A DNA stretch of 64,000 nt from Candidatus Peregrinibacteria bacterium (GTDB taxonomy: Bacteria > Patescibacteriota > Gracilibacteria > CAIRYL01 > GCA-016699755), in NCBI GenBank assembly GCA_016699755.1, contig CP065009.1, positions 298,098-362,097 of the forward strand, read 5' to 3'. The notes under the pieces were generated by a model that was not told where the DNA came from, did no database searches, and saw only the letters and a list, made by a program, of their open reading frames with translations. Below, in pieces: positions 1 to 64,000 of the stretch. The first letter of the stretch is position 1; each line of letters opens with the position of its first letter. A program made the position numbers and the translations under genes.

Positions 1-906
1 AAAACAACGAAGGATCATGGCGTAGAATCTTTTCCTTTTCCACCATTTGGGCTTCGCTCACTCTTTCGTCCGTCTTCCTATTCTTTTTTTCGTCCGCTGA
101 GGCAGGCAAGTATTGTGTTTTTTGGTGGTGGTGGGCTTTTTCAAGATCGTGAACCTTTTGCAGTTCTCTTGTGGTCATACTTTTTGTTTCTTGTTCGCTG
201 TTTTGCAAAACGGAATACGAAAGTTCTTTTGGTTGGAAATTCCTTTGGTCCACTTCGATTTTTTTTCTCGCGTTTTCTCGTTCGTAAAGTGCTTCGAAAT
301 ATTCGTTTTTTCTCTGTTCGAGATACCGAGTCTAAAGAACTTCTTCAGAAAATAGCGCATCCAAATGCTATTATTGAGCAGGCAACTGATTTTGCATTTG
401 TACTTCCAAAACCGAGGTCTTTGAAAAGTCGAAAGGGAACCATTTTGGCTCTTCGGGGAGATGGGAATATCTCTCCAGAAAGAATACAAAAAGTGTTCAA
501 TATTCTTCCAAAACCAGTTAGTGTCATTGCTATGGACGAAATTGATCAGAAGTTTGCAGAGCGACTAGGCGTTCCAGTGGTGAATCCAAAAAATACTGCG
601 GAGCTTCTTCATGTATTTTCTCAGGCGAAATGTGTTGTTACTTCTCGTCTTCATGGGGGAATTTTATCGCTTATTGCAGAAACATCGTTTCTTATCTTTT
701 CCTCTGCTCCAAAAATTAACAGTTTTTTCTCTGATCGGAATCTTGCCGAACTTGTTCTTTCTGAAAAAGCTTCTCCGTTTATTATCCGAAAAAAAATAAA
801 AACAGTTCTCTCTTCTTCAGAAAAATGGCAAAAAGAGTTTCGACGTGTTCGAAAAGAAGAGCATCAAAAAAAAAGCCTTCTTTTTCCCCTTTTTCTCCAA
901 AAATGA
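1..906 (+). CDS. polysaccharide pyruvyl transferase family protein (CsaB-like); 5' end runs off the window
   Basis: Frame 1 is open from nt 1. 'FFGGGGLFQD' and 'VVTSRLHGGILSL' resemble the two conserved blocks of pyruvyl transferases. Stop TGA 904-906 overlaps the next ATG (ATGA). Confidence 0.55.
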   Translation, partial: KTTKDHGVESFPFPPFGLRSLFRPSSYSFFRPLRQASIVFFGGGGLFQDREPFAVLLWSYFLFLVRCFAKRNTKVLLVGNSFGPLRFFFSRFLVRKVLRNIRFFSVRDTESKELLQKIAHPNAIIEQATDFAFVLPKPRSLKSRKGTILALRGDGNISPERIQKVFNILPKPVSVIAMDEIDQKFAERLGVPVVNPKNTAELLHVFSQAKCVVTSRLHGGILSLIAETSFLIFSSAPKINSFFSDRNLAELVLSEKASPFIIRKKIKTVLSSSEKWQKEFRRVRKEEHQKKSLLFPLFLQK

Positions 907-1928
907 TCCACGGCACACCGATTGTTGGTCAGGAAAAAACGCTTGAAAAGTTGAAACGAATCCTTGCAAGAAAGCATCTTCCAAATGCCCTTCTTCTTTG
1001 GGGTCCGGCAGGAACCGGAAAGTTTCGTATGGTGCGAGAAATGGCAAAACTTCTCTTTGCAGATTATCCGAGTGAATTACGAGAAATCCAAAAAAATTGT
1101 TCCCGAAATGTTGTTTCTATAGGAGATCTTTGGCAAGCGGATCGTTTAACCGATTGGGATGTTATCTCGAAAACTTCTAATTTTAATCAACGCCATCGGC
1201 AGGGGACGGAAGGGGAGGTGGCAAAAAAAACTGATTCGATTGGTGTTCAGGATATTGCTTCCTTTTTGGAACCACTTTTTCTTCGTGACCAATACGATCG
1301 GAAAGTTGGTATTATTCGTGATGCCGAACGCATGACAAATGAAGCGGCAAATGCACTTTTAAAAACTCTTGAAGAACCTCCTCAGGGTCTTGTTTTCTTT
1401 CTTACGACATCGCATTTTCAAAAACTTCCTCAGACTATTGTTTCTCGATGTGAGATGATTCCGGTTCCTCTTGCTTCTCGGGACACGCTTCAGAATTACA
1501 TGAAATCCGTTGCTCTTTCAGAAGATTCTGCGGAAGAAATGGTGACCATTGCACAAGGGCGAGGGGAATATTTGATAAAACTCCTCAATGATTCTCACTT
1601 TTTTGAGCAGGAGCAAGAGCAGTTTCAGGAGATTGCTCGCATTCTTTCTGAACGAAAAAGCGGAAAGCGTTTGAAGTGGGCGACACACTTTTCCTTTCCA
1701 GAGCACGCGCATAAAGCGACACTTTTCCTCGAAAATTTTCAACGTTTTCTTCGGAGTTTACTTCTTGAAAAAATTCGACAGAAAAAGGAATTTCCCCTTT
1801 CTGAAAACATTCTCTTTTCTGATATTTTGCGAATATACTCCCTTCTTCAGGAAACAGAAAAAGGACTCTCTGGAAACGCAAATAAAAAACTTCTCTTTGA
1901 GTCTTTTTTTCTTTCTCTTTTCCCATAA
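903..1928 (+). CDS. holB: DNA polymerase III delta' subunit
   Basis: Walker A-like 'LLLWGPAGTGK', 'EAANALLKTLEEPP', 'SRC' motif. I chose ATG 903 (ATGA coupling with the upstream gene) over the longer ORF start at 825. Confidence 0.8.
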   Translation: MIHGTPIVGQEKTLEKLKRILARKHLPNALLLWGPAGTGKFRMVREMAKLLFADYPSELREIQKNCSRNVVSIGDLWQADRLTDWDVISKTSNFNQRHRQGTEGEVAKKTDSIGVQDIASFLEPLFLRDQYDRKVGIIRDAERMTNEAANALLKTLEEPPQGLVFFLTTSHFQKLPQTIVSRCEMIPVPLASRDTLQNYMKSVALSEDSAEEMVTIAQGRGEYLIKLLNDSHFFEQEQEQFQEIARILSERKSGKRLKWATHFSFPEHAHKATLFLENFQRFLRSLLLEKIRQKKEFPLSENILFSDILRIYSLLQETEKGLSGNANKKLLFESFFLSLFP

Positions 1929-1988
1929 TAAAATCTCGACTTTTTTTTGAGAAACCGGAAGAATGGGGAAAGGTTTTTCAGAACATTC

Positions 1989-2873
1989 ATGGCAATTACC
2001 ATTGGTTTTTGGCTTTTCTACCTTTCGGTGTTTGGCATGCTAATTCTCTCTGTTTCCAGAGTGGGAATGGTATTATTCTCAAAGATACTTCCACATTTTC
2101 AGCGAGTACGAGCGGTGACTCAGGTACGCAAAAAGATACAACTTTCAACACCTGCTCCTGATGAAATTTCTGAGGAAGAAAAAGAAGTTTCGGAAAAAAC
2201 TCTTCAAGATGTACCTCTGTCAAATGAGGAGGCGGTAACGGAAGATGTGGAAGAAAAGACATCTCAAAAATCCTCCGAGAAAAAAGATGTTGTTCCACAA
2301 GAAATATATACCCTCCTTCATCGTGCAGAGGCTCTTATTTCTCGCAAGGAATATGAGGAGGCAAAACGAATGCTTATCAAAATACTCTCTTGGGATGATG
2401 ATCATGCGGGGGCAAATGAGCATCTTGCGTTTGTGTATTTGCAAACAGGAGAGTACTCACGTGCCGAAAATATTTTTCGAAAAGTTATCGAGACTCGACC
2501 AAGGGATCCATCACTTCTTACGAATTTTGCCCTTTCTGTTTTTCATCAAAACAAGTCATCGGAAGAAATGGATGAGTCTCTTTTGGCGCTTCGACGTGCG
2601 GCAGAGATTGATTCTAAAAATCCAGTTCGGTTTGCCAACCTTGGACAATCACTTTTTTCGGCGGGAGACATTGTTTCTGCTGCAGAATCATTTGAGAAAG
2701 CGCTTCGCTTTTCTCCGCGAAATATTGAATACCTCTTTTTTTTGGCAGACAGCTATCTTATGCTTGAGCGTTTTGCGGAAGCAAAACAGGTATTTTCTAA
2801 AATTCTCGATATTTCTCCACTCAATGAAGATGCTCGTCGAGAGCATGAGGAGTTGCGTAAGAAAGGGTTTTAA
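1989..2873 (+). CDS. membrane-anchored tetratricopeptide (TPR) repeat protein
   Basis: N-terminal hydrophobic helix, acidic linker, then several 34-aa TPR-like units (e.g. 'AFVYLQTGEYSRAENIFRKVIE'). Start could also be 1947. Confidence 0.65.
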   Translation: MAITIGFWLFYLSVFGMLILSVSRVGMVLFSKILPHFQRVRAVTQVRKKIQLSTPAPDEISEEEKEVSEKTLQDVPLSNEEAVTEDVEEKTSQKSSEKKDVVPQEIYTLLHRAEALISRKEYEEAKRMLIKILSWDDDHAGANEHLAFVYLQTGEYSRAENIFRKVIETRPRDPSLLTNFALSVFHQNKSSEEMDESLLALRRAAEIDSKNPVRFANLGQSLFSAGDIVSAAESFEKALRFSPRNIEYLFFLADSYLMLERFAEAKQVFSKILDISPLNEDARREHEELRKKGF

Positions 2874-2893
2874 TGGGAAAAACGATAAGGGGC

Positions 2894-3979
2894 TTATAGT
2901 TCCAATACTGGGAAATCAATACCCTCCCATTCTTTTTGTGGAATGTCTGTGGCGGTAATAATGGTTTGCTGTTTTTTGATGAATTCAAAAAGATGTCCTC
3001 GTCGCTGTTCATCAAGCTCCGAAAAAACATCATCCAAAAGAAGAATGGGACGTATGCTAGAAATCTCTTCTGCATACTCTATTTCTGCCATTTTGAGTGA
3101 AATAAGTGCGCTACGTACCTCTCCGCGAGATCCAGCTTCTGAGAGAGGTTGTTCTCGAAGAAGAAACGAAAAATCATCTACATGTGCGCCTATGCTAGTG
3201 GCTCCCCGACAAATGTCTTTCTGTTGATGCTTTTTGAGTTTCTGGAGTGTTTCCGAACGAGAGCTTGGATGAAAGATAATCTGAAAATTATCTTGTTTTC
3301 CAGAAATGGTTTGATAGTTTTTTGAAAGAGATTTTTGGAGTGACGTAAAAAGCTTTTCCCTTGTTTTACTGATTTCTTCTGAACTTTTTGCAAATTCTTC
3401 ATCGTAAAAACCCAATTCTTCCGCCGACGCTTTCCCTTCTCCAATTCTCTTTAAGAGCGCATTTCGAGAAAAGAGAATTTTTTCAAAGCGATGTAAAAGC
3501 GAAAGATGTTCAGGGAAAAGTGGAGAAAGAAAACGATTAAGGTATTTTCTTCTCATAAGTGGTGAGACAAAGGGGAGTAACAGATCGTCTGGAGAAAAGA
3601 GGGTGACCAAAAAGTTTTTCTTCCGAAGAATTTCAGATGTTCCCATAAGGACATCATTTCGTCGAAAGGCAGTTTTTCGGATTGGCGCAATTTGCCAGCG
3701 ATAGAGGAGATTTTCCTTTTCTGTTGTTCCTTCTATCTCCATCCATTCTTGTTCTTGTTCTATAATGGGGGCAATGTTTGTTGATCGGAACGATTTTGTA
3801 AGAGAGAGGAGCGAGAGCGCCTCAAGAATACTTGTTTTTCCAGAGCCATTTCTTCCCACAATAAGCATCCCTTTTTTCGGAATATCGTATGAAAAAGAGG
3901 TGTGGTTTCGAAAGTGTTGAAGGTGAAGATGGGTGAGCATTTTTTCTATTGATTTCTCATAAAATGTTGTAAAAGCCAT
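2894..3979 (-). CDS. recF: DNA replication and repair protein RecF
   Basis: 'LHLQHFRNH...IVGRNGSGKTSILEAL' N-terminus and 'LLLDDVFSELD' Walker B/signature region typical of RecF. Confidence 0.9.
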   Translation of the reverse strand: MAFTTFYEKSIEKMLTHLHLQHFRNHTSFSYDIPKKGMLIVGRNGSGKTSILEALSLLSLTKSFRSTNIAPIIEQEQEWMEIEGTTEKENLLYRWQIAPIRKTAFRRNDVLMGTSEILRKKNFLVTLFSPDDLLLPFVSPLMRRKYLNRFLSPLFPEHLSLLHRFEKILFSRNALLKRIGEGKASAEELGFYDEEFAKSSEEISKTREKLFTSLQKSLSKNYQTISGKQDNFQIIFHPSSRSETLQKLKKHQQKDICRGATSIGAHVDDFSFLLREQPLSEAGSRGEVRSALISLKMAEIEYAEEISSIRPILLLDDVFSELDEQRRGHLFEFIKKQQTIITATDIPQKEWEGIDFPVLEL

Positions 3980-4003
3980 TCCCTTTTTCGGGGGGGAATT
4001 TCT

Positions 4004-4489
4004 TTAATCCTCGAGCATTGCCTTTGCCCATTCTCGCATGAGGTGCTTCAGGCGATATTCATAAAACTTTTGACAAACGAATCCAACGAGTCCCCCGAGG
4101 AGCGCAGAAGTCGCGACCAGAAAAATGAGGCGGATGGATGTATCTTTTTGAAAGAAAAAAAGCCCAAGTATACAAATAAGAAATCCGATAGAAAGGGGGA
4201 TCATCCAATATTTTCTTTGTTCATCTGTCACAGGAAGGTCTTTTGTGCGAGCAAGTTTTAAAATGGTATTTGTTTCAAGGATAATTTCTTCACGCCCATT
4301 TTTCGAAAGGATTTCACTAATATCTTTTGTACGAACGGTTTCTGCAATTTCTTCGAGCGAAACAGCCGCATATTTACTGCTAATGGTCATCTTCCCAGAG
4401 AGGTCGTTTGGAAGAGAAATTGGTTCTAAATGAATCGGTTCTTTTCCCCCAAGATCAATGGGACGAATGCGAAAAGGAATCTGTTGCAT
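4004..4489 (-). CDS. hypothetical membrane protein
   Basis: 161-aa ORF with two C-terminal hydrophobic helices. No recognisable family. Confidence 0.45.
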   Translation of the reverse strand: MQQIPFRIRPIDLGGKEPIHLEPISLPNDLSGKMTISSKYAAVSLEEIAETVRTKDISEILSKNGREEIILETNTILKLARTKDLPVTDEQRKYWMIPLSIGFLICILGLFFFQKDTSIRLIFLVATSALLGGLVGFVCQKFYEYRLKHLMREWAKAMLED

Positions 4490-4546
4490 GGGAAAAGCTC
4501 CAAAATATGCAGAAAAATCCTCGCATATTTTCGAAAAAAAGGCAAA

Positions 4547-5389
4547 ATGGGAACTATGAAAAAAGTACTTCTCTTTGGGTCACAAGGGCTTCTTGGACAA
4601 AGTCTGTTTGAAAGATTGTCTCAAGAATCGAATATCCAGTTGGTGCCACTCTCGCGTTTTAATTACGACCTCTTTTTTCCTGAGGAAATTTTTCGCGCTC
4701 TCGATGATCATACGCCGGATATTCTCTTGAATGCTGTTGCTTTTGCGAATGTTGATGCGGCAGAAAAACCAGAAAACGAAAATGAAGTCTTTTATCTGAA
4801 TGCTGATTTTCCCAAACTTCTCGCAGAGGAGTCGCACAAGAGAAAAATATCTCTCATCCATTTTTCTACCGATTTCGTCTTTTCTGGAGAAGGAGATTTT
4901 TACGATGAGCAATCTCTTCCCGATCCAATAAATATATATGGGGCTTCGAAAGTAGAAGGAGAAGAGGGGATTTGGGAAAACACTGAGAATGCTCTTGTTA
5001 TTCGCACGAGTCGACTTTATGGAAAGGGAAAGGAAAATTTTGTTTCAAAAATCGTACATCTAGCAAAGCGAAATAAACCCATTTCTGCTCTTTTTGATGA
5101 ACAAGGAAATTTTACGTTTACGGATGATTTGGCAAATCGCATTGCGGAATTTCTTAAACGAGAAGCCCTTCCAGTAGGAACTCTTCATGTGGCAGGAGAA
5201 GAAATGGCTTCACCAGCAAAAGTGGCACGAGAAATTGTTCGCCTTACGAATTCACAATCTGTGGTCACCGAAATTTCCTCCGATTCTCTCAGTCGTCCTG
5301 CACCAAGACCAAAGCATCCAAAATTGGTGAGTTGTCGAGAAAACATGCTCCTCGGTTTTCGTGATGCGTTGCCGAGATTTTTGGCTTAG
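4547..5389 (+). CDS. rfbD: dTDP-4-dehydrorhamnose reductase
   Basis: 'KVLLFGSQGLLG' Rossmann start, 'NAVAFANVDAAE', 'HFSTDFVFSG', 'YGASKVEGE' catalytic YxxxK. ATG 4547 or 4556 preferred over 4430. Confidence 0.85.
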   Translation: MGTMKKVLLFGSQGLLGQSLFERLSQESNIQLVPLSRFNYDLFFPEEIFRALDDHTPDILLNAVAFANVDAAEKPENENEVFYLNADFPKLLAEESHKRKISLIHFSTDFVFSGEGDFYDEQSLPDPINIYGASKVEGEEGIWENTENALVIRTSRLYGKGKENFVSKIVHLAKRNKPISALFDEQGNFTFTDDLANRIAEFLKREALPVGTLHVAGEEMASPAKVAREIVRLTNSQSVVTEISSDSLSRPAPRPKHPKLVSCRENMLLGFRDALPRFLA

Positions 5390-5613
5390 TGGATTTCTTG
5401 GAAAGAGTCAGCCGGTATATCAAGAATTTTTCCATTTATAAGAAGAGGAATAGTGTTTTCTAACGGAAGTAGAAGTCCTCGTATTTCTCTTATTCGCTGT
5501 CCGTTTTTTTCTGAAGTTACAATGATGATATCGTGTACATTTTCGTCCTTTTCATCTTGGAACGAGAGTGCAAATTGTATCACTTTCTCTGGAAATGCCT
5601 TGGCATTCTTCAT
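5386..5613 (-). CDS. hypothetical small protein
   Basis: 75-aa ORF convergent with rfbD. No motif recognised. Confidence 0.3.
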   Translation of the reverse strand: MKNAKAFPEKVIQFALSFQDEKDENVHDIIIVTSEKNGQRIREIRGLLLPLENTIPLLINGKILDIPADSFQEIH

Positions 5614-5689
5614 TATGTTTGATAAAAAAGGAGGCTACTTTATTGCTTTTCTTTTTTTTTATCAAGCGTATAATTCCAACCGTAAAAGG

Positions 5690-5880
5690 CGTTTGACTTT
5701 GGAAATCACCAGAGGAGCTGCGGGAAGAAAATCCATCTCGGATGAGTAGAACCCACCAAAATCGGTTTGTTATTACCGAAAAGAAAGTGTTTCGTATCTC
5801 TACGAAAAACCAGGGTGGTACCGCCCTTTCCCATAAAAAGGGTCCCTGGAAGGCAGAAATTCTGTTTTCCTATTTTTGTG
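5690..5880 (+). promoter_or_regulatory. T-box-like tRNA-sensing leader upstream of ileS
   Basis: 'AACCAGGGTGGTACCGCC' (5808-5825) matches the T-box consensus AGGGUGGUACCGCG. It folds as a classic antiterminator: CCAGGG 5810-5815 pairs with CCCTGG 5844-5849. The bulge is TGGTACCG. The inner helix is CCCTTT 5824-5829 with AAAGGG 5837-5842. A competing hairpin follows (GGAAGGCAG 5848-5856 with CTGTTTTCC 5862-5870), then TATTTTTG. An AGUAG-type motif lies at 5743-5748. TATAAT at 5669-5674. Several AUC triplets are present, so the specifier is not resolved. Confidence 0.6.
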
Positions 5881-5883
5881 TAT

Positions 5884-8800
5884 ATGTCCTCATTCCAGCC
5901 CGTTGATCCAAAAGCATCGTTTCCAAAGCTTGAAGAAGAAATCCTTGCCTTTTGGAAAGAGAACAATTCTTTTCGAAAATCTTTAGAAAATCGGGAAAAT
6001 GCTCCACTCTACACCTTTAACGATGGTCCACCGTTTGCGACCGGTCTGCCACACTATGGGCATATTATTGCGGGAACGATAAAAGATGTTATTCCACGCT
6101 ACCAAACGATGCGAGGGAAATATGTTCCACGTCGTTTCGGGTGGGATTGCCATGGGGTTCCTGTGGAACACGAAATGGAGAAACAGCTGGGCTTTAAAAA
6201 CCGAGATGATATTGAGGAATATGGTGTTCAAAATTTTTGCGAGGCATGCCGAGGAATTGTACTCAAATACACTTCGGAATGGGAAAAATCGGTGGAACGA
6301 ATGGGACGTTGGGTTGATTTTAAAAACGATTATAAAACCATGGACCCTGAGTACATGGAAAAAATTATTGGGGTGTTTGGAAAACTCTGGGATAAAGGAA
6401 TGATTTATGAAGGAAAAAAAGTGGTGGCGTATTCGCCAAAACTTGCTTCGACATTGAGCAACTTTGAGGCGAATTTGAATTACAAAGACATTGATGATCC
6501 GGCGGTAACAGTAAAATTTGAGTTGGAAGAAGAGCCAAATACTTATTTTCTCGCATGGACAACCACTCCATGGACACTTCCAAGCAATTTGGGGCTTTGT
6601 GTTCATCCAGAATTGGAATATGTACGATTTGAAATTCAAAGTGATAACGAGGATTTGCAAAAGAGATTTGGACTAAAAAAAGGTGATCGTTACATAGTAG
6701 CAAAGGGAATTTTTGAAAGAGCACGTGATGAACAAATAGGGTTGCTACGTGATCTTTTTCTTTATCAAGAAACTGGAGAATTTGAAGCATCCTATCGGGA
6801 TCCGCTTGTGATTCAAACGTTAAAGGGCTCCAATCTTATTGGAAAACACTATAAATCGCTTTTTCCATTTCTCAAAGATCTTCACGGAAAAGGCAATCTC
6901 GATTTCTCAAGCGCCTTTCAGGTGTTTGGTGACGATTTTGTCTCCGATGCCGAGGGAACAGGAATCGTTCACCTTGCGCCAACTGGAGAAGACGATGCAC
7001 GTATTCTTACAGCGAACAAGGTTCCGCTTATTTATCCATTCACCGAAACGTGTTATTTTGACGAAACTATTCCACCGCTTGCCGGAAAGTATTTTCGGGT
7101 TGATCCGGTAGTAGAAGGCTCAAAAGAAGATAATGCAAACGATTGGGTTATTGATGCTCTCAAAGAATCTGGAAAATTAATGAAGCGCGAGCAGATTCGG
7201 CACAGCTATCCACACTGTTGGCGAACGGATTGTGCGCTTATGTATCGCGGTATTCACACGTTTTTTGTGGATGTGCAATCCATTAAATCGAAGATGCTCA
7301 AAAATAATGAAGACATTCATTGGGTTCCTGATCATATTCAGCATGGTCGATTTGGAAAAATTCTCGAAAATGCACCCGATTGGGCGATTTCTCGAAGTCG
7401 TTATTGGGGTGCACCAATTCCGGTATGGAAATGTGAATTGTGTCAAAAACGGGAGGTGGCAAATTCTGTTGAAGAAATTGCGAAAAAAGCAAAAAAGAAC
7501 GGAACCCTTTTTGTCGCTCGACATGGTGAGGCAAGCCATAATGTTCGGAGAATTGTTTCTTGTGTTCAAGACGATTCTGTTTCGCTCACCGATGAGGGGA
7601 GAAAACAGGCAGAAAAGCTCGCTGAGAAGATTCAATCTGAAAATATAGAATATATTTTTTGTTCGCCATTACACCGAACACGGCAAACAGCGGAGATCAT
7701 TAAAAAGTATGCCAACATTCCGGTGGAAATTGTGATAGATAACCGTTTGCGAGAAATAGATTTTGGCATAATGGAGGGAAAAACAGCAGAAGAATGGAAG
7801 TCACAGTTTTCCACCGTTTCTGAGAGATATTCCACAAATCCCCATGGCGGAGAGACCTCTGCAGAGGTTGTGGAACGAACTTTTGAGTTTCTTTCGGAAG
7901 TTCGAACAAAATATGTGAACAATAAAGTTCTTATCATTACTCATGGAGAGCTTGTACGGCATTTTCAACAATATTTTTGGAGTGCTTCTGGAGAGCCGCT
8001 CACCCTTAATCCCCCAGAAACAGGAAGTCTTTTTGAGTTTTCTTTTTCTGCTCGTCCAGAAAATTCCAATGGTGAGATTGATCTTCACCGTCCCTATATC
8101 GATAAAATCGTTTTTAACTGTGCATGTGGAGGAGAAATGCATCGCGTTCCAGATGTGCTCGATTGCTGGTTTGAAAGCGGATCAATGCCATACGCGAGTG
8201 TTAGTAGTGAGGAGTATCAGAAGGGGGGCTCATTAAAAATGAAACCTGCTGAGACTCCAGAGGAATTTCATCAGTATCACCAAATTCGGAAAAAAGAGAT
8301 TTTTGATCGATATCATCCAGATATTGTATATGACTTTGATCATCCGGATGAAAAAGATCTCGAGAGTCATCCTTTTGTTCTTATTTTTCAAGAAGAAATT
8401 ATTGGAACCCTTCGCCTCGATGAGCTTGATGGTGAAACAATTGCTCTCCGTGTATTTGCTATTTCCGAAAAATATCAAAATCAAAGATTTGGAAGACAAA
8501 CATTAGATCTTGTGGAGCAATTTGCAAGGGAGAAAGGGTGTTATAGGATTGTTCTTAATGCAAATTGTAATGCCATCTCTTTTTATGAGAGATGTGGATA
8601 TAAAAAAGGATTTTGGGAAGGCGATAGTACTTCTGGGGCAATCCCAATGGGAAAAAATATTTCTTTAAAAAAAGGATTTCCTGCCGATTTTATTGCCGAA
8701 GGTCTCGATCAAACTCGCGGATGGTTTTATACACTTCATGTTCTTGCGAATGCGCTTTACGATTCTCCTGCGTTTCGAAATGTGATTGTGAACGGTATTA

Positions 8801-10140
8801 TTTTGGCGGAAGATGGGCAGAAGATGAGTAAATCGAAAAAGAATTATCCTGATCCTCAGATTATTTTTGATAAATTTGGAGCAGACGCCATGCGGTTTTA
8901 TCTTCTCAGTTCTCCTGCGGTTCGTGCCGAAGATCTTCGCTTTTCTGAAAATGGGGTAGAAGAAGTAGTGCGAAAGGTTCTTTTGCCACTCTGGAACGCC
9001 TATTCCTTTTTTGTGACCTACGCAAATATCGATTCTTGGACACCAGATGAAACCTTCAAAAAAAGTGATCACCTGCTCGATAAATGGGTGCTCTCGGAGC
9101 TTTCTGCCTTTATTCGTGATGTGCAAAATGCTTTTGACGCGTATGAGCTCGATAGTGCCTGCCGAAAAATTCCAGAGTTTCTCGAAAAACTGACAAATTT
9201 TTACATTCGCCGAAGTCGTCGTCGATTCTGGAAATCAGAAACCGATGACGATAAAAATGCTGCATTTCAAACGCTGTTTACCGTTCTTACGGAAACAGTA
9301 AAAGTTATTGCGCCCGCTATGCCATTTATATCGGAAGCAATTTGGCAAAATCTTCGACAGAAAAATAACGTATCTTCGGTGCATCATTCGGATTTTCCAA
9401 ATGCCGATGCATTTCCAGAAGATCGGGAGCTCGTGGAATCTCTCTCTGCAGTGCGTACTATTGTTTCACTGGCGTTGGCACTTCGTGCGCGCGAGAAGCA
9501 AAGAGTTCGTCAACCGCTTGCGCTTCTTAAAGTGGCGCTTCCGTCACGGTTCTCATCTGATATTCTTACGAAATACGAAGATATTCTTCTTGAAGAAGTG
9601 AATGTAAAAAAAGTGGAAGCAGTGCAAAACCCAGAGGAAATAGCGGAAAAATTTGCCAAACCCGATGCGCGAAAAATTGGTCCGAAATACGGAAAGGAGG
9701 TTCAGGAAATTATCCGTGAAGCAAAAAGCGGAAACTTTATCGAGCATGAAGATGGTTCGTGCACGGTTGCTGAAAAATGGGAACTTACTGCGGAAGAAAT
9801 TGAGATTGGCTTTTTGGGAAAAGAGGGGCTTTCTGCTCTTTCCGAAGCAGGAATTGTGGTGGCACTCGATACTATTGTTACACCAGATCTTTTACTGGAG
9901 GGGCACGCACGCGAACTCATTCGTAATATTCAAGAGCTTCGTAAAGAAGCGGAGTATGATATTTCCGACCGTATTTTACTCGGCATCTCTGGCGCAGATG
10001 ATATTCTTGCTCTTTTTGGCGAAATGATCGCTACGGAAACATTAGCGACGGAAATTTTGAAAGAAATTCCCTCTGCTGATATTGAAAAAACGATTTCGCT
10101 TGAAGGGAAAGATATCCATCTTTCATTATTATGGAAGTAG
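5884..10140 (+). CDS. ileS: isoleucyl-tRNA synthetase with inserted histidine-phosphatase and GNAT domains
   Basis: 'PHYGHIIAG' (HIGH), 'TTTPWTLPSN' editing domain, 'KMSKSKKN' (KMSKS), 'LDQTRGWFY'. Insert 1 is about 7504-8088 ('ARHGEASHN...CSPLHRTRQT...ITHGE'). Insert 2 is about 8197-8676 (GNAT: 'ISEKYQNQRFGRQTL...NAISFYERCGYKK'). ATG 5884 chosen ('MSSFQPVDPK'). Confidence 0.95.
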   Translation: MSSFQPVDPKASFPKLEEEILAFWKENNSFRKSLENRENAPLYTFNDGPPFATGLPHYGHIIAGTIKDVIPRYQTMRGKYVPRRFGWDCHGVPVEHEMEKQLGFKNRDDIEEYGVQNFCEACRGIVLKYTSEWEKSVERMGRWVDFKNDYKTMDPEYMEKIIGVFGKLWDKGMIYEGKKVVAYSPKLASTLSNFEANLNYKDIDDPAVTVKFELEEEPNTYFLAWTTTPWTLPSNLGLCVHPELEYVRFEIQSDNEDLQKRFGLKKGDRYIVAKGIFERARDEQIGLLRDLFLYQETGEFEASYRDPLVIQTLKGSNLIGKHYKSLFPFLKDLHGKGNLDFSSAFQVFGDDFVSDAEGTGIVHLAPTGEDDARILTANKVPLIYPFTETCYFDETIPPLAGKYFRVDPVVEGSKEDNANDWVIDALKESGKLMKREQIRHSYPHCWRTDCALMYRGIHTFFVDVQSIKSKMLKNNEDIHWVPDHIQHGRFGKILENAPDWAISRSRYWGAPIPVWKCELCQKREVANSVEEIAKKAKKNGTLFVARHGEASHNVRRIVSCVQDDSVSLTDEGRKQAEKLAEKIQSENIEYIFCSPLHRTRQTAEIIKKYANIPVEIVIDNRLREIDFGIMEGKTAEEWKSQFSTVSERYSTNPHGGETSAEVVERTFEFLSEVRTKYVNNKVLIITHGELVRHFQQYFWSASGEPLTLNPPETGSLFEFSFSARPENSNGEIDLHRPYIDKIVFNCACGGEMHRVPDVLDCWFESGSMPYASVSSEEYQKGGSLKMKPAETPEEFHQYHQIRKKEIFDRYHPDIVYDFDHPDEKDLESHPFVLIFQEEIIGTLRLDELDGETIALRVFAISEKYQNQRFGRQTLDLVEQFAREKGCYRIVLNANCNAISFYERCGYKKGFWEGDSTSGAIPMGKNISLKKGFPADFIAEGLDQTRGWFYTLHVLANALYDSPAFRNVIVNGIILAEDGQKMSKSKKNYPDPQIIFDKFGADAMRFYLLSSPAVRAEDLRFSENGVEEVVRKVLLPLWNAYSFFVTYANIDSWTPDETFKKSDHLLDKWVLSELSAFIRDVQNAFDAYELDSACRKIPEFLEKLTNFYIRRSRRRFWKSETDDDKNAAFQTLFTVLTETVKVIAPAMPFISEAIWQNLRQKNNVSSVHHSDFPNADAFPEDRELVESLSAVRTIVSLALALRAREKQRVRQPLALLKVALPSRFSSDILTKYEDILLEEVNVKKVEAVQNPEEIAEKFAKPDARKIGPKYGKEVQEIIREAKSGNFIEHEDGSCTVAEKWELTAEEIEIGFLGKEGLSALSEAGIVVALDTIVTPDLLLEGHARELIRNIQELRKEAEYDISDRILLGISGADDILALFGEMIATETLATEILKEIPSADIEKTISLEGKDIHLSLLWK

Positions 10141-10176
10141 GGATATTTCGTGATCTGCCATATAGGATGAACATAA

Positions 10177-10204
10177 AAAACCCCTTCTAAATAGGAGGGG
10201 TTTT
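10177..10204. terminator. bidirectional intrinsic terminator between convergent ileS and pilin-like gene
   Basis: AAAACCCCT-tctaaat-AGGGGTTTT: a GC stem flanked by an A-run and a T-run, so it reads as hairpin plus U-tract on both strands. Confidence 0.6.
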
Positions 10205-10229
10205 CGAAAACTTATTACAAATTAAGTTC

Positions 10230-10886
10230 TTAAATATTGGTGAAATAATCCATAACGAATCCAATAAGACCCGCAGCGAGTACTCCAACAAGCACTCCAA
10301 TAATTGCTCCAAGCATGGCTTTTCGTGCTTTTCGAATTTTTTCATCATCTCCGGCAGCAGTGGCATACATAATACCACCCCAGATGAGAACGGCAGTAGA
10401 AACAGCTACAACAAGCCATCCGAGAAAGCTGATAATTTTTTCGACAAGCCCCATAACATCAAAGGAGTTCGCGCTATCATCAATACCATCACAGTTTTCG
10501 TCAATTCCATTGCTTGGAATTTCTGCTGCATTTGGATGGAACGCAGATCCTGAAAATGACCGACCACTATATTTGTTGGTATCAATAATTTCGCTAATTT
10601 CTGGGACTGTCAGCTGATGATCATCCCCAAGGGTGTCACATCCACGACCTTCACGAAGTGTTGGGCAGTCACAAATAGCGGGTTCGTACCCTTTTACACC
10701 AAAGAAATTATTTCCATCACAACGGTTTTCTACTTCGTGCCCTGCTCCTAACACTGTAAAAGTACTATCTGAAAAGTATCCGTCATGATCGCTATCGGTG
10801 AGTGAACACGTTGCCGCATGTGCAGGAATTATTCCAACTCCTACCACAAAAAAAGGGAGGAGAAGAGATATGATATATTTTTTCAT
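10230..10886 (-). CDS. secreted Cys/Asp-rich protein with C-terminal TrbC/VirB2-type pilin-like membrane hairpin
   Basis: Signal peptide 'MKKYIISLLLPFFVVGVGIIPAHA', D-rich 'DSDHDGY' and 'NGIDENCDGIDD'. C-terminus 'VLIWGGIMYATAAGDDEKIRKARKAMLGAIIGVLVGV' is TM, charged loop, TM. Confidence 0.6.
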   Translation of the reverse strand: MKKYIISLLLPFFVVGVGIIPAHAATCSLTDSDHDGYFSDSTFTVLGAGHEVENRCDGNNFFGVKGYEPAICDCPTLREGRGCDTLGDDHQLTVPEISEIIDTNKYSGRSFSGSAFHPNAAEIPSNGIDENCDGIDDSANSFDVMGLVEKIISFLGWLVVAVSTAVLIWGGIMYATAAGDDEKIRKARKAMLGAIIGVLVGVLAAGLIGFVMDYFTNI

Positions 10887-11013
10887 GATTCTTTGGGAGA
10901 AGAAAACCAAGTTCTATTGTATCACAAGCCTCTTCCTCTGCGCAAATTTTCTCTTCTTCATGAGTGATGTTTTAAATGAATTTTAAAAAATTGATTGGAA
11001 AAGCCTGAGAAAT

Positions 11014-13383
11014 ATGAAAAGATGCTCTGGCATGGAAAAAACGATACGCGCCGCTGCCGTGGCGAAGCACATTGGCATTACTTCTCAGGATCTCCGAAAA
11101 ATGCTTTCGGAAGTAAATTTTGGTGTAAAACCAAACGATCGCGAATTTCCCGAATCGCTTGCATCTGGTATTGTGCGTTTTGCGGCACGTCGTCTTAACA
11201 GAGAGATTCCGCCACTTCCTGTTCATTATGATGAGGAAGATGACGAAGAGGAGGAGGAAGAGAGAGAAGATGACGAAGAGGAGGAGCAAGAAGATTTGTT
11301 AGAGCCCAAAAAAGAGACAGCATTTGATCGACTGAATCGTCTTGCAAAAACTCCATCTCAACGAGAAGAGAAGAAGATTGATCAAGAAGTAAAACCTCCT
11401 TCAGAAGAGGTTGCTGTTCCTGCGAAAGAGCAATCAGCAAAAGTAACACCCGCTATTTTTCGAAAAATAGAGGTTTCCCCAGAAGAGGCGGCGGCGGCGA
11501 AAAAACGCCACGAGGAAGAAGTACAAAAGTCTAAAGAAGACCGAGAGCAAGAAGCACTCGAGAAAAAAGCCATGGAGCGCCGAAAAAAGCGTGGTCATGT
11601 GCTTGTCAAAAAAGAAGGAGAAGTAGAAATTCCTGCTACTATTTCTATAAAAGAGTTTTCCGAAAAAGTGGGAGTTCCCGCAGGAGAAATAATCTCTGTC
11701 CTCCTCAAAAATGGAGTTATGGTGACCATGACACAGACACTCGACTTTGATACCTATGCGATTATTGCGCCAGAAATTGATGTTCAGATTCGCAGGGCAG
11801 AAGAAACAGGAAGCGCTGAAGCGCTGAAGGGTCGAAATCTTTTGGAACTGTTGGCAGATGAAAAAGAAAATCTTGTTCCTCGTCCTCCAGTTATTGTTGT
11901 TATGGGGCATGTTGATCATGGAAAAACAAAGATTCTTGATGCCATTCGTCAAACAAAAGTAGCAGAAGGAGAAGCTGGTGGAATTACACAGCATATTGGT
12001 GCTTATCAAATTGAAAAAAAAGGTCATCTACTTACCTTTCTCGATACCCCCGGACATGAGGCATTTACTGCAATGCGTGCTCGTGGTGCAAAAACAGCGG
12101 ATATCGCAATTCTCGTGGTTGCCGCAGATGAAGGTGTAAAACCACAAACTATTGAGGCAATTCACCATGCGCAGGAGGCGGGACTTCCCATTATTGTTGC
12201 CGTTAACAAAATTGACAAACCCGATGCAAATATTGAGAAGGTAAAAGGGGAGCTTGCGGTACACAGTCTTACTTCAGAAGATTGGGGTGGAGATACAGTG
12301 TTTGTTCCCGTTTCCGCTCTTCAAAATCAAGGAATTAGTGATCTTCTTGATATGGTTATTTTGCGATCTGAGTTTTTGGAGCTTACGGCAAACCCAAAAC
12401 GCCTTGCTATAGGAACAATCATCGAATCAAATCTTGATCATTCTCTTGGTCCTGTGGCGACAATTTTAGTGAATACTGGAACACTCTCCGTGGGGAATGA
12501 TTTTATTTTGGGTGAAGAGGGTGGACGCATAAAAACGATGCTCAATGATGAAGGAAAGAAAGTACAATTTGCTCTTCCTGGAATGCCGGTTCGTATTTCG
12601 GGTCTTTCGGAAGTTCCATCAACAGGGGAAATTTTGCAGGTGCTTCCCAATGCGAAGGCAGTTCGTGAGAAAAGAGAAGAACTCCGTTCCCTTCACGACG
12701 AAGAAAAGGCGGCAGGAGCGAGTTTGACTGAGATTATGGCAGGCTTACAGCAGGGATCTATAAAATTCCTGAAGCTCGTGCTCAAAACCGATACAGAAGG
12801 GTCGCTTGAGGCGGTACGACAAGCGATTGAAAAAATTGAAAGCAAAGAGGTTCGTCCAAAAATTATTCATGCGGCGGTCGGAGGGGTAACAGAGACAGAT
12901 ATTATGATGGCGGCGGCAAGTCAGGGAATTGTATTTGGCTTCCATGTTGCCGTTTCTCCAAGGGTGCGTCGTATTGCTGAGAAAGAAAAAGTGGAAGTAC
13001 AAAACTATGAAATCATTTATCAGTTGGTAGATGACATTAGGCAAATTCTTTCAGGACTTTTGGAGCCAGAAGTGGTGGAAGAGGTGTTAGGACAAATTGA
13101 CGTGAAGCAGATTTTCTACACAAAAAAGAAGATGATGATTGTAGGATGTCGCATTCGAAAAGGATATGCCGAAAATGGCGCTCTTGTTCGTATTTTTCGT
13201 GGCGAGAATCAAGAAGAGCCAGTGGGACAAGGAAAAATTGCTTCTTTGCAACATTTCGAAAAGAAAGTGCAAAAAATAGAAGAAAATCAAGATTGTGGTA
13301 TTCAGTTTGAAGGAAAAATTTCCATAGAAGAAGGAGATCGCCTTGAGGTCTACAAGCTTGAAGAACGTATGCGAACACTCTAA
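11014..13383 (+). CDS. infB: translation initiation factor IF-2
   Basis: '[18 protein letters not shown]', 'DTPGHEAF', 'NKIDK' GTPase motifs and an acidic/lysine-rich N-terminal region. Start may be 11032. Confidence 0.95.
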
Positions 13384-13874
13384 AAAATCTTTAAGTGTAG
13401 AAAATGTATAGTGGATGATGTCTTTGTGGGCATATATCCTTTTCTCTTAATGGAGAGTCGAGCGATCCTCATCTTTGCTATTGTAAAATGTGTCAGAGTT
13501 GGTCGGAAGCGCCGGTTGTTGCATGGGTAATTTTTCCTCTTTCGTCTACTACCTATAAAGGTGAATAGTCAAAACTCTATCGCTCTTCACAAAATACACA
13601 GCGTTGATTTTGTCCTCACTGTGGGAGCGCTCTTTTTGCGCTAGGTGACGGAAGCGATATAATTTGTATGACGACTTCTGTTCTGAATGAGAAAGACACT
13701 ATTTTTCCAAAACTTGAGAGTTTTCCTGAAAGCGCGCCGCATGTAAATGAGTACAATAAAGTCTTTTTTCAGAGTCGTTCCGAATTGAAAAAGAGTGTTT
13801 CATCTACCTGGAAAGGATAAAAATATATCTGAAAATCTAAAAACTCACTTTTGACAATTCTTTGTATCAAGAGG

Positions 13875-14195
13875 ATGATGTGGATGATGAAACCTGTTCA
13901 GCTTCTTCATCTTCTCCGGCACGTAGAGCAAACGACAGTCTGTCCACAATGCAGTGCTTCTGTGTTACCGGAAAACGTCCATGTTCTCTCTTCTGTTGGA
14001 AATTCCGCCGTGCTTCAGCTTTCGTGTCCGCAGTGTCATCACGATTTTTTTGCAAATATTTTTCTTCATCATTCGGATGTGTATTCAGAACTTTCTTCTG
14101 AACAGGAAGGGGAAAGAGAAATCCTAGAGATGAATTATGCGCATGATGTTCTTTCTCGCGACGTTGTGAACGTATCAGAACTTTTTTCTTCTTAA
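13875..14195 (+). CDS. hypothetical zinc-ribbon-like protein
   Basis: Two CxxC pairs ('CPQCSA...CPQCHH'). Start ambiguous (13851-13887). Confidence 0.4.
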   Translation: MMWMMKPVQLLHLLRHVEQTTVCPQCSASVLPENVHVLSSVGNSAVLQLSCPQCHHDFFANIFLHHSDVYSELSSEQEGEREILEMNYAHDVLSRDVVNVSELFSS

Positions 14196-14197
14196 TC

Positions 14198-14725
14198 GTG
14201 AGATATACCCTCCTTCTCTTTTCACTTCTTCTTCTTTCTGCGTGTGCGTTGTTTCCTGATTCAGCGCAAGAAAAATTGACGATTGTGGGAGATCAAACAA
14301 AAGAAACACTCGGAAAGGGGAAGGAGGCCGCAAAAAAACTTGAAGTAAATGCTCTAAAAATTCGTGATGATGTTCAGCAAAAGGTAGGAGAATTTCAAAA
14401 AGCTGTTCGTGAAGTTCAAGAAGCGCAGGATGCAATTTCCACACTTCTTGGCTCAAATCAATCTTCCTCAGATGTTCCTTTTGATCTTTGTACTGTTGAT
14501 GAAGATTGTATTCTTGTTTCCTATGAGGGGTGCTGTTCTTCAGTAATTTCGATAAATCGAAGTTTTGTTTCTAAATATAACGCCCATCCAGAATGGAGTG
14601 GAAAAAACAATACTCCTTCTTGTGTACAAGAGAGGTGTTTAGGAATGTTTGACGAAAATTCTCTTCCGGTGTGTCAGTCAGATGGAGATGGCAAGAAAAG
14701 GTGTGGTCTTATGCCCCCTCCATAA
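14198..14725 (+). CDS. putative lipoprotein
   Basis: GTG start, lipobox-like 'LLLLSAC', Cys-rich C-terminal half. Confidence 0.55.
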   Translation: MRYTLLLFSLLLLSACALFPDSAQEKLTIVGDQTKETLGKGKEAAKKLEVNALKIRDDVQQKVGEFQKAVREVQEAQDAISTLLGSNQSSSDVPFDLCTVDEDCILVSYEGCCSSVISINRSFVSKYNAHPEWSGKNNTPSCVQERCLGMFDENSLPVCQSDGDGKKRCGLMPPP

Positions 14726-15005
14726 CACTTGATTTTTGTTTTATCCCAAAAGAGCTTAGGAGTTTTACTGTCATGGAAAATCCAGTGAGAGCAAAAAGAA
14801 TTTGCATTGCTCCAAAGAACATCAACACCAAGTAAAATGCCGGATGAAAAACGATCCCCAAAAAGATAAAAATAAAATTAGTCGCTCCACTTATTAAAAA
14901 AAGGAATCGTTCGATGTACCACTTATCGAGTGGCCAGTCGAATCCCTCTATGGGTTCAGTTGCTTTTTTTTCAACATCAGCAATAATTTCTGTTATTTTC
15001 TTCAT
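14709..15005 (-). CDS. small two-helix membrane protein
   Basis: 98 aa with two long hydrophobic segments. Family not recognised with confidence. Confidence 0.45.
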   Translation of the reverse strand: MKKITEIIADVEKKATEPIEGFDWPLDKWYIERFLFLISGATNFIFIFLGIVFHPAFYLVLMFFGAMQILFALTGFSMTVKLLSSFGIKQKSSVMEGA

Positions 15006-15116
15006 TGTATTTTTGGAAAGACATTCTGTACTATATCATTTTTTTAGTGATTTTTAAATGCCAACAGTTGACATTTATTTTTTAAGGTATTAAAAGGGAA
15101 TTCATATCAATTTTCT

Positions 15117-15932
15117 ATGAAAAGAAATGGGAGTTCTCTCAGAAATCTTCTTCTATTTTCACTTCTTCTTTTTCTCTTGAGCTTCTTTTTGAGAGGAGTG
15201 TCATTGGGAGAGGAGGGTAATTTTCAAAAGAGTGCTAAAAATGGTGTTTTCGATTCCGTGCTCTTTTTTCATCAATTTCAACAGCAAATTCCTCTTTTTT
15301 CTGCTCTCTCTGGAGTTCGGGAGAGCTCAATTCTCGTTTCTGTTTTGAATAATGCAAATTTTTCTTCCGCTTTTTTGGGAGTTCAAGATTCAGTTAGTCT
15401 TTCTACTTTGCCACTTGAAAGCCCAGACATCTTTTCGGAAGAATTTGCTTTTCTACGGTCTGCGCAAAATCTTCTTCGACTTGATATTCGAAATGAAATT
15501 CTCTCTACTCCATATCGGACTAATCGTTTTCAGCGCTTAGAAACTGATTTTCAAACATCCTTATCTCGCGGAAACTATCTCTTCCAACGTTTACAACAAC
15601 AAGAATCGCGCTTAAGATCTCTTTCTGAGTCTTCTCGACAAGAATCTGAGCAATTTCGAAAAGAATTTTCTCAACGTATGGAGGCACTTGATGCAAAAGG
15701 AGTTCAGCAGGCAATAACAAACTTTACGGATTCTGATAAAAATATTATCGAAAAGAACGCAGAGCTTGTTCGAATTATTCGTCTTGAAGAGCAAATTTCT
15801 CCGCTTCTTTCTGCTCTTCAGGTTCGTGAATCGGCGATGCTCAAAAATCGTGATGCCCTTCTTGCTGGAGTTCAAATGGATGCACAAACAGCTCGTTCCC
15901 TCGGACTCTTTTTTTCTGAATCAGAAAAATAA
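15117..15932 (+). CDS. secreted coiled-coil-like hypothetical protein
   Basis: Signal/anchor 'LLLFSLLLFLLSFFL', Q/E/R/S-rich remainder. Confidence 0.5.
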   Translation: MKRNGSSLRNLLLFSLLLFLLSFFLRGVSLGEEGNFQKSAKNGVFDSVLFFHQFQQQIPLFSALSGVRESSILVSVLNNANFSSAFLGVQDSVSLSTLPLESPDIFSEEFAFLRSAQNLLRLDIRNEILSTPYRTNRFQRLETDFQTSLSRGNYLFQRLQQQESRLRSLSESSRQESEQFRKEFSQRMEALDAKGVQQAITNFTDSDKNIIEKNAELVRIIRLEEQISPLLSALQVRESAMLKNRDALLAGVQMDAQTARSLGLFFSESEK

Positions 15933-16004
15933 TATATTTTTTACCATTAGTGATGAATTTTATCACATAAAATAGTTTTCCACTTTTTACTATTACTCAG
16001 CAGA

Positions 16005-17984
16005 ATGCCGTTTCTGAGTGATAAAAAAAGAAAAGAAACAGAAGAAAAACCAAGACTTGTTTTTTTTAGAGAAAGCAGAGAAAATGTGAAACGATTCTTT
16101 TTTTGGTGCATGGGATTTAAGGTATTTTCAGCACTTCGTCAGGAGGAAAAGGGGGGAGCATTTGTTCGGGTGTTTGAGAAAAAAGTTGGAGATCAACAGC
16201 TTTGGGTTGTTGGTCATTTTCCTGAGTCTAGCCACATGGCGGATGAAGTTCTTCGAGTCATTCGTGATATTGCTGTTTCAAAGATTCTCGATGACCATAT
16301 TGGTGATGAGCAGGACATGTTTGAGTCTGTTCTCAAGGTGGTAAATGAGAAGCTTTCAGAAATGCTTTCAGAAGAAGAGGCGGAGAGTATTTTACGAAAT
16401 GGGAGTATGCTCATTTCCTTTCTCTCTGGAGACCTTCTCCTTCTCTCAAATTACGGTCAAGGGGAGGTATTCCTTCTTCGTGAGAGTGCGCTTCTTGAGG
16501 TTTCTGAGGGGATTTCTCCCGTGATGACTGGAACTGATTTTTTCCAAAATGTAAGTAGTGGTGATCTCCAAAATGGAGATCGTATTGTTATTTCTACTGT
16601 TCGTTTACAGAGATTTGTAACAGAGCGCCATCTTTCTCGAATTCTTTCGGACGGGGGAGTGACAGAGTCGCTTGAGAGTATATCCTCTTGTATTGATCCT
16701 CAGGAAGGATACGGGCTTTTGGTGATGAATATCAAAACGGCTGATCCGCTTCCTTTCCCAGAAGAGCGCTCTATGAATGATCGCACTTCCATTTCCCCAG
16801 GGAGAAGAACGAGCCCCGTTACCCAATTTTCAGAAATTGCCAATCGTTTTTCTGAAGATGTTTTGCAACGTGCAAAGGCACTTCCTTCTTCTCTGCTTTT
16901 GTTGGGAGGTGCTGTTATTTTGGCGCTCCTCCTTCTTTTTCTCTTTTTTTCTCTTCTTTCAAAAGAGCAGGATACACGTCAATCGAGTGAGTTTTCTGAG
17001 TTTGTAAAAAATGTGGAACAAGATTTTTCCAATGTAGACACACGAGTTATTGAAGGAAAAACTGATCAGGCGAATCTTCTTCTTGATGCCATTGAGCAAA
17101 ATGCTCGAAAAATGTTGGAACAACGTGTTGACCTCGCAAATGCGGAAAAAATACTCACACATGTTCAGGAGCAACGAGAAAGTGTGAACCATATTATGCG
17201 GATTACAAATCCAGAGGTATTTTCTGATCTTCGTCCACTAAAATCTGATATTTCTACAAAGGGCATCTCCTTTTTAAAGAACGAATTTTTAGTATACGAC
17301 AAAAATTCTCTTTATCGTATTCTTGCTTCTACTACCCATCCTGAAAATGTTGGTGTGCTAAGCGCTTCTGATAAGGTTCAGTTTTTGACCGCCCTTTCTT
17401 CAAAAGATGAACTTGTTTTTGTTACGGAAAACGGAAGCGTTTTTGAGTGGCAAAATGGTCAAGTGATTTCTGCTGATACGGCAGATAAAACGTGGAAAAC
17501 GGCGAGTGATATTGGTGTTTTTAGTAAGTTTCTCTATTTTTTGAGCCCTTCTGACAATCAGATATGGAAATACGAACGTCGAGAGAGTGGATTTACTATC
17601 CCTGAGGGGTGGATAACCGATGAAACAGTGAATATTTCTGATGCCATTTCCTTTGCTATTGACGGAAGTGTTTTTGTTCTCCTGAAGGATGGAACAATTC
17701 AGAAATACCATCGAGGAGAGTCGCAACCATACGAAGTAAAGGGAACTCCCGGAGGAGCGCTTTTGGGAAGCAAAATCTTTACGAATGACACACTTGCGTC
17801 GCTGTTTGTTCTCGATCCTAAGGAGAAACGAATATTTATTTATGAGAAATACGAAAATGAGGCAGTATACAAGAAACAAATCGTCATTGAGAATACTGAA
17901 CCGATTGTCGATTTTTATGTTGTCGGGAATACAATTTATCTTCTTGGACAACAACAAATATATAGTGTCACCATTCCTGAGTAG
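16005..17984 (+). CDS. membrane protein with degenerate PP2C-like N-domain and large extracytoplasmic C-domain
   Basis: 'MLISFLSGDLLLLSNYGQGEVFLLRE' and 'LQNGDRIVISTVRLQRFV' mimic PP2C blocks, but the metal-binding GDSR reads GQGE. One TM ('LLLLGGAVILALLLLFLFFSLL'), then a beta-rich C-terminus. Confidence 0.45.
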   Translation: MPFLSDKKRKETEEKPRLVFFRESRENVKRFFFWCMGFKVFSALRQEEKGGAFVRVFEKKVGDQQLWVVGHFPESSHMADEVLRVIRDIAVSKILDDHIGDEQDMFESVLKVVNEKLSEMLSEEEAESILRNGSMLISFLSGDLLLLSNYGQGEVFLLRESALLEVSEGISPVMTGTDFFQNVSSGDLQNGDRIVISTVRLQRFVTERHLSRILSDGGVTESLESISSCIDPQEGYGLLVMNIKTADPLPFPEERSMNDRTSISPGRRTSPVTQFSEIANRFSEDVLQRAKALPSSLLLLGGAVILALLLLFLFFSLLSKEQDTRQSSEFSEFVKNVEQDFSNVDTRVIEGKTDQANLLLDAIEQNARKMLEQRVDLANAEKILTHVQEQRESVNHIMRITNPEVFSDLRPLKSDISTKGISFLKNEFLVYDKNSLYRILASTTHPENVGVLSASDKVQFLTALSSKDELVFVTENGSVFEWQNGQVISADTADKTWKTASDIGVFSKFLYFLSPSDNQIWKYERRESGFTIPEGWITDETVNISDAISFAIDGSVFVLLKDGTIQKYHRGESQPYEVKGTPGGALLGSKIFTNDTLASLFVLDPKEKRIFIYEKYENEAVYKKQIVIENTEPIVDFYVVGNTIYLLGQQQIYSVTIPE

Positions 17985-18030
17985 GTTTTGGAAAATCTCT
18001 GATATTTCTTGAGAAGAAAATAGCGATAGA

Positions 18031-19428
18031 CTACGTTCTTTTCTCAAGAAGTGCTACGGTCTCTACGTGTGGAGTGTTTGGAAAGAGGTCGTGAGGACGA
18101 GCTTTTGTGAGTTTCCATCCAAATTCGTTTGCTTCTAAAATATCTCGGGCAAGTGTTGCGGGATTACATGAAACAAGGATTATTTTTTTTGCAGAAGTGG
18201 AGAAGAGGCTTTTCCGAACTTTTTTTGGGAGTCCGTTTCGTGGGGGGTCAGTCACTACGACATGCGGTGCAAAGTCGATAAGTGTTTCAGGGAGAATGCT
18301 TTCTACCGAACCAACGATAAATTCGGTATTATTGATGGCATTCCTTTTTGCATTTTCTCTGGCATTTTGAATTGCCTCCGGAATAACCTCTACTCCTAAG
18401 ACGCGTTTTGCAGAAGATGCGAGTGCGAGTGCAATGCTTCCTGTTCCACAAAATGCATCAAGAACCCTTTCTCCTTCTTGTATATCTGCGCATTCCTTAA
18501 TGCTTTCCATAAGTTTTTCAGCAGATTCTGTATTCACCTGAAAAAATGCGTTTCCTGAAATGCGAAAATGAGTGCCACACCATATTTCTTCTAATACGTC
18601 TTCTCCAAAAAGTGTTTCGGTTGGCGCATCAAAGCCAGCAACTGAAACCCCCGAATGAAGCACAACAGCTATTCCTGAAATGTTTGGAATTTCCTTTAAT
18701 AAAGCAGAAACAATCGGATTCCAGAATGATCTTTCCTTTTTTTCTGATACGACAATACGCACCAAAATATTCCCTGTTCGTTCTGAATTTCGAAGAATAA
18801 GATTCCGCCAAAATCCTTTATGTATAATGGGGTTCCAGACAGGAAGCTCTGAAGAGAGCGCAAATTCCTCTATTTTTTGAACAATTTTTGAGAAAATTTC
18901 TGGTGAAAGACAGGTACCTAAGCATCGTACAATTTCCCTCCAGTTTCCGCGTTTATGGAGACCAAGACCAGGATTTTCATCGTGATGCTTAATAGATCCG
19001 TCTGAAAGAATCTCTTTTCGCATTCGGGAATATCCAAATGAGAATTCCATTTTATTTCGATAACGAAATATTTTGGGACTGGGAACAATGGGGTCGACAA
19101 TACTGTTTTTCTGTTTTGCAATACGTTCTAGAGAATCTTTTACAAATTGTGCTTTCCAGTGCAATTGTTCGTCGTAGGCAATGTGTTGCCATGGAGCACC
19201 TCCTGAAAGGGGAAATTCTGCATCGCAAGGAGGAATATAATGTGGCGATTCTTCGAGCACCTCCTGAATTTCTCCAAAAAACGCTTGTTTTTTTCGATGA
19301 GTGATGCGAAAGCGGACAATCTGTCCTGGAATACCAAGAGGAAGAAAAATAACCTTTTCTTCATGTTTGACAATACCACTTCCATCTGAAGAAAGTCCTA
19401 TAACTTGTGATTTCATGTTGTTTTCCAT
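18031..19428 (-). CDS. TRAM-domain RNA (uracil-5-)-methyltransferase (RumA/TrmA family)
   Basis: N-terminal TRAM-like barrel, 'FFQVN', 'LDAFCGTGSIALALA' SAM motif, 'VVTDPPRNG', 'ILVSCNPATLARD'. Confidence 0.85.
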   Translation of the reverse strand: MENNMKSQVIGLSSDGSGIVKHEEKVIFLPLGIPGQIVRFRITHRKKQAFFGEIQEVLEESPHYIPPCDAEFPLSGGAPWQHIAYDEQLHWKAQFVKDSLERIAKQKNSIVDPIVPSPKIFRYRNKMEFSFGYSRMRKEILSDGSIKHHDENPGLGLHKRGNWREIVRCLGTCLSPEIFSKIVQKIEEFALSSELPVWNPIIHKGFWRNLILRNSERTGNILVRIVVSEKKERSFWNPIVSALLKEIPNISGIAVVLHSGVSVAGFDAPTETLFGEDVLEEIWCGTHFRISGNAFFQVNTESAEKLMESIKECADIQEGERVLDAFCGTGSIALALASSAKRVLGVEVIPEAIQNARENAKRNAINNTEFIVGSVESILPETLIDFAPHVVVTDPPRNGLPKKVRKSLFSTSAKKIILVSCNPATLARDILEANEFGWKLTKARPHDLFPNTPHVETVALLEKRT

Positions 19429-19467
19429 TCTTTTTGTGGAGAGATATATGACAAGTTTTGGGAGTGA

Positions 19468-20913
19468 CTAAAAGTTCACTAAAAAGAGAACGACAAGACC
19501 TATGGTCACGAGTGATCCAAAAGAGTATCCCAATATTTTCCCATGTGAAAGCCGTACGTGAATAGTAAGTCCGGCAAAAATAAGGAACACAGATCCTGTG
19601 ATCATAAAAGGAAATGAGCTTGTAACCGATCGCCATAAAAAATCATAGAACGAAGATTCATTTCCCCATTTCACAAGGGCAAAAACAGTTATATAAAAAA
19701 AAGAAACATAGAAAGCAAGAAGCCATCCAAAAAAGAGACGAAGTTCTCGAAAAAACCGATATGAAAGATTTATGTGGTAGTCGCGTTGTTCCTCTTTTTT
19801 TTTATTTTCCTCCTCTTTCATTGTTTCCTCCTGTTCCGCATTCATTTTTTCTCCTTTCGCAATGAGTTTTGCTCTTGAGGCACTAACAACATCTGAGAGC
19901 TCTTGAAATGTCTCGACGAGACTATGAAGATGTTCTTTTCGGGCGGCATTACTCTTTGTAAAAATAATGCGCCGTATCGTTCGAAAAATTTTTCGAGTTG
20001 AATGAATGATGAGTTTTGTCCGAATGGCGGCAGGGTTTGTTTGAAGAAACCCTTGTGGTTTTTCCTCTCTGTGCTTTTGTTTTTTCCCGAGTGCTTTTGC
20101 GAGGCGTTCGGAGAGTTTTCCGAGACGCGATGTTGTTCCCGCATTTTTTGATCTGAGGTAATAGTCTTCAACATTTACTTCTTGTTTTTCACGCTCCTCT
20201 TTTTCTCCTCTTATGCCACCCTCTTCACTCACCTCTGTGCCCCCATGCTCCTGCTGAGCCTTATCAATAAGATCGAGGAGTTCATCTGCAAGATCTTGAA
20301 TATATTTTAGGTTATTACTGAGGCGAAGACGCATAAGATTATCTACGCGGATTTTGATTTCGTGGTACTCGTTTCCCGTCATCTGATCCTGATAGCCCTT
20401 CATTACCTCCTCTGCCCTTTTGGCGATTTTTTCTACACTTTTAATAAGTTCTTTTTTTGTTTGTAAAAAATATTCATTCTTCTTCTCGTCCGATCCTGCC
20501 AAATCATTTTCCGGTTCTTTTGGGGCAATACCATATTTCTCAAAAACCTCATCAGAAAGTTCTTTAAGCCCCTCCTTTCCTTTTTCTTCTCGAAGTTGTT
20601 CTGGAACACTTGTTTCACAAAGCGATATGACCCGAAAGCCATATTCTGAGATAAGGCGAATGTATGCGGTTTCACGAGATTTTGCATTAATGGTTCCTGC
20701 AGTTTCTTTCCCTTTAACATCGACAACATGAAAGTAGAACGACATTGATCCTGTTTCTTCTTCTGCAATTTCTTCGTTTGTTTTCTCAATAAAAACTACA
20801 GAAAGCCCCATAGCATGAAGTTTTGCTCGTGCTTCTTTTTCGTCTTTTGCCGCTAAAACTCCTGTAAGTTTTCGGTTTTCTTGGTTGAGGGTGATATACT
20901 TAAACTTTTCCAT
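19468..20913 (-). CDS. hypothetical membrane protein with two GspF/PilC-N-terminal-like repeats
   Basis: 'FKYITLNQENRKLTGVLAAKDEKEARAKLHAMGLSVVFIE' and 'FYFHVVDVKGKETAGTINAKSRETAYIRLISEYGFRVISL' resemble the repeated cytoplasmic module of T2SS/T4P platform proteins. Charged middle, C-terminal TM bundle. Confidence 0.45.
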   Translation of the reverse strand: MEKFKYITLNQENRKLTGVLAAKDEKEARAKLHAMGLSVVFIEKTNEEIAEEETGSMSFYFHVVDVKGKETAGTINAKSRETAYIRLISEYGFRVISLCETSVPEQLREEKGKEGLKELSDEVFEKYGIAPKEPENDLAGSDEKKNEYFLQTKKELIKSVEKIAKRAEEVMKGYQDQMTGNEYHEIKIRVDNLMRLRLSNNLKYIQDLADELLDLIDKAQQEHGGTEVSEEGGIRGEKEEREKQEVNVEDYYLRSKNAGTTSRLGKLSERLAKALGKKQKHREEKPQGFLQTNPAAIRTKLIIHSTRKIFRTIRRIIFTKSNAARKEHLHSLVETFQELSDVVSASRAKLIAKGEKMNAEQEETMKEEENKKKEEQRDYHINLSYRFFRELRLFFGWLLAFYVSFFYITVFALVKWGNESSFYDFLWRSVTSSFPFMITGSVFLIFAGLTIHVRLSHGKILGYSFGSLVTIGLVVLFLVNF

Positions 20914-20942
20914 GTGACTCGGGAAATTTTCTTTTTCCTATT

Positions 20943-22013
20943 TTAACGATTTTGTTCGGAAAAGGAAAAGAGGGGATTTTGGTTTTTATTTTGAGGGGAG
21001 GAAAGACCAATATGATGAAATGCCTGATCTTGAAGAACCCTTCCTTGAGGAGTGCGTGCTAAGAAACCAATTTGCAAAAGATACGGTTCTCGAATATCTT
21101 CAATGGTTTCGCGTTCCTCCGAAATTGCCGCTGAAAGTGTTGAGAGCCCTACCGGTCCACCGGAAAACTGTTCGGCTACAATGCGAAGAAAACGTCGATC
21201 TCCTTCGTTTAGACCAAGTTTATCTATGCCAAGCTCAAAAAGTGCTTTTTCTGCAATCGGTAACGAAATTTCGTCCAAATGTTCTACATGTGCAAAATCG
21301 CGAAGACGATGGAGAAGTCTATTGGCAATGCGTGGCGTTCCTCGACTAGAGCGCGCAATAAGGCTTGCGGAATCTGGATGGATAGCAACATCAAGCTTTT
21401 TTGCGTTTGCGTGTACGATGGTTTCCAGATCTTTTGGATCATAGAATTCAAGTCGAAAACTTTCCCCAAAACGGTCTCGAAGCGGAGATGAAAGTCCTCC
21501 GAGTTTTGTGGTTGCTGCGATAAAGGTGAATTTTGGAAGCTGAATGCGAAGTGACCTTGCTCCTGGACCTTTTCCGACGATGATATCAAGTGCAAAATCT
21601 TCAAGTGCAGAGTAGAGCATTTCTTCTACAGGACGCCTGAGTCGATGAATTTCATCCAAGAAAAAGACATCTCCTTCTTCAAGATTGCTTAAGAGTGCGG
21701 CGAGATCACCGGATTTTTCAATAGTAGGTCCAGATGTGATCCGAAGTGATCCACCCATTTCTGTTGCTATAATACTGGCGAGTGTTGTTTTTCCAAGCCC
21801 TGGTGGACCGTAAAAAAGAAGATGCGGTGCGGTTTCTTGTCGTTTTTTTGCGGCAGTTAAAATAACATTAAGTGTGCGCTTGAGTTGGTTCTGCCCGACA
21901 AAATCGACGAGTGTTTTTGGTCGAAGTGCACTGTGAAGGAGATCCTCTGAGAGAGGAGTATTCTGCGTATTTCCTCCAGAAATTGATGATGACTCGGAAC
22001 GAACAATGGCCAC
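20943..22013 (-). CDS. ruvB: Holliday junction branch migration helicase RuvB
   Basis: 'LLFYGPPGLGKTTLA', 'FLDEIHRL', 'GTPRIANRLLRR'-type block. Confidence 0.95.
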   Translation of the reverse strand: MAIVRSESSSISGGNTQNTPLSEDLLHSALRPKTLVDFVGQNQLKRTLNVILTAAKKRQETAPHLLFYGPPGLGKTTLASIIATEMGGSLRITSGPTIEKSGDLAALLSNLEEGDVFFLDEIHRLRRPVEEMLYSALEDFALDIIVGKGPGARSLRIQLPKFTFIAATTKLGGLSSPLRDRFGESFRLEFYDPKDLETIVHANAKKLDVAIHPDSASLIARSSRGTPRIANRLLHRLRDFAHVEHLDEISLPIAEKALFELGIDKLGLNEGDRRFLRIVAEQFSGGPVGLSTLSAAISEERETIEDIREPYLLQIGFLARTPQGRVLQDQAFHHIGLSSPQNKNQNPLFSFSEQNR

Positions 22014-22139
22014 AGAAGAATCGGAAATAAAATCTCTTCCATTGTGGTTTTTTTTAGCGAGAAGAGCAAGGAGGCTATTTTTGGTATGAGAATGATGGAA
22101 GAATAATTTTTTTGTTCAAAAATGGAAAATATAAATATC

Positions 22140-22982
22140 CTAAAGTGAGAAGTTGGTTTTTATAATTTCTCCAATACGTGGAAGTCCCGAAAGATCGGGG
22201 TACATTTTCCCCTGAGAAGTGGGAAAAAATCGCGTTGCTATCTCTTCGAGTGCTTTTTGTTGTGGTGGATGGAATTCAAAGAGGAGTACATCGAATTCAA
22301 TATTTTTCAGAAGAGGAAAAAGTCTTTTATAATGCAAAAGCCCATCTTTTCCTGAATACAATGCACTTTGTGGCTCTTGGCGTGTACTTGAATGCGCTTC
22401 TCCCTCTGGAACATACGGAAGGTTTGCGGCAATAATAAGAGGACGAGGAAGTTTAGAAAATAGTATTCCGGTTGGCAAAAGATCGCCCTGTAGAAATTGT
22501 ATGGAGCGTTTGTGGAGTCTGGCATTTTTTCGTGCGATAAGAAGGGCTTTTGGAGAAATATCTACTCCAATAATTTTGTGAGGCTTTGCATTGTGTGCTA
22601 CAGAAATGGCAATACACCCCGATCCGGTACCAATATCGAGGAGGGTTCCTCCTCCTTTTTGTAAAAAAGAAATAGCACGTTCCACAAGAAGCTCTGTTTC
22701 TGGGCGAGGAATAAGGACATCAGGTGTCACAAGAAAGGGGAGTCCATAAAATTCTTGCATTCCAGTAAGATATGCAAGAGGTGTTCCTGTTCGTCGTTTT
22801 TGAATAAGTATTCCTGCTTCTTGCTGTTGTTTGGTGGAGAGTTGATATTCGGGGTGAGCTATGAGAAATGAACAAGGTTTTGCAAGAACATGAGCAAGAA
22901 TAAGCTCTGCTTCGAGTTTTGGGCACTCGGAAATTTCGGTAAAAAGACGCGAAGCATATTCTAAAAATGCGTAAATATTCAT
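22140..22982 (-). CDS. prmC: release factor glutamine N5-methyltransferase
   Basis: 'LLDIGTGSGCIAIS' SAM motif and 'ANLPYV' (NPPY-type) motif. HemK architecture. Confidence 0.8.
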   Translation of the reverse strand: MNIYAFLEYASRLFTEISECPKLEAELILAHVLAKPCSFLIAHPEYQLSTKQQQEAGILIQKRRTGTPLAYLTGMQEFYGLPFLVTPDVLIPRPETELLVERAISFLQKGGGTLLDIGTGSGCIAISVAHNAKPHKIIGVDISPKALLIARKNARLHKRSIQFLQGDLLPTGILFSKLPRPLIIAANLPYVPEGEAHSSTRQEPQSALYSGKDGLLHYKRLFPLLKNIEFDVLLFEFHPPQQKALEEIATRFFPTSQGKMYPDLSGLPRIGEIIKTNFSL

Positions 22983-23052
22983 AGGAATTGAAAAAAAAGG
23001 AAAAAACTGGTAGTATTATGGGAAAAAATTTCTCCGTTCCGAAACAAAAAAT

Positions 23053-23661
23053 ATGCCAAAGATTTTTTCCTCATTCCTTCATCTCTTTTCCGGTGTTATT
23101 TGGCGTTCTTTTGTTTGGGGATTCTTTTTTATTCTCATCTCCTCTACTGTACGAGCGGATACGGAAATTACCGATCTTGGTGCGGTGCAAACATTTAATG
23201 AGTATATTTCTGTCGTGTGGGCATGGGCGGCAAATATCATCCTTCTTCTTGCAGTGGCAGGTGTAGTGGTAGGAGGAATACTCCTCACCCTTTCTGCCGG
23301 AAATGAAAATCGTGCGGATATGGGGCGCACTACAATTCGAGGAAGTATTATTGGTATGAGTATTGTGCTTCTTTCGGGAACCATTCGTATTTTTATTTTC
23401 AACATTGTTCCTGAAAACCAAGATTCACAAAACTTAGGAGGGGCATTTGAGGCACTCCACTCACTCATTAATGGGCTTCTTGGTTTAGTTGGCGGTGCAG
23501 CGGCAGTAGGTATCATTATTTCTGGCATAAAGTACATGACATCTTCTGGGGATTTCGAAAAGCTCGATTCCTCTAGGCGGTCACTTAAACTCTCACTCTG
23601 GGGACTTGGAATTGCCTTAGGAGCTTGGGGAATTTTGGCGTATGTCGTCAATATTTTTTAA
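23053..23661 (+). CDS. TrbC/VirB2-type pilin-like membrane protein
   Basis: Signal/TM N-terminus. C-terminus 'VGIIISGIKYMTSSGDFEKLDSSRRSLKLSLWGLGIALGAWGI' has the same TM-loop-TM pattern as 10230-10886 and 23676-24377. Confidence 0.6.
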   Translation: MPKIFSSFLHLFSGVIWRSFVWGFFFILISSTVRADTEITDLGAVQTFNEYISVVWAWAANIILLLAVAGVVVGGILLTLSAGNENRADMGRTTIRGSIIGMSIVLLSGTIRIFIFNIVPENQDSQNLGGAFEALHSLINGLLGLVGGAAAVGIIISGIKYMTSSGDFEKLDSSRRSLKLSLWGLGIALGAWGILAYVVNIF

Positions 23662-23675
23662 TCTTTTGTGTTTTT

Positions 23676-24377
23676 ATGAGTATCCCATTAAAAGCTTTCG
23701 GAAAATTTTTCTGCTTTCTTCTTTCTTTTTTTCTTTTTACTCCGGCATTTGCTGTTGCTCCTTCATCTGTAAACGAAGGAAGTATTATCGTAAAAACTTT
23801 TTCTTCGGGAAGTGCTCGTATTTCGTGGACTTCTGTTCCGGGGGCAGACCGCTACCTGATCGATTATGGAATGGAGTCTGGGGTATACGGAGATCGAGAA
23901 GACACTCCAAATATTTCTGTGGATCTCGTTGGGCTTACGCTCAATACCGATTATTATTTTACCATCACCTCCGTGAGTGTTCTCTCGGAAGAATCCCCTC
24001 CAACTTCTGAGCAAACATTTCGTATTAACTCGCCTGTTTCACGTTCGTATATTCCAAATGGTGTTGAGGGGAGTGACTTTGGCAATTTAGTACAGGATCA
24101 AATTGAGGCAGATCCTATTGTATCACCATCATTTCTTGGGAATTATACTCCGCAAGAAGCCCTTTCGTCATTCGTGAATGCATTAATGGGAATTTCTATA
24201 AGCATCGCAACCATGGCACTTCTGTGGGGGGGAATTTTGCGCGCTACATCGGCAGGAGATGAGGAAAAAATTGAAAAATCAAAGAAATTTTTCTTTTGGT
24301 CGATTGTCGGATTTTGTATAAGTTTTTCTGCATGGGGAATTGTAGCACTCGTTCGGGACTTTTTCCCCGCTTCATAA
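23676..24377 (+). CDS. FN3-like domain protein with C-terminal TrbC/VirB2-type pilin-like hairpin
   Basis: Signal peptide, 'ARISWTSVPGADRYLIDYG...YYFTITSV' (fibronectin-III-like), then 'MALLWGGILRATSAGDEEKIEKSKKFFFWSIVGFCISFSAWGI'. Confidence 0.6.
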   Translation: MSIPLKAFGKFFCFLLSFFLFTPAFAVAPSSVNEGSIIVKTFSSGSARISWTSVPGADRYLIDYGMESGVYGDREDTPNISVDLVGLTLNTDYYFTITSVSVLSEESPPTSEQTFRINSPVSRSYIPNGVEGSDFGNLVQDQIEADPIVSPSFLGNYTPQEALSSFVNALMGISISIATMALLWGGILRATSAGDEEKIEKSKKFFFWSIVGFCISFSAWGIVALVRDFFPAS

Positions 24378-24470
24378 ACGGAAATTTTTTTTCTAGAGTG
24401 TTCTTTTCTGACATTTACTTGCGAAAACACTGTTCCTTTTGAAAGAATCGGAAACAGTTTTTTTGTTTTC

Positions 24471-26321
24471 GTGAAAAAAGAATTTGAGCAGTCTTGTGGA
24501 TACCATATCCAATGTGTTTCGTGCGGTAAACGGTGGAAAGAAGAAGAGACCATTACGAACTGTCTTGATTGCGGAAACGCACTTGAAGTTGTGATGAATC
24601 TTGAAAAAATAGCACTCCAAGTCAATCGTTTTGCGCTGACGCATACACCGCTTTCTGCGGCAAAATATCTCGATTTTTATCCCATTTGTGATCGTTCAAA
24701 AGTGGTAACTCTTTCAGAAGGAAATACACCGCTTTACCGTGCGGAACGCTTAGGAAAATCTCTTGGGTTTTCCCAACTTTTTATTAAAGACGAAGGAGCA
24801 AATCCAACCGGAGTTTTTAAAGACCGTGGAAGTTTAGTAGAAATTACAAAAGCGCTTGAAATGGGGGCAACAGCAATATGTGTTGCGAGCACAGGGAATA
24901 TGGCGGCATCGGTTTCTGCGTATGCAAGTCGTGCAGGATTACCTTGTTACGTCCTTGTTCCTGAGGGAACTCCTATTGGGAAACTCGCGCAAACGCTGAG
25001 TTATGGAGGGAAGCTTATTCAGATTCGGGGAACATACGCCGATTGTGTGCGACTTTCGGATGAGCTCTCTCGAAAAAATAATTTTTATCTTGCAGGAGAC
25101 TATGCATTTCGTGCGGAGGGTGCCAAATCCACCGCATTTGAAATTCTCGAACAGCTCCACTGGAAAGTACCAGATGCTGTTTTGGTTCCCGTGGGATGTG
25201 GAACAAATCTCGCCGGCATTGCAAAAGGATTTCGAGAGTTTTTTGAATTGGGATACGTGAACACAATTCCGCGAATGATTGCCGTTCAGCCGGAGGGGTG
25301 TAATACGGTATGTGAAGCATTTCACTCTGGTGCCGATCGCTTTACTCCAGTGGATAAGCCAAAAACAGTAGCGAGTGCGGTTGGAATTGGATTTCCGCTT
25401 GATGATATAAAGTGTCTCTGTGCGCTCAAACAATCTGGTGGAACCGCAGAAACTGCTTCTGATGAAGATATTCTATTGGCACAATATCAACTTTCGAAAC
25501 AGGAATCTGTTTTTACAGAACCTTCTGGGGCAATTCCGATAGCGGTTTTGCCAAAGCTCCTCGAAAAAGGATTGCTCAAAGCAGACGAAATAGTAGTTTG
25601 TATCGCTACTGGAACAGGACTCAAAGATCCAAAAGCCGCTATTCAGTCTTTTGCAGAGCCTTCTACTATAAGTGCTCAAATTGAAGATATTGAACGCTTT
25701 CTTCAAAGTGGAGCATCAGACATGCGCCCTTCCCGACAATCACAAAAGGAAGAAGAAGTGTTTCAGGCTCTTCCCTCTGGAATGGAGCTTCGAATATTTT
25801 TAGAAAAAGAATTTTCCCATTCCCCTGACGATATTGTTCTTGAAAATGTTCTCCAAGAAATTGATTCTTTTTTTCGTCGAGGGAAAACGATTACGAAAGC
25901 GGATCTTTTAAATATGTTAGAAGAAGCTATTGAAAATACAAATATTCCTGAATTTCCTTTGAGTATTACTGATTTTTCTGTCGAAGATTCTTTTCAAAAA
26001 TCTCCATTTGCTCAGGTATTACTCGATTTTTCAGGAGATTCCTGTTCAGGGCAATCAATAGGAGTTGGACCAGTGGATGCTCTTATTAAAGCAATGAAAA
26101 ACGCACTTTCTTCTGTAAGTGATTTTTGGCCGGAGCTTGCCGACTTTCATGTGGAAATAATAACGAGCAAAGAAAGCGCTATTGCAAAGGTTTTTATGGC
26201 AATGCAGGATGGAGAGGGGAATCAAGTACACGCAAAAGCAAGTAGCCCCGATGTTATTGTTGCGGCACTCCACGCATTTATAAAAGGATTTAACCTCCTT
26301 TTTGATCATCGGAAAAAATAG
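24471..26321 (+). CDS. thrC: threonine synthase-like PLP enzyme fused to a LeuA-type allosteric (LeuA_dimer-like) C-terminal domain
   Basis: N-terminal Cys4 ribbon ('CVSCG...CLDCG'), PLP-lysine block 'GVFKDRGS', 'STGNMAAS'. C-terminal about 120 aa (about 25947-26318) 'GVGPVDALIKAM...LADFHVEII...AIAKVFM...SPDVIVAALHAFIKGFN' matches the LeuA regulatory-domain pattern. GTG start. Confidence 0.75.
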   Translation: MKKEFEQSCGYHIQCVSCGKRWKEEETITNCLDCGNALEVVMNLEKIALQVNRFALTHTPLSAAKYLDFYPICDRSKVVTLSEGNTPLYRAERLGKSLGFSQLFIKDEGANPTGVFKDRGSLVEITKALEMGATAICVASTGNMAASVSAYASRAGLPCYVLVPEGTPIGKLAQTLSYGGKLIQIRGTYADCVRLSDELSRKNNFYLAGDYAFRAEGAKSTAFEILEQLHWKVPDAVLVPVGCGTNLAGIAKGFREFFELGYVNTIPRMIAVQPEGCNTVCEAFHSGADRFTPVDKPKTVASAVGIGFPLDDIKCLCALKQSGGTAETASDEDILLAQYQLSKQESVFTEPSGAIPIAVLPKLLEKGLLKADEIVVCIATGTGLKDPKAAIQSFAEPSTISAQIEDIERFLQSGASDMRPSRQSQKEEEVFQALPSGMELRIFLEKEFSHSPDDIVLENVLQEIDSFFRRGKTITKADLLNMLEEAIENTNIPEFPLSITDFSVEDSFQKSPFAQVLLDFSGDSCSGQSIGVGPVDALIKAMKNALSSVSDFWPELADFHVEIITSKESAIAKVFMAMQDGEGNQVHAKASSPDVIVAALHAFIKGFNLLFDHRKK

Positions 26322-26361
26322 GAAAGTGAATTTCATTATTTCCCATATCCTCCCTACTTAT

Positions 26362-27330
26362 TTACCCCCGGTACACGAGGAAGATCATATACACAACATA
26401 TATTCCTATGAATATTCCTGCTTGCCAACGTTCGAGGAGGTGCTTTTTCCCAATGAAGAAGATGGCAAAAAGAAAAATAGTAGCGAGTCCAGTCATTCCG
26501 ATATCTATGTTCAAATGAGGATTGAGTGGAAGCGGGCGAATAATGGAGCTGATGCCCAAAATCCAAAATATATTGAAAATATTTGAACCAACGACATTCC
26601 CGACAGCAATATCTGACTCTTTTCGCAGAGCCGCAATAATTGAGGTAACGAGCTCTGGAAGGGATGTTCCAATGGCGACAATTGTGAGCCCGATAAGTGC
26701 CTCTGAAAGTCCAAAAAGTTTTGCAATGGTAATTGATTGAGAAACAAAAAGTTGTCCTCCCACGAAGAGTCCAAAGAGGCCTGCAAGAACAAAGCCGATA
26801 GAAACTGAAGCAGAGTACATTTGTATTTCTTCTTCTCCTTCTTCTGCTGTGCTATTGTTTTGAAGACCCCAAACATAGTACATAAAAAGGAGAAAAAGGC
26901 TTAAAAGGGCAATTCCATCACTCCGAGAAATTTCATTAAATCCGCGCCCCTCAAGAAGCGTATCGTTTCCAAAAAGAAAAATGAGTGCTACTCCGAGAAA
27001 AGCAAACGGAATTTCTTTCCACACTGTATTGCTCTTCACGGCAAGCGGGTACACAAGTCCTGCACACCCAAGAATAAGAAGAATGTTTGCAATGTTGCTT
27101 CCCAGTATGTTTCCAATTGCGATGTCAGTATTCCCTTTTACGGCGGCAAAAATATTCACAATAAGCTCTGGCGCAGAAGTGCCAAACGCGACGACGGTAA
27201 GTCCGACAACAAAAGGTGAAATGCCAAAAACCCTCGCAAGAGATGAAGAACCACGAACAAGAAATTCTCCTCCGACAATGAGAATGACAAGCCCTATAAA
27301 AAGAAAGAGGAAGGGGAGAAAAATATCCAT
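26362..27330 (-). CDS. Ca2+/Na+ antiporter (CaCA/YrbG family)
   Basis: Duplicated alpha-repeats 'GTSAPELIVNI...GNILGSNIANILLILG' and 'GTSLPELVTSI...GNVVGSNIFNIFWILG'. ATG 27330 chosen because the longer ORF overlaps the ftsB-like gene. Confidence 0.85.
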   Translation of the reverse strand: MDIFLPFLFLFIGLVILIVGGEFLVRGSSSLARVFGISPFVVGLTVVAFGTSAPELIVNIFAAVKGNTDIAIGNILGSNIANILLILGCAGLVYPLAVKSNTVWKEIPFAFLGVALIFLFGNDTLLEGRGFNEISRSDGIALLSLFLLFMYYVWGLQNNSTAEEGEEEIQMYSASVSIGFVLAGLFGLFVGGQLFVSQSITIAKLFGLSEALIGLTIVAIGTSLPELVTSIIAALRKESDIAVGNVVGSNIFNIFWILGISSIIRPLPLNPHLNIDIGMTGLATIFLFAIFFIGKKHLLERWQAGIFIGIYVVYMIFLVYRG

Positions 27331-27476
27331 TATGTTGAAAAAATCCCACCCATTCTTCTCTGTTTTTGGAGTGGCGTAAAGCATATTCCTCTGAAAAATA
27401 TCCTCTTCTTCTGTTGGAAATTGGATTGTCGCAAGAAGTGAGACAATCCAATTTGCTCCTAAAAACCGTTTGCTTT

Positions 27477-27941
27477 CTATTTTGCTTCTGGAGTTTCTTC
27501 TTGTATGTTTGTCTTTTCGAGGAGCAATGCTGGTGAAGTCTCTCCAAAAAAGAACCATTTCCACTGATCTCGTTTCGGACGTCGAAGAAGAATTTCTCGC
27601 TCGAGAATATTTTTATTTGGTGCTGTTTCAAGATTATCTTCTGCCAGAGGAGGTTCTATATACATTACTTTTTCTCTTGGTTGCATGAGCCCTTCGTGCT
27701 CCTTCGCCCATTTGTCACGATATTGCGGAGAGCGAAGATATACGAGTTGCTGTTCCAAGTTTTTATTTTCCTCTTCAAGCATCTCAATATTATGCTGAAA
27801 ATCGCCTATCTCTCGTTCGAGTGTTGTGTGTTTAAGGAGGGAATTTCCCCAAGAAAATGCGAGGAGAAGTGAGATAAAAAGGCTTCCAATGATAGTCACA
27901 CTTGTTCCGAGGGATGTTTCGTTAAGGTGATTTTTCCGCAT
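27477..27941 (-). CDS. septum formation initiator (FtsB/DivIC-like)
   Basis: Single N-terminal TM followed by a leucine-zipper-like coiled coil 'IEMLEEENKNLEQQLVYLRSPQY'. Confidence 0.6.
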   Translation of the reverse strand: MRKNHLNETSLGTSVTIIGSLFISLLLAFSWGNSLLKHTTLEREIGDFQHNIEMLEEENKNLEQQLVYLRSPQYRDKWAKEHEGLMQPREKVMYIEPPLAEDNLETAPNKNILEREILLRRPKRDQWKWFFFGETSPALLLEKTNIQEETPEAK

Positions 27942-27970
27942 ATTGCTCTCAAAAAAACAGCTTTTGGAGA

Positions 27971-29242
27971 TTATTTTTTCTTTCTTACATGTTTTTTTTC
28001 TGAGAAAAGGCGTAAAGAGCGAATTTTATGTCCATCCATTTTTTCAATAACAGCATATATTTGTGGAGTAAGATGAATCGTTTCTCCGCGTTTTGGAAAT
28101 CGTCCGATATTCTCGAGAATTGCCTTTGCAATGCGATCTGCTTCTTCTCCGGGAACTTCTAATCCTGTTGCTTCTTGAATATCTTCTAAATAGGCATTTC
28201 CTGAAACAAGAAAACTTCCATCGGGAAGTTGTCGAATTTCTTCTTCTTTTTTGTCGGTTTCGTCTTCTATTTCTCCAAATACTTCTTCCAGAAGATCTTC
28301 GAGTGTCACGAGCCCCGCGGTTCCTCCGTGTTCGTCAATGACAATTGCCATGTGTGTTCTTCTCCACTTCATCTCTTTCATCACGTCTTCGAGGAGCATG
28401 CTGACAGGAACAGTGAGTGGCGGATTTTTAGGAAGGTCACAAATTTCTGTGTGTGTTGGAAAGCTCTGTTCGTATTTCAAAATGTTTTTCAGAGTTATAA
28501 TACTTGTAATGCGATCGATTGTTTCCGAAAAAACCGGAATACGACTATGAGTTTTTTCAAGAAAAAACCGAATTGCTTCTTCAAGCGTTGTATCATCTGA
28601 AAGAGCATCCATGTTTGGACGAGGTGTCATTACCTCTTCGGCAGTGGTTTCTCCAAATTCTAATACATTTTCAATGCGCTCTCGTTCATCTGCCTCAAGC
28701 GCGCCTTCTCGTTCTCCAATTTCCGCAAGTGCAAGGAGCTCTTCATCGGAAAAAATTTTTTCAGGGCTTTTGTTTTTACTGAGAGAATGAATGAGTTTTT
28801 CGAGTGGCCATATAAGTGGCAAGAAAATTTGTGAAAGCCAGTAGATGATGGGAGCAGTGAGGAGCGCAATGGGATCGGCGTGTTTTTGGGCAAATGATTT
28901 TGGAAGAACTTCACCAAAAAGAAGGAGGATAAGTGTTAAAATTCCGGTCATAAGACCAATAACAGTATTTCCAAAGAGTTGTGTAAAAAGAACAGTAGAG
29001 AGAACGGGAATAAGAATATTGACGAGGTTGTTTCCAATAAGAATGGTAATAAGAAGCCTATCTGGATGATTTTTAAGAAATTCAAGTGCATGCGCTCCTC
29101 GTTTTTTTTGCACCACAAAAGAACGTGCTCTTGCTTTTGAAACAGAGACGAGCGAGACCTCTGATCCAGAAAAGAATCCAGAAAAGAGGAGAAGGACAAA
29201 GAGAACAAGGAAAGAGAATAACGAAGGGTCTTCCGGATCCAT
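27971..29242 (-). CDS. CNNM/HlyC-CorC family transporter (DUF21-CBS pair-CorC_HlyC)
   Basis: Four N-terminal TMs, 'VMTPR' CBS start, 'HMAIVIDEHGGTAGLVTLEDLLEEVFGEI', C-terminal CorC domain. Confidence 0.85.
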   Translation of the reverse strand: MDPEDPSLFSFLVLFVLLLFSGFFSGSEVSLVSVSKARARSFVVQKKRGAHALEFLKNHPDRLLITILIGNNLVNILIPVLSTVLFTQLFGNTVIGLMTGILTLILLLFGEVLPKSFAQKHADPIALLTAPIIYWLSQIFLPLIWPLEKLIHSLSKNKSPEKIFSDEELLALAEIGEREGALEADERERIENVLEFGETTAEEVMTPRPNMDALSDDTTLEEAIRFFLEKTHSRIPVFSETIDRITSIITLKNILKYEQSFPTHTEICDLPKNPPLTVPVSMLLEDVMKEMKWRRTHMAIVIDEHGGTAGLVTLEDLLEEVFGEIEDETDKKEEEIRQLPDGSFLVSGNAYLEDIQEATGLEVPGEEADRIAKAILENIGRFPKRGETIHLTPQIYAVIEKMDGHKIRSLRLFSEKKHVRKKK

Positions 29243-29344
29243 AGTGGAGTTTTATCTGAGAAAATCCGTCCTATTATTCTTTCTTTTTTTTCGTTCGGCA
29301 AGTAGATTTTTTTCGAAAATTCTTTATGATAGCGAAAGAGGTAT

Positions 29345-30139
29345 ATGAATGCTGTTTTTTCTCCACAGTCGGCAACTATTCTTCGCACAGAGGAGCTCAA
29401 TAAGAGTACGCGACTCTTTGTGCTCGATATTTCTTTTGGCGCAAAGCCAGGACAGTTTGTAAATATTTGGATTCCAAACCTTGATGAAAAGCCGTTTTCT
29501 GTAGCAAGTGATGATGGCAAAACGATGAGTATTGTTGTTTCTGCGGTTGGACCTTTCTCAACTGCTTTTTTCGAAAAAAATTCAGGAGAAAAAGTGGGCA
29601 TTCGTGGTCCTTTTGGAAATACATTTTCCGTTCAAAAGAACAAAAAAATTGTTCTTGTCGGAGGTGGCTTTGGAACTGCACCTCTCCATTTTTTAGGAAC
29701 AAAATCACAAGCAGAAGAATGTAAAATTACTGCTATTATTGGTGCTCGTACAAAAGACCTTCTTCTTTTTACTGATTGGTGCGAGAAGTCTGGTTTTCGC
29801 ACACTTTGCACGACAAATGATGGTTCTGCCGGAACAGAAGGATTGGTAACCAATGTTTTGGAAAAGCTTCTTGAGACGGAAAAAATTGATCTTGTTCAGT
29901 CGTGTGGACCAGAAAAGATGATGGAGGCAGTGGCAAAACTCTGCCAGTCAAAAGGTGTTCCTTCGGAGCTTTCCCTCGAACGCTACATGAAATGCGGATT
30001 TGGACTCTGCGGACAGTGTTCGTGCGATGGGACCCTTGTCTGCCGAGAGGGGACTGTTTTTTCTGGCGAAAAGGCACTCTCTTTACAAGATTTTGGAAAA
30101 TTTCACCGCGATGCAGAAGGACGAAAGAGGTATTGGTAA
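29345..30139 (+). CDS. PyrK-like FAD/NAD(P)-binding oxidoreductase with C-terminal 2Fe-2S motif
   Basis: 'GQFVNIW...KPFSV', 'VLVGGGFGTAPL', 'CGFGLCGQCSCDGTLVC'. No pyrD partner in the window. Confidence 0.7.
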   Translation: MNAVFSPQSATILRTEELNKSTRLFVLDISFGAKPGQFVNIWIPNLDEKPFSVASDDGKTMSIVVSAVGPFSTAFFEKNSGEKVGIRGPFGNTFSVQKNKKIVLVGGGFGTAPLHFLGTKSQAEECKITAIIGARTKDLLLFTDWCEKSGFRTLCTTNDGSAGTEGLVTNVLEKLLETEKIDLVQSCGPEKMMEAVAKLCQSKGVPSELSLERYMKCGFGLCGQCSCDGTLVCREGTVFSGEKALSLQDFGKFHRDAEGRKRYW

Positions 30140-30145
30140 GCGTGC

Positions 30146-30517
30146 TTAGATCATGGAATGAATTCCAATATGATTTCCTTCGGTATCCATAACAATGCTT
30201 ATAAAGCCATGTTCATCAATATTTTTTCTTGGGAGAATCACTTGTCCACCATGTTTTACTACCAATTCTTCGTCGCTGTTTAAATTTCCGCTTGGTGAAG
30301 TGAAGTAGATGGGTACACCAAGAAGGTTTCGTATTCTCATGTTTTACAAGCGAACCTGTGGAGCCGTAATCCTTGTTTTCCATAGGGAACCATGCAATAT
30401 CTCAATGACTCACTTTGTGCCGTTCGAGTGTTTTTCCGAAAACACCTTCATAAAAACTAACGGCGGGTTTCATACTGATTACCGGAATTTCGAACCATCC
30501 AACGACATTATTTTGCA
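30146..30517 (-). pseudogene. VOC/glyoxalase-family gene disrupted by an in-frame TGA and a frameshift
   Basis: From ATG 30517: 'MQNNVVGWFEIPVISMKPAVSFYEGVFGKTLERHKVSH', then TGA, then the same frame continues 'DIAWFPMENKDYGSTGSLVKHENTKPSW'. The conserved C-terminus 'GVPIYFTSPSG...DTEGNHIGIHS' is in another frame (ORF 30146-30340). Confidence 0.55.
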
Positions 30518-30703
30518 TAAAAATAGGGATAATATACTCCCAACGTATACTTGCGATTTGGAAAAAACAGTTGTTTTTTTTGGCATCTTTTTCTTCAAAA
30601 AATTGATGTGGAGTTTTTCTTATAAAAAAGACGAATTCTCAAAAAATGTTCTTGAAAAAATCTTTAATAAGTGATATTATTTCATGATATAAAAACAAAT
30701 CAA

Positions 30704-31927
30704 ATGCCACTCCTCATGCTTGGTTGGGAATTTCCACCGCTTCATTCTGGAGGACTCGGGGTTGCCACCCGGAATATCGCCCTCTCTCTTTCACGTCGCG
30801 GTGTTCCCGTATGCTTTGCTCTTCCTCATTTTGTTCATTCTCAATGGAGAAAAAAGGGAGGAATAGAGCACGAGTTTGAGGTCGCTTCTCAAAATATGAA
30901 TATTGAGATTGCGCGTATTTCTTCTTCCATTGTTACTCCGTATGCCACAGTAGAAGGATATTCTGAATGGGTTCGAGAAATGGGACCCACAGAATCGATG
31001 CTCTACGGAAAAAATCTCTTTGCAGAAATTGATCGCTTTTCAGAAGAAGTCGCAAGGATGGCAGAGAAACGCTCGTTTAATCTTGTCCATGCGCATGACT
31101 GGATCACTTTTCCTAGTGCAATACGGGTGAAAGAAAAACAGGGAACTCCGTTTGTGGCGCATGTTCATGCTACAGAACTCGATCGAACAGGATGGAATCC
31201 AAATGAAGAAATTTATCGTCGAGAGCGTGCTGGCATGGAGCGAGCTGATCGCATTCTTGCAGTGAGTCGCCACACAAAAAATGTCATTCAAAAAGACTAT
31301 GGCATTCCCGAGCATAAAATTGGTGTGGTTCATAACGGTGCCGAATCGGTACATCATCGTCTTGAGTATGTTTCTCCTCGGTTTCGTCACCAAAAAACCA
31401 TTCTCTTTCTTGGGCGTCTAACAGTACAAAAGGGTCCCGATTGGCTCATAAAAATTGCAAAAAAAGTGCTCGAAAAAGATCAAAATGTACAATTTCTCAT
31501 TGCCGGAACGGGGCACATGCTTCCACAGCTTCTTCACGAAATTACAACTTCTGGACTTTCTCAGCACGTTATTCCACTAGGGTTTCTCAATGATTCTGAA
31601 CGAGAAAAAGCATTTAAAAATACCGATCTCTACATTATGCCGTCGGTTTCTGAGCCCTTTGGGCTTTCGGCAATTGAGGCGGCTCAACGCGGAATTCCTG
31701 TTATTATGAGTAAGCAATCTGGAGCAAAAGAAGTACTTTCGAACTCTCTTCTTGCAGATTTTTGGGATGTAGACAAAATGGCGCACCTTGTTCTTGCGGC
31801 GCTCCATTATCATCCGCTTCACCAAACTCTTTCAGAAAAAGCGCATGGAGAAATCAAACACTTGACGTGGGACAGGCAAGCAGAGAAAATTTGTCATGAA
31901 TACAAAGCGCTGACTTCCGCGTTCTGA
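30704..31927 (+). CDS. glycosyltransferase, glycogen/alpha-glucan synthase-like (GT4/GT5 fold)
   Basis: 'LMLGWEFPPLHSGGLGVA' N-terminus, 'HAHDW', 'PSVSEPFGLSAIEAAQRGIPVI' EX7E-type block. Confidence 0.7.
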   Translation: MPLLMLGWEFPPLHSGGLGVATRNIALSLSRRGVPVCFALPHFVHSQWRKKGGIEHEFEVASQNMNIEIARISSSIVTPYATVEGYSEWVREMGPTESMLYGKNLFAEIDRFSEEVARMAEKRSFNLVHAHDWITFPSAIRVKEKQGTPFVAHVHATELDRTGWNPNEEIYRRERAGMERADRILAVSRHTKNVIQKDYGIPEHKIGVVHNGAESVHHRLEYVSPRFRHQKTILFLGRLTVQKGPDWLIKIAKKVLEKDQNVQFLIAGTGHMLPQLLHEITTSGLSQHVIPLGFLNDSEREKAFKNTDLYIMPSVSEPFGLSAIEAAQRGIPVIMSKQSGAKEVLSNSLLADFWDVDKMAHLVLAALHYHPLHQTLSEKAHGEIKHLTWDRQAEKICHEYKALTSAF

Positions 31928-31955
31928 TTTCTTCTTTCCCTTCTCCCTTTCTCCC

Positions 31956-33266
31956 ATGTCAAAAGAGACTCCGCACAAGGCGGTCTGCCTCTATTTTCAG
32001 GTCCACCAACCCTTTCGTTTGCGAGAGGTTTCATTTTTCGAAGATCATCCGCAGGATATTTTCCGTGGACCAGATGAATATAAAAACGAGGATATTTTTA
32101 ACAAGGTTGCCGATAAGTGCTATCTTCCGGCGACAAAACTTTTTCTCCATCTCGCAGAAACACGTCCTGAATTTCGTGTCTCTTTTTCACTCTCGGGGGT
32201 ATTTCTTGAGCAGTGCGACCTTTTTCCCGCAAAAGGAAAAGAGATTTTACGCCTCTTTCAACAGCTCGCGAAAACGGGGAAATGTGAATTTCTTTCGGAA
32301 ACTTACGCCCATTCTCTTTCTTTTCTCTACTCCAAAGAGGAGTACGCAGAACAAATTCTTCTCCACCGAAAGGCAGTGGAAGAGCGTTTTGGCGTAAAAC
32401 CAACTGTTTTCCGAAATACAGAACTTATCTATCGCAATGATATTGGCGAATTTATCCGACAAATGGGATTTTCGGGAATGATTGTTGAAGGTTGGGATCA
32501 CTACCTGCATGGCTCTAATCCACACGATGTTCGTGTAGCAACGCCTATGGAAATCCACAAGGAAGACGAAAGAATCGCTCAGAAGTACGCTATTTCCAAA
32601 AAATTACAGAAAACACTTCCACTTCTTTTGAAGAGCTATCAGTTTTCTGATGATGTTGCGTTCCGTTTTGGAAATAAGACATGGGAAGAGTGGCCACTCA
32701 CCACCGGAAAATATGCCGGTTGGCTTGATGCGGTATATGGCGAAACCATTAATCTCTTTATGGATTACGAAACCATTGGGGAGCACCAGTGGGAAGACAC
32801 GGGAATTTTCTCGTTTTTTGAGCATCTTCCGCATGAACTTGCGGCACGTGGTATCGGATTTCGAACACCATCCGAAACGATAGCGCAGTGTGATCATCGT
32901 GCGGAGTACAATGTTCCACACTTTCTTTCGTGGGCAGATACAGAACGAGATCTCTCTGCATGGGTTGAGAATGGCATTCAGCATTCTGCACTCGAGGAAC
33001 TTGGACGACTTGAACAGCTTGTTCATGATCTGAAGACCTCAAAAAAACCAGAAGTTTTAGAACTTCTCGACGCTTTTCGAAAAATCCAAACCTCCGATCA
33101 TCTCTACTATATGTGTACGAAATATTGGAGTGATGGTGATGTTCACAAGTACTTTTCTCCCTACGAATCACCGTATGAGGCATACATCACCTTTATGAAT
33201 GCTATGCGTTCGCTTCATTCTCGTGCGAAACATCTTCGAGAGGCAGAAGGTTTTTCTCCGCTCTAA
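31956..33266 (+). CDS. glycoside hydrolase family 57 (alpha-amylase/branching-type)
   Basis: 'LYFQVHQPFRLR' N-terminal signature and 'LFMDYETIGEH' catalytic-region pattern of GH57. Confidence 0.75.
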   Translation: MSKETPHKAVCLYFQVHQPFRLREVSFFEDHPQDIFRGPDEYKNEDIFNKVADKCYLPATKLFLHLAETRPEFRVSFSLSGVFLEQCDLFPAKGKEILRLFQQLAKTGKCEFLSETYAHSLSFLYSKEEYAEQILLHRKAVEERFGVKPTVFRNTELIYRNDIGEFIRQMGFSGMIVEGWDHYLHGSNPHDVRVATPMEIHKEDERIAQKYAISKKLQKTLPLLLKSYQFSDDVAFRFGNKTWEEWPLTTGKYAGWLDAVYGETINLFMDYETIGEHQWEDTGIFSFFEHLPHELAARGIGFRTPSETIAQCDHRAEYNVPHFLSWADTERDLSAWVENGIQHSALEELGRLEQLVHDLKTSKKPEVLELLDAFRKIQTSDHLYYMCTKYWSDGDVHKYFSPYESPYEAYITFMNAMRSLHSRAKHLREAEGFSPL

Positions 33267-33278
33267 TATCCACCTCTT

Positions 33279-35315
33279 ATGCCACGATCTCTTGTTCTTG
33301 GAAACGGAAATGTTCTCGTTACCTTTGACAATCATCTTCAGCTTCGAGACATGTACTATCCTTTTGTTGGACAAGAAGATCATACTGGATACGACAATGT
33401 TCACAGAGTTGGATTTTGGGTAAATGGTCAATTTCTCTGGCTTGATGATCCTTCGTGGCGTATTACTATCGATTATGAAGAAGGAACTTTGGTTGGAAAT
33501 GGATATGCAGAAAATTATCGTCTTGGAATTGCTGTTACCTTTCACGATTTTGTTTCGCTGACGGAAGACATTTTTTTTCGGTCGCTCGAAATTACGAATC
33601 TTTCGGGAGAAGAAAAAGAGGTGCGTGTTTTTTTTCATCACGATTTTCATATTTATGGAGAAAAGAGCAAAGACACAGCACTGTATGAGCCAGATTTAAA
33701 CTCCATTTTGCATTATCGGGGTCGGCGATATTTTCTTGTTGGCGGACAATGGGGGAGTGGTGAACAATCAAATCAGTATACTATGGGAGAAAAGGCGCTC
33801 CTTTTTGGTCACGAAGGAGAGGGAATGGGAATGGATGAATATACGGTAGGGAAGAGTAAATATCACGAAAAAGAGGGAACATTTCGCGATGCGGAAGACG
33901 GCACACTTCAGAAGAATCCTATCGATCAGGGGTCGGTCGATTCTACAGTTCGATTTTCGATACACATTTCTCCTGGAAAAACGAAACAGCTTTTTCTGTG
34001 GATTGCTTTTGGAAAAACCTACCAATCGGTTCTTAAGAAAAATGAGCATATTCGTGAGGTTGGTGCTGAGCGCATTCGGAACCATGTTCGCGGGTATTGG
34101 CGCGAATGGCTTGCGACGTTTTCTGGAGATATCTCTTCTCTTCCGAGTTCTGTTCAGCATCTCTTTCAAAAAAGTCTCCTTATTCTTCGGACACAAATTG
34201 ATAATCGAGGAGCCATTTTAGCGGCGAATGATTCTGATGTTATGGCGACAAATCGTGATAATTACAGCTATATGTGGCCACGCGATGCGTCACTTTGCGC
34301 TATGACACTTGCAAAAGTTGGCTTTGAAGAGCCGTGTCGGAATTTTTTTCAGTTTTGTGAAGAGATTATCACTCCCGAAGGATATTTTCTCCACAAGTAC
34401 AATCCCGATGGTTCCCTTGGTTCTTCGTGGCATCCAAAAATAGTAAACGGTGAAAAAAGACTCCCAATTCAAGAAGACGAGTCTGCTCTTGTACTTGTGG
34501 CACTTGATCAGTATTTTTCCTCTTTTCATTCGCTTGAAGTAATTCAGCGATTTTTTCCAACGCTCATTCTCCCCCTTGGAAATTGGCTACAGAGTTATGT
34601 TGATCCCAGTTTTTCTCTTCCGCTTCCATCATACGATTTATGGGAACAGAGTTGGGCAACATCAAGTTATACCGCTTCGTGTGTGTACGCTGGGCTTCTC
34701 GCCGCCGCGCGTCTTTCGGAAGCGACAGGGCATCAGCAGAGTGCAGATTCTTTTCGGGAATCGGCGACGTGTTTACAAACATCTATAGCGAATCACCTTT
34801 TTTCTTCTGAACAGAATCGTTTTCTTCGAAGTATCGAAATTCGAGATGGCGTTATTACCAAAAAAGATGATGGCATCGATTCCTCACTTGTGTTTCTTTG
34901 GAAAATGGGGGTTTTTGCGCCGGATGATCCGCGGATTCAAAGCACAATGAAGGTGATACACGAAACGCTTACCATTCCGGGAAACATTGGTGGACTTGCA
35001 CGATTCGCACGCGATCCGTATCAGTTCGATCACCAGCTTTCTTATGAACGATACACAGGAAATCCTTGGATTATTACTACTCTTTGGGAAGCGGAATATC
35101 GTATTAAAATGGCAAAAACAAAAGACGATCTTGCCGAAGCAGAAAAAACGCTTTTGTGGGCAACCGAGCGAGCGAGTAGCGCAGGAATGCTTCCCGAGCA
35201 AGTGCATCCCGAAACTGGAGAACACCTCTTTGTTTCTCCGCTCACATGGAGTCATGCTACTTTTATTGATACCGTGCTGGCATTTGCAGAGAAGGCAAAA
35301 AAACTGAAGAAATAG
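33279..35315 (+). CDS. glycoside hydrolase family 15 (glucoamylase/glucodextranase-like)
   Basis: 'YSYMWPRDAS', 'LPEQVHP', 'PLTWSHATFI' blocks typical of the GH15 (alpha/alpha)6 domain. N-terminal beta-sandwich. Confidence 0.85.
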   Translation: MPRSLVLGNGNVLVTFDNHLQLRDMYYPFVGQEDHTGYDNVHRVGFWVNGQFLWLDDPSWRITIDYEEGTLVGNGYAENYRLGIAVTFHDFVSLTEDIFFRSLEITNLSGEEKEVRVFFHHDFHIYGEKSKDTALYEPDLNSILHYRGRRYFLVGGQWGSGEQSNQYTMGEKALLFGHEGEGMGMDEYTVGKSKYHEKEGTFRDAEDGTLQKNPIDQGSVDSTVRFSIHISPGKTKQLFLWIAFGKTYQSVLKKNEHIREVGAERIRNHVRGYWREWLATFSGDISSLPSSVQHLFQKSLLILRTQIDNRGAILAANDSDVMATNRDNYSYMWPRDASLCAMTLAKVGFEEPCRNFFQFCEEIITPEGYFLHKYNPDGSLGSSWHPKIVNGEKRLPIQEDESALVLVALDQYFSSFHSLEVIQRFFPTLILPLGNWLQSYVDPSFSLPLPSYDLWEQSWATSSYTASCVYAGLLAAARLSEATGHQQSADSFRESATCLQTSIANHLFSSEQNRFLRSIEIRDGVITKKDDGIDSSLVFLWKMGVFAPDDPRIQSTMKVIHETLTIPGNIGGLARFARDPYQFDHQLSYERYTGNPWIITTLWEAEYRIKMAKTKDDLAEAEKTLLWATERASSAGMLPEQVHPETGEHLFVSPLTWSHATFIDTVLAFAEKAKKLKK

Positions 35316-35595
35316 TATTTAAGAGTGATTTATATCTCGTAAAAGGAGGATGACATTCTTTTTTTGTGTTTCTTTATCACAATAGTTCTTTTTGTCTATA
35401 AATCAAAAATTTTTGTCAGAAAGAAGAAATCATGAGAAAATAGGGGTGCGGTTTTTTTACCTATTTTTCTCCGAACCTGAATTTTCTGTTGTGTCTCGAC
35501 TAGATTAGGGGAGATAAGGTCTCTAAAGTCTAGTTATGAACTTTTTTAATAACTATAGCTCTTGCCCAGAATAGAAATTTCTCTATCTTGGAAGT

Positions 35596-36241
35596 ATGTT
35601 CTACAAAGCTAAATTATCGGAATATAAGATCAAAAAAATATTGAAGTGTTTTTGCGAAGATATAAATGCCATAACTTCCACTCGTCTCTTGGGATTAAAC
35701 AGAAAAACTATTGATCATTATTACAATCTTTTTCGAGAAAGAATGACTCAGAATTCACTGGAACAAAGTGGTGATTTTGGAGAGTTTGAACTCGATGAGA
35801 GTTATTGTGGAGCAAAAAGAGTTCGAGGCAAAAGAGGGAGAGGAGCAGTAGAAAAAACACCAGTATTTGGACTCCTCAAACGAAATGGAAAGGTCTATGT
35901 CACCATAGTAAAAAAATGTAGCAGAGAGGAATTACTGCCCATAACATAGGGAAAGATATTCGAAGGCTCCACTATCCATACCGACGGATGGAGAGTGTAT
36001 GATGGACTTCTTTTGAATAGGCATAATCATTACTGTCCGTGTCCATCATTCACATGATGAATTTGCCAGAGGAAAATGTCATGTAAATGGAATAGAATCC
36101 TTCTGGTCATTTGCCAAGAGAAAGCTTTCTAAATTCAACGGTATTGCTTCTCATAAGTTTAATCTTCATCTGAAAGAATGTGAATTCCGTTGGAACCATA
36201 GAAATGAAAATATCTATGCTTATACTATTAAAAATCCTTAA
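35596..36241 (+). pseudogene. IS1595-family DDE transposase, interrupted
   Basis: 'ELDESYCGAKRVRGKRGRGA..KTPVFGLLKRNGKVY' up to TAG 35947-35949, then 'IHTDGWRVYDGL'. After a frameshift it continues 'VRVHHSHDEFARGKCHVNGIESFWSFAKRKLSKFNGI...LKECEFRWNHR'. Confidence 0.7.
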
Positions 36242-36271
36242 ATATCTATGCTATACTATTAAAAATCCTTA
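36209..36271 (+). repeat. tandem duplication (32 + 31 nt) at the 3' end of the IS1595 transposase
   Basis: 'aatatctatgcttatactattaaaaatcctta' is followed immediately by the same string lacking one t. Confidence 0.8.
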
Positions 36272-36320
36272 AGAATTCTTAAGTCTTCTGGGCAAGGGCC
36301 TTATTTTTAATACAAACATT

Positions 36321-37250
36321 ATGAGTATTGAAGATCCAGCAACACAACAAGAACATGTTGAAAAAATTGTTCAAGAAGGATCAAGCGAATTAGCAAGTAA
36401 TTTAGCAGAGCCTAAAGAAAAAATTGAAAAAGTGGAAGAAGTTATGGCTGACTTGCAAGTAATCATGAATATTGAAGACCCCGAAATACAAAAACAGGCA
36501 ATGCAAGTATTTGTCGAAAAAAGATTGAAAGAATTAGAAAAAGAAGTTCAAGAAAAACAAAACACATTATCACTTGTTGGGAATAGGGCCGAAAGTCAAT
36601 TTATTAACCCTGAAACGGAGATTAAAAGAAGTTGGATAGTTGATGGTTTTAAAGTCAATGATCCAGAAATTTATTCTATTTTATTGGATAATTTTAGGAA
36701 ATTTTATAAACATTGGAATAAACCAAATCTAAGATCAATAATAGGATATTCCGTTATTTATGCTCTAGGTGAATACTTTGGAAATCATTTTGGGACACAA
36801 AACACAGACACAAGAAATCGTGAATTTTACTCAGACCACACTACTGCCGATTCTGAAACCATAAATCTATCAGAATTAAAAGGAAAAAATTTAGCAGTTT
36901 GTGCTGAAAAAGCTACGGTAGCACATAATTATTTGAAATTTTTAGGAATAGATTCACATGTTGTTTTTTCAAATAGTTGTAAATTAGGAGATTCTACAGA
37001 TGGTCATGCCTATCTTATATTTCCAACAAAAAATGGTAGATTTATATTTGATCCAACCAATCCAATTTTAGTAGAAGACAATGAAGGTAAGATGAATTCT
37101 ATTAATCCAGCTTTATATAAAATATCGGAAGAAGATTATAATCATTTATTAAACAGAGATAATCATCAAGTCGTAGTTCAACACATAGATCAGAAATTAG
37201 ATAATGGAAAATACACTCCTCAAGAACCTCAAAATAGAACATATGGATAA
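36321..37250 (+). CDS. hypothetical protein with transglutaminase-like Cys-His-Asp core
   Basis: 'AVCAEKATVAHNYLKFLGIDSHVVFS...DGHAYLIFPTKNGRFIFDPTN' fits the C...H...D papain/transglutaminase-like arrangement. A-rich codon usage unlike the backbone genes. Confidence 0.45.
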   Translation: MSIEDPATQQEHVEKIVQEGSSELASNLAEPKEKIEKVEEVMADLQVIMNIEDPEIQKQAMQVFVEKRLKELEKEVQEKQNTLSLVGNRAESQFINPETEIKRSWIVDGFKVNDPEIYSILLDNFRKFYKHWNKPNLRSIIGYSVIYALGEYFGNHFGTQNTDTRNREFYSDHTTADSETINLSELKGKNLAVCAEKATVAHNYLKFLGIDSHVVFSNSCKLGDSTDGHAYLIFPTKNGRFIFDPTNPILVEDNEGKMNSINPALYKISEEDYNHLLNRDNHQVVVQHIDQKLDNGKYTPQEPQNRTYG

Positions 37251-37394
37251 TAGATGTTTTGGGCTACGAGCATTCACTCCTTTGGTGCCCCTCTGTCCTT
37301 CGCCCAAAACGAAAATTTTTCACTCGAACAAATGATAAAAGAGACTTAGAAATACACTAAAGCTACATTGCATTATCGCTTCGTTCGGGTCGCC

Positions 37395-38215
37395 TAACAC
37401 AGTATATCTGGCTCGCTCGTGCCCTCGCTCGACCCATATTTTCCAAAAACTGATAGACTTTTACAGGAGTTTCGTAGTCGAGAGATTGATGAGGCCGTTC
37501 ATTATTGTAGAAATAAAAGTGTTCCTTGAGACACTGTTGTGTGTCCAGTGGAGATTCATATTGTTTGAGATAAATATCTTCATATTTTACTGATATCCAG
37601 AGTCTTCAGTAAAGATATTATCGAGACATCTTCCTTTTCCGTCTATAGAGATCTGGATATTTTTCTTCTCAAGTTTTTCCGTAAATTCTGGACTAGTGAA
37701 TTGAAATCCTTGATCTGTATTAAAAATCTCTGGTGTGTTTATTCGAAGAGGTTCTTCAAGAACTTCTATTTCATAAGACGAATATCTTCTGTATTGATGA
37801 TCGGGGTGTAGTACACTGATCCTTGCGTAATACCAAGGAATTCACACTATCTTTTGATGCTTAAATTCTTTTGATGATTTTCAAGGAGCAGTTTCTTTTT
37901 ATGAGGAGGAAGGGAATCCAACTTTTTTTGAGCCAGTCCACTTCTGCTTTGGACTGACCTACTTGTTTATAGAGTTCTTCTATGACTTCATCCTTTTCTT
38001 TCTTTCTCAGAGAAGAGTTCGGAAGCTTTCTTTAGGAATTCTGCTTTCTATTTTGATATCTGTATGAGGTGGAATTCATATTTTGTTGCCAATTCTGACA
38101 TGGTGCTTACTTTTGAGAGTGCTTCGATTATTATTTGAGCCTTAAATTTTGCGCTGAATTGCCCTCGTTTTTTTGGTTAGAGAAAAGTTTGGTTTCTAAC
38201 CTTAACATGGTATTC
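37395..38215 (-). mobile_element. heavily decayed IS3-family element (OrfA/OrfB remnants)
   Basis: The minus strand reads 'RGQFSAKFKAQIIIEALSKVSTMSELATKYEFHLIQISK*KAEFL' (OrfA HTH with an in-frame TAG). It also reads 'TDQGFQFTSPEFTEKLEKKNIQISIDGKGRCLDNIFTE' and 'FYNNERPHQSLDYETPVKVY' (rve integrase core). Multiple stops and frameshifts; only about 0.8 kb remains. Confidence 0.65.
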
Positions 38216-38325
38216 AATTTCTGGGGACCATTATAATCTCTCGGCTACGATAATAGTACAGTCCTTCCGCTTTGCGAAGGATGCTGTATCACTGAGAAAC
38301 AGTTTGCTTCTTTGTCATCCTCATT

Positions 38326-38383
38326 TGTCATCCTGAACTTGATTCAGAATTTCAAGAGATTCCGTGTCAAGCACGGAATGACA
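38326..38383. repeat. compound palindromic (REP/MITE-like) element
   Basis: TGTCAT-CCTGAA-cttga-TTCAG...ATTCCGTG-tcaag-CACGGAAT-GACA: two adjacent hairpins enclosed by TGTCAT/ATGACA. 'tgtcatcc' is also duplicated at 38312. Confidence 0.45.
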
Positions 38384-38600
38384 TCTCACAAGGAGATTGC
38401 GAATTACGTCTGCAATGAAAAAGGAGAAAAGCTAAGAGTCCATAATGATAAGTTCCTCCCCCTTCCATCCCCCCAAAGGAGGCTGTGACGATATACATTT
38501 TCGGGAAAAATGATTGCATAAACAAGGAAATGTTGGGGATGGAAAGGTTATGAGAAAATTGTAGGAAAACACATTACAGAGAAAGTAATCTCATCCAATT

Positions 38601-39131
38601 CTAAAGTCCCGGATAGCCTTTCTCCCACCATTTCGATTCGAGTGCCTTGTTCTTGTAATAATCTACCACTTCGCGTTTGACTCCGAGTTTCTCTAAGGCA
38701 TCTGCTTGTACCTGAATGCATTCTTGTTCCATTTGCGCCTCACTCATATCTGGTACTCTCCCCTCGTGAAACTGTTTTCCGTGGCACGCTTCGTGTGCTA
38801 AAAATCCAGCGTGCATGAGTACGTCTTGTTTAGATCCATCCTTGAGAATGGTAACTTTTACTTCTCCATTATCGCCAAACTCTGTATAGCCGGAATAAAA
38901 CGTATCGAGCTGAATTTCTACAAATAAATATCGAACAGTGTCTATGTTGTTTGTGACGAGCTCAAAATATTCCGGTGCTTCTCGACGAAGGTACACAAGG
39001 GCTTCTCTTGTTTGTTTTATGGTGCTTGATCCTCCCTTGACATGAATGCCAAACGGAGTGGAGTACCATGACCACCCTCCAACAACAAGGAGGAAAATGC
39101 CGAGTATTTTTGCAATATTTGAGAGCCCCAT
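38601..39131 (-). CDS. membrane-anchored putative zinc metalloprotease-like protein
   Basis: N-terminal TM 'ILGIFLLVVGGW' and 'FLAHEACHG' (HExxH). Confidence 0.45.
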   Translation of the reverse strand: MGLSNIAKILGIFLLVVGGWSWYSTPFGIHVKGGSSTIKQTREALVYLRREAPEYFELVTNNIDTVRYLFVEIQLDTFYSGYTEFGDNGEVKVTILKDGSKQDVLMHAGFLAHEACHGKQFHEGRVPDMSEAQMEQECIQVQADALEKLGVKREVVDYYKNKALESKWWEKGYPGL

Positions 39132-39200
39132 TTCGTTTTTGTATCATATTTATTATAAAATATTATTAATTTATTTGCAATTTTCGAAAATTGTGATTCA

Positions 39201-40178
39201 ATGGTTTTTATGAAGGATAAAAACTATTTTGTATCGGTTGTCGTTCCGCTTTTTGAAGAGGCGGAAAATGTGCAGGAACTTCATAAAAAAATTGTGGTTG
39301 CCCTTACGAAATGGGGAAAACCGTTCGAAATTATTTTTGTAGATGATGGCTCTTTCGATGCGACATCTAAAATTTGCCGAGAGCTTTCTCCACTCACACT
39401 TATCCGTTTTCGGAAAAATGCGGGGCAGACTGCCGCGTTTGATGCTGGTATTCACTCTGCGAAAGGAGAGTATATTGTCACTATGGATGGAGATCTCCAA
39501 AACGATCCAGAGGATATTCCGCGGCTTTTTCATCATCTCGAAAAAAATTCTCTCGATGTGGTTTCTGGTTGGCGTGTGTACCGGAAAGATCCATTTTTGA
39601 AACGATTTTTTTCTCGTGGGGCGCATTTTCTTCGTCACATTCTTCTGCGAGACGGTATTCATGATTCTGGATGTTCACTTAAAATCTACAAGCGAGAGTG
39701 CTTTGAAGGATTACGCCTCTATGGAGAAATACACCGGTTTATTCCGGCGCTTCTGAAAATGCGCGGATTTCGTATTGGAGAACTTCCTGTGTCGCATTAT
39801 CCACGTAAGAATGGGCAAACGAAATATAATTGGAAACGAGCATTTAAAGGGCTTCTTGACATGTTTGTCGTGTGGTTTTGGCAGAAATATTTTCGACGTC
39901 CACTTCATTTTTTGGGAGGAGTTGGACTCCTCCTCTGGTTTTTTGGCTTTCTTTGTCTACTCTTTATTCTCTTCCTCAAGATTTCGCAAGGAAACGATCT
40001 TTCTGACAATGCCCTCACGACACTCGCCCTTTTTTGTTTCTTTTTTGGACTTCAATTTCTTTTTCTTGGAGTGCTCTTTGATGCGATCATAAAAATTTAT
40101 TATTCCCGTTCAGAAGAAACTCCCTATTTTATTGCTGAGAGACGGGAAAATGAAAAAGAAGAAGACGTGAATCATTAG
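39201..40178 (+). CDS. GT2 polyprenol-phosphate glycosyltransferase (DPM1/ArnC-like)
   Basis: 'VSVVVPLFEEAENV', 'FEIIFVDDGSFD', 'DGDLQNDPEDI', two C-terminal TMs. Confidence 0.85.
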   Translation: MVFMKDKNYFVSVVVPLFEEAENVQELHKKIVVALTKWGKPFEIIFVDDGSFDATSKICRELSPLTLIRFRKNAGQTAAFDAGIHSAKGEYIVTMDGDLQNDPEDIPRLFHHLEKNSLDVVSGWRVYRKDPFLKRFFSRGAHFLRHILLRDGIHDSGCSLKIYKRECFEGLRLYGEIHRFIPALLKMRGFRIGELPVSHYPRKNGQTKYNWKRAFKGLLDMFVVWFWQKYFRRPLHFLGGVGLLLWFFGFLCLLFILFLKISQGNDLSDNALTTLALFCFFFGLQFLFLGVLFDAIIKIYYSRSEETPYFIAERRENEKEEDVNH

Positions 40179-41842
40179 TAACCCCTTCTTCTCCCGAAAA
40201 CGGTGAAATGCGCTCTGTATTTGCTTCTAAGAATCCTGCCGACTCCAGAGGAATTCGCTCTAAGGCAAAACTATCGAGAAGAACGTATCCCGACTGACTT
40301 CGAAGAATTTTTTCAAATTCTTTTTGAGAAGTGATGTGTGGACGATTCATATATTGGGCACGTTCAACATCTTCCCAGTTTTTTGCTTTGCGATTCCAAT
40401 CGAAGAGCAAAACAATATCTGTCTCAAGTCCATAGAAATAGGAAATTTCTGGATAAGGAGTAATAAAAATCTCGTTCGGTTTTTTTCTTTCCGTGAGAAA
40501 ATGAAACGCAGTTCGAAAATCAGGTTGTGGAGTATAAAAACGGTATCCGGCACGTGGCATGTCTGCCTCAAGCGCGTAGGGAGCATTTGGAGCAAGAATC
40601 CATTCTGAAGCAAGGAATCCGAATTGTGCAACGACACACATCATCGTTATAATAATGCCCTGCGATTTTTCTACAACAGGTATCCATAAAAATCCGAGGA
40701 GAAGAAGGATGGGAAAAAGCGGAAAAAGGTAACGATAATTCACAGCAGAAATAAAGAGTCCAATCACCAAAAAAGGGATGAGAAAAGCCACAACAAGAAA
40801 GAGGAGAAAATATCGATTGCGACGTTCGCCACTCCACAATAGAAAAATGCTGGAGATAGTGGCACTTATAAGTACGACACTGTGCTGTTCCCAAAGAAAT
40901 CGAAGATGATAAAAAAGCGAAAGCGAAAGACCATCTCTCACGAGAAACATAATGAGATCAAATTTCCAGAAGAGAAAAAGAAGAATAAGAAAGAAAAAGA
41001 GAGTGAGCTGAACCCATCGTCTGTACACAGCAAAAAAAGGTGGAAGAAAAAAAGAATTTCCTCTTCGAATTCCCAAAACGAGAAAAAACAAGGGAAAGAG
41101 AATGCTTCCGAATGGATGTGTAAACGAGGCGCAAAGTGAAAAGAAAAAGAAGGGAAAGAGCATTCTCGTATCCGAAAAGGATCTCCAGAGAAAAAAGAGA
41201 GGAGACCAAAAAAAGGGTCTGAAGCATTTGGTACATTCTTCCCTGTATCGACCACACGATTTCCCACGAAGAAAACGCAATGGCAACTGCAAAAACAAAA
41301 GGAAGTATGCTTTTTGGAAAAAGCTTTCGCATTCCAAAGAACGACAAGAGAATAAGGAGAACTCCAAACAAAAAAGAGGGGAGTCGCAATGCCCATTCCG
41401 ATATACCAAAAAGACTCATGCTTCCTGCCTGCAACGCATGAAAGAGCATGCTGTTTTTTCCATATTTAAAGCCGGTTTCTAGCGTTATACCAAGAGTTTT
41501 TCGAAAGGTGTCTGCGGCAAGGAATGAATATCCCTCATCCATCCAAAGCGAAGCCACAGAAATGGCGTTCCAACGCAAAAAAATGCCCCAAAAAATGAGC
41601 AACAAAAAAATACCAACCCCACAAAGAGAGAAAAAGAAGTTTCGATGGAAAGAACGGAGTATACGTTTCAATTTTATGGCAGATTGTTTTTTTCTTGAAA
41701 ATTCTCTCAAAAAATTTGCTTTTTTCAAAAGACATTTTCTAATATTCAAAGGAAGGTATTTTTTCGGTAATATTTCATGATATACAAAAGAGTATTGTTT
41801 TTGGTGTTTCTTGTGTTTGGGATGTTTTTTGTCCAAGGACAT
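40129..41842 (-). pseudogene. ArnT/PMT_2-like (GT39/GT83) polytopic glycosyltransferase split into two overlapping frames
   Basis: ORF 40958-41842 carries the N-terminal 'LWMDEGYSFLAA...EWALRLPSFLFG' block. ORF 40129-41409 carries the remaining TM bundle and periplasmic domain. The frames overlap in a region with T/A homopolymer runs (about 41030-41200). True frameshift versus assembly error is unresolved, and the 5' start is uncertain. Confidence 0.55.
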
Positions 41843-42664
41843 GCCTCTGCCTCTTTTCTTTTTGAGAGCACTGCTGGGTACGGTGGTAGTGCATGTGACG
41901 ATCCAATTTTCTCTAATGTGAGCCCTGCTCCCAATACAGAGATCTCTTCTTTGGCACAGGTTTCCTTTTTTGTTCCACTCAAAACACCAAACGAGACTAT
42001 TCGTGTAGAGGTTAATGAAACCTTTGTTTCAAACCTTTCTTTTCAGGAGATTTCTGGAAAAAAGCTTGTCACTGCCATTCTTCCCTCTCGGATTGTTGCG
42101 ACTGGAACTATTCGCATTTCTCTCTTCGCCTCTCTTTCTGAAGAGTGTCCAAAATCTTTTGTATATGATATTTCTATTGTTGTTCCACCTCCACCTTTAC
42201 AGCCGACGTGCACGCTCAATGCTTTTCCAAAAGAAGTTTTTGCAGGAGAAAAGGCAACACTAGAATGGCATGCCGAAAATGCAGATTGGGCAGTGCTCGA
42301 AGGGGAATCTGTTTCTCCAGCAGGAGGGGAGCGATACATTTTTCCGCAACAAACAACTCTATATAAAATGAGTGTGGGAAAAGCGAAAGAAACTTCAACA
42401 TGTGAAGTACGTGTGACTGTACATCCTCTTCCTTTGCCCTCCTGCACACTTACTGCCTCACCAAATAAGGTTCGATTTGGAAAAAGTACAACACTTTCGT
42501 GGGAAACGCATTATGCCGATTCTGCTTGGTTTTTGCGGAAGCCTGTTTCTGTGCCAACGGGATCGAAGGTGGTTTTTCCCTTTTGGACGAACTTCTACGT
42601 TCTCGCCGTCTTTAATTCGAGAGGAATGGGAATGTGTACAGAATTCGTTCGAGTAGGTTGGTAA
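41777..42664 (+). CDS. secreted protein with two tandem Ig-like repeats
   Basis: Signal peptide 'VLFLVFLVFGMFFVQGHASA'. Repeats 'CTLNAFPKEVFAGEKATLEWHAENADWA...' and 'CTLTASPNKVRFGKSTTLSWETHYADSA...'. Confidence 0.5.
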   Translation: MIYKRVLFLVFLVFGMFFVQGHASASFLFESTAGYGGSACDDPIFSNVSPAPNTEISSLAQVSFFVPLKTPNETIRVEVNETFVSNLSFQEISGKKLVTAILPSRIVATGTIRISLFASLSEECPKSFVYDISIVVPPPPLQPTCTLNAFPKEVFAGEKATLEWHAENADWAVLEGESVSPAGGERYIFPQQTTLYKMSVGKAKETSTCEVRVTVHPLPLPSCTLTASPNKVRFGKSTTLSWETHYADSAWFLRKPVSVPTGSKVVFPFWTNFYVLAVFNSRGMGMCTEFVRVGW

Positions 42665-42796
42665 GAAAAAATATAGAGAAAAGAGCTTTTTTATTTTAAA
42701 AAATATTTCTGTCAATACAAAAAAAATTGATTTTTCTGTATTTCTTGCCTGTTTTGCTGACAAGGTGATAGCTTTCTCTTATATAGGAAAATAAGA

Positions 42797-43753
42797 ATGA
42801 ATATGAGAGAGGCTGTTCCATTACGGCAGTTTTCGGTATTTCAAGTGGGGGGACCTGCTGATTATTTTGTTCAAATAAAAGAACGCAACGATCTTCTCAA
42901 TGCTATAGAATTTTCCGAGAAGAAAAAACTCCCCATTTTTGTTATGGGAGATGCAACCAATATTCTCTTTTCTGAAAAAGGATTTCGAGGACTCGTTATA
43001 AAAATGGAAAATGATAAGGTTCATGAAGAAAAAAGAGAAGCATTTTTTGTGGAATCGGGAAAGAGAAACAGCATTCTTTGCCAAGAACTTCAGGAGAAAG
43101 GGCGTGATTTTTCAAGTTTTTTTACCGTCCCCGGAACCATTGGCGGTGCTATTGCTGGAAATGCGGGGCTTTGGGGAGCGAGTATCGAGCAATATCTTGA
43201 GGAGGTTGAAGTTTGTGATGTGCGAGAGAAAAAATTCCGAAAAATTCCGGCAGATTTCTTTCGTTTTGAGCATCGGAGAACCGTTTTTCACGATGAACCA
43301 GATTTACGAGGAAGGGTCGTTATTTGGTCCGCTGTATTACGCTTTCCAAAGGGGTCTCCCAAAGATATTTTCGAGCGAGCAGAGTCTATTCTTAATATGC
43401 GTCGAGAAGAAGACGCATGGGGAGAGAGAGGAGGAAGTATTTTTCGAAGCCTTCCCGATGGGGATATTCGCGTGTATCTTGATCTTTTTCGAGGAAAACA
43501 GTGGGAAAACATCTCTGTTTCTGAGAAAAATCCAAATTTTTTTCGAAATGAAGGAGGTGCTCTCCAGAAAGATTTTCTTTTGGTAGCTCGAGAGATTGCT
43601 GTGGAAGTTGATCGTGTCTATGGAATCCGTTTGCAAACAGAAGTACGAATTATTGATGAGTTTGGTCTTGAGATTCCTCTTTTTAAGGATGATATCCACA
43701 AGGGTCTTCAATGTACATACACGATTTCTTCATTGGAAGTCCCCTTACTATGA
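42797..43753 (+). CDS. murB: UDP-N-acetylenolpyruvoylglucosamine reductase (copy 1)
   Basis: 'FQVGGPADYFV', 'PIFVMGDATNILF', 'PGTIGGAIAGNAG', 'GGSIFRS', 'EVRIIDEFG'. Confidence 0.85.
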   Translation: MNMREAVPLRQFSVFQVGGPADYFVQIKERNDLLNAIEFSEKKKLPIFVMGDATNILFSEKGFRGLVIKMENDKVHEEKREAFFVESGKRNSILCQELQEKGRDFSSFFTVPGTIGGAIAGNAGLWGASIEQYLEEVEVCDVREKKFRKIPADFFRFEHRRTVFHDEPDLRGRVVIWSAVLRFPKGSPKDIFERAESILNMRREEDAWGERGGSIFRSLPDGDIRVYLDLFRGKQWENISVSEKNPNFFRNEGGALQKDFLLVAREIAVEVDRVYGIRLQTEVRIIDEFGLEIPLFKDDIHKGLQCTYTISSLEVPLL

Positions 43754-44658
43754 AGATGCGCCACGATGTTCCGCTCTCTCAGTTTTCTACCTTTCGTATT
43801 GGTGGTCCGGCGGACTTTTTGATATTTGCAGAGACGAAAGATCATGTAGAGGAAGCCCTTCAATTTGCTGAAGAGAAGCATCTTCCTGTGTTTTTTTTGG
43901 GTGGAGGAAGCAACGTGCTTTTTTCTGATTTTGGTTTTCGTGGACTCGTTATTTGTCTTAAAAATCGAAATGTAATCGAAGAATCGCCTGGGATTTTTTG
44001 TGTTGAAGCAGGAGTACCAAATGTTCTTTTTTACGCTTATGCAAAAGAGCGACACCGCGATTTTTCCCCATTTTTTACCATTCCCGGAACCATTGGTGGT
44101 GCCATTGCTGGAAATGCAGGAGTGCCTCAAGGGGAAATAAAAGACGTTCTTCTTTCTGCGGAGGTATTTCACATTTCCCAAAAGAAATGGGAAGAAGTGT
44201 CCACTTCCTTCTTTCGTTTTTCGTATCGTCATTCCTGTTTTCATGAAGATCCTGCTCTTTGTAAAGAAATCCTTATTTGGTCAGCTCGGGTTTCGCTTCC
44301 GGAAAAATTGCCAAATGAAATAGAACAGACAGCACATGCTTTTCTTCAGAAGCGAAAAGAAACTCAACCATGGGGAATGACTGGTGGTAGTTTTTTTCGA
44401 AATCCTTCAGAAGGAGCTGCCGGTTTTTTCTTGGAACAATCGGGAATGAAGGGGCAGCAAGTTGGAGATGCATTTTTTTCTGAAAAACACGCTAATTTTC
44501 TTATGAATGCGGGAAGAGCAACACAACGAGATATTATTGATCTCGCCAAAATGGGAATATCTGCGGTTTGGAAAAGCTTTTCTATATTGCTCTCTCCTGA
44601 GGTTCGTATTCTCGATGAATTTGGAAACGAAGTTCCTCTTTCGCTAGAACATTTATAG
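43750..44658 (+). CDS. murB: UDP-N-acetylenolpyruvoylglucosamine reductase (copy 2)
   Basis: 'FRIGGPADFLI', 'PVFFLGGGSNVLF', 'PGTIGGAIAGNAG', 'GGSFFRNP', 'EVRILDEFG'. ATGA overlap with copy 1. Confidence 0.85.
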   Translation: MKMRHDVPLSQFSTFRIGGPADFLIFAETKDHVEEALQFAEEKHLPVFFLGGGSNVLFSDFGFRGLVICLKNRNVIEESPGIFCVEAGVPNVLFYAYAKERHRDFSPFFTIPGTIGGAIAGNAGVPQGEIKDVLLSAEVFHISQKKWEEVSTSFFRFSYRHSCFHEDPALCKEILIWSARVSLPEKLPNEIEQTAHAFLQKRKETQPWGMTGGSFFRNPSEGAAGFFLEQSGMKGQQVGDAFFSEKHANFLMNAGRATQRDIIDLAKMGISAVWKSFSILLSPEVRILDEFGNEVPLSLEHL

Positions 44659-46050
44659 AAAGTAGGATCGGAATTTTGTTTGATTCAAATAAAGAGCCCA
44701 TTTTTTGGTTGCCTGTTTTTTTCGAGAGAAGGAAAAAGAAACGCTATCTCCATTGCGAACCGAACTCGCGAGTTCTTCCAGCCGACCATTGAGCCGTACT
44801 TCCTTTATAAAAGCGGATCTTTTTTTGTAGAGAAGACATGCCACATCAAGAAGTGTGGCAGGAGCATCAATCGTATGCGGAGTATTTTCTTTGTCGAAAA
44901 TAATAATATGCCTTTCTCGAATAGCAGATTTGAGTAATTGTTCAAAGTGTTCTGGTGATTTTACCTCTGCTCGAAGATGGAGAAGTCCTCGTTCAAGGTT
45001 TCCCAGCATCTTCCCTTTTGTGAGCGCGTATTTTGCATTTTTATAGCGAGCATGAGAAGCGAGACCAAATTCATCTTGAGAATGCATACGATGTGTTCGA
45101 ATTTGCACTTCAATGCGTTGTGGGTTTTCTCCTGGAAATGGAGAAACGAGAGTGTGAAGCGATTGGTATCCATTTTCCTTTGGAGCGGCAATGTAGTCTC
45201 GAAACCCCTCAAATGAAGGCGGAAAAAGTCGGTGCACAATACCGAGAATGTGGTAACAGTCCTTTTCATTTTCTGTGATGATACGAATAGCAATTCGATC
45301 TGGAATTTCACGAAAGGATTGGTGGTGAAGGAGGAGTTTTTTATAGGTGGAATAGATTCCTTTCATTCTCTTGTGAATCTGGGCGGGAATGTTTTCTCTT
45401 TGCATCTTTTCTCGGAGAATTGTTTCTGTTTTTTCGAGAAGCGCATTGTCAAAACGAGAAGAAGCACTGAATGATTTCAGAACTTTTTGGAAATAACGAG
45501 GATGAAGCACAGAAAAAGAGATATCTTCCAATTCTCGCCGCCAAGCAGAAATACCAAGACTTCCTGCAATGACTCCATAAAGAAAGAGTGTTTCTCGAGA
45601 GATTGTTTTTTGAAGTCTCAAAAGAAAACGTGTTATGTGGCGAATATCGTTAACGCGGTGAGCGAGGCGGAGAAGGGCAATGTCGGCATTTTCAAGAAAT
45701 GATTGAATGGCAAATTCAAGATCGTCCGTATTTTCATCAACATGAAGTCGGCGGAGTTGATGCATGCTTCTGATGATATTCCGCTCTGATTCAGAAAAAA
45801 AAGATTTTCGTAAAATCTCTTCTCCACGAGGATGAAGATGGATATCGTGGCATAAGGCACATGCGATGAGTGAAGGGTTTTTTGTTCGTTCAAAGGTGAC
45901 ACACGCAACTTCCTCTCCGTGTTTTGCGTAGCTTTCTCCAGTTCGTCGCATAATTGTTGAAAGGTGTGTATTTGCTAATTCATGGGCGGCACGTATGACA
46001 TATTTCTGTCCTGAAGAATCAAAGAATGACAAGATCTCTGCGAAGGTCAC
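44653..46050 (-). CDS. RelA/SpoT homologue, (p)ppGpp synthetase/hydrolase
   Basis: HD domain ('HGEEVA...ALCHDI'), synthetase block 'YQSLHTLV...IEVQIRTHRMH', C-terminal TGS-like 'IFDKENTPHTIDAPATLLDVA'. GTG start. Confidence 0.85.
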   Translation of the reverse strand: MTFAEILSFFDSSGQKYVIRAAHELANTHLSTIMRRTGESYAKHGEEVACVTFERTKNPSLIACALCHDIHLHPRGEEILRKSFFSESERNIIRSMHQLRRLHVDENTDDLEFAIQSFLENADIALLRLAHRVNDIRHITRFLLRLQKTISRETLFLYGVIAGSLGISAWRRELEDISFSVLHPRYFQKVLKSFSASSRFDNALLEKTETILREKMQRENIPAQIHKRMKGIYSTYKKLLLHHQSFREIPDRIAIRIITENEKDCYHILGIVHRLFPPSFEGFRDYIAAPKENGYQSLHTLVSPFPGENPQRIEVQIRTHRMHSQDEFGLASHARYKNAKYALTKGKMLGNLERGLLHLRAEVKSPEHFEQLLKSAIRERHIIIFDKENTPHTIDAPATLLDVACLLYKKRSAFIKEVRLNGRLEELASSVRNGDSVSFSFSRKKQATKKWALYLNQTKFRSYFL

Positions 46051-47345
46051 TATTTCATTTCGTCAAGAGAAAGTGTTATCTCTTCCTCCTCTTCATTTCG
46101 TAAAAAACGAATATGAATGGTTTCTCCTGGAAGTTTTTTCTGAAGAAGAGATTGAAGATCATTTCTATCGGAAATGCTTTCACCATCAATTTCCGTGAGA
46201 ATGTCTCCTGCTTGCAATCCTGCTTTTTCTGCTGGTGAATTTGGCACAATGGGGGAGTCTTCTCCCGATTGTGGCGGTACAATATATGCTCCAGAATTCA
46301 CGGAGAGGTGAAGTTGGTTGGCAATATCTTCTGTGAGCGGAATATAGCGAATGCCGAGAAATGGTCGCACAATTTTCCCAGATTTTTTTACAGAGGCAAC
46401 AAGAGATTGCAAATCGCTTGCAGGAATAGCAAATCCAATTCCATTCGCACCGGAGGCGATAGCAGTGTTCATTCCAATAACTTTTCCGTCGAGGGTGACA
46501 AGCGGACCGCCAGAATTCCCAGGATTAATGGCAGCATCCGTTTGAATAAGATTTCGTATCTCTTCTTGAGAGCCATGTCCACTTGCTGTAATTGTTCTTC
46601 CGAGTCCTGAAATGATTCCTGTGGTCACGGTATTTTGAAACTCTGCGAGTGCATTTCCAATGGCAATAACTCGTTGTCCCACTCGAAGTGCGTCTGAGTC
46701 CCCCAGTTCTAAGGGAAAGAGGCGTTTTGTAACTTCTGGATCATCTTTGTTGACACGAAGAACAGCAACATCCAAAAAAACATCCCGATCGACTACTTCT
46801 GCTTCAGTTTCATATCCATCAGGAAAAACAACGGAGTATTCTGAATCCATCTCAGAAACAACATGTCGATTCGTAAGAATAAGACCATCTTCTGAAATTA
46901 TAAAGCCACTTCCGCCTCCAATTTCTACTTCTTTCGTCTGAGGAGTTGTTGATTTTGGGAGGAGAAAAGCATCCTGAAATGGGTCGTAGTAAAGCACTCC
47001 GCGTCTTCCAGAAACAGAAACATTACGCCGCTCAATAACGCTTACTACTGAAGGGCGTGTTTTTTCTACAGTGTTGATAAGATCAGATTCCTCAATATGC
47101 GTTTCGGTAACAATATGTTCAGACTCTTGTTTTTGAGAATTATTCAAGTCTGTTTCCTTACCATTTTCTGGAGAAAATTTAGAGCGCAATTCTGCTATCT
47201 GCGCACGGAGAACGTCAATTTCCGCAGAGCGAAGATGAATAAAAAATGCCCCTGTGCCAAGGGAGAGGAGGAGGGCGAATCCAAGAAAAAGAGAAAGAAT
47301 ACGTTGAAACATTTTCTTACACAAAAAGCACTTCCACTGAATCAC
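46050..47345 (-). CDS. HtrA/DegP-family serine protease with PDZ domain
   Basis: 'LTNRHV', 'DVAVLRV', 'GNSGGPLV' triad blocks and a PDZ 'AEKAGLQAGDILTEIDG'. N-terminal anchor. Start may be 47312. Confidence 0.9.
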   Translation of the reverse strand: MIQWKCFLCKKMFQRILSLFLGFALLLSLGTGAFFIHLRSAEIDVLRAQIAELRSKFSPENGKETDLNNSQKQESEHIVTETHIEESDLINTVEKTRPSVVSVIERRNVSVSGRRGVLYYDPFQDAFLLPKSTTPQTKEVEIGGGSGFIISEDGLILTNRHVVSEMDSEYSVVFPDGYETEAEVVDRDVFLDVAVLRVNKDDPEVTKRLFPLELGDSDALRVGQRVIAIGNALAEFQNTVTTGIISGLGRTITASGHGSQEEIRNLIQTDAAINPGNSGGPLVTLDGKVIGMNTAIASGANGIGFAIPASDLQSLVASVKKSGKIVRPFLGIRYIPLTEDIANQLHLSVNSGAYIVPPQSGEDSPIVPNSPAEKAGLQAGDILTEIDGESISDRNDLQSLLQKKLPGETIHIRFLRNEEEEEITLSLDEMK

Positions 47346-47504
47346 ACCTTTTTCTCTTTCGCAATATTTTTTTTTGTGTTTGTAATTTAATTATTATATG
47401 TTATAATAGCAACAAGAACACAAGAACAGAAAAGGATTTCAAAAACATAAAATGATAAACAGAAAACCTCTCTGCTCACAGATTCTCTTTCTTTTTCGGC
47501 TTTT

Positions 47505-49676
47505 ATGAAACTCTCCCGAGTAAAAGCACTTGCGATACATCCTGTTTCGCTTTTTCTTTTTCTGCTGAGCCTTGGTGCTCTTCTTTTTCTTTTACAGGTT
47601 TCCTTACGAGGATTTTCTGCTTCTCTTACACACCTTCAATCGTTTTCTAACGGTGACAATGGTGCGCAGCTTCTTGGCGCAGAATCAGTATTTGTAGATG
47701 GAGATTACGCTTATGTTGTTTCTCGTTTTTCTGATTCACTTGAAATTATTGATGTCTCTGATCTCTTAACGCCTACTCGAGTAGGACACCTCATTGACGG
47801 AGAAGGAGGCGCAGAGCTAAATGGTCCTTCTTCTGTTGTTGTTCAGGATGGATATGCTTATATTACCGCCAATTACGGAGATGCTCTTGAGGTAGTAGAT
47901 GTTTCTGATCCAACAACGCCAGTGCATGTTGGCTCACTTACACACGGAGAGGGTGGCGCAATACTTGATGGTGCGCTTTCCGTGAAAGTCTCTGGAAATT
48001 ATGCCTATGTCGCTTCTTATGTTGGGGATGCATTGGAAATTATTGATATTTCTGATCCGAGTAATCCAAGACATGCTGGTGTTTTGAGAGATACTCTAGG
48101 TGGAGCACAACTCGATGGTGCTTCTGATGTTGCTGTCTCTGGAAATTATGCCTATGTTGCCTCACAATTCTCCGCGGCATTCCAAATTATTAATATTTCT
48201 GATCCGAGCAATCCAGTAGCAGTTGGTATTCTTCAGGATTCTCGAAAACTGCGACAAATCCGATCTGTTACTCTTGAGGGGAATTATGCGTATGTAACAG
48301 CACGAAGTGCGCTTGCTTTTCATATTATTGATATTTCTGATCCAACGAATCCCGATTATGTCGGCAATGTTCGAAATGGTGCTGGTGGAGCAAAACTTAA
48401 TGATCCGCGATCAGTAGTGATTTATGGAGGAAAGGCGTATATTGCTTCTTTTCGATCTGATGCTGTTGAGGTTGTTGACCTCACCAATAAAGGTGTTCCA
48501 GCACATTCTGGATATTTGAACAAGAGCAAAGAAGAGGATGATTTGAAATTCCCTACTTCACTCTTTATGAAAAATGGAGTTCTTTTTGTGACATCTTTTC
48601 TTTCCCCCGGATCTCTTGAAATTATCGGAGTCGATCCACAGCCGGATGTTTCGGTAACTCCTGTGCCATACGATTTTCTTGATCTTCCCATAGGAGAGAC
48701 GAATATTCAGACCTTTACCGTCAAAAATTCTGGCTACGATACACTTGCCATTGGAAACGTGACGCTAGAAGGAGAAGGAACCAATTTTGAAATTATAAAT
48801 GACGGATGTTCACTCGGAACCCTTGAGCCTCGAGAAGAGTGTTATCTTGATGTCTCATTCTCTCCAGAATTTGGAGGAGAACAATTTGCCACTCTTTCTG
48901 TTGAAACGAATGTCCCCTCAAAAACAGAGTTCTCTTTGAGCATTCTCGGGACAGGAGGAATAACAGTGGGAGATGACGATGATGACGACAATGATGTTGG
49001 TTCTTCTGAATTTGTTGCCATTTGTCATATTCCTCCCGGAAATACTGAAAACAAACAGCGTATTACCGTTCCAGAATCTGCTCTTTCTGCTCATCTCGCG
49101 CATGGAGACAACATTGGTCCATGTGAAGAAAGATCCACAGAAGAGTTTCCTGCAGAAATTAACGGAAACGGTAGTTTCACTACAAACGCAGATTCAAATA
49201 TGACTATTCGTGTACTTGGTACGGAAATTACTTATGGAGCTGGCGGTCCAGATGTTCCGGTGGAACTGGAAGCACGTGTCGGGAATGACACCTATACTAT
49301 TTTCTCTGGAACTTCTGTCGATGTTGCGGGAGCCGAACCACTTGTTCTAGAAAATGTTCCCGTTGGAACTACAGCACACTTTAAGGGGACATCATATCAT
49401 CCCTATCAAACAACTCGAAAACTCTACAGTCAAACTACCCAAAGCGGATCTGCACTCATTATTGTGCTTCGTAATGGAGATTCGCTTCCAAATGCAACGC
49501 CATACGGACAGCAACCTGCCATCTCAGATATTCTTTCGGACTACATCAACGAAGAGGGAATCGTCACTATTGGTAACAACGAGGTCATCTATCTCTTTGA
49601 GCTTGGCACAAATAGCCCATCGTCTAGCTCTGCCGATTTTCAGGATGCCGCTCTTCTTGTTACCTTTCCTGAATAA
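47505..49676 (+). CDS. secreted LVIVD-repeat beta-propeller protein
   Basis: Signal peptide, then at least 7 repeats of 'G.YAYV....d.LEIIDISDP.NP..VG', a poly-Asp linker 'GDDDDDDND', and a C-terminal domain. Confidence 0.75.
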   Translation: MKLSRVKALAIHPVSLFLFLLSLGALLFLLQVSLRGFSASLTHLQSFSNGDNGAQLLGAESVFVDGDYAYVVSRFSDSLEIIDVSDLLTPTRVGHLIDGEGGAELNGPSSVVVQDGYAYITANYGDALEVVDVSDPTTPVHVGSLTHGEGGAILDGALSVKVSGNYAYVASYVGDALEIIDISDPSNPRHAGVLRDTLGGAQLDGASDVAVSGNYAYVASQFSAAFQIINISDPSNPVAVGILQDSRKLRQIRSVTLEGNYAYVTARSALAFHIIDISDPTNPDYVGNVRNGAGGAKLNDPRSVVIYGGKAYIASFRSDAVEVVDLTNKGVPAHSGYLNKSKEEDDLKFPTSLFMKNGVLFVTSFLSPGSLEIIGVDPQPDVSVTPVPYDFLDLPIGETNIQTFTVKNSGYDTLAIGNVTLEGEGTNFEIINDGCSLGTLEPREECYLDVSFSPEFGGEQFATLSVETNVPSKTEFSLSILGTGGITVGDDDDDDNDVGSSEFVAICHIPPGNTENKQRITVPESALSAHLAHGDNIGPCEERSTEEFPAEINGNGSFTTNADSNMTIRVLGTEITYGAGGPDVPVELEARVGNDTYTIFSGTSVDVAGAEPLVLENVPVGTTAHFKGTSYHPYQTTRKLYSQTTQSGSALIIVLRNGDSLPNATPYGQQPAISDILSDYINEEGIVTIGNNEVIYLFELGTNSPSSSSADFQDAALLVTFPE

Positions 49677-49700
49677 AAAAACATCTCTGTTTCTCAAAAA

Positions 49701-49731
49701 GCGACCGAATTCCCTTTTGGTCGCTTTTTTT
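49701..49731 (+). terminator. intrinsic terminator
   Basis: GCGACC-gaattccctttt-GGTCGC followed by TTTTTTT. Confidence 0.7.
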
Positions 49732-49766
49732 GTATGATGCCACTTGTCTCTTTATCCCTCTAAATC

Positions 49767-50849
49767 GTGCTTTCTGATGCTTTGCAAAAGATGCTTTCTG
49801 AAATTTCTGATGAGCAGAAAATGCTTGAAAACGAGCTATTGCTTCCTGAAGTCATGAATAGTCCCGCGAAAATTCGGAGTCTTTCCGAGCGACTTTCAGA
49901 AATCCGCGAGCCAGTGGAAAAATTTCAGCAATGGAATATCGCTCAATCTGCTCTTGCTGAAGCAAAACTGCTTCTCACTGATCCAGAAATGAAAGAGCTT
50001 GCACGAGAAGAAGTGGACACAAACACTATTCTTCTTGAGGGAATTGAAAAAGAGCTTCACATTCTTCTTATTCCGCGAGATCCAAACGATAATCGCGAAG
50101 CAATTATTGAAATTCGCCCTGGAGCAGGAGGGGAAGAATCTGCTCTTTTTGCGGGAGAACTTATGCGCGCCTATTTTCGTTTTGCGGAAAAAGAAGGGAT
50201 CCCCATAGAAATTATGGACAAAAATGAATCTGAAGGCGGTGGCATAAAAGAGGCGATATTTGAAGTGCACAGGAGTGGTGCATATGGAAAATTCAAATTT
50301 GAAGGAGGTGTACATCGAGTACAACGGATTCCTGCAACGGAATCACAAGGGCGTATTCATACCTCTGCAGTATCTGTTGTGGTGCTTCCCAAAGTGGAGG
50401 AGGCAGAATTTGTTATTGAAGAGAAGGATATAAAAGTAGATGTTTTTCGCTCGAGCGGTCCGGGTGGACAATCGGTCAATACAACTGATTCTGCGGTGCG
50501 TATTACACACATTCCCACTGGAACAGTGGTCACTTGCCAAGATGAAAAAAGTCAGTTAAAAAACAAGGTCAAAGCACTCTCAGTACTCCGAAGTCGTCTT
50601 TCTGCGGCAGAAACGGAACGAAAAGCAAAAGAAGCAGGGGAAAAACGTCTTGCACAAATTGGCTCCGGTGATCGTTCGGATAAAATTCGCACGTACAATT
50701 TTCCACAAGATCGTGTTACTGATCATCGTCTTTCGGGCGGACAGAAAAACTTTTCGAATATTTCTGGCATTATGGCAGGAAATTTACTTCCCATTATAGA
50801 GGCTCTGCGAGAAGAGGAATCGGCATTATTTTCGAATGAGAATTTATAA
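49767..50849 (+). CDS. prfA: peptide chain release factor 1
   Basis: 'RIPATESQGRIHTSA' (PxT = RF1 tripeptide) and 'SGPGGQSVN' (GGQ). GTG start. Confidence 0.9.
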   Translation: MLSDALQKMLSEISDEQKMLENELLLPEVMNSPAKIRSLSERLSEIREPVEKFQQWNIAQSALAEAKLLLTDPEMKELAREEVDTNTILLEGIEKELHILLIPRDPNDNREAIIEIRPGAGGEESALFAGELMRAYFRFAEKEGIPIEIMDKNESEGGGIKEAIFEVHRSGAYGKFKFEGGVHRVQRIPATESQGRIHTSAVSVVVLPKVEEAEFVIEEKDIKVDVFRSSGPGGQSVNTTDSAVRITHIPTGTVVTCQDEKSQLKNKVKALSVLRSRLSAAETERKAKEAGEKRLAQIGSGDRSDKIRTYNFPQDRVTDHRLSGGQKNFSNISGIMAGNLLPIIEALREEESALFSNENL

Positions 50850-50955
50850 CCATTGCATGTCTTTCCTATGGAAAATGGTTTTTTTCGTCGTTGTCTTGTA
50901 AAAAAGAACTTGGTTTGACCAGAACCCTCATTCTATGACAAAATGCCCGAGCTAT

Positions 50956-51031
50956 GCCACCATAGCTCAGCTGGTAGAGCGGTCGCTTCGTAAGCGATAG
51001 GTCACCGGTTCAAGTCCGGTTGGTGGCTCCA
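50956..51031 (+). tRNA. tRNA-Thr (anticodon CGU), CCA encoded
   Basis: Hand-folded cloverleaf: acceptor GCCACCA/TGGTGGC, D arm GCTC/GAGC, anticodon stem GTCGC/GCGAT with loop TTCGTAA, T arm ACCGG-TTCAAGT-CCGGT. Confidence 0.9.
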
Positions 51032-51097
51032 GCTTTTTCTTCACTCTCGAAGTTGTTGCTGGTAAGCCATCCAACATGGTACAAACATCATTGTTTC

Positions 51098-51172
51098 GCC
51101 GCCTTAGCTCAGTGGTAGAGCACTGCCATGGTAAGGCAGGGGTCTCGGGTTCAAGTCCCGAAGGCGGCTCCA
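51098..51172 (+). tRNA. tRNA-Thr (anticodon GGU), CCA encoded
   Basis: Acceptor GCCGCCT/AGGCGGC, D arm GCTC/GAGC, anticodon stem CTGCC/GGCAG with loop ATGGTAA, T arm TCGGG-TTCAAGT-CCCGA. Confidence 0.9.
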
Positions 51173-51366
51173 GTTTCATTATCTTTTCTTTCATAAGAAG
51201 AGGGCTTATTTTCGTATTCACTGGCATTCTTCATTATATTTCGGATGTTGTTTTTCATCATAAAAAATAATCTTCTCTTTTTCTTCAGTTTCTTCTGCCC
51301 CAGTGGGCATTTTGTTTGACAAATATCTTAATATTCTTTTATAATAACAAGAGAAAATAAAAAAAA

Positions 51367-52491
51367 ATGACAGACACCCTCCCCCCTTCACCGACTTCAT
51401 CAGACGATAGTCTTCGTGAGAAAGTTCGTAATGCCATTCTTGTAGAAATGGAAAAAGGACGAACACCAGAAGAAATTCTTGACCTTGCGGTTCGCGCAGG
51501 AGCACCAAAAGAGCTCATTGTGGAAGAGCTGGCGAATGTACCAGTAGAAGCACCAAAAAAGAAGGGTATTTCTTTGAATTGGAAATGGTTTGCATATGGA
51601 GGCATGGGGTTTGCATCTGTTGTTGGGGGAATTGCTTTCGCTCTCTGGCTTCCCGAAAAAGAAAGCACCTCTAATGACTTGCCTATAAGCACTCCGCCTG
51701 TTGTTCAAAAAGAACATGCCGTTGCGGAAGAAGAGAAAACAGAAGGGGATGAAAAAAAATCAGAGCAAGAGTCGGAAGGAATAAAGGAGGGTACAAAAGA
51801 GGCTCTTCCTCAAGAAGAGGAAAAAGAAACAGAAAATGCAGAAGATCTTGCTACCACCACCAAGGAGACAGAAAATACAGAAGAGCCTTCTCCAGAGCAA
51901 AAAGAAAGCAAAGATACTCAAGAGACAATTGCAGAAAAGAATGATCCCGAAATCTCAGAAACAGAGAAATCATCCGAATCCACAAAAGAAGAAGCTGTCA
52001 AGGCAGAGCAATCTTCAATAGTTGAGGAGGATGCTCTTCCTCTTTTTCTTCGTCTTCCTGAGCAGATTCTGCTTGCCTCTGGAGAATATTCTATTTTGAG
52101 TTCCGATCCGAGTCGTTTGAATATTACCCTAAATGGCTCTGCTCTTTCTCTAACTGGATATGAGCCCGGAATGGCAACGGTAACGCTTGTGGAAAAGGCT
52201 TCCTCCCAAAAATTCTCCTTTTCGGTCAACGTTCTTGCAGAAGAGGTGACGGAGCGAAAAATCCCTCTCACTCTGAATGTAGGGAAGAAAAAGTATATCC
52301 GAAGTTATGTCGATCAAAAAGTGGAGGCAATGAGTTCTGATGAATCGGTTGCTTCTGCAAAAGTATCGGGAAGTGGAATTCTTGTGATTACTGCGGAGAA
52401 GCAGGGGGAAATAGAAATTTCTGTGACGAACACCGAAAAAAAGCTCACAACGGTGTATGAGCTTTCTGTTGTAGGAGAAAAAACCAAATGA
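51367..52491 (+). CDS. hypothetical single-pass membrane protein with acidic linker and Ig-like C-terminal repeats
   Basis: TM 'GGMGFASVVGGIAFALWL', E/K/T-rich low-complexity region, two beta-rich modules. Confidence 0.5.
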   Translation: MTDTLPPSPTSSDDSLREKVRNAILVEMEKGRTPEEILDLAVRAGAPKELIVEELANVPVEAPKKKGISLNWKWFAYGGMGFASVVGGIAFALWLPEKESTSNDLPISTPPVVQKEHAVAEEEKTEGDEKKSEQESEGIKEGTKEALPQEEEKETENAEDLATTTKETENTEEPSPEQKESKDTQETIAEKNDPEISETEKSSESTKEEAVKAEQSSIVEEDALPLFLRLPEQILLASGEYSILSSDPSRLNITLNGSALSLTGYEPGMATVTLVEKASSQKFSFSVNVLAEEVTERKIPLTLNVGKKKYIRSYVDQKVEAMSSDESVASAKVSGSGILVITAEKQGEIEISVTNTEKKLTTVYELSVVGEKTK

Positions 52492-52495
52492 GCTA

Positions 52496-52936
52496 CTAGG
52501 TTTCTATTCCTTCCGGAAGGGTGTTGAGGAAATTTCCTACCCTCTCTCTTATCTCATCAGGAACAGAACAGTGGGCTAAGAGTGCCTTCGCAAAACTTTT
52601 TAAGACAACAATATTTTTTTCAGGAGGAGTGTCGTTACAAGAAAGAGTTGGGTTGCCTTCTGAGAGAAACATGTTTACGTCTCCGGCACGAAGAACCACT
52701 CCGGTTTTTTTCACTTCTGCGCTTGAAGGAGTCTCTCTGTCTGTAAGATAAAAAGACATATTCACCTCGTTTGGTATATGTGCCAGAATATTCTTGATGT
52801 GTTTTAGAATGCTCGAAATTTGTTGTGAAAAAAGATTTTCTCTTTCTGCTATTCTTTCTTTTGGATAACATTGCTCTGTCATTATACGAAGAAAAATGAA
52901 GAGTGCATTTTTTCTCAAAAAGAATATTCTTGTCAA
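52496..52936 (-). CDS. hypothetical protein
   Basis: 146-aa ORF convergent with the previous gene. No motif recognised. Confidence 0.4.
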   Translation of the reverse strand: MTRIFFLRKNALFIFLRIMTEQCYPKERIAERENLFSQQISSILKHIKNILAHIPNEVNMSFYLTDRETPSSAEVKKTGVVLRAGDVNMFLSEGNPTLSCNDTPPEKNIVVLKSFAKALLAHCSVPDEIRERVGNFLNTLPEGIET

Positions 52937-53031
52937 TTATTTTTCGTTTTTGCTAAAGGAAGAGGGGAATCTGCTTGATGAATACTCCGAAGTCAAAACA
53001 CCTTATTTCATTCCTTCGCCGGAGTGGGTGT

Positions 53032-53070
53032 GGAGGAGTCCCTTGCAGGAGACTCCAGCAGGAGAAAAAA
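53032..53070 (+). repeat. GGAGTC...GACTCC quasi-palindromic element, copy R1
   Basis: 'ggagtcccttGcaggagactccagcaggagaaaaa' is 34/35 identical to R3 (54146-54180) in direct orientation. Confidence 0.85.
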
Positions 53071-53185
53071 TAGGAAAAAAACAGAATATAGTTATTTCCC
53101 TTTACAGCAGTCCTCTCGCTCGTCTAAGTCTTCGTCTTTCGCCATAAACATTCGCAAATCTCACCTTGTTTTGCAAAACCTCAAA

Positions 53186-53230
53186 GAGAGACTTGGACGC
53201 AAAAAGTATAAATGAGCGTCCGAGTCTCTC
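53186..53230 (-). terminator. 15-bp stem-loop, second possible terminator behind the minus-strand gene
   Basis: GAGAGACTTGGACGC (53186-53200) pairs with GCGTCCGAGTCTCTC (53216-53230) with one G-U pair. On the minus strand a U-rich tract follows. Confidence 0.4.
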
Positions 53231-53278
53231 TTCACTCGACTCTTTTTGACTCGACCCTTTTGACTTCTCTCAAAAAGT

Positions 53279-53301
53279 GGCGAAGTCCAAGAGACTTCGC
53301 C
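53279..53301 (-). terminator. intrinsic terminator of the 53317-53919 gene
   Basis: Perfect 9-bp stem GGCGAAGTC/GACTTCGCC with a 5-nt loop. On the minus strand it is followed by ACTTTTTGAG, 16 nt after the stop codon. Confidence 0.6.
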
Positions 53302-53316
53302 AAACAAGGTACTTGC

Positions 53317-53919
53317 TCACTGACATTCGGATAAAATGGAACGAAGTTTCTTAGCGTTTTGTTCGGAGCTTTCTATCAAACTGCGATAACGAGAGTTCAG
53401 AAAGACATCAAAACTATCTATGTAATGTAAGTTCTGATTTTTATCCAAAACAACATTTTCTTCTCCATTATCTGATAAATCAAGCACCTTTCCTTTTGCA
53501 AGCCATTCATCAAAGGCATCAAGAAGATCTTCTAACTGTTGGCGTGTTTGAGGATTAGATTTTAATACTTCCAAAATATACGGTTTATTTTCTTCGGAGA
53601 GCATATCAGTTGTAATTTTTATCGGTTCTGCCAGAACCAAAGCACCAAGAGTTTGTCCGACTTTTGCCCTTATATAAGTCGCATTTGGTACTATCTCACC
53701 AAGTCTTAATTTGATTTCATCGTACTCTTTTTTGTACCTATTCAAATCATCATCTGAAATAAGGCTAAAAGATTTTTTGACATAGGTATGAGCAGTTTTG
53801 TCTCCCTGTGTGTAAGCGTGATAATTTTCACAATGACTGCCATTACGTGTATTTTTACGAATAGAAGCTTTGGGGGAGATACAAGGTACTTCTTCTGACA
53901 AGTTGGGACTTTTAGCCAT
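53317..53919 (-). CDS. hypothetical protein, weak kinase-fold-like catalytic-loop signature
   Basis: 200 aa. 'VLDLSDNGEENVVLDKNQNLHYIDSFDV' resembles the D-x4-N catalytic loop plus the (I/V)D metal-binding strand of RIO/Kdo-type small kinases. No glycine loop seen. Confidence 0.45.
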   Translation of the reverse strand: MAKSPNLSEEVPCISPKASIRKNTRNGSHCENYHAYTQGDKTAHTYVKKSFSLISDDDLNRYKKEYDEIKLRLGEIVPNATYIRAKVGQTLGALVLAEPIKITTDMLSEENKPYILEVLKSNPQTRQQLEDLLDAFDEWLAKGKVLDLSDNGEENVVLDKNQNLHYIDSFDVFLNSRYRSLIESSEQNAKKLRSILSECQ

Positions 53920-54008
53920 TGATAACGAAAGTGAAAGAAAATGTAGTTTTATTTTATTATAAAATATTTCAAGTCTAATGGCAAAATGATTCTGAAAGAT
54001 ATAAACTT

Positions 54009-54044
54009 CCTCCCGCTGGAGTCTCTCGTCAGAGGACTCCGGCG
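54009..54044 (+). repeat. GGAGTC...GACTCC quasi-palindromic element, copy R2 (inverted relative to R1/R3)
   Basis: 'ctcccGCTGGAGTCTC-tcgtcaga-GGACTCCGGC' compared with the reverse complement of R3, 'ctcctGCTGGAGTCTC-ctgaaag-GGACTCCGGC'. The arms are 15/16 and 10/10 identical and the loops are unrelated. Confidence 0.85.
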
Positions 54045-54140
54045 TTAATTGAGATATTCTGGAAATATCCTCATTCTACTGCCTTGAGTTATGGGCAATA
54101 TGATGTTGATGTTTTACATGAATGAGAACGTACCATAGAT

Positions 54141-54175
54141 CTGCCGGAGTCCCTTTCAGGAGACTCCAGCAGGAG
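54141..54175 (+). repeat. GGAGTC...GACTCC quasi-palindromic element, copy R3
   Basis: 'ctgccGGAGTCcctttcaggaGACTCCagcaggag', 96 nt downstream of R2 and fully complementary to its arms. Confidence 0.85.
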
Positions 54176-54306
54176 AAAAATGGCTCCCGCTTGTCATTAC
54201 TTTTTATTTTTGATACATTCATTTCCGATCCATTTTCTAAAATGGAATTGCATCGAGGGTTAGGCTAGAGATGTGAAAACATATCAAAGAGCCAACACCA
54301 TCCGCG

Positions 54307-54512
54307 CTCCTCCTGTCTGGGGAGGAAAAGGAGGTACTCACTGGAAACAGAGAACTATCTCTACCAGAATAGGAAAGTTTTGGATAACTTTCTGAAAAAG
54401 GGAGTCAGGGGAGGAAACAAACCTGACTTCGTGCCCAGAAATAATACTTCAAAACATTCTGAAATCGAAATCAAGGCTTTTATGAGAATTTTCTTCAAAA
54501 AGTCTTGATTTC
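54307..54512 (+). other. hairpin-rich untranslated region directly 5' of the RT (candidate ncRNA/leader)
   Basis: Five hand-folded stem-loops: 54309-54325, 54341-54367, 54373-54392, 54401-54430 (9 bp, starts with GGAGTC) and 54467-54512 (15 bp). Confidence 0.35.
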
Positions 54513-55752
54513 TCCATCCTCTTTTTATTTTACATTGTTATTAAACGAAGTAGCAGAAATAAATAGGCTTAAAAAGTGCTGGATGAGTATTTATGCCAGT
54601 AAATCTGAAGACATTAGAAAAATGTCAAAAGGAATTGACAATGTAACCCTTGAGGATTTTAAAAAGGATGATGATCAAAATTTAAAAGATATACATACTC
54701 AAATAGCAACAGGGAAATTTGAATTTGATGAAATTAAATCTATCCCCAAAAAGAAAAGTAATGGGAAAATTCGTCTTATATCTGCTCCAACTGTGCGGGA
54801 TCGAGTCGTTCATAAATCTATCTTAAGTATTTTAAGTGATGCCTTGTACGATCATATCAATACTGGTGTGAGTTACTGTGGTGTAAAAAAGGATTTTTGG
54901 AAAAAGGAAAAAGACGGACTGAGCATAAAAAGGGCTATTGAACAGTTAGTTACTTATGTGAAGAGACGCAACTATTGGATATTTGAAACAGATATTAAAG
55001 GTTTTTTTGATCATGTTCCCAAAGAAAAAATATTAAAAAAAGTATGCGAAGTGTTACCAGACAGATCGTTGGAAAAGTATCTCAAACAAATAATTTTTTT
55101 TGACATTGGGAATGAGAGTGAACTACTAAAAAAAGAAATCGAAATACCAAATAAAATTAACGGCTTGGCTCAAGGTTCTTCACTTTCACCATTATTCGCC
55201 AATCTTTTTCTTGCTGAATTTGATAATTACATGAAGAGCAAATACGGATTTAGGTATATTCGTTACGTGGATGATTTTATTGTAGTTTGTGAATCTGAAG
55301 AGGAAGCAAAAGAAGCGGAATTGGATTCGACCACAGAATTAAAAAAAGAAAATCTTGAATTATCAAAAGATAAGACCCATATTTTAGATTTGAATCGAAG
55401 TAGTTTGAAATTTTTAGGGGTTCATGTCGATAAATTCTGTATAAAACCCAAGAAAACAACTGGAAAAATAAGGGATTGGCTTGTTAGTGAAGTTTTAAAT
55501 ACTAAATCGTACAAAGTAGTTTTGAGGGCCGGAAAAGAAGTTTCCGTTATAGAACAAATAAATGAGAAAATTCAGGGTTGGGGAAACTTTTACAGGTATT
55601 ATCATGCACAAGAATTGTTTGAAAGTTTGGATGAATTTATCCTCAAAAGAAAAAAAGGGGATAAAAACCTCAAAGACATACTTCTACTCAAAGAAGTGAA
55701 GCTAGAAACAATTGTAAGTCAAGAAGAGTGGCAATCATATTTTAAGGAATAA
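54505..55752 (+). CDS. reverse transcriptase, group-II-intron-like (RT plus maturase-type thumb), free-standing
   Basis: Palm motifs: 'GKIRLISAPTVRDRVVHKSI', 'IFETDIKGFFDHV', 'GLAQGSSLSPLFANLFL', 'IRYVDDFIVV' (YxDD), 'SKDKTHI', 'LKFLGVHV'. Thumb: 'INEKIQGWGNFYRYY...LFESLDEFI'. No endonuclease or DNA-binding tail. TTG 54505 start is provisional (ATG 54583 would cut off the RT0-like 'AEINRLKKCW'). Confidence 0.85.
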   Translation: MISPSSFYFTLLLNEVAEINRLKKCWMSIYASKSEDIRKMSKGIDNVTLEDFKKDDDQNLKDIHTQIATGKFEFDEIKSIPKKKSNGKIRLISAPTVRDRVVHKSILSILSDALYDHINTGVSYCGVKKDFWKKEKDGLSIKRAIEQLVTYVKRRNYWIFETDIKGFFDHVPKEKILKKVCEVLPDRSLEKYLKQIIFFDIGNESELLKKEIEIPNKINGLAQGSSLSPLFANLFLAEFDNYMKSKYGFRYIRYVDDFIVVCESEEEAKEAELDSTTELKKENLELSKDKTHILDLNRSSLKFLGVHVDKFCIKPKKTTGKIRDWLVSEVLNTKSYKVVLRAGKEVSVIEQINEKIQGWGNFYRYYHAQELFESLDEFILKRKKGDKNLKDILLLKEVKLETIVSQEEWQSYFKE

Positions 55753-55930
55753 AATTTCTCCATCCGGTTCGCATGCACGGTATTTATTAGTGGCTGAATT
55801 ATAAGCCTATAAGGTTATTTTTTGCGCCGGACGGGGTGTTCGCGGAGGGTATTGGTGAGGAGCGACAACCCCCTTCATGACGTTTCTTCTTTTAAAAACT
55901 ATACATTTAAGGCAGGTCATGAATTCCCTT

Positions 55931-55962
55931 TCCGCTGGAGTCCGCTACAAGAGGCAGTCTTC
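55931..55962 (+). repeat. degenerate copy R4 of the GGAGTC element (R2 orientation)
   Basis: 'CCGCTGGAGTC' is identical to R2 for 11 nt and the 'AGAGG' core is retained. The distal arm has diverged ('cagtcttcc'). Confidence 0.55.
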
Positions 55963-56001
55963 CTACCTCCCTATTCGGATTTTTTGGCTTACACAAAACG
56001 T

Positions 56002-56076
56002 TGGCTCTCCTTATGTATGGAAGTTCGAACTGTTTTAAGGGAAGAAGAGGGTTTTGTGATGCTAGAAATTCCATAA
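56002..56076 (+). repeat. 75-nt direct repeat, copy A
   Basis: 'tggctctccttatgtatggaagttcgaactgtttt...' aligns without gaps to 61312-61386. By hand count 58/75 are identical, and 32/35 over the first 35 nt. Confidence 0.85.
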
Positions 56077-56136
56077 AGAAAGAAGGGTATTTTTTATGGG
56101 AAAATATAATTTGACATAAATAATAAAATCAATAAA

Positions 56137-57060
56137 ATGCTCTCTTATTTTATAATAATGAGGATTTTAGAAGGGAATAATATTTTTAGTAACATACAGC
56201 AGCTTCCACCTTTCTTAGGCAAAGAGGATGAAAGCAATATAATGCGACAGCAAGAATTAGGTATGTGGATCAATTCTCAGTCGGTGCAATTTGGAGAGCT
56301 TGCAGAACAAATAAAGGAGGGTGTTCATTGTACAAATTCTACTCCAGTGGTACTAAAAAACACGGGTATTCAATCTGTTTCAAAAGAAAGCAGAACAGCA
56401 ATAATGATAGGATTTTCTACTTTGTTGGGGCGACCCACCCCAACAGATAAGAGAAATAAAAAAGTTGCGTGGCCGATATCCGTTCCCAAAAATGCGGATA
56501 AAATAAATTTTCGTACTTTTTCAGAACATAATCAGGAAGCAAAACTGCATACAGATTCCCAATACCTTCAGTGTCCAGAGCAAGCGATATCTCTTTGGTC
56601 CATTCATCCTGATGGCTCAGGGGAAGGTTTATCCTATTGTGCAAGTGCACAGGACATTCTTCATGAAATGACGGCTCATTCAGCAGGACAAGAGTCGTTG
56701 CAAATTCTTCAAAGAGAGGATGTTCCATTTCGAGTGCCTTCATCATTTATGCAAGATCCTAATAGTAATCAAACAGAGGTGATTTTCGGGAAAATATTTG
56801 GTCAAAATCCAGTAATGAGATATCGAGAAGATACAATTCATGCAGGCTATGATGCTATCAATCAGATTATGCCTCCTGAAATTGAAAAAGCATTGCAAGA
56901 TATATCTACGGCAATGAACAAGGTGCAAAGTGATTTTTTTCTACTGGAAGCAGGTGATGTACTCTGGATTAATAATCACGATCATCTTCACGCAAGAACT
57001 CCCTTTTCTGATTTAGAGAGATTGCTCTTTAGAATTCGTTATAACTTTTCCCAGCAATAA
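56137..57060 (+). CDS. Fe(II)/2-oxoglutarate dioxygenase, TauD/TfdA (clavaminate-synthase-like) family
   Basis: 'AKLHTDSQY' (HxD) and distal 'WINNHDHLHARTPF' with a trailing Arg, the facial-triad layout of this family. Confidence 0.6.
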   Translation: MLSYFIIMRILEGNNIFSNIQQLPPFLGKEDESNIMRQQELGMWINSQSVQFGELAEQIKEGVHCTNSTPVVLKNTGIQSVSKESRTAIMIGFSTLLGRPTPTDKRNKKVAWPISVPKNADKINFRTFSEHNQEAKLHTDSQYLQCPEQAISLWSIHPDGSGEGLSYCASAQDILHEMTAHSAGQESLQILQREDVPFRVPSSFMQDPNSNQTEVIFGKIFGQNPVMRYREDTIHAGYDAINQIMPPEIEKALQDISTAMNKVQSDFFLLEAGDVLWINNHDHLHARTPFSDLERLLFRIRYNFSQQ

Positions 57061-57809
57061 TGAAATCAATACTCGTTACTGGCGCATCAAGAGGATTGGG
57101 GAAAGGGATTTCTCAATATCTGGACAAAGAAGGACACCGTGTTATCGCTACAGGAAGAGACACTGATTCCCTTCAGACATTGGCTGATCACGGAAATAGC
57201 ATTGAGATATTTACAGCAGATATTTCTACTGCCGAAGGCATAGATACTGTTGTTCAACAAGGAATTCAGCATCAGGTAGATGTCGTGATAAACAATGCTG
57301 GATTTGGGGTTGTTGGAAAACTAAAAGAAATTTCTCGAGAATCCTTACTGAGAATCTTAGAAACAAATTTGGTTGCCCCCATAGAAATCACAAAGGGACT
57401 GCGAAACCAGATAGCAAAAAAACAAGGAAGTTTTGGTTACATTACTTCATTAGCTGGAAAAATGGGATTCCCTGATATGATATCGTACTCTGCTTCAAAA
57501 TTTGGACTTGAAGGAGCAATCGAAAGCCTTCGATATGAATTAGAACCCTTGGGCATAGGATTGACAGTTGTTCGCCCTGGGATGGTTGATACCGATTTTT
57601 TTGATACTGCTGGTTTAACGGAACAAGTAGAGGGAGCAAAGTCAGATGGTTTACTAAAACAGCCCGAAGAAATCGCTCAAGAAATATGTGAAGGAATCCT
57701 GACCAAACAAAGAGAAGTTGTTATCGGGAGTGATAAAGACTTCTTGAGACGATTGCCAAATATCTCTTTTGATGAACGATTAAAAGTTCTCGGAGAAATG
57801 TCTTCATAA
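57060..57809 (+). CDS. short-chain dehydrogenase/reductase (SDR)
   Basis: 'ILVTGASRGLGKGI', 'NNAG', 'YSASK'. Start overlaps the previous stop (TAATG). Confidence 0.85.
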   Translation: MKSILVTGASRGLGKGISQYLDKEGHRVIATGRDTDSLQTLADHGNSIEIFTADISTAEGIDTVVQQGIQHQVDVVINNAGFGVVGKLKEISRESLLRILETNLVAPIEITKGLRNQIAKKQGSFGYITSLAGKMGFPDMISYSASKFGLEGAIESLRYELEPLGIGLTVVRPGMVDTDFFDTAGLTEQVEGAKSDGLLKQPEEIAQEICEGILTKQREVVIGSDKDFLRRLPNISFDERLKVLGEMSS

Positions 57810-57825
57810 TTTTTTTACTTTTGAT

Positions 57826-58836
57826 ATGAATAAAACCATAGATCGACGACTCAAGCCAGAAGAGTATATTGTTACTGGTCAAGAACCCACAGACGAAGAA
57901 GCATATGCAAAATTTTTACACGACCTTACTGATGTTCCGGAATCCCAACCACTCAATGCTATTCCTATTGACCGTGCAGGGATAGCAAACCAATCAAGCA
58001 TCATTCAAATTCGAGATTTTTTTGGAAATACGTTCTCTCATGTTCCTGTAACAATGAAATTAGGAGCAAGCTTAGAAGATCATCGAGGGGTCCACATGTC
58101 TCGTTTTGAAGAAGCATTATTTGCCGCATCAAGAAAAAAATATGACAGTATTGATGAATTTACTCAGGCAATGGCTGAAGAGATTCGCTCTCGACAAAAT
58201 TCAGATACCGCATATGTAAATGCACAGGGGGAATACTTGCACCCACGAAAAACGCGTAAAAGCGAAAAATTCTCTCACGATAAAGTACATCTCTCTAGTA
58301 CTACCGAAAGTATTGGTGACGAATTGCATCAAATAACAGGAGTAAGGGCATACAATATGACCGCCTGCCCTTGTACAAAAACTCATACGAAATATGTTAC
58401 CGTTCCGGCTTTGCGAGAAATGGGGCTTAGTGTTGAGCAAATAAATAAAGTTTTAAATGTGGCACTTACAGGGACTCACACCCAAAGAGGAGAAATCAGT
58501 TTGGTTTTGGATAAAACATCTGATGCCATAACACAAGAAGACATTTATGGTATTTTGGATGATAAAGCACACCTTGTGTATGAATTGCTCAAACGACCTG
58601 ATGAGCACGACCTTGTTATTAGAGCATTGCAAAAACCTCAATTTACTGAGGATGTGGCAAGAGATGTGGCATTGGGAGCATTTGAGTTTTTTGATAAAAA
58701 AGCCCCTGATAATACGAGAGTATGGGTTGAATCAACCCTCAACGACAGCATCCATATTCACGATGTACAGACAGCGATAAATAGTAGCCTTGGACAAATC
58801 AGAAAAGCATTAGCCAACTCTCAACAATCACTATGA
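57826..58836 (+). CDS. GTP cyclohydrolase, FolE2/MptA (COG1469) family
   Basis: 'HRGVHMSRFEE', 'MTACPCTK' and 'GTHTQRGEISL' correspond, as far as I recall, to the conserved HMSRF, CPCS and HNQR blocks of the family. Confidence 0.6.
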   Translation: MNKTIDRRLKPEEYIVTGQEPTDEEAYAKFLHDLTDVPESQPLNAIPIDRAGIANQSSIIQIRDFFGNTFSHVPVTMKLGASLEDHRGVHMSRFEEALFAASRKKYDSIDEFTQAMAEEIRSRQNSDTAYVNAQGEYLHPRKTRKSEKFSHDKVHLSSTTESIGDELHQITGVRAYNMTACPCTKTHTKYVTVPALREMGLSVEQINKVLNVALTGTHTQRGEISLVLDKTSDAITQEDIYGILDDKAHLVYELLKRPDEHDLVIRALQKPQFTEDVARDVALGAFEFFDKKAPDNTRVWVESTLNDSIHIHDVQTAINSSLGQIRKALANSQQSL

Positions 58837-60026
58837 TACCAAAGAATCAACCTGCACAAATTTATGACCTTAATATAGGGGCAAGTATAGTCGGGAGAAA
58901 TGCCTCTCCATATCTTACAAATGAAGACAGAAGAGCATTACAACGCTTAATGTCAGAATTCTCAAATATGTTTCAGGATACAAGAGGAGAAAAACCAGCA
59001 TTGGTAAATACTGATGAATCTTCCTTCAAGCAGGCTACGGCGTTTAGCGAAAGAATAAGAAGACAGTTAGAGGGCCTTCAAGACTATCCAAAAGAGGTAG
59101 TAGTGAGATTGAGAGAATGTCTTGATCAATTTGATGCTCAGGCCCGAAAAGAACATCTAGATAGAGATGGTTTAACGCTGGACAAAGAGCAAGTTGTTCA
59201 TTTATTAGATATTCCAGAGATCCTAGATACATCTCTGTTAAATGAAATAGTTCATAACGAGAGTCAGTGGACCGAGCAACACCATCCTGATGTATTGTCA
59301 CAACTCAGAAATAGGATTGATGCCACTCAGACCCGAGAACTTATACAGGCTTGTGTACAATCTCTGTTTAGAGAAAATATTGATGTTTCTGCGGATATTT
59401 ATACTCAAGATACAGTAGATAGATATTATCTATATTGGTCTACTAATGGTAATGGACTTGATTATGCAACACCATCTCAATACGAACTTGCAACACAGCT
59501 TTCCTTTGATATTCCCCATAATGCAGCTCATTTATTACACTTATCATTTGCTGGTGAACATTCTGTCGAGCAATATATAGACCGGATGAAAGAGAGAACA
59601 TATACAGAAGCTATTGCGGTATTGTCTGAACACCAGATGTACGAACAAGCAGCAGAACAAGGAGAGGTAATAAGAAGCTTTTCTGAGATTCTCAGTATTC
59701 CTATTGATCAACTGTCAGAATGGATAAAACAGGACAGGTCATATGAGTTTCGTCTCCGTCTCGCTCGTCTCTTGTCTGATATAAATACCTTCAATGGAAA
59801 ATCATTTATAGAAAATGTCGCTGCAATTGAAGAAAAACTGTATATCTCACAAAAAGATGCTACCGCAGAAGCCCAGAAATATTATGCTTGGACAGGTTTA
59901 GGAGCAGCCTATACATTGGGATATAATCGGCTCTTATCGCATGGAATACAAAACGCACGAGATGCAATGGCACTCCAAAGTGGAGAATTATTATTTTCGT
60001 GGGAGGATTTTCTTGATTCGAAATAG
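58833..60026 (+). CDS. hypothetical protein (weak DUF885-like C-terminal pattern)
   Basis: ATGA-coupled to the FolE2-like gene. 'DIPHNAAHLLHLSFAGEH' His-rich block, and 'KYYAWTGLGAAYTLGYNRL' resembles the DUF885 'PGQA.sY.iG' block. Low confidence. Confidence 0.35.
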   Translation: MIPKNQPAQIYDLNIGASIVGRNASPYLTNEDRRALQRLMSEFSNMFQDTRGEKPALVNTDESSFKQATAFSERIRRQLEGLQDYPKEVVVRLRECLDQFDAQARKEHLDRDGLTLDKEQVVHLLDIPEILDTSLLNEIVHNESQWTEQHHPDVLSQLRNRIDATQTRELIQACVQSLFRENIDVSADIYTQDTVDRYYLYWSTNGNGLDYATPSQYELATQLSFDIPHNAAHLLHLSFAGEHSVEQYIDRMKERTYTEAIAVLSEHQMYEQAAEQGEVIRSFSEILSIPIDQLSEWIKQDRSYEFRLRLARLLSDINTFNGKSFIENVAAIEEKLYISQKDATAEAQKYYAWTGLGAAYTLGYNRLLSHGIQNARDAMALQSGELLFSWEDFLDSK

Positions 60027-61148
60027 ACTCCATAAAAATAAAATGGCAGCAGCAATTTTTATTCCCAATATAAAATAAATAGCATATTCAATAGTTTCAT
60101 CTAAAAGTATTCCAATAGGTATCTTCGTAAAAAGCAATAGCAATGCTCCCCCTAGGCTTACAATTGAAAAAGAACTCGTAAGCCATTTTTTGGGGACGGT
60201 ATCAGCAATGATACTTTTATAGGCTACTCGATAGATATTTTCCACGAAAAAAAAGAGAAAGAGTGCGAGTGCGGAAAAAATCGGATGAAGAAAAAGTAAG
60301 AAAAAAAATATTGTTGCCTGCATGAGTGCGCCCCATATCAGAATTTTATCTTTTCCCAAAAGAAAAAGAAAAAATGTGCTGAAGTAACTCCCAAGTAGTG
60401 AGCCGATCTTTGCAACGGCATACACTACTCCAAAAAATCCAATAGCGATGCCGGATTGTTCTAATCCGATTTGGAATACACTTTCCCCGCGCTCTTGCAT
60501 TAGCCCCCCTGCGAGTATAAATATCACTGCCAATGGCAATAGTATTTTTGCCTTCATTCCTGTACTATTTTTTCTTACCCATTGCCGTTCACTAGTCCCC
60601 TTGTCATTTGGTAGAAAAAATACGATTGTAATCGAGAAAAGCACTAATAGAAAACCAACAATAAAAGTATGTTGAATATTAATATGAAGAAGTGAGAGAA
60701 ACATATAACTCAATATCATTCCTCCTATCGTCCCAACTTCATCAGCTATTTGAAACTCTCGAAGTAATAATTCAGTCTTTTTTGAATGGAATGTAGAGAG
60801 GAGGAAAGATTCTTCTGTGCCAGAAAGAGATGATAGTCCAAGAGCAAAAAATATTTCGCTGATTAAAAATGTAAAAAAATTATCAGCAAAAGAGAGAATG
60901 AAAAATGATATTCCTAGGGAAAGTAACCCCAATATCATAACCTTTTTTTTGTTCCAAATATCAGCCGCATATGAGCTTGGTATTTCAGAAAGAAGAAGGG
61001 TGATAAATCCTATTGACTGAATAAGGCTTATCTCTAAAAAGGAAAGACCTTGAGAATGTTGAAAAATTATCAATACAGGTATGAGCAATCCGATTGCTCC
61101 ATGTTGCAAGCCTATCCCACAGTAAAATAAATTCCTAGAAAAATTCAT
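59991..61148 (-). CDS. MFS transporter
   Basis: 385 aa, about 12 hydrophobic helices. Convergent 36-nt overlap with the previous gene. Confidence 0.7.
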   Translation of the reverse strand: MNFSRNLFYCGIGLQHGAIGLLIPVLIIFQHSQGLSFLEISLIQSIGFITLLLSEIPSSYAADIWNKKKVMILGLLSLGISFFILSFADNFFTFLISEIFFALGLSSLSGTEESFLLSTFHSKKTELLLREFQIADEVGTIGGMILSYMFLSLLHINIQHTFIVGFLLVLFSITIVFFLPNDKGTSERQWVRKNSTGMKAKILLPLAVIFILAGGLMQERGESVFQIGLEQSGIAIGFFGVVYAVAKIGSLLGSYFSTFFLFLLGKDKILIWGALMQATIFFFLLFLHPIFSALALFLFFFVENIYRVAYKSIIADTVPKKWLTSSFSIVSLGGALLLLFTKIPIGILLDETIEYAIYFILGIKIAAAILFLWSLFRIKKILPRK

Positions 61149-61311
61149 CTTTAATCACTTATTAGTATGCATCACTATCGTAGCACTATATGTTATTGGA
61201 ATGGAACATAATTCACCATATCGTCATAAAGTGACTCCTCAAGTCTACACTTTGAGAATATAAGATCCTATGAAAACTTATTTATGGCTTTATATAGGCA
61301 TAAAACGAGCA

Positions 61312-61386
61312 TGGCTCCCCTTGTGTATGGAAGTTCGAACTATTTTGTTGGAAGAATCAGATTTTGTGGTGCCAAAGATTGTATAG
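61312..61386 (+). repeat. 75-nt direct repeat, copy B
   Basis: 'tggctccccttgtgtatggaagttcgaactatttt...', see copy A. Both copies end with a stop codon at the same aligned position in the same frame. Confidence 0.85.
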
Positions 61387-61447
61387 TTTTTGAAATCTTC
61401 TTTTGCTCTCTGCTGGATCATGCCTGGCAATAGATATTTTTTCTGCT

Positions 61448-62011
61448 TCATAATTTTTCAAGTTCTTTCATGATTGTAAATACCACAGATTCAGCGTTAA
61501 ACTGATCTGTATCTACAGAAAAGACATTTGAATCGAGAAATTCTTTTTGATAATCACAATTCCATAATCGATAGTTTCTATTTATATATTCTTGCACATC
61601 ATCTTTGGAAACATTTCGATACTTTCTTCTATCATCATTACAGGAGCGCTTGAGAAGAGACTCCTTTGAAGCATGGAGATCAAGAATAACTGAAGTATTT
61701 CCGGACTTCTTTATTTGTTGAAACAGATTTCGATATAAAACCATGTATTGTTTAGAATTTCGGTCTAACACTTGTGTGGTAATAAGTACCCCCTCACCCA
61801 CATCGATAAATGATTGTAAGAGATGTTTTCGCAAAGCAAAAATTGAGTTTTTTGCTGCAGTCGTTTTAAAGTCAAAAAGTTCAGTGACGACATCTACAAG
61901 GGCATGATTATGTAAAAAATGAGCATTTGGAATTTGTTTTAAAAGCAGCCTGCCGATAGTGTTTTTTCCTGATGCAGGTGGACCAAAGATACAAATGAGT
62001 TTGACTTTCAT
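61448..62011 (-). CDS. P-loop kinase-like ATPase (AAA_33/shikimate-kinase-like fold)
   Basis: 'CIFGPPASGKNTIGRLL' Walker A. Small single-domain size. Confidence 0.55.
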   Translation of the reverse strand: MKVKLICIFGPPASGKNTIGRLLLKQIPNAHFLHNHALVDVVTELFDFKTTAAKNSIFALRKHLLQSFIDVGEGVLITTQVLDRNSKQYMVLYRNLFQQIKKSGNTSVILDLHASKESLLKRSCNDDRRKYRNVSKDDVQEYINRNYRLWNCDYQKEFLDSNVFSVDTDQFNAESVVFTIMKELEKL

Positions 62012-62051
62012 ATTTTTATTAATAAAATAATATTCTATATTTTATTGAGAA

Positions 62052-62777
62052 ATGCAAACAAATCGTATCGTTACATTTCCAGAATGGGAAATCAATGTTT
62101 CTGATGAGGGTCGGCAAAAAATAAATGCAGTACGTTCAGAGTGTCAAAAAAATCAAAATGTAAATGCACTTTTTTTACAAGGTTCAGCCCTGAGGGGCGA
62201 GGGTGGGGTAAGAAGTGATATTGATTTTATCATCCTGTTTGATTCTGTGTCCGAAAAGGTACATGACTTTGTTCGTAAGTTGTTTGCTGAATTTTCAGAT
62301 ACAGATTATTTTTATTCTTCTATTAGAGAATATCAATCGTATCCTGTTGGTCTAAGGTTTCAGTTCTTTTTATCTCAACAAATTTATGGAGAGCCAGAAA
62401 TACTTGGGCAACCGCCAACAAGCCAAGATCTTTCACAGGTTCTCGCTTATTACTCTTCTTCTTTAAAAGATCAATTGAGGCCTTTGATTTTCCGAAATGA
62501 TTTGTCTGATATTGAGCTTTTCAATAGGGCATATTCTTTATTAAAAAGAGTTGATGACTGTATTATTCGTGTTCAAGATGCTATACAGACAGGAATTTAC
62601 CCTAAACAAAGAGCTCTGATACAAACAGAACCAAATCAAGATGGTCAGCATCTCCTTGAGCTGTTAGATAAATGGCAATCCCAAGGGCATCAACCTGATT
62701 CTCAAGAAATTCGCCAATCAGTTTCTACTATTGATACATTTTTGAGGGAATTTATTGAAAAACATCTGAATACATAA
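62052..62777 (+). CDS. nucleotidyltransferase-domain protein (ANT/AadA-like architecture)
   Basis: 'LFLQGSALRGEGGVRSDIDFIILFD' (GS-x10-DxD Pol-beta NTase motif) plus a helical C-terminal domain. Confidence 0.6.
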   Translation: MQTNRIVTFPEWEINVSDEGRQKINAVRSECQKNQNVNALFLQGSALRGEGGVRSDIDFIILFDSVSEKVHDFVRKLFAEFSDTDYFYSSIREYQSYPVGLRFQFFLSQQIYGEPEILGQPPTSQDLSQVLAYYSSSLKDQLRPLIFRNDLSDIELFNRAYSLLKRVDDCIIRVQDAIQTGIYPKQRALIQTEPNQDGQHLLELLDKWQSQGHQPDSQEIRQSVSTIDTFLREFIEKHLNT

Positions 62778-62833
62778 AAGAAATACTGCTAATTATAAAT
62801 ATTTTATGGCTTTAATAAGCCATAAAATAAGAT

Positions 62834-62908
62834 TGGCTCGGGAGGAAGGATTCGAACCTTCGAATGACGGATTCAGAGTCCGTTGCCTTACCACTTGGCG
62901 ACTCCCGA
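62834..62908 (-). tRNA. tRNA-Gln (anticodon CUG), CCA encoded
   Basis: Minus strand: acceptor TCGGGAG/CTCCCGA, 3-bp D stem GCC-AAGTGGTAA-GGC, anticodon stem ACGGA/TCCGT with loop CTCTGAA, T arm GAAGG-TTCGAAT-CCTTC, then G-CCA. Confidence 0.9.
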
Positions 62909-62936
62909 CCAGATTAAAAAACACTTCAACAGTATG

Positions 62937-63536
62937 TCAGGACATCTTTTGTTTTTCAAACCAATTTTTGATAATTTCCTCAATTTTTTGTGTGACAAAG
63001 CGTGGGTTTCCATCTTGCGTTTGTATCTGAAAATTGCATTCCGGGGCGATTTTCATTTCTTTTTCCATGCTTTCAAGACGGTGTTTCAGCTCTTCTTCCG
63101 AAATAGGTGCTCGTGCCTGTATTCGTTCTATAAGCTGTTTTTTTGTCGGTGGAAGGAGAAATACAGAGAGAAGGTGTTCTGGTGGAATAAACTTTTGAAT
63201 CTCCAAAAAACCCTGAACATCCACTTCTCGAAGGACAACTTTTCCTTCTTTTAAAGAGGGGAGAACCTCCGATTTTAAAACTCCGTATTGATCCTTGCTG
63301 TGTACCAAAGCCCATTCCAAAAAGGCTCCTTCTTGCTTTTTTTCTTCAAATTCCTGGGGTGTCAGGAAGTAGTACGTTTTTCCAGCGGTTTCTCCCTTAC
63401 GAATGGATCGGGTAGTTGCAGACACCGGATATTTCCATTCGGGGTGTTCTTCACGCAGAAAATTGATGGCAGTTCCTTTTCCTACTCCTGAAGGTCCAAT
63501 GATGAGAATGAGGACGCCGCGGAAAAAGCTTGACAT
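62937..63536 (-). CDS. gmk: guanylate kinase
   Basis: 'LILIIGPSGVGKGT', 'ATTRSIRKGETAGKTYYFL', 'ALVHSKDQYG'. ATG 63536 preferred over 63596. Confidence 0.85.
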   Translation of the reverse strand: MSSFFRGVLILIIGPSGVGKGTAINFLREEHPEWKYPVSATTRSIRKGETAGKTYYFLTPQEFEEKKQEGAFLEWALVHSKDQYGVLKSEVLPSLKEGKVVLREVDVQGFLEIQKFIPPEHLLSVFLLPPTKKQLIERIQARAPISEEELKHRLESMEKEMKIAPECNFQIQTQDGNPRFVTQKIEEIIKNWFEKQKMS

Positions 63537-64000
63537 ATTTTTAAAATATTTTTTAAAATTAATTTCGATAGTGAGGAATCGGAAGAAGTTTTCCATGTCA
63601 ACGTACAGGGAAAGAGTTGAAGAATCAAGAATAGTCTGCTATACTTGCCAGAATAGTTCCTTAACACCAAAAGAAAAAGTCGAGAGAGGACAGAACGTAA
63701 AGAGATGATATCTTCTTGAGTTTGCTGCTTGTCCCCTCCCTACTTTTTGATGGCCGATTCGACTCCGGCCGACCACCAAAAAACACCCTCTCTCTCTTAT
63801 ATCTTTAAGAGTGGCAGGGCTAAAAAAAACAAACACAAACCACACACTTTTCTTCTCTTTCAGAAGAAAACAAAATTCCAACAAAAACAAATACAAATAC
63901 CGACCGTTGGAATCGTGAAATGCTTTTAAAAAAGCGAAGGGATTCCAAAGAGGGTAGGGAGAACACGGTATCATGCCAGAGTCGACACGATACCACACGC

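Follow-up and report, generated by a model that had tools for sequence, protein, structure and literature searches.

What are the two 75-nt direct repeats that bracket a five-gene cassette in the genome of a CPR bacterium, and how did they come to lie there? CPR bacteria have very small genomes, and their gain and exchange of accessory genes are poorly understood. The repeats lie in the window, by which we mean the whole 64,000-nt stretch analysed, taken from a Peribacteria genome of 1.56 Mb (G000). A preliminary description, made from this stretch alone, had suggested that they are the att-like, duplicated 3' end of a protein gene, joined with a neighbouring RT module into one composite structure.

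The repeats and the genes between them

The two copies, units A and B (Table 1), aligned without gaps at 58 of 75 positions (28/31 and then 30/44), just as first described, and a repeat search also aligned them over 74 nt at 78%. The unit has a copy number of two in the entire genome, the second copy being found at E = 2e-11 and everything else at E > 0.8, in agreement with the expectation that it is not commonplace elsewhere. The five genes are indeed enclosed, and none of their ORFs matched an integrase or transposase family in Pfam. The view that the units are not structural RNA was likewise upheld, with Rfam and tRNA searches empty and fold z-scores of ~0; an inverted repeat within unit A (TATGGAA/TTCCATA) is not retained in unit B. 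We also rejected a DGR template/variable repeat pair, which would lie beside an RT and differ only at adenines of the template copy; the 17 mismatches that separate A from B affect every one of the four bases, on either strand.

The proposed connection to the RT module did not survive. The claimed third partial copy of the repeat requires at least three edits in 16 nt and, since the genome holds 35 sites at that distance, is a chance-level resemblance. The hairpins on the RT side belong to a genome-wide family of about 20 members whose flanks vary; co-occurrence with the TGGCTC box is not a property of this family, and the units in relatives adjoin genes other than RT.

Table 1. Features of the locus, in window positions.
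Feature	Position	Strand	Remarks
Claimed third partial copy	54180..54194	+	Chance-level resemblance; lies immediately beyond one end of a MITE-like hairpin element; does not belong to the feature
Shortened remnant of tRNA-Gln terminator-hairpin flank	55975..56001	+	Left of unit A; weak match
Unit A	56002..56076	+	TGGCTC, conserved core (to nt 31), less conserved extension (nt 32-75)
Predicted sigma-70-like promoter for cassette	56111..56138	+	TTGACA, 16 nt, TAAAAT; 11/12 matches; consensus match only
Four co-directional cassette genes	56137..60026	+	Pfam; same gene order in L039-L043
TauD-like dioxygenase	56137-57060	+	Pfam TauD
SDR	57060-57809	+	Pfam adh_short
FolE2/MptA-type GTP cyclohydrolase	57826-58836	+	Pfam GCHY-1
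Unknown 397-aa protein	58833-60026	+	No Pfam match
MFS transporter (fifth cassette gene)	59991..61148	-	Pfam MFS_1
Copy of tRNA-Gln terminator-hairpin flank	61270..61311	+	Directly left of unit B; repeat family of 48 nt, 73%
Unit B	61312..61386	+	58/75 identical to unit A; homology with L043 stops at 61381
tRNA-proximal module	61448..62777		P-loop kinase-like gene (61448-62011, -); Pol-beta-type nucleotidyltransferase (62052-62777, +)
tRNA-Gln terminator hairpin	62792..62833	-	13-pair terminator-like hairpin at 62829-62800
tRNA-Gln(CTG)	62834..62908	-	3' end GAGCCA (+ strand TGGCTC); right-hand breakpoint of variable region

The duplicated gene end is probably that of tRNA-Gln

When unit A, unit B and tRNA-Gln were aligned on TGGCTC, the 42-nt left flank of unit B matched that of tRNA-Gln at 29 of 42 positions (P ~5e-6 against random genome 42-mers). 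The flank of unit A has gapped similarity to the flanks of both unit B and tRNA-Gln and agrees ungapped at only 15/42, so that the weaker upstream similarity reported for both copies holds fully for copy B and, for copy A, only as a shortened version. Both units in G000, like tRNA-Gln, follow a version of the tRNA terminator hairpin with TGGCTC, the six bases in which the tRNA ends. In L043, an alternative haplotype of the same species, a perfect hairpin occupies the place equivalent to the left flank of unit B.

Beyond TGGCTC, the sequence common to unit and tRNA is limited to GGAAG/TTCGAAC, and the 69-nt body of the unit is not tRNA-like; what the repeats share with the tRNA is those 6 nt and the terminator flank. 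Given that alignment of the unit with any tRNA (all 42 tRNAs and the tmRNA) scored no better than shuffles, this is not the classic repeat of a tRNA 3' half. The gene whose end is duplicated is probably tRNA-Gln, by way of its last 6 nt and its terminator. A genuine 3'-half fragment was found in genome G001, where a degenerate tRNA-Gln 3' half (L019:1066-1110; ~84% identical to the tRNA by hand count) and the unit motif share the flank CAT(T)AGTAAAAC directly before TGGCTC, and the two bracket a DprA-like gene inserted behind a helicase pseudogene.

Conservation and position of the unit in relatives

Among the 40 relatives searched the motif was found in two genera only, g1 and g2. The first 31 nt of the unit are 84-97% conserved in the sister genus; this core is identical at 30 of 31 positions between G006 and G007 (their adjacent helicase genes share just 78% DNA identity), at 24-27 of 31 between the two genera, and at 28 of 31 in an unrelated GC-rich metagenome contig (L024). 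Kept better than the helicase DNA beside it, and kept across genera and in L024, the core is under selection. G001 and L024 retain only the first ~35 nt.

In every case the unit is oriented like the TGGCTC end of the tRNA, and it lies past the 3' end of tRNA-Gln(CTG) by 1.45 kb in G000, 1.9 kb in L043, 3.0 kb in G001 and probably 4.9 kb in G006, the last figure resting on a 138-nt contig overlap. The genes to its right differ in all seven instances (7/7). Stable linkage is leftward, to the cassette in two haplotypes and to the helicase in two species, and the right neighbour is never conserved.

The preliminary description had also raised the question of whether relatives carry the same five genes without the repeats, and here the result was mixed: the cassette reappears as one block in two other lineages and differs from strain to strain, and a third lineage has it free of any unit or flanking repeat.

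Two haplotypes differ next to the tRNA

Outward from the 3' end of tRNA-Gln (window position 62833), and starting exactly there, L043 and G000 are 99.97% identical over 6.8 kb. Between the unit and the tRNA they have no homology, unrelated genes of 203 and 155 aa replacing the tRNA-proximal module in L043. The cassette and its unit are 83% identical between the haplotypes, as a mosaic allele with 98-100% identity over ~57650-58350 and 60-90% elsewhere; because the profile is mosaic, homologous recombination evidently acts on the cassette alleles. Unit A itself is 84% identical to the L043 unit and 78% to unit B. The predicted polymorphism was thus found in part: module content varies between strains, and no truly empty, single-copy site was seen in the haplotypes and genomes compared, nor any excision product or circular junction.

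We found no recombinase domain in 53-63 kb of the window and no recombinase gene within ~100 kb of the region, the nearest genomic matches being >100 kb away. Two Xer-like tyrosine recombinases are encoded elsewhere in the genome. Across the genomes examined no module held an integrase, no recombinase was attributable to the site, and no helper element was identified.

A model of tandem accretion at tRNA-Gln

The uniqueness of the repeat, its selected core, the constant position at tRNA-Gln, the differing right-hand genes, the tRNA-matching left flanks, the same-species polymorphism, the recurring cassette and the lack of a recombinase gene in the region together suggest that the two repeats are att-type junction sites of integrase-less modules accreted in tandem at the 3' end of tRNA-Gln(CTG), an explanation to which we give an even chance. 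The earlier suggestion thus keeps its first half, in that the repeats behave as att-like boundary duplications, and loses its second, the origin in a protein gene.

Leftward from the tRNA, G000 reads as tRNA-Gln, module 1 (the kinase-like gene and the nucleotidyltransferase, 61387-62791), unit B, the five-gene module 2 and unit A. Each junction consists of a copy or remnant of the tRNA terminator hairpin; TGGCTC, the likely crossover region; and a conserved arm of ~25 nt (TCCTTAATGTTGGAAGTTCGAACTG) with a looser extension of ~40 nt, which we infer to have been brought by the incoming module and bound by a recombinase. At each integration the new module would enter between the tRNA and its terminator and push the older modules outward. 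Because no module encodes a recombinase, the modules would have been moved in trans, like cis-mobilizable elements, or else are fixed remnants.

Several observations count against this. The tRNA-proximal junction of L043 is without a hairpin copy; units that are 78% identical are not the fresh product of a single event; and the left edge of strain-level identity, at the end of contig L048 (window position 55854), falls ~150 nt to the left of unit A and not at the unit. The lineage with a unit-free cassette, the small amount of sequence that the unit has in common with the tRNA, the lack of an empty site and the lack of an attributable recombinase weigh on the same side, as does the leftward linkage, which fits a host-side anchor as well as it fits an arm carried by the element.

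A more specific form of the model, which we consider improbable, is that Peribacteria exchange cassettes at tRNA-Gln through a recombinase acting in trans. A chromosomal enzyme, Xer-like or a large serine recombinase, would insert promoter-bearing modules of any content between the tRNA and its terminator, each carrying the conserved ~30-nt arm and a substitute tRNA terminator. If this were true, these tiny genomes would possess, with no integron integrase, an integron-like store of genes for metabolism and defence.

Alternative explanations

The strongest alternative, though unlikely in our judgement, takes the unit for a conserved element of the host next to tRNA-Gln, for instance a site bound by a protein or a short RNA or DNA signal with a function, that acts as a homology anchor only. 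Modules would be swapped by ordinary homologous recombination between conserved flanks, namely the unit or hairpin to the left and tRNA-Gln with gmk to the right, and the second copy in G000 would stem from a segmental duplication or an imported diverged allele. The mosaic identity of the cassette, the linkage of the unit to its left neighbour in two independent pairs, the lack of a nearby recombinase and a core better conserved than neighbouring coding DNA all agree with this. However, it leaves unexplained why the tRNA terminator hairpin and TGGCTC are repeated to the left of each unit, why the short flank in G001 recurs at a genuine tRNA-Gln 3'-half fragment, why G001 and L024 retain just the first ~35 nt, and why the core occurs in an unrelated GC-rich contig; nor was any fold, promoter or ORF found to be consistent across the copies.

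We regard as very unlikely the proposal that the unit duplicates the 3' end of a protein gene, or is an element-borne surrogate tail, in which a 24-aa peptide (WLSL(C/M)(M/L)EVRTVL... to the stop) is coding, perhaps via stop-codon readthrough of the upstream gene. The related tail first noticed is real, one + frame in both copies reading 24 aa to the same stop; that frame is open in 5/5 full-length units with the same terminal codon, has the best BLOSUM score among the six frames, and shares the reading frame of the helicase, across one TGA, in G006 and G007 and that of the DprA-like gene in G001. Yet the variable columns fall 17/14/13 over codon positions 3/1/2, with no third-position excess and hence no coding signal, and one minus-strand frame is just as open. 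No start codon recurs consistently among the copies, and four of them have stops 1-8 codons upstream, a double one (TAG TAA) in the case of G001. TGA serves as a stop in these genomes, whose ORFs are long when read under table 11. The sister genus has the unit behind the stop codons of two different genes, and in a third genus (g4) the helicase ortholog lacks the tail at its end. The gene that precedes unit B, like the one that precedes the L043 unit, lies on the opposite strand, and the back-translated LSLMLEVRTV pattern matched nothing real, and hence no parent gene, in 400 other Patescibacteria genomes.

Least credible of all is that the units are decayed tRNA-Gln pseudogenes, whole-gene duplicates of the tRNA and its terminator: they match the tRNA in their 75-nt length, in the TGGCTC end and in a homologous terminator flank, and contain a TTCGAA box, but their scores to the tRNAs and tmRNA are at shuffled-sequence level, neither ARAGORN nor Rfam reports a hit, the units do not fold as a cloverleaf, and decay is incompatible with the conservation of the core across genera.

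Relation to known systems and significance

The locus is a familiar kind of integration hotspot, yet no inserting enzyme is encoded nearby and the junction is mostly not derived from the tRNA. A single tRNA-Gln locus here holds stacked, integrase-free modules with a conserved junction; one module is wholly different in the two same-species haplotypes, and their cassette alleles recombine. If the junction were a working site served in trans, it would give streamlined genomes a compact means of exchanging genes and would be a simple marker by which to find their flexible gene pool; should it be no more than a scar, this is an ordinary tRNA island.

A dif site occurs once, at the replication terminus, has two 11-nt arms around a 6-8-nt spacer, and is conserved throughout a clade together with Xer. 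IMEX/dif modules, moved by the host Xer, are likewise integrase-less and have direct repeats of a conserved ~30-nt site. Unlike dif, the units lie at 354-359 kb, away from the cumulative GC skew peak near 530 kb, and no 11-6-11 dyad was found by eye; we rejected this identity for the position off the skew turning point and the restriction of the motif to g1 and g2 among the 40 relatives searched. Integron cassettes with their attC sites are also recombinase-free, with unrelated cargo and a recurring separator whose ends are better conserved than its middle. Here, by contrast, both an IntI gene and an attI site are missing, the units lack RYYYAAC/GTTRRRY ends and a conserved imperfect palindrome, and one module comprises five genes with its own predicted promoter. 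The absence of R''/R' boxes on inspection, the lack of a nearby tyrosine recombinase and the loss in unit B of the inverted repeat of unit A led us to reject an integron identity.

Closer are the tRNA islands and CIMEs formed by tandem accretion in the ICESt1/ICESt3 family (Pavlovic 2004; Bellanger 2011; reviewed in PMC5704250), in which modules are likewise stacked at one tRNA 3' end, the inner ones are without integration genes, and content varies between strains. Unlike in those islands, only 6 nt of the tRNA are repeated here, the rest being tRNA terminator and a conserved non-tRNA arm; no examined module has an integrase; and the host is a CPR bacterium with a small genome. As in tDNA islands, the region abuts a tRNA 3' end and has strain-variable content; unlike them, it encodes no tyrosine or serine integrase of its own. 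CIMEs keep attL/attR and have lost integration and transfer genes; here bounding repeats, which may be att sites, are present and recombinase genes absent.

The tycheposons of Prochlorococcus carry, by definition, tyrosine or serine recombinases of their own and are flanked by partial tRNAs, both features being absent here (bioRxiv 10.1101/2020.12.28.424599). They too are tRNA-anchored islands in a streamlined genome, where newcomers push older elements deeper, remnants and partial repeats occur throughout, and the cargo consists of metabolic and transport genes.

The repeat pair and the cassette it encloses

In a repeat search the pair 56002-56075 / 61312-61385 ranked longest among the direct repeats of the region; its copies align over 74 nt without gaps at 78% identity, and a sequence search of the entire 1.56-Mb single-contig genome (G000) returned these two copies only (second copy E = 2e-11, remainder E > 0.8). 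The bracketing of a five-gene cassette by repeats, proposed in the preliminary description, was thereby borne out, as was the claim that no integrase or transposase lies inside: the enclosed ORFs returned TauD, adh_short, GCHY-1 (NCBIfam MptA/FolE2), no match and MFS_1, and none of the five matched a recombinase or transposase family. We refer to the copies as units A and B; each starts with TGGCTC, continues with a conserved arm to nt 31 (nt 1-31 being the core) and has a looser extension to nt 75.

Gene order around the two repeat units (window positions)
Feature	Position	Strand
RT gene	54505-55752	+
ORF-free stretch, ~380 nt	between RT gene and cassette	
Unit A	56002-56076	+
Five-gene cassette	56137-61148	
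Unit B	61312-61386	+
P-loop kinase-like gene	61448-62011	-
Pol-beta-type nucleotidyltransferase (NTase)	62052-62777	
tRNA-Gln(CTG)	62834-62908	-
gmk	beyond tRNA-Gln(CTG), last in the region's gene order	

A near-consensus candidate promoter (TTGACA, 16 nt, TAAAAT) occupies 56111-56138, its end falling on the annotated TauD ATG. Homology to a second haplotype begins only at 56168, past that ATG, and the true TauD start codon may therefore lie further downstream than annotated. Unit B is traversed by a 53-aa ORF (61290-61451, - strand) that shares an ATGA overlap with the stop of the kinase-like gene; it matched no family and had no conserved counterpart at the other units.

Conservation among relatives

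When 40 relatives were searched at the DNA level, tRNA-Gln was the only conserved feature apart from short matches in the sister genus g2 to approximately the first 48 nt of unit A. A pattern search found TGGCTCTCCTTAATGTTGGAAGTTCGAACT once in each of the three g2 genomes (G001, G006 and G007) and in none of the order's other 16 genomes, and scans of public genome and metagenome contigs yielded one further instance only, on the GC-rich metagenome contig L024; a scan of viral contigs gave no match to the core. The core is identical at 30/31 positions between G006 and G007, whose adjoining helicase genes are 78% identical in DNA, at 24-27/31 between the two genera, and at 28/31 in L024. The whole 75 nt, at which homology stops, are common to five instances (A, B, G006, G007 and L043, a contig of the second haplotype), and G001 and L024 retain only ~35 nt of the unit.

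L024 is apparently unrelated, and its core (1050-1077, - strand) lies 17 nt past the stop of an ORF for which FKBP-type lipoprotein is our guess, made on sequence alone. An integrase beside this core, guessed from the look of a 103-aa ORF fragment, was rejected after Pfam, PHROGs and tblastn against phages and plasmids came back empty. Exact-protein look-ups of the flanking genes for more haplotypes gave nothing new for two of the three. In several relatives tRNA-Gln matches fall at the very start of a contig (G003:C65:4-92, G005:C52:20-464, G016:C13:25-83), and G005 has three tRNA-Gln-like matches inside 450 nt, a hint of variability or repetition at this locus in the family as a whole.

The units and tRNA-Gln

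The 42-nt left flanks of unit B and of the tRNA in G000 agree in register at 29/42 positions (P ~5e-6); the flank of the tRNA is its 13-pair terminator hairpin, and a shortened version of the same flank lies to the left of unit A. Given these matching left flanks, each junction is hairpin + TGGCTC + arm, the tRNA itself being hairpin + TGGCTC + tRNA body.

The contig order in G001 is a helicase pseudogene, hairpins, a degenerate tRNA-Gln 3' half (~84% identical to the tRNA by hand count), a DprA-like gene, the motif, a DUF4379/CapR gene, a 220-aa gene and an intact tRNA-Gln. All three TGGCTC-starting sites are in the same orientation, and the fragment and the motif have the common left flank CAT(T)AGTAAAAC. 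In this stretch (L019, G001:C4, 15-2130) the pseudogene contains two stops and has its 5' part on another contig, and the DprA-like gene is inserted between the degenerate tRNA half and the motif. For G006, the contig with the motif and the one with tRNA-Gln share a 138-nt overlap at 100% identity; because the overlap sits in an IS1595 transposase, the join is probable but unproven, and it would set motif and tRNA ~4.9 kb apart.

A second haplotype and a third lineage

L043, a Logan contig from run SRR14932560, belongs to the same species as G000 and is 99.97% identical to it over 6.8 kb from window position 62833, the exact tRNA-Gln 3' end. On the left side of its tRNA, L043 has 1.86 kb (203-aa and 155-aa genes) that match nothing anywhere in G000, while the cassette and unit are only 83% identical between haplotypes, with homology stopping at 61381, inside unit B. 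The identity profile (window 56060-61460 versus L043:1-5380) is mosaic, at 98-100% over ~57650-58350, which covers the SDR 3' end and the cyclohydrolase 5' half, and at 60-90% elsewhere. The tract is one of recent gene conversion within an island that has otherwise diverged, and the mosaic profile shows that the two cassette alleles recombine. The L043 unit occupies the position of copy B and has a perfect hairpin in front of it, but in sequence it resembles copy A (84%) more than copy B (73%).

Upstream of TauD, three independent assemblies of the L043-type haplotype break at the same base, the end of a 10-copy IS, which would put any copy-A equivalent beyond the assembled sequence. This IS, ending in ...AATTTTAAAATCTGCTACTCAAGAGCC, is found at L043:1-27 and at 10 G000 sites (e.g. 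394472, 499103, 604174), and its insertion in the alternative haplotype lies 47 nt before TauD. Another contig of that study matches window 44494-55854 at 99.75% identity and stops there, ~150 nt to the left of unit A.

Homologs of the cassette's 397-aa protein of unassigned family, at 67-72% identity, lie on contigs that have all five cassette genes in unchanged order; these contigs fall into two lineages, one of them that of L043. In the other (JGI loci L039-L042, a third lineage) the cassette lies beside T4SS-like and ParE genes and variable defence and integrase genes, and neither the unit nor flanking repeats were found around it. After the cassette, L040 and L042 have a strain-variable block (12563-21209) that is either a type I RM/Fic set or a tyrosine integrase with a HamA-helicase (Hachiman-like) pair.

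Proposed tandem accretion and its alternatives

The simplest account would be tandem accretion of modules at tRNA-Gln. An incoming module would recombine at or near TGGCTC and land between the tRNA and its terminator, so that the old terminator would stay behind at the distal junction, next to the conserved arm of the module, and G000 would then read hairpin remnant-TGGCTC-(arm A-promoter-cassette-hairpin)-TGGCTC-(arm B-kinase-NTase-hairpin)-TGGCTC-tRNA. Such accretion would explain the common TGGCTC, the repeated hairpin, the conserved arm, why cargo differs on the right-hand side of every unit, why the breakpoint falls precisely on the tRNA end, and the true tRNA-half fragment in G001. Against it, the linkage of the unit is more stable on its left than on its right, no hairpin stands at the tRNA in L043, and strain variation has a left edge that does not fall on unit A. 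No recombinase was linked to the site, the genome's two Xer-like tyrosine and five large serine recombinases all being distant, and no excision product was observed. We regard it as evenly balanced whether the repeats are att-type junctions of tandemly accreted modules.

The main rival takes the unit for a conserved host-side signal whose sole part would be to anchor homologous exchange; this proposal is supported by the mosaic identity profile but leaves the repeated hairpin-TGGCTC unexplained.

The accretion account agrees with descriptions of tDNA islands, CIMEs and tycheposons (PMC5704250; bioRxiv 10.1101/2020.12.28.424599). While tRNA-anchored island arrays are already well known, the present case is unusual in that the repeat has only six tRNA bases and a conserved non-tRNA arm, in that a recombinase gene is absent from all seven modules observed across two genera, and in that the host is a CPR bacterium.

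It had also been proposed that the repeat is a duplicated gene 3' end coding for a peptide tail. The unit is indeed 3' of a DEAD-box helicase in G006 and G007, in frame across a TGA, and 3' of the DprA-like gene in G001, in frame across TAG TAA, and in each of the five full-length units the + frame WLSL..EVRTVL..* stays open to the same end codon. However, the variable columns are split 17/14/13 over codon positions 3/1/2, one minus-strand frame is just as open, no consistent start or end for a small ORF was found on either strand, the helicase ortholog in genus g4 (G003, 72% identical) has no unit at its end and has folE as the next gene, and a back-translated LSLMLEVRTV pattern had no real match in 400 other Patescibacteria genomes. 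These results make a protein-gene origin unlikely: a small ORF on either strand fails on its inconsistent starts and ends and lack of codon-position bias, a helicase C-terminal tail on the G003 ortholog and on G001. An alternative code with TGA = Gly, raised by the helicase frame, was rejected since long table-11 ORFs in the relatives lack internal TGA and the standard code applies.

A tRNA or tRNA-fragment origin of the 75-nt body was dismissed because ARAGORN and Rfam (gathering thresholds and E up to 5) gave no match at either copy and semi-global alignment to the genome's 42 tRNAs and tmRNA scored at the shuffled maximum. Nor does the body look like a structured RNA, since fold z-scores of A and B on both strands were +0.17, -0.08, -1.98 and +0.11, the marginal -1.98 belonging to one strand of copy A and having no equivalent in copy B. 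The A-versus-B mismatches span all four bases and are not adenine-specific, which excludes a DGR template/variable pair despite the nearby RT; group II intron boundaries were set aside because no intron RNA families were found around the RT, and a dif site by position and phyletic spread.

The hairpin element near the RT gene

A third partial copy had been described at 54180-54194, but this stretch is at least 3 edits in 16 nt from the repeat, a distance at which 35 genome sites lie. The hairpin element is a family of ~20 copies with paired inverted terminal hairpins and unrelated flanks, clustered at 892-899 kb of the genome. We therefore accept neither the co-occurrence of hairpin and TGGCTC box nor the composite RT-cassette structure drawn from it. 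The GGAGTC...GACTCC hairpins form inverted pairs that bound MITE-like units of ~175-220 nt, at window 54007-54181 and at 892-899 kb, 984-986 kb and 1087.7 kb of G000, with about a dozen such hairpins within the 7 kb at 892-899 kb.
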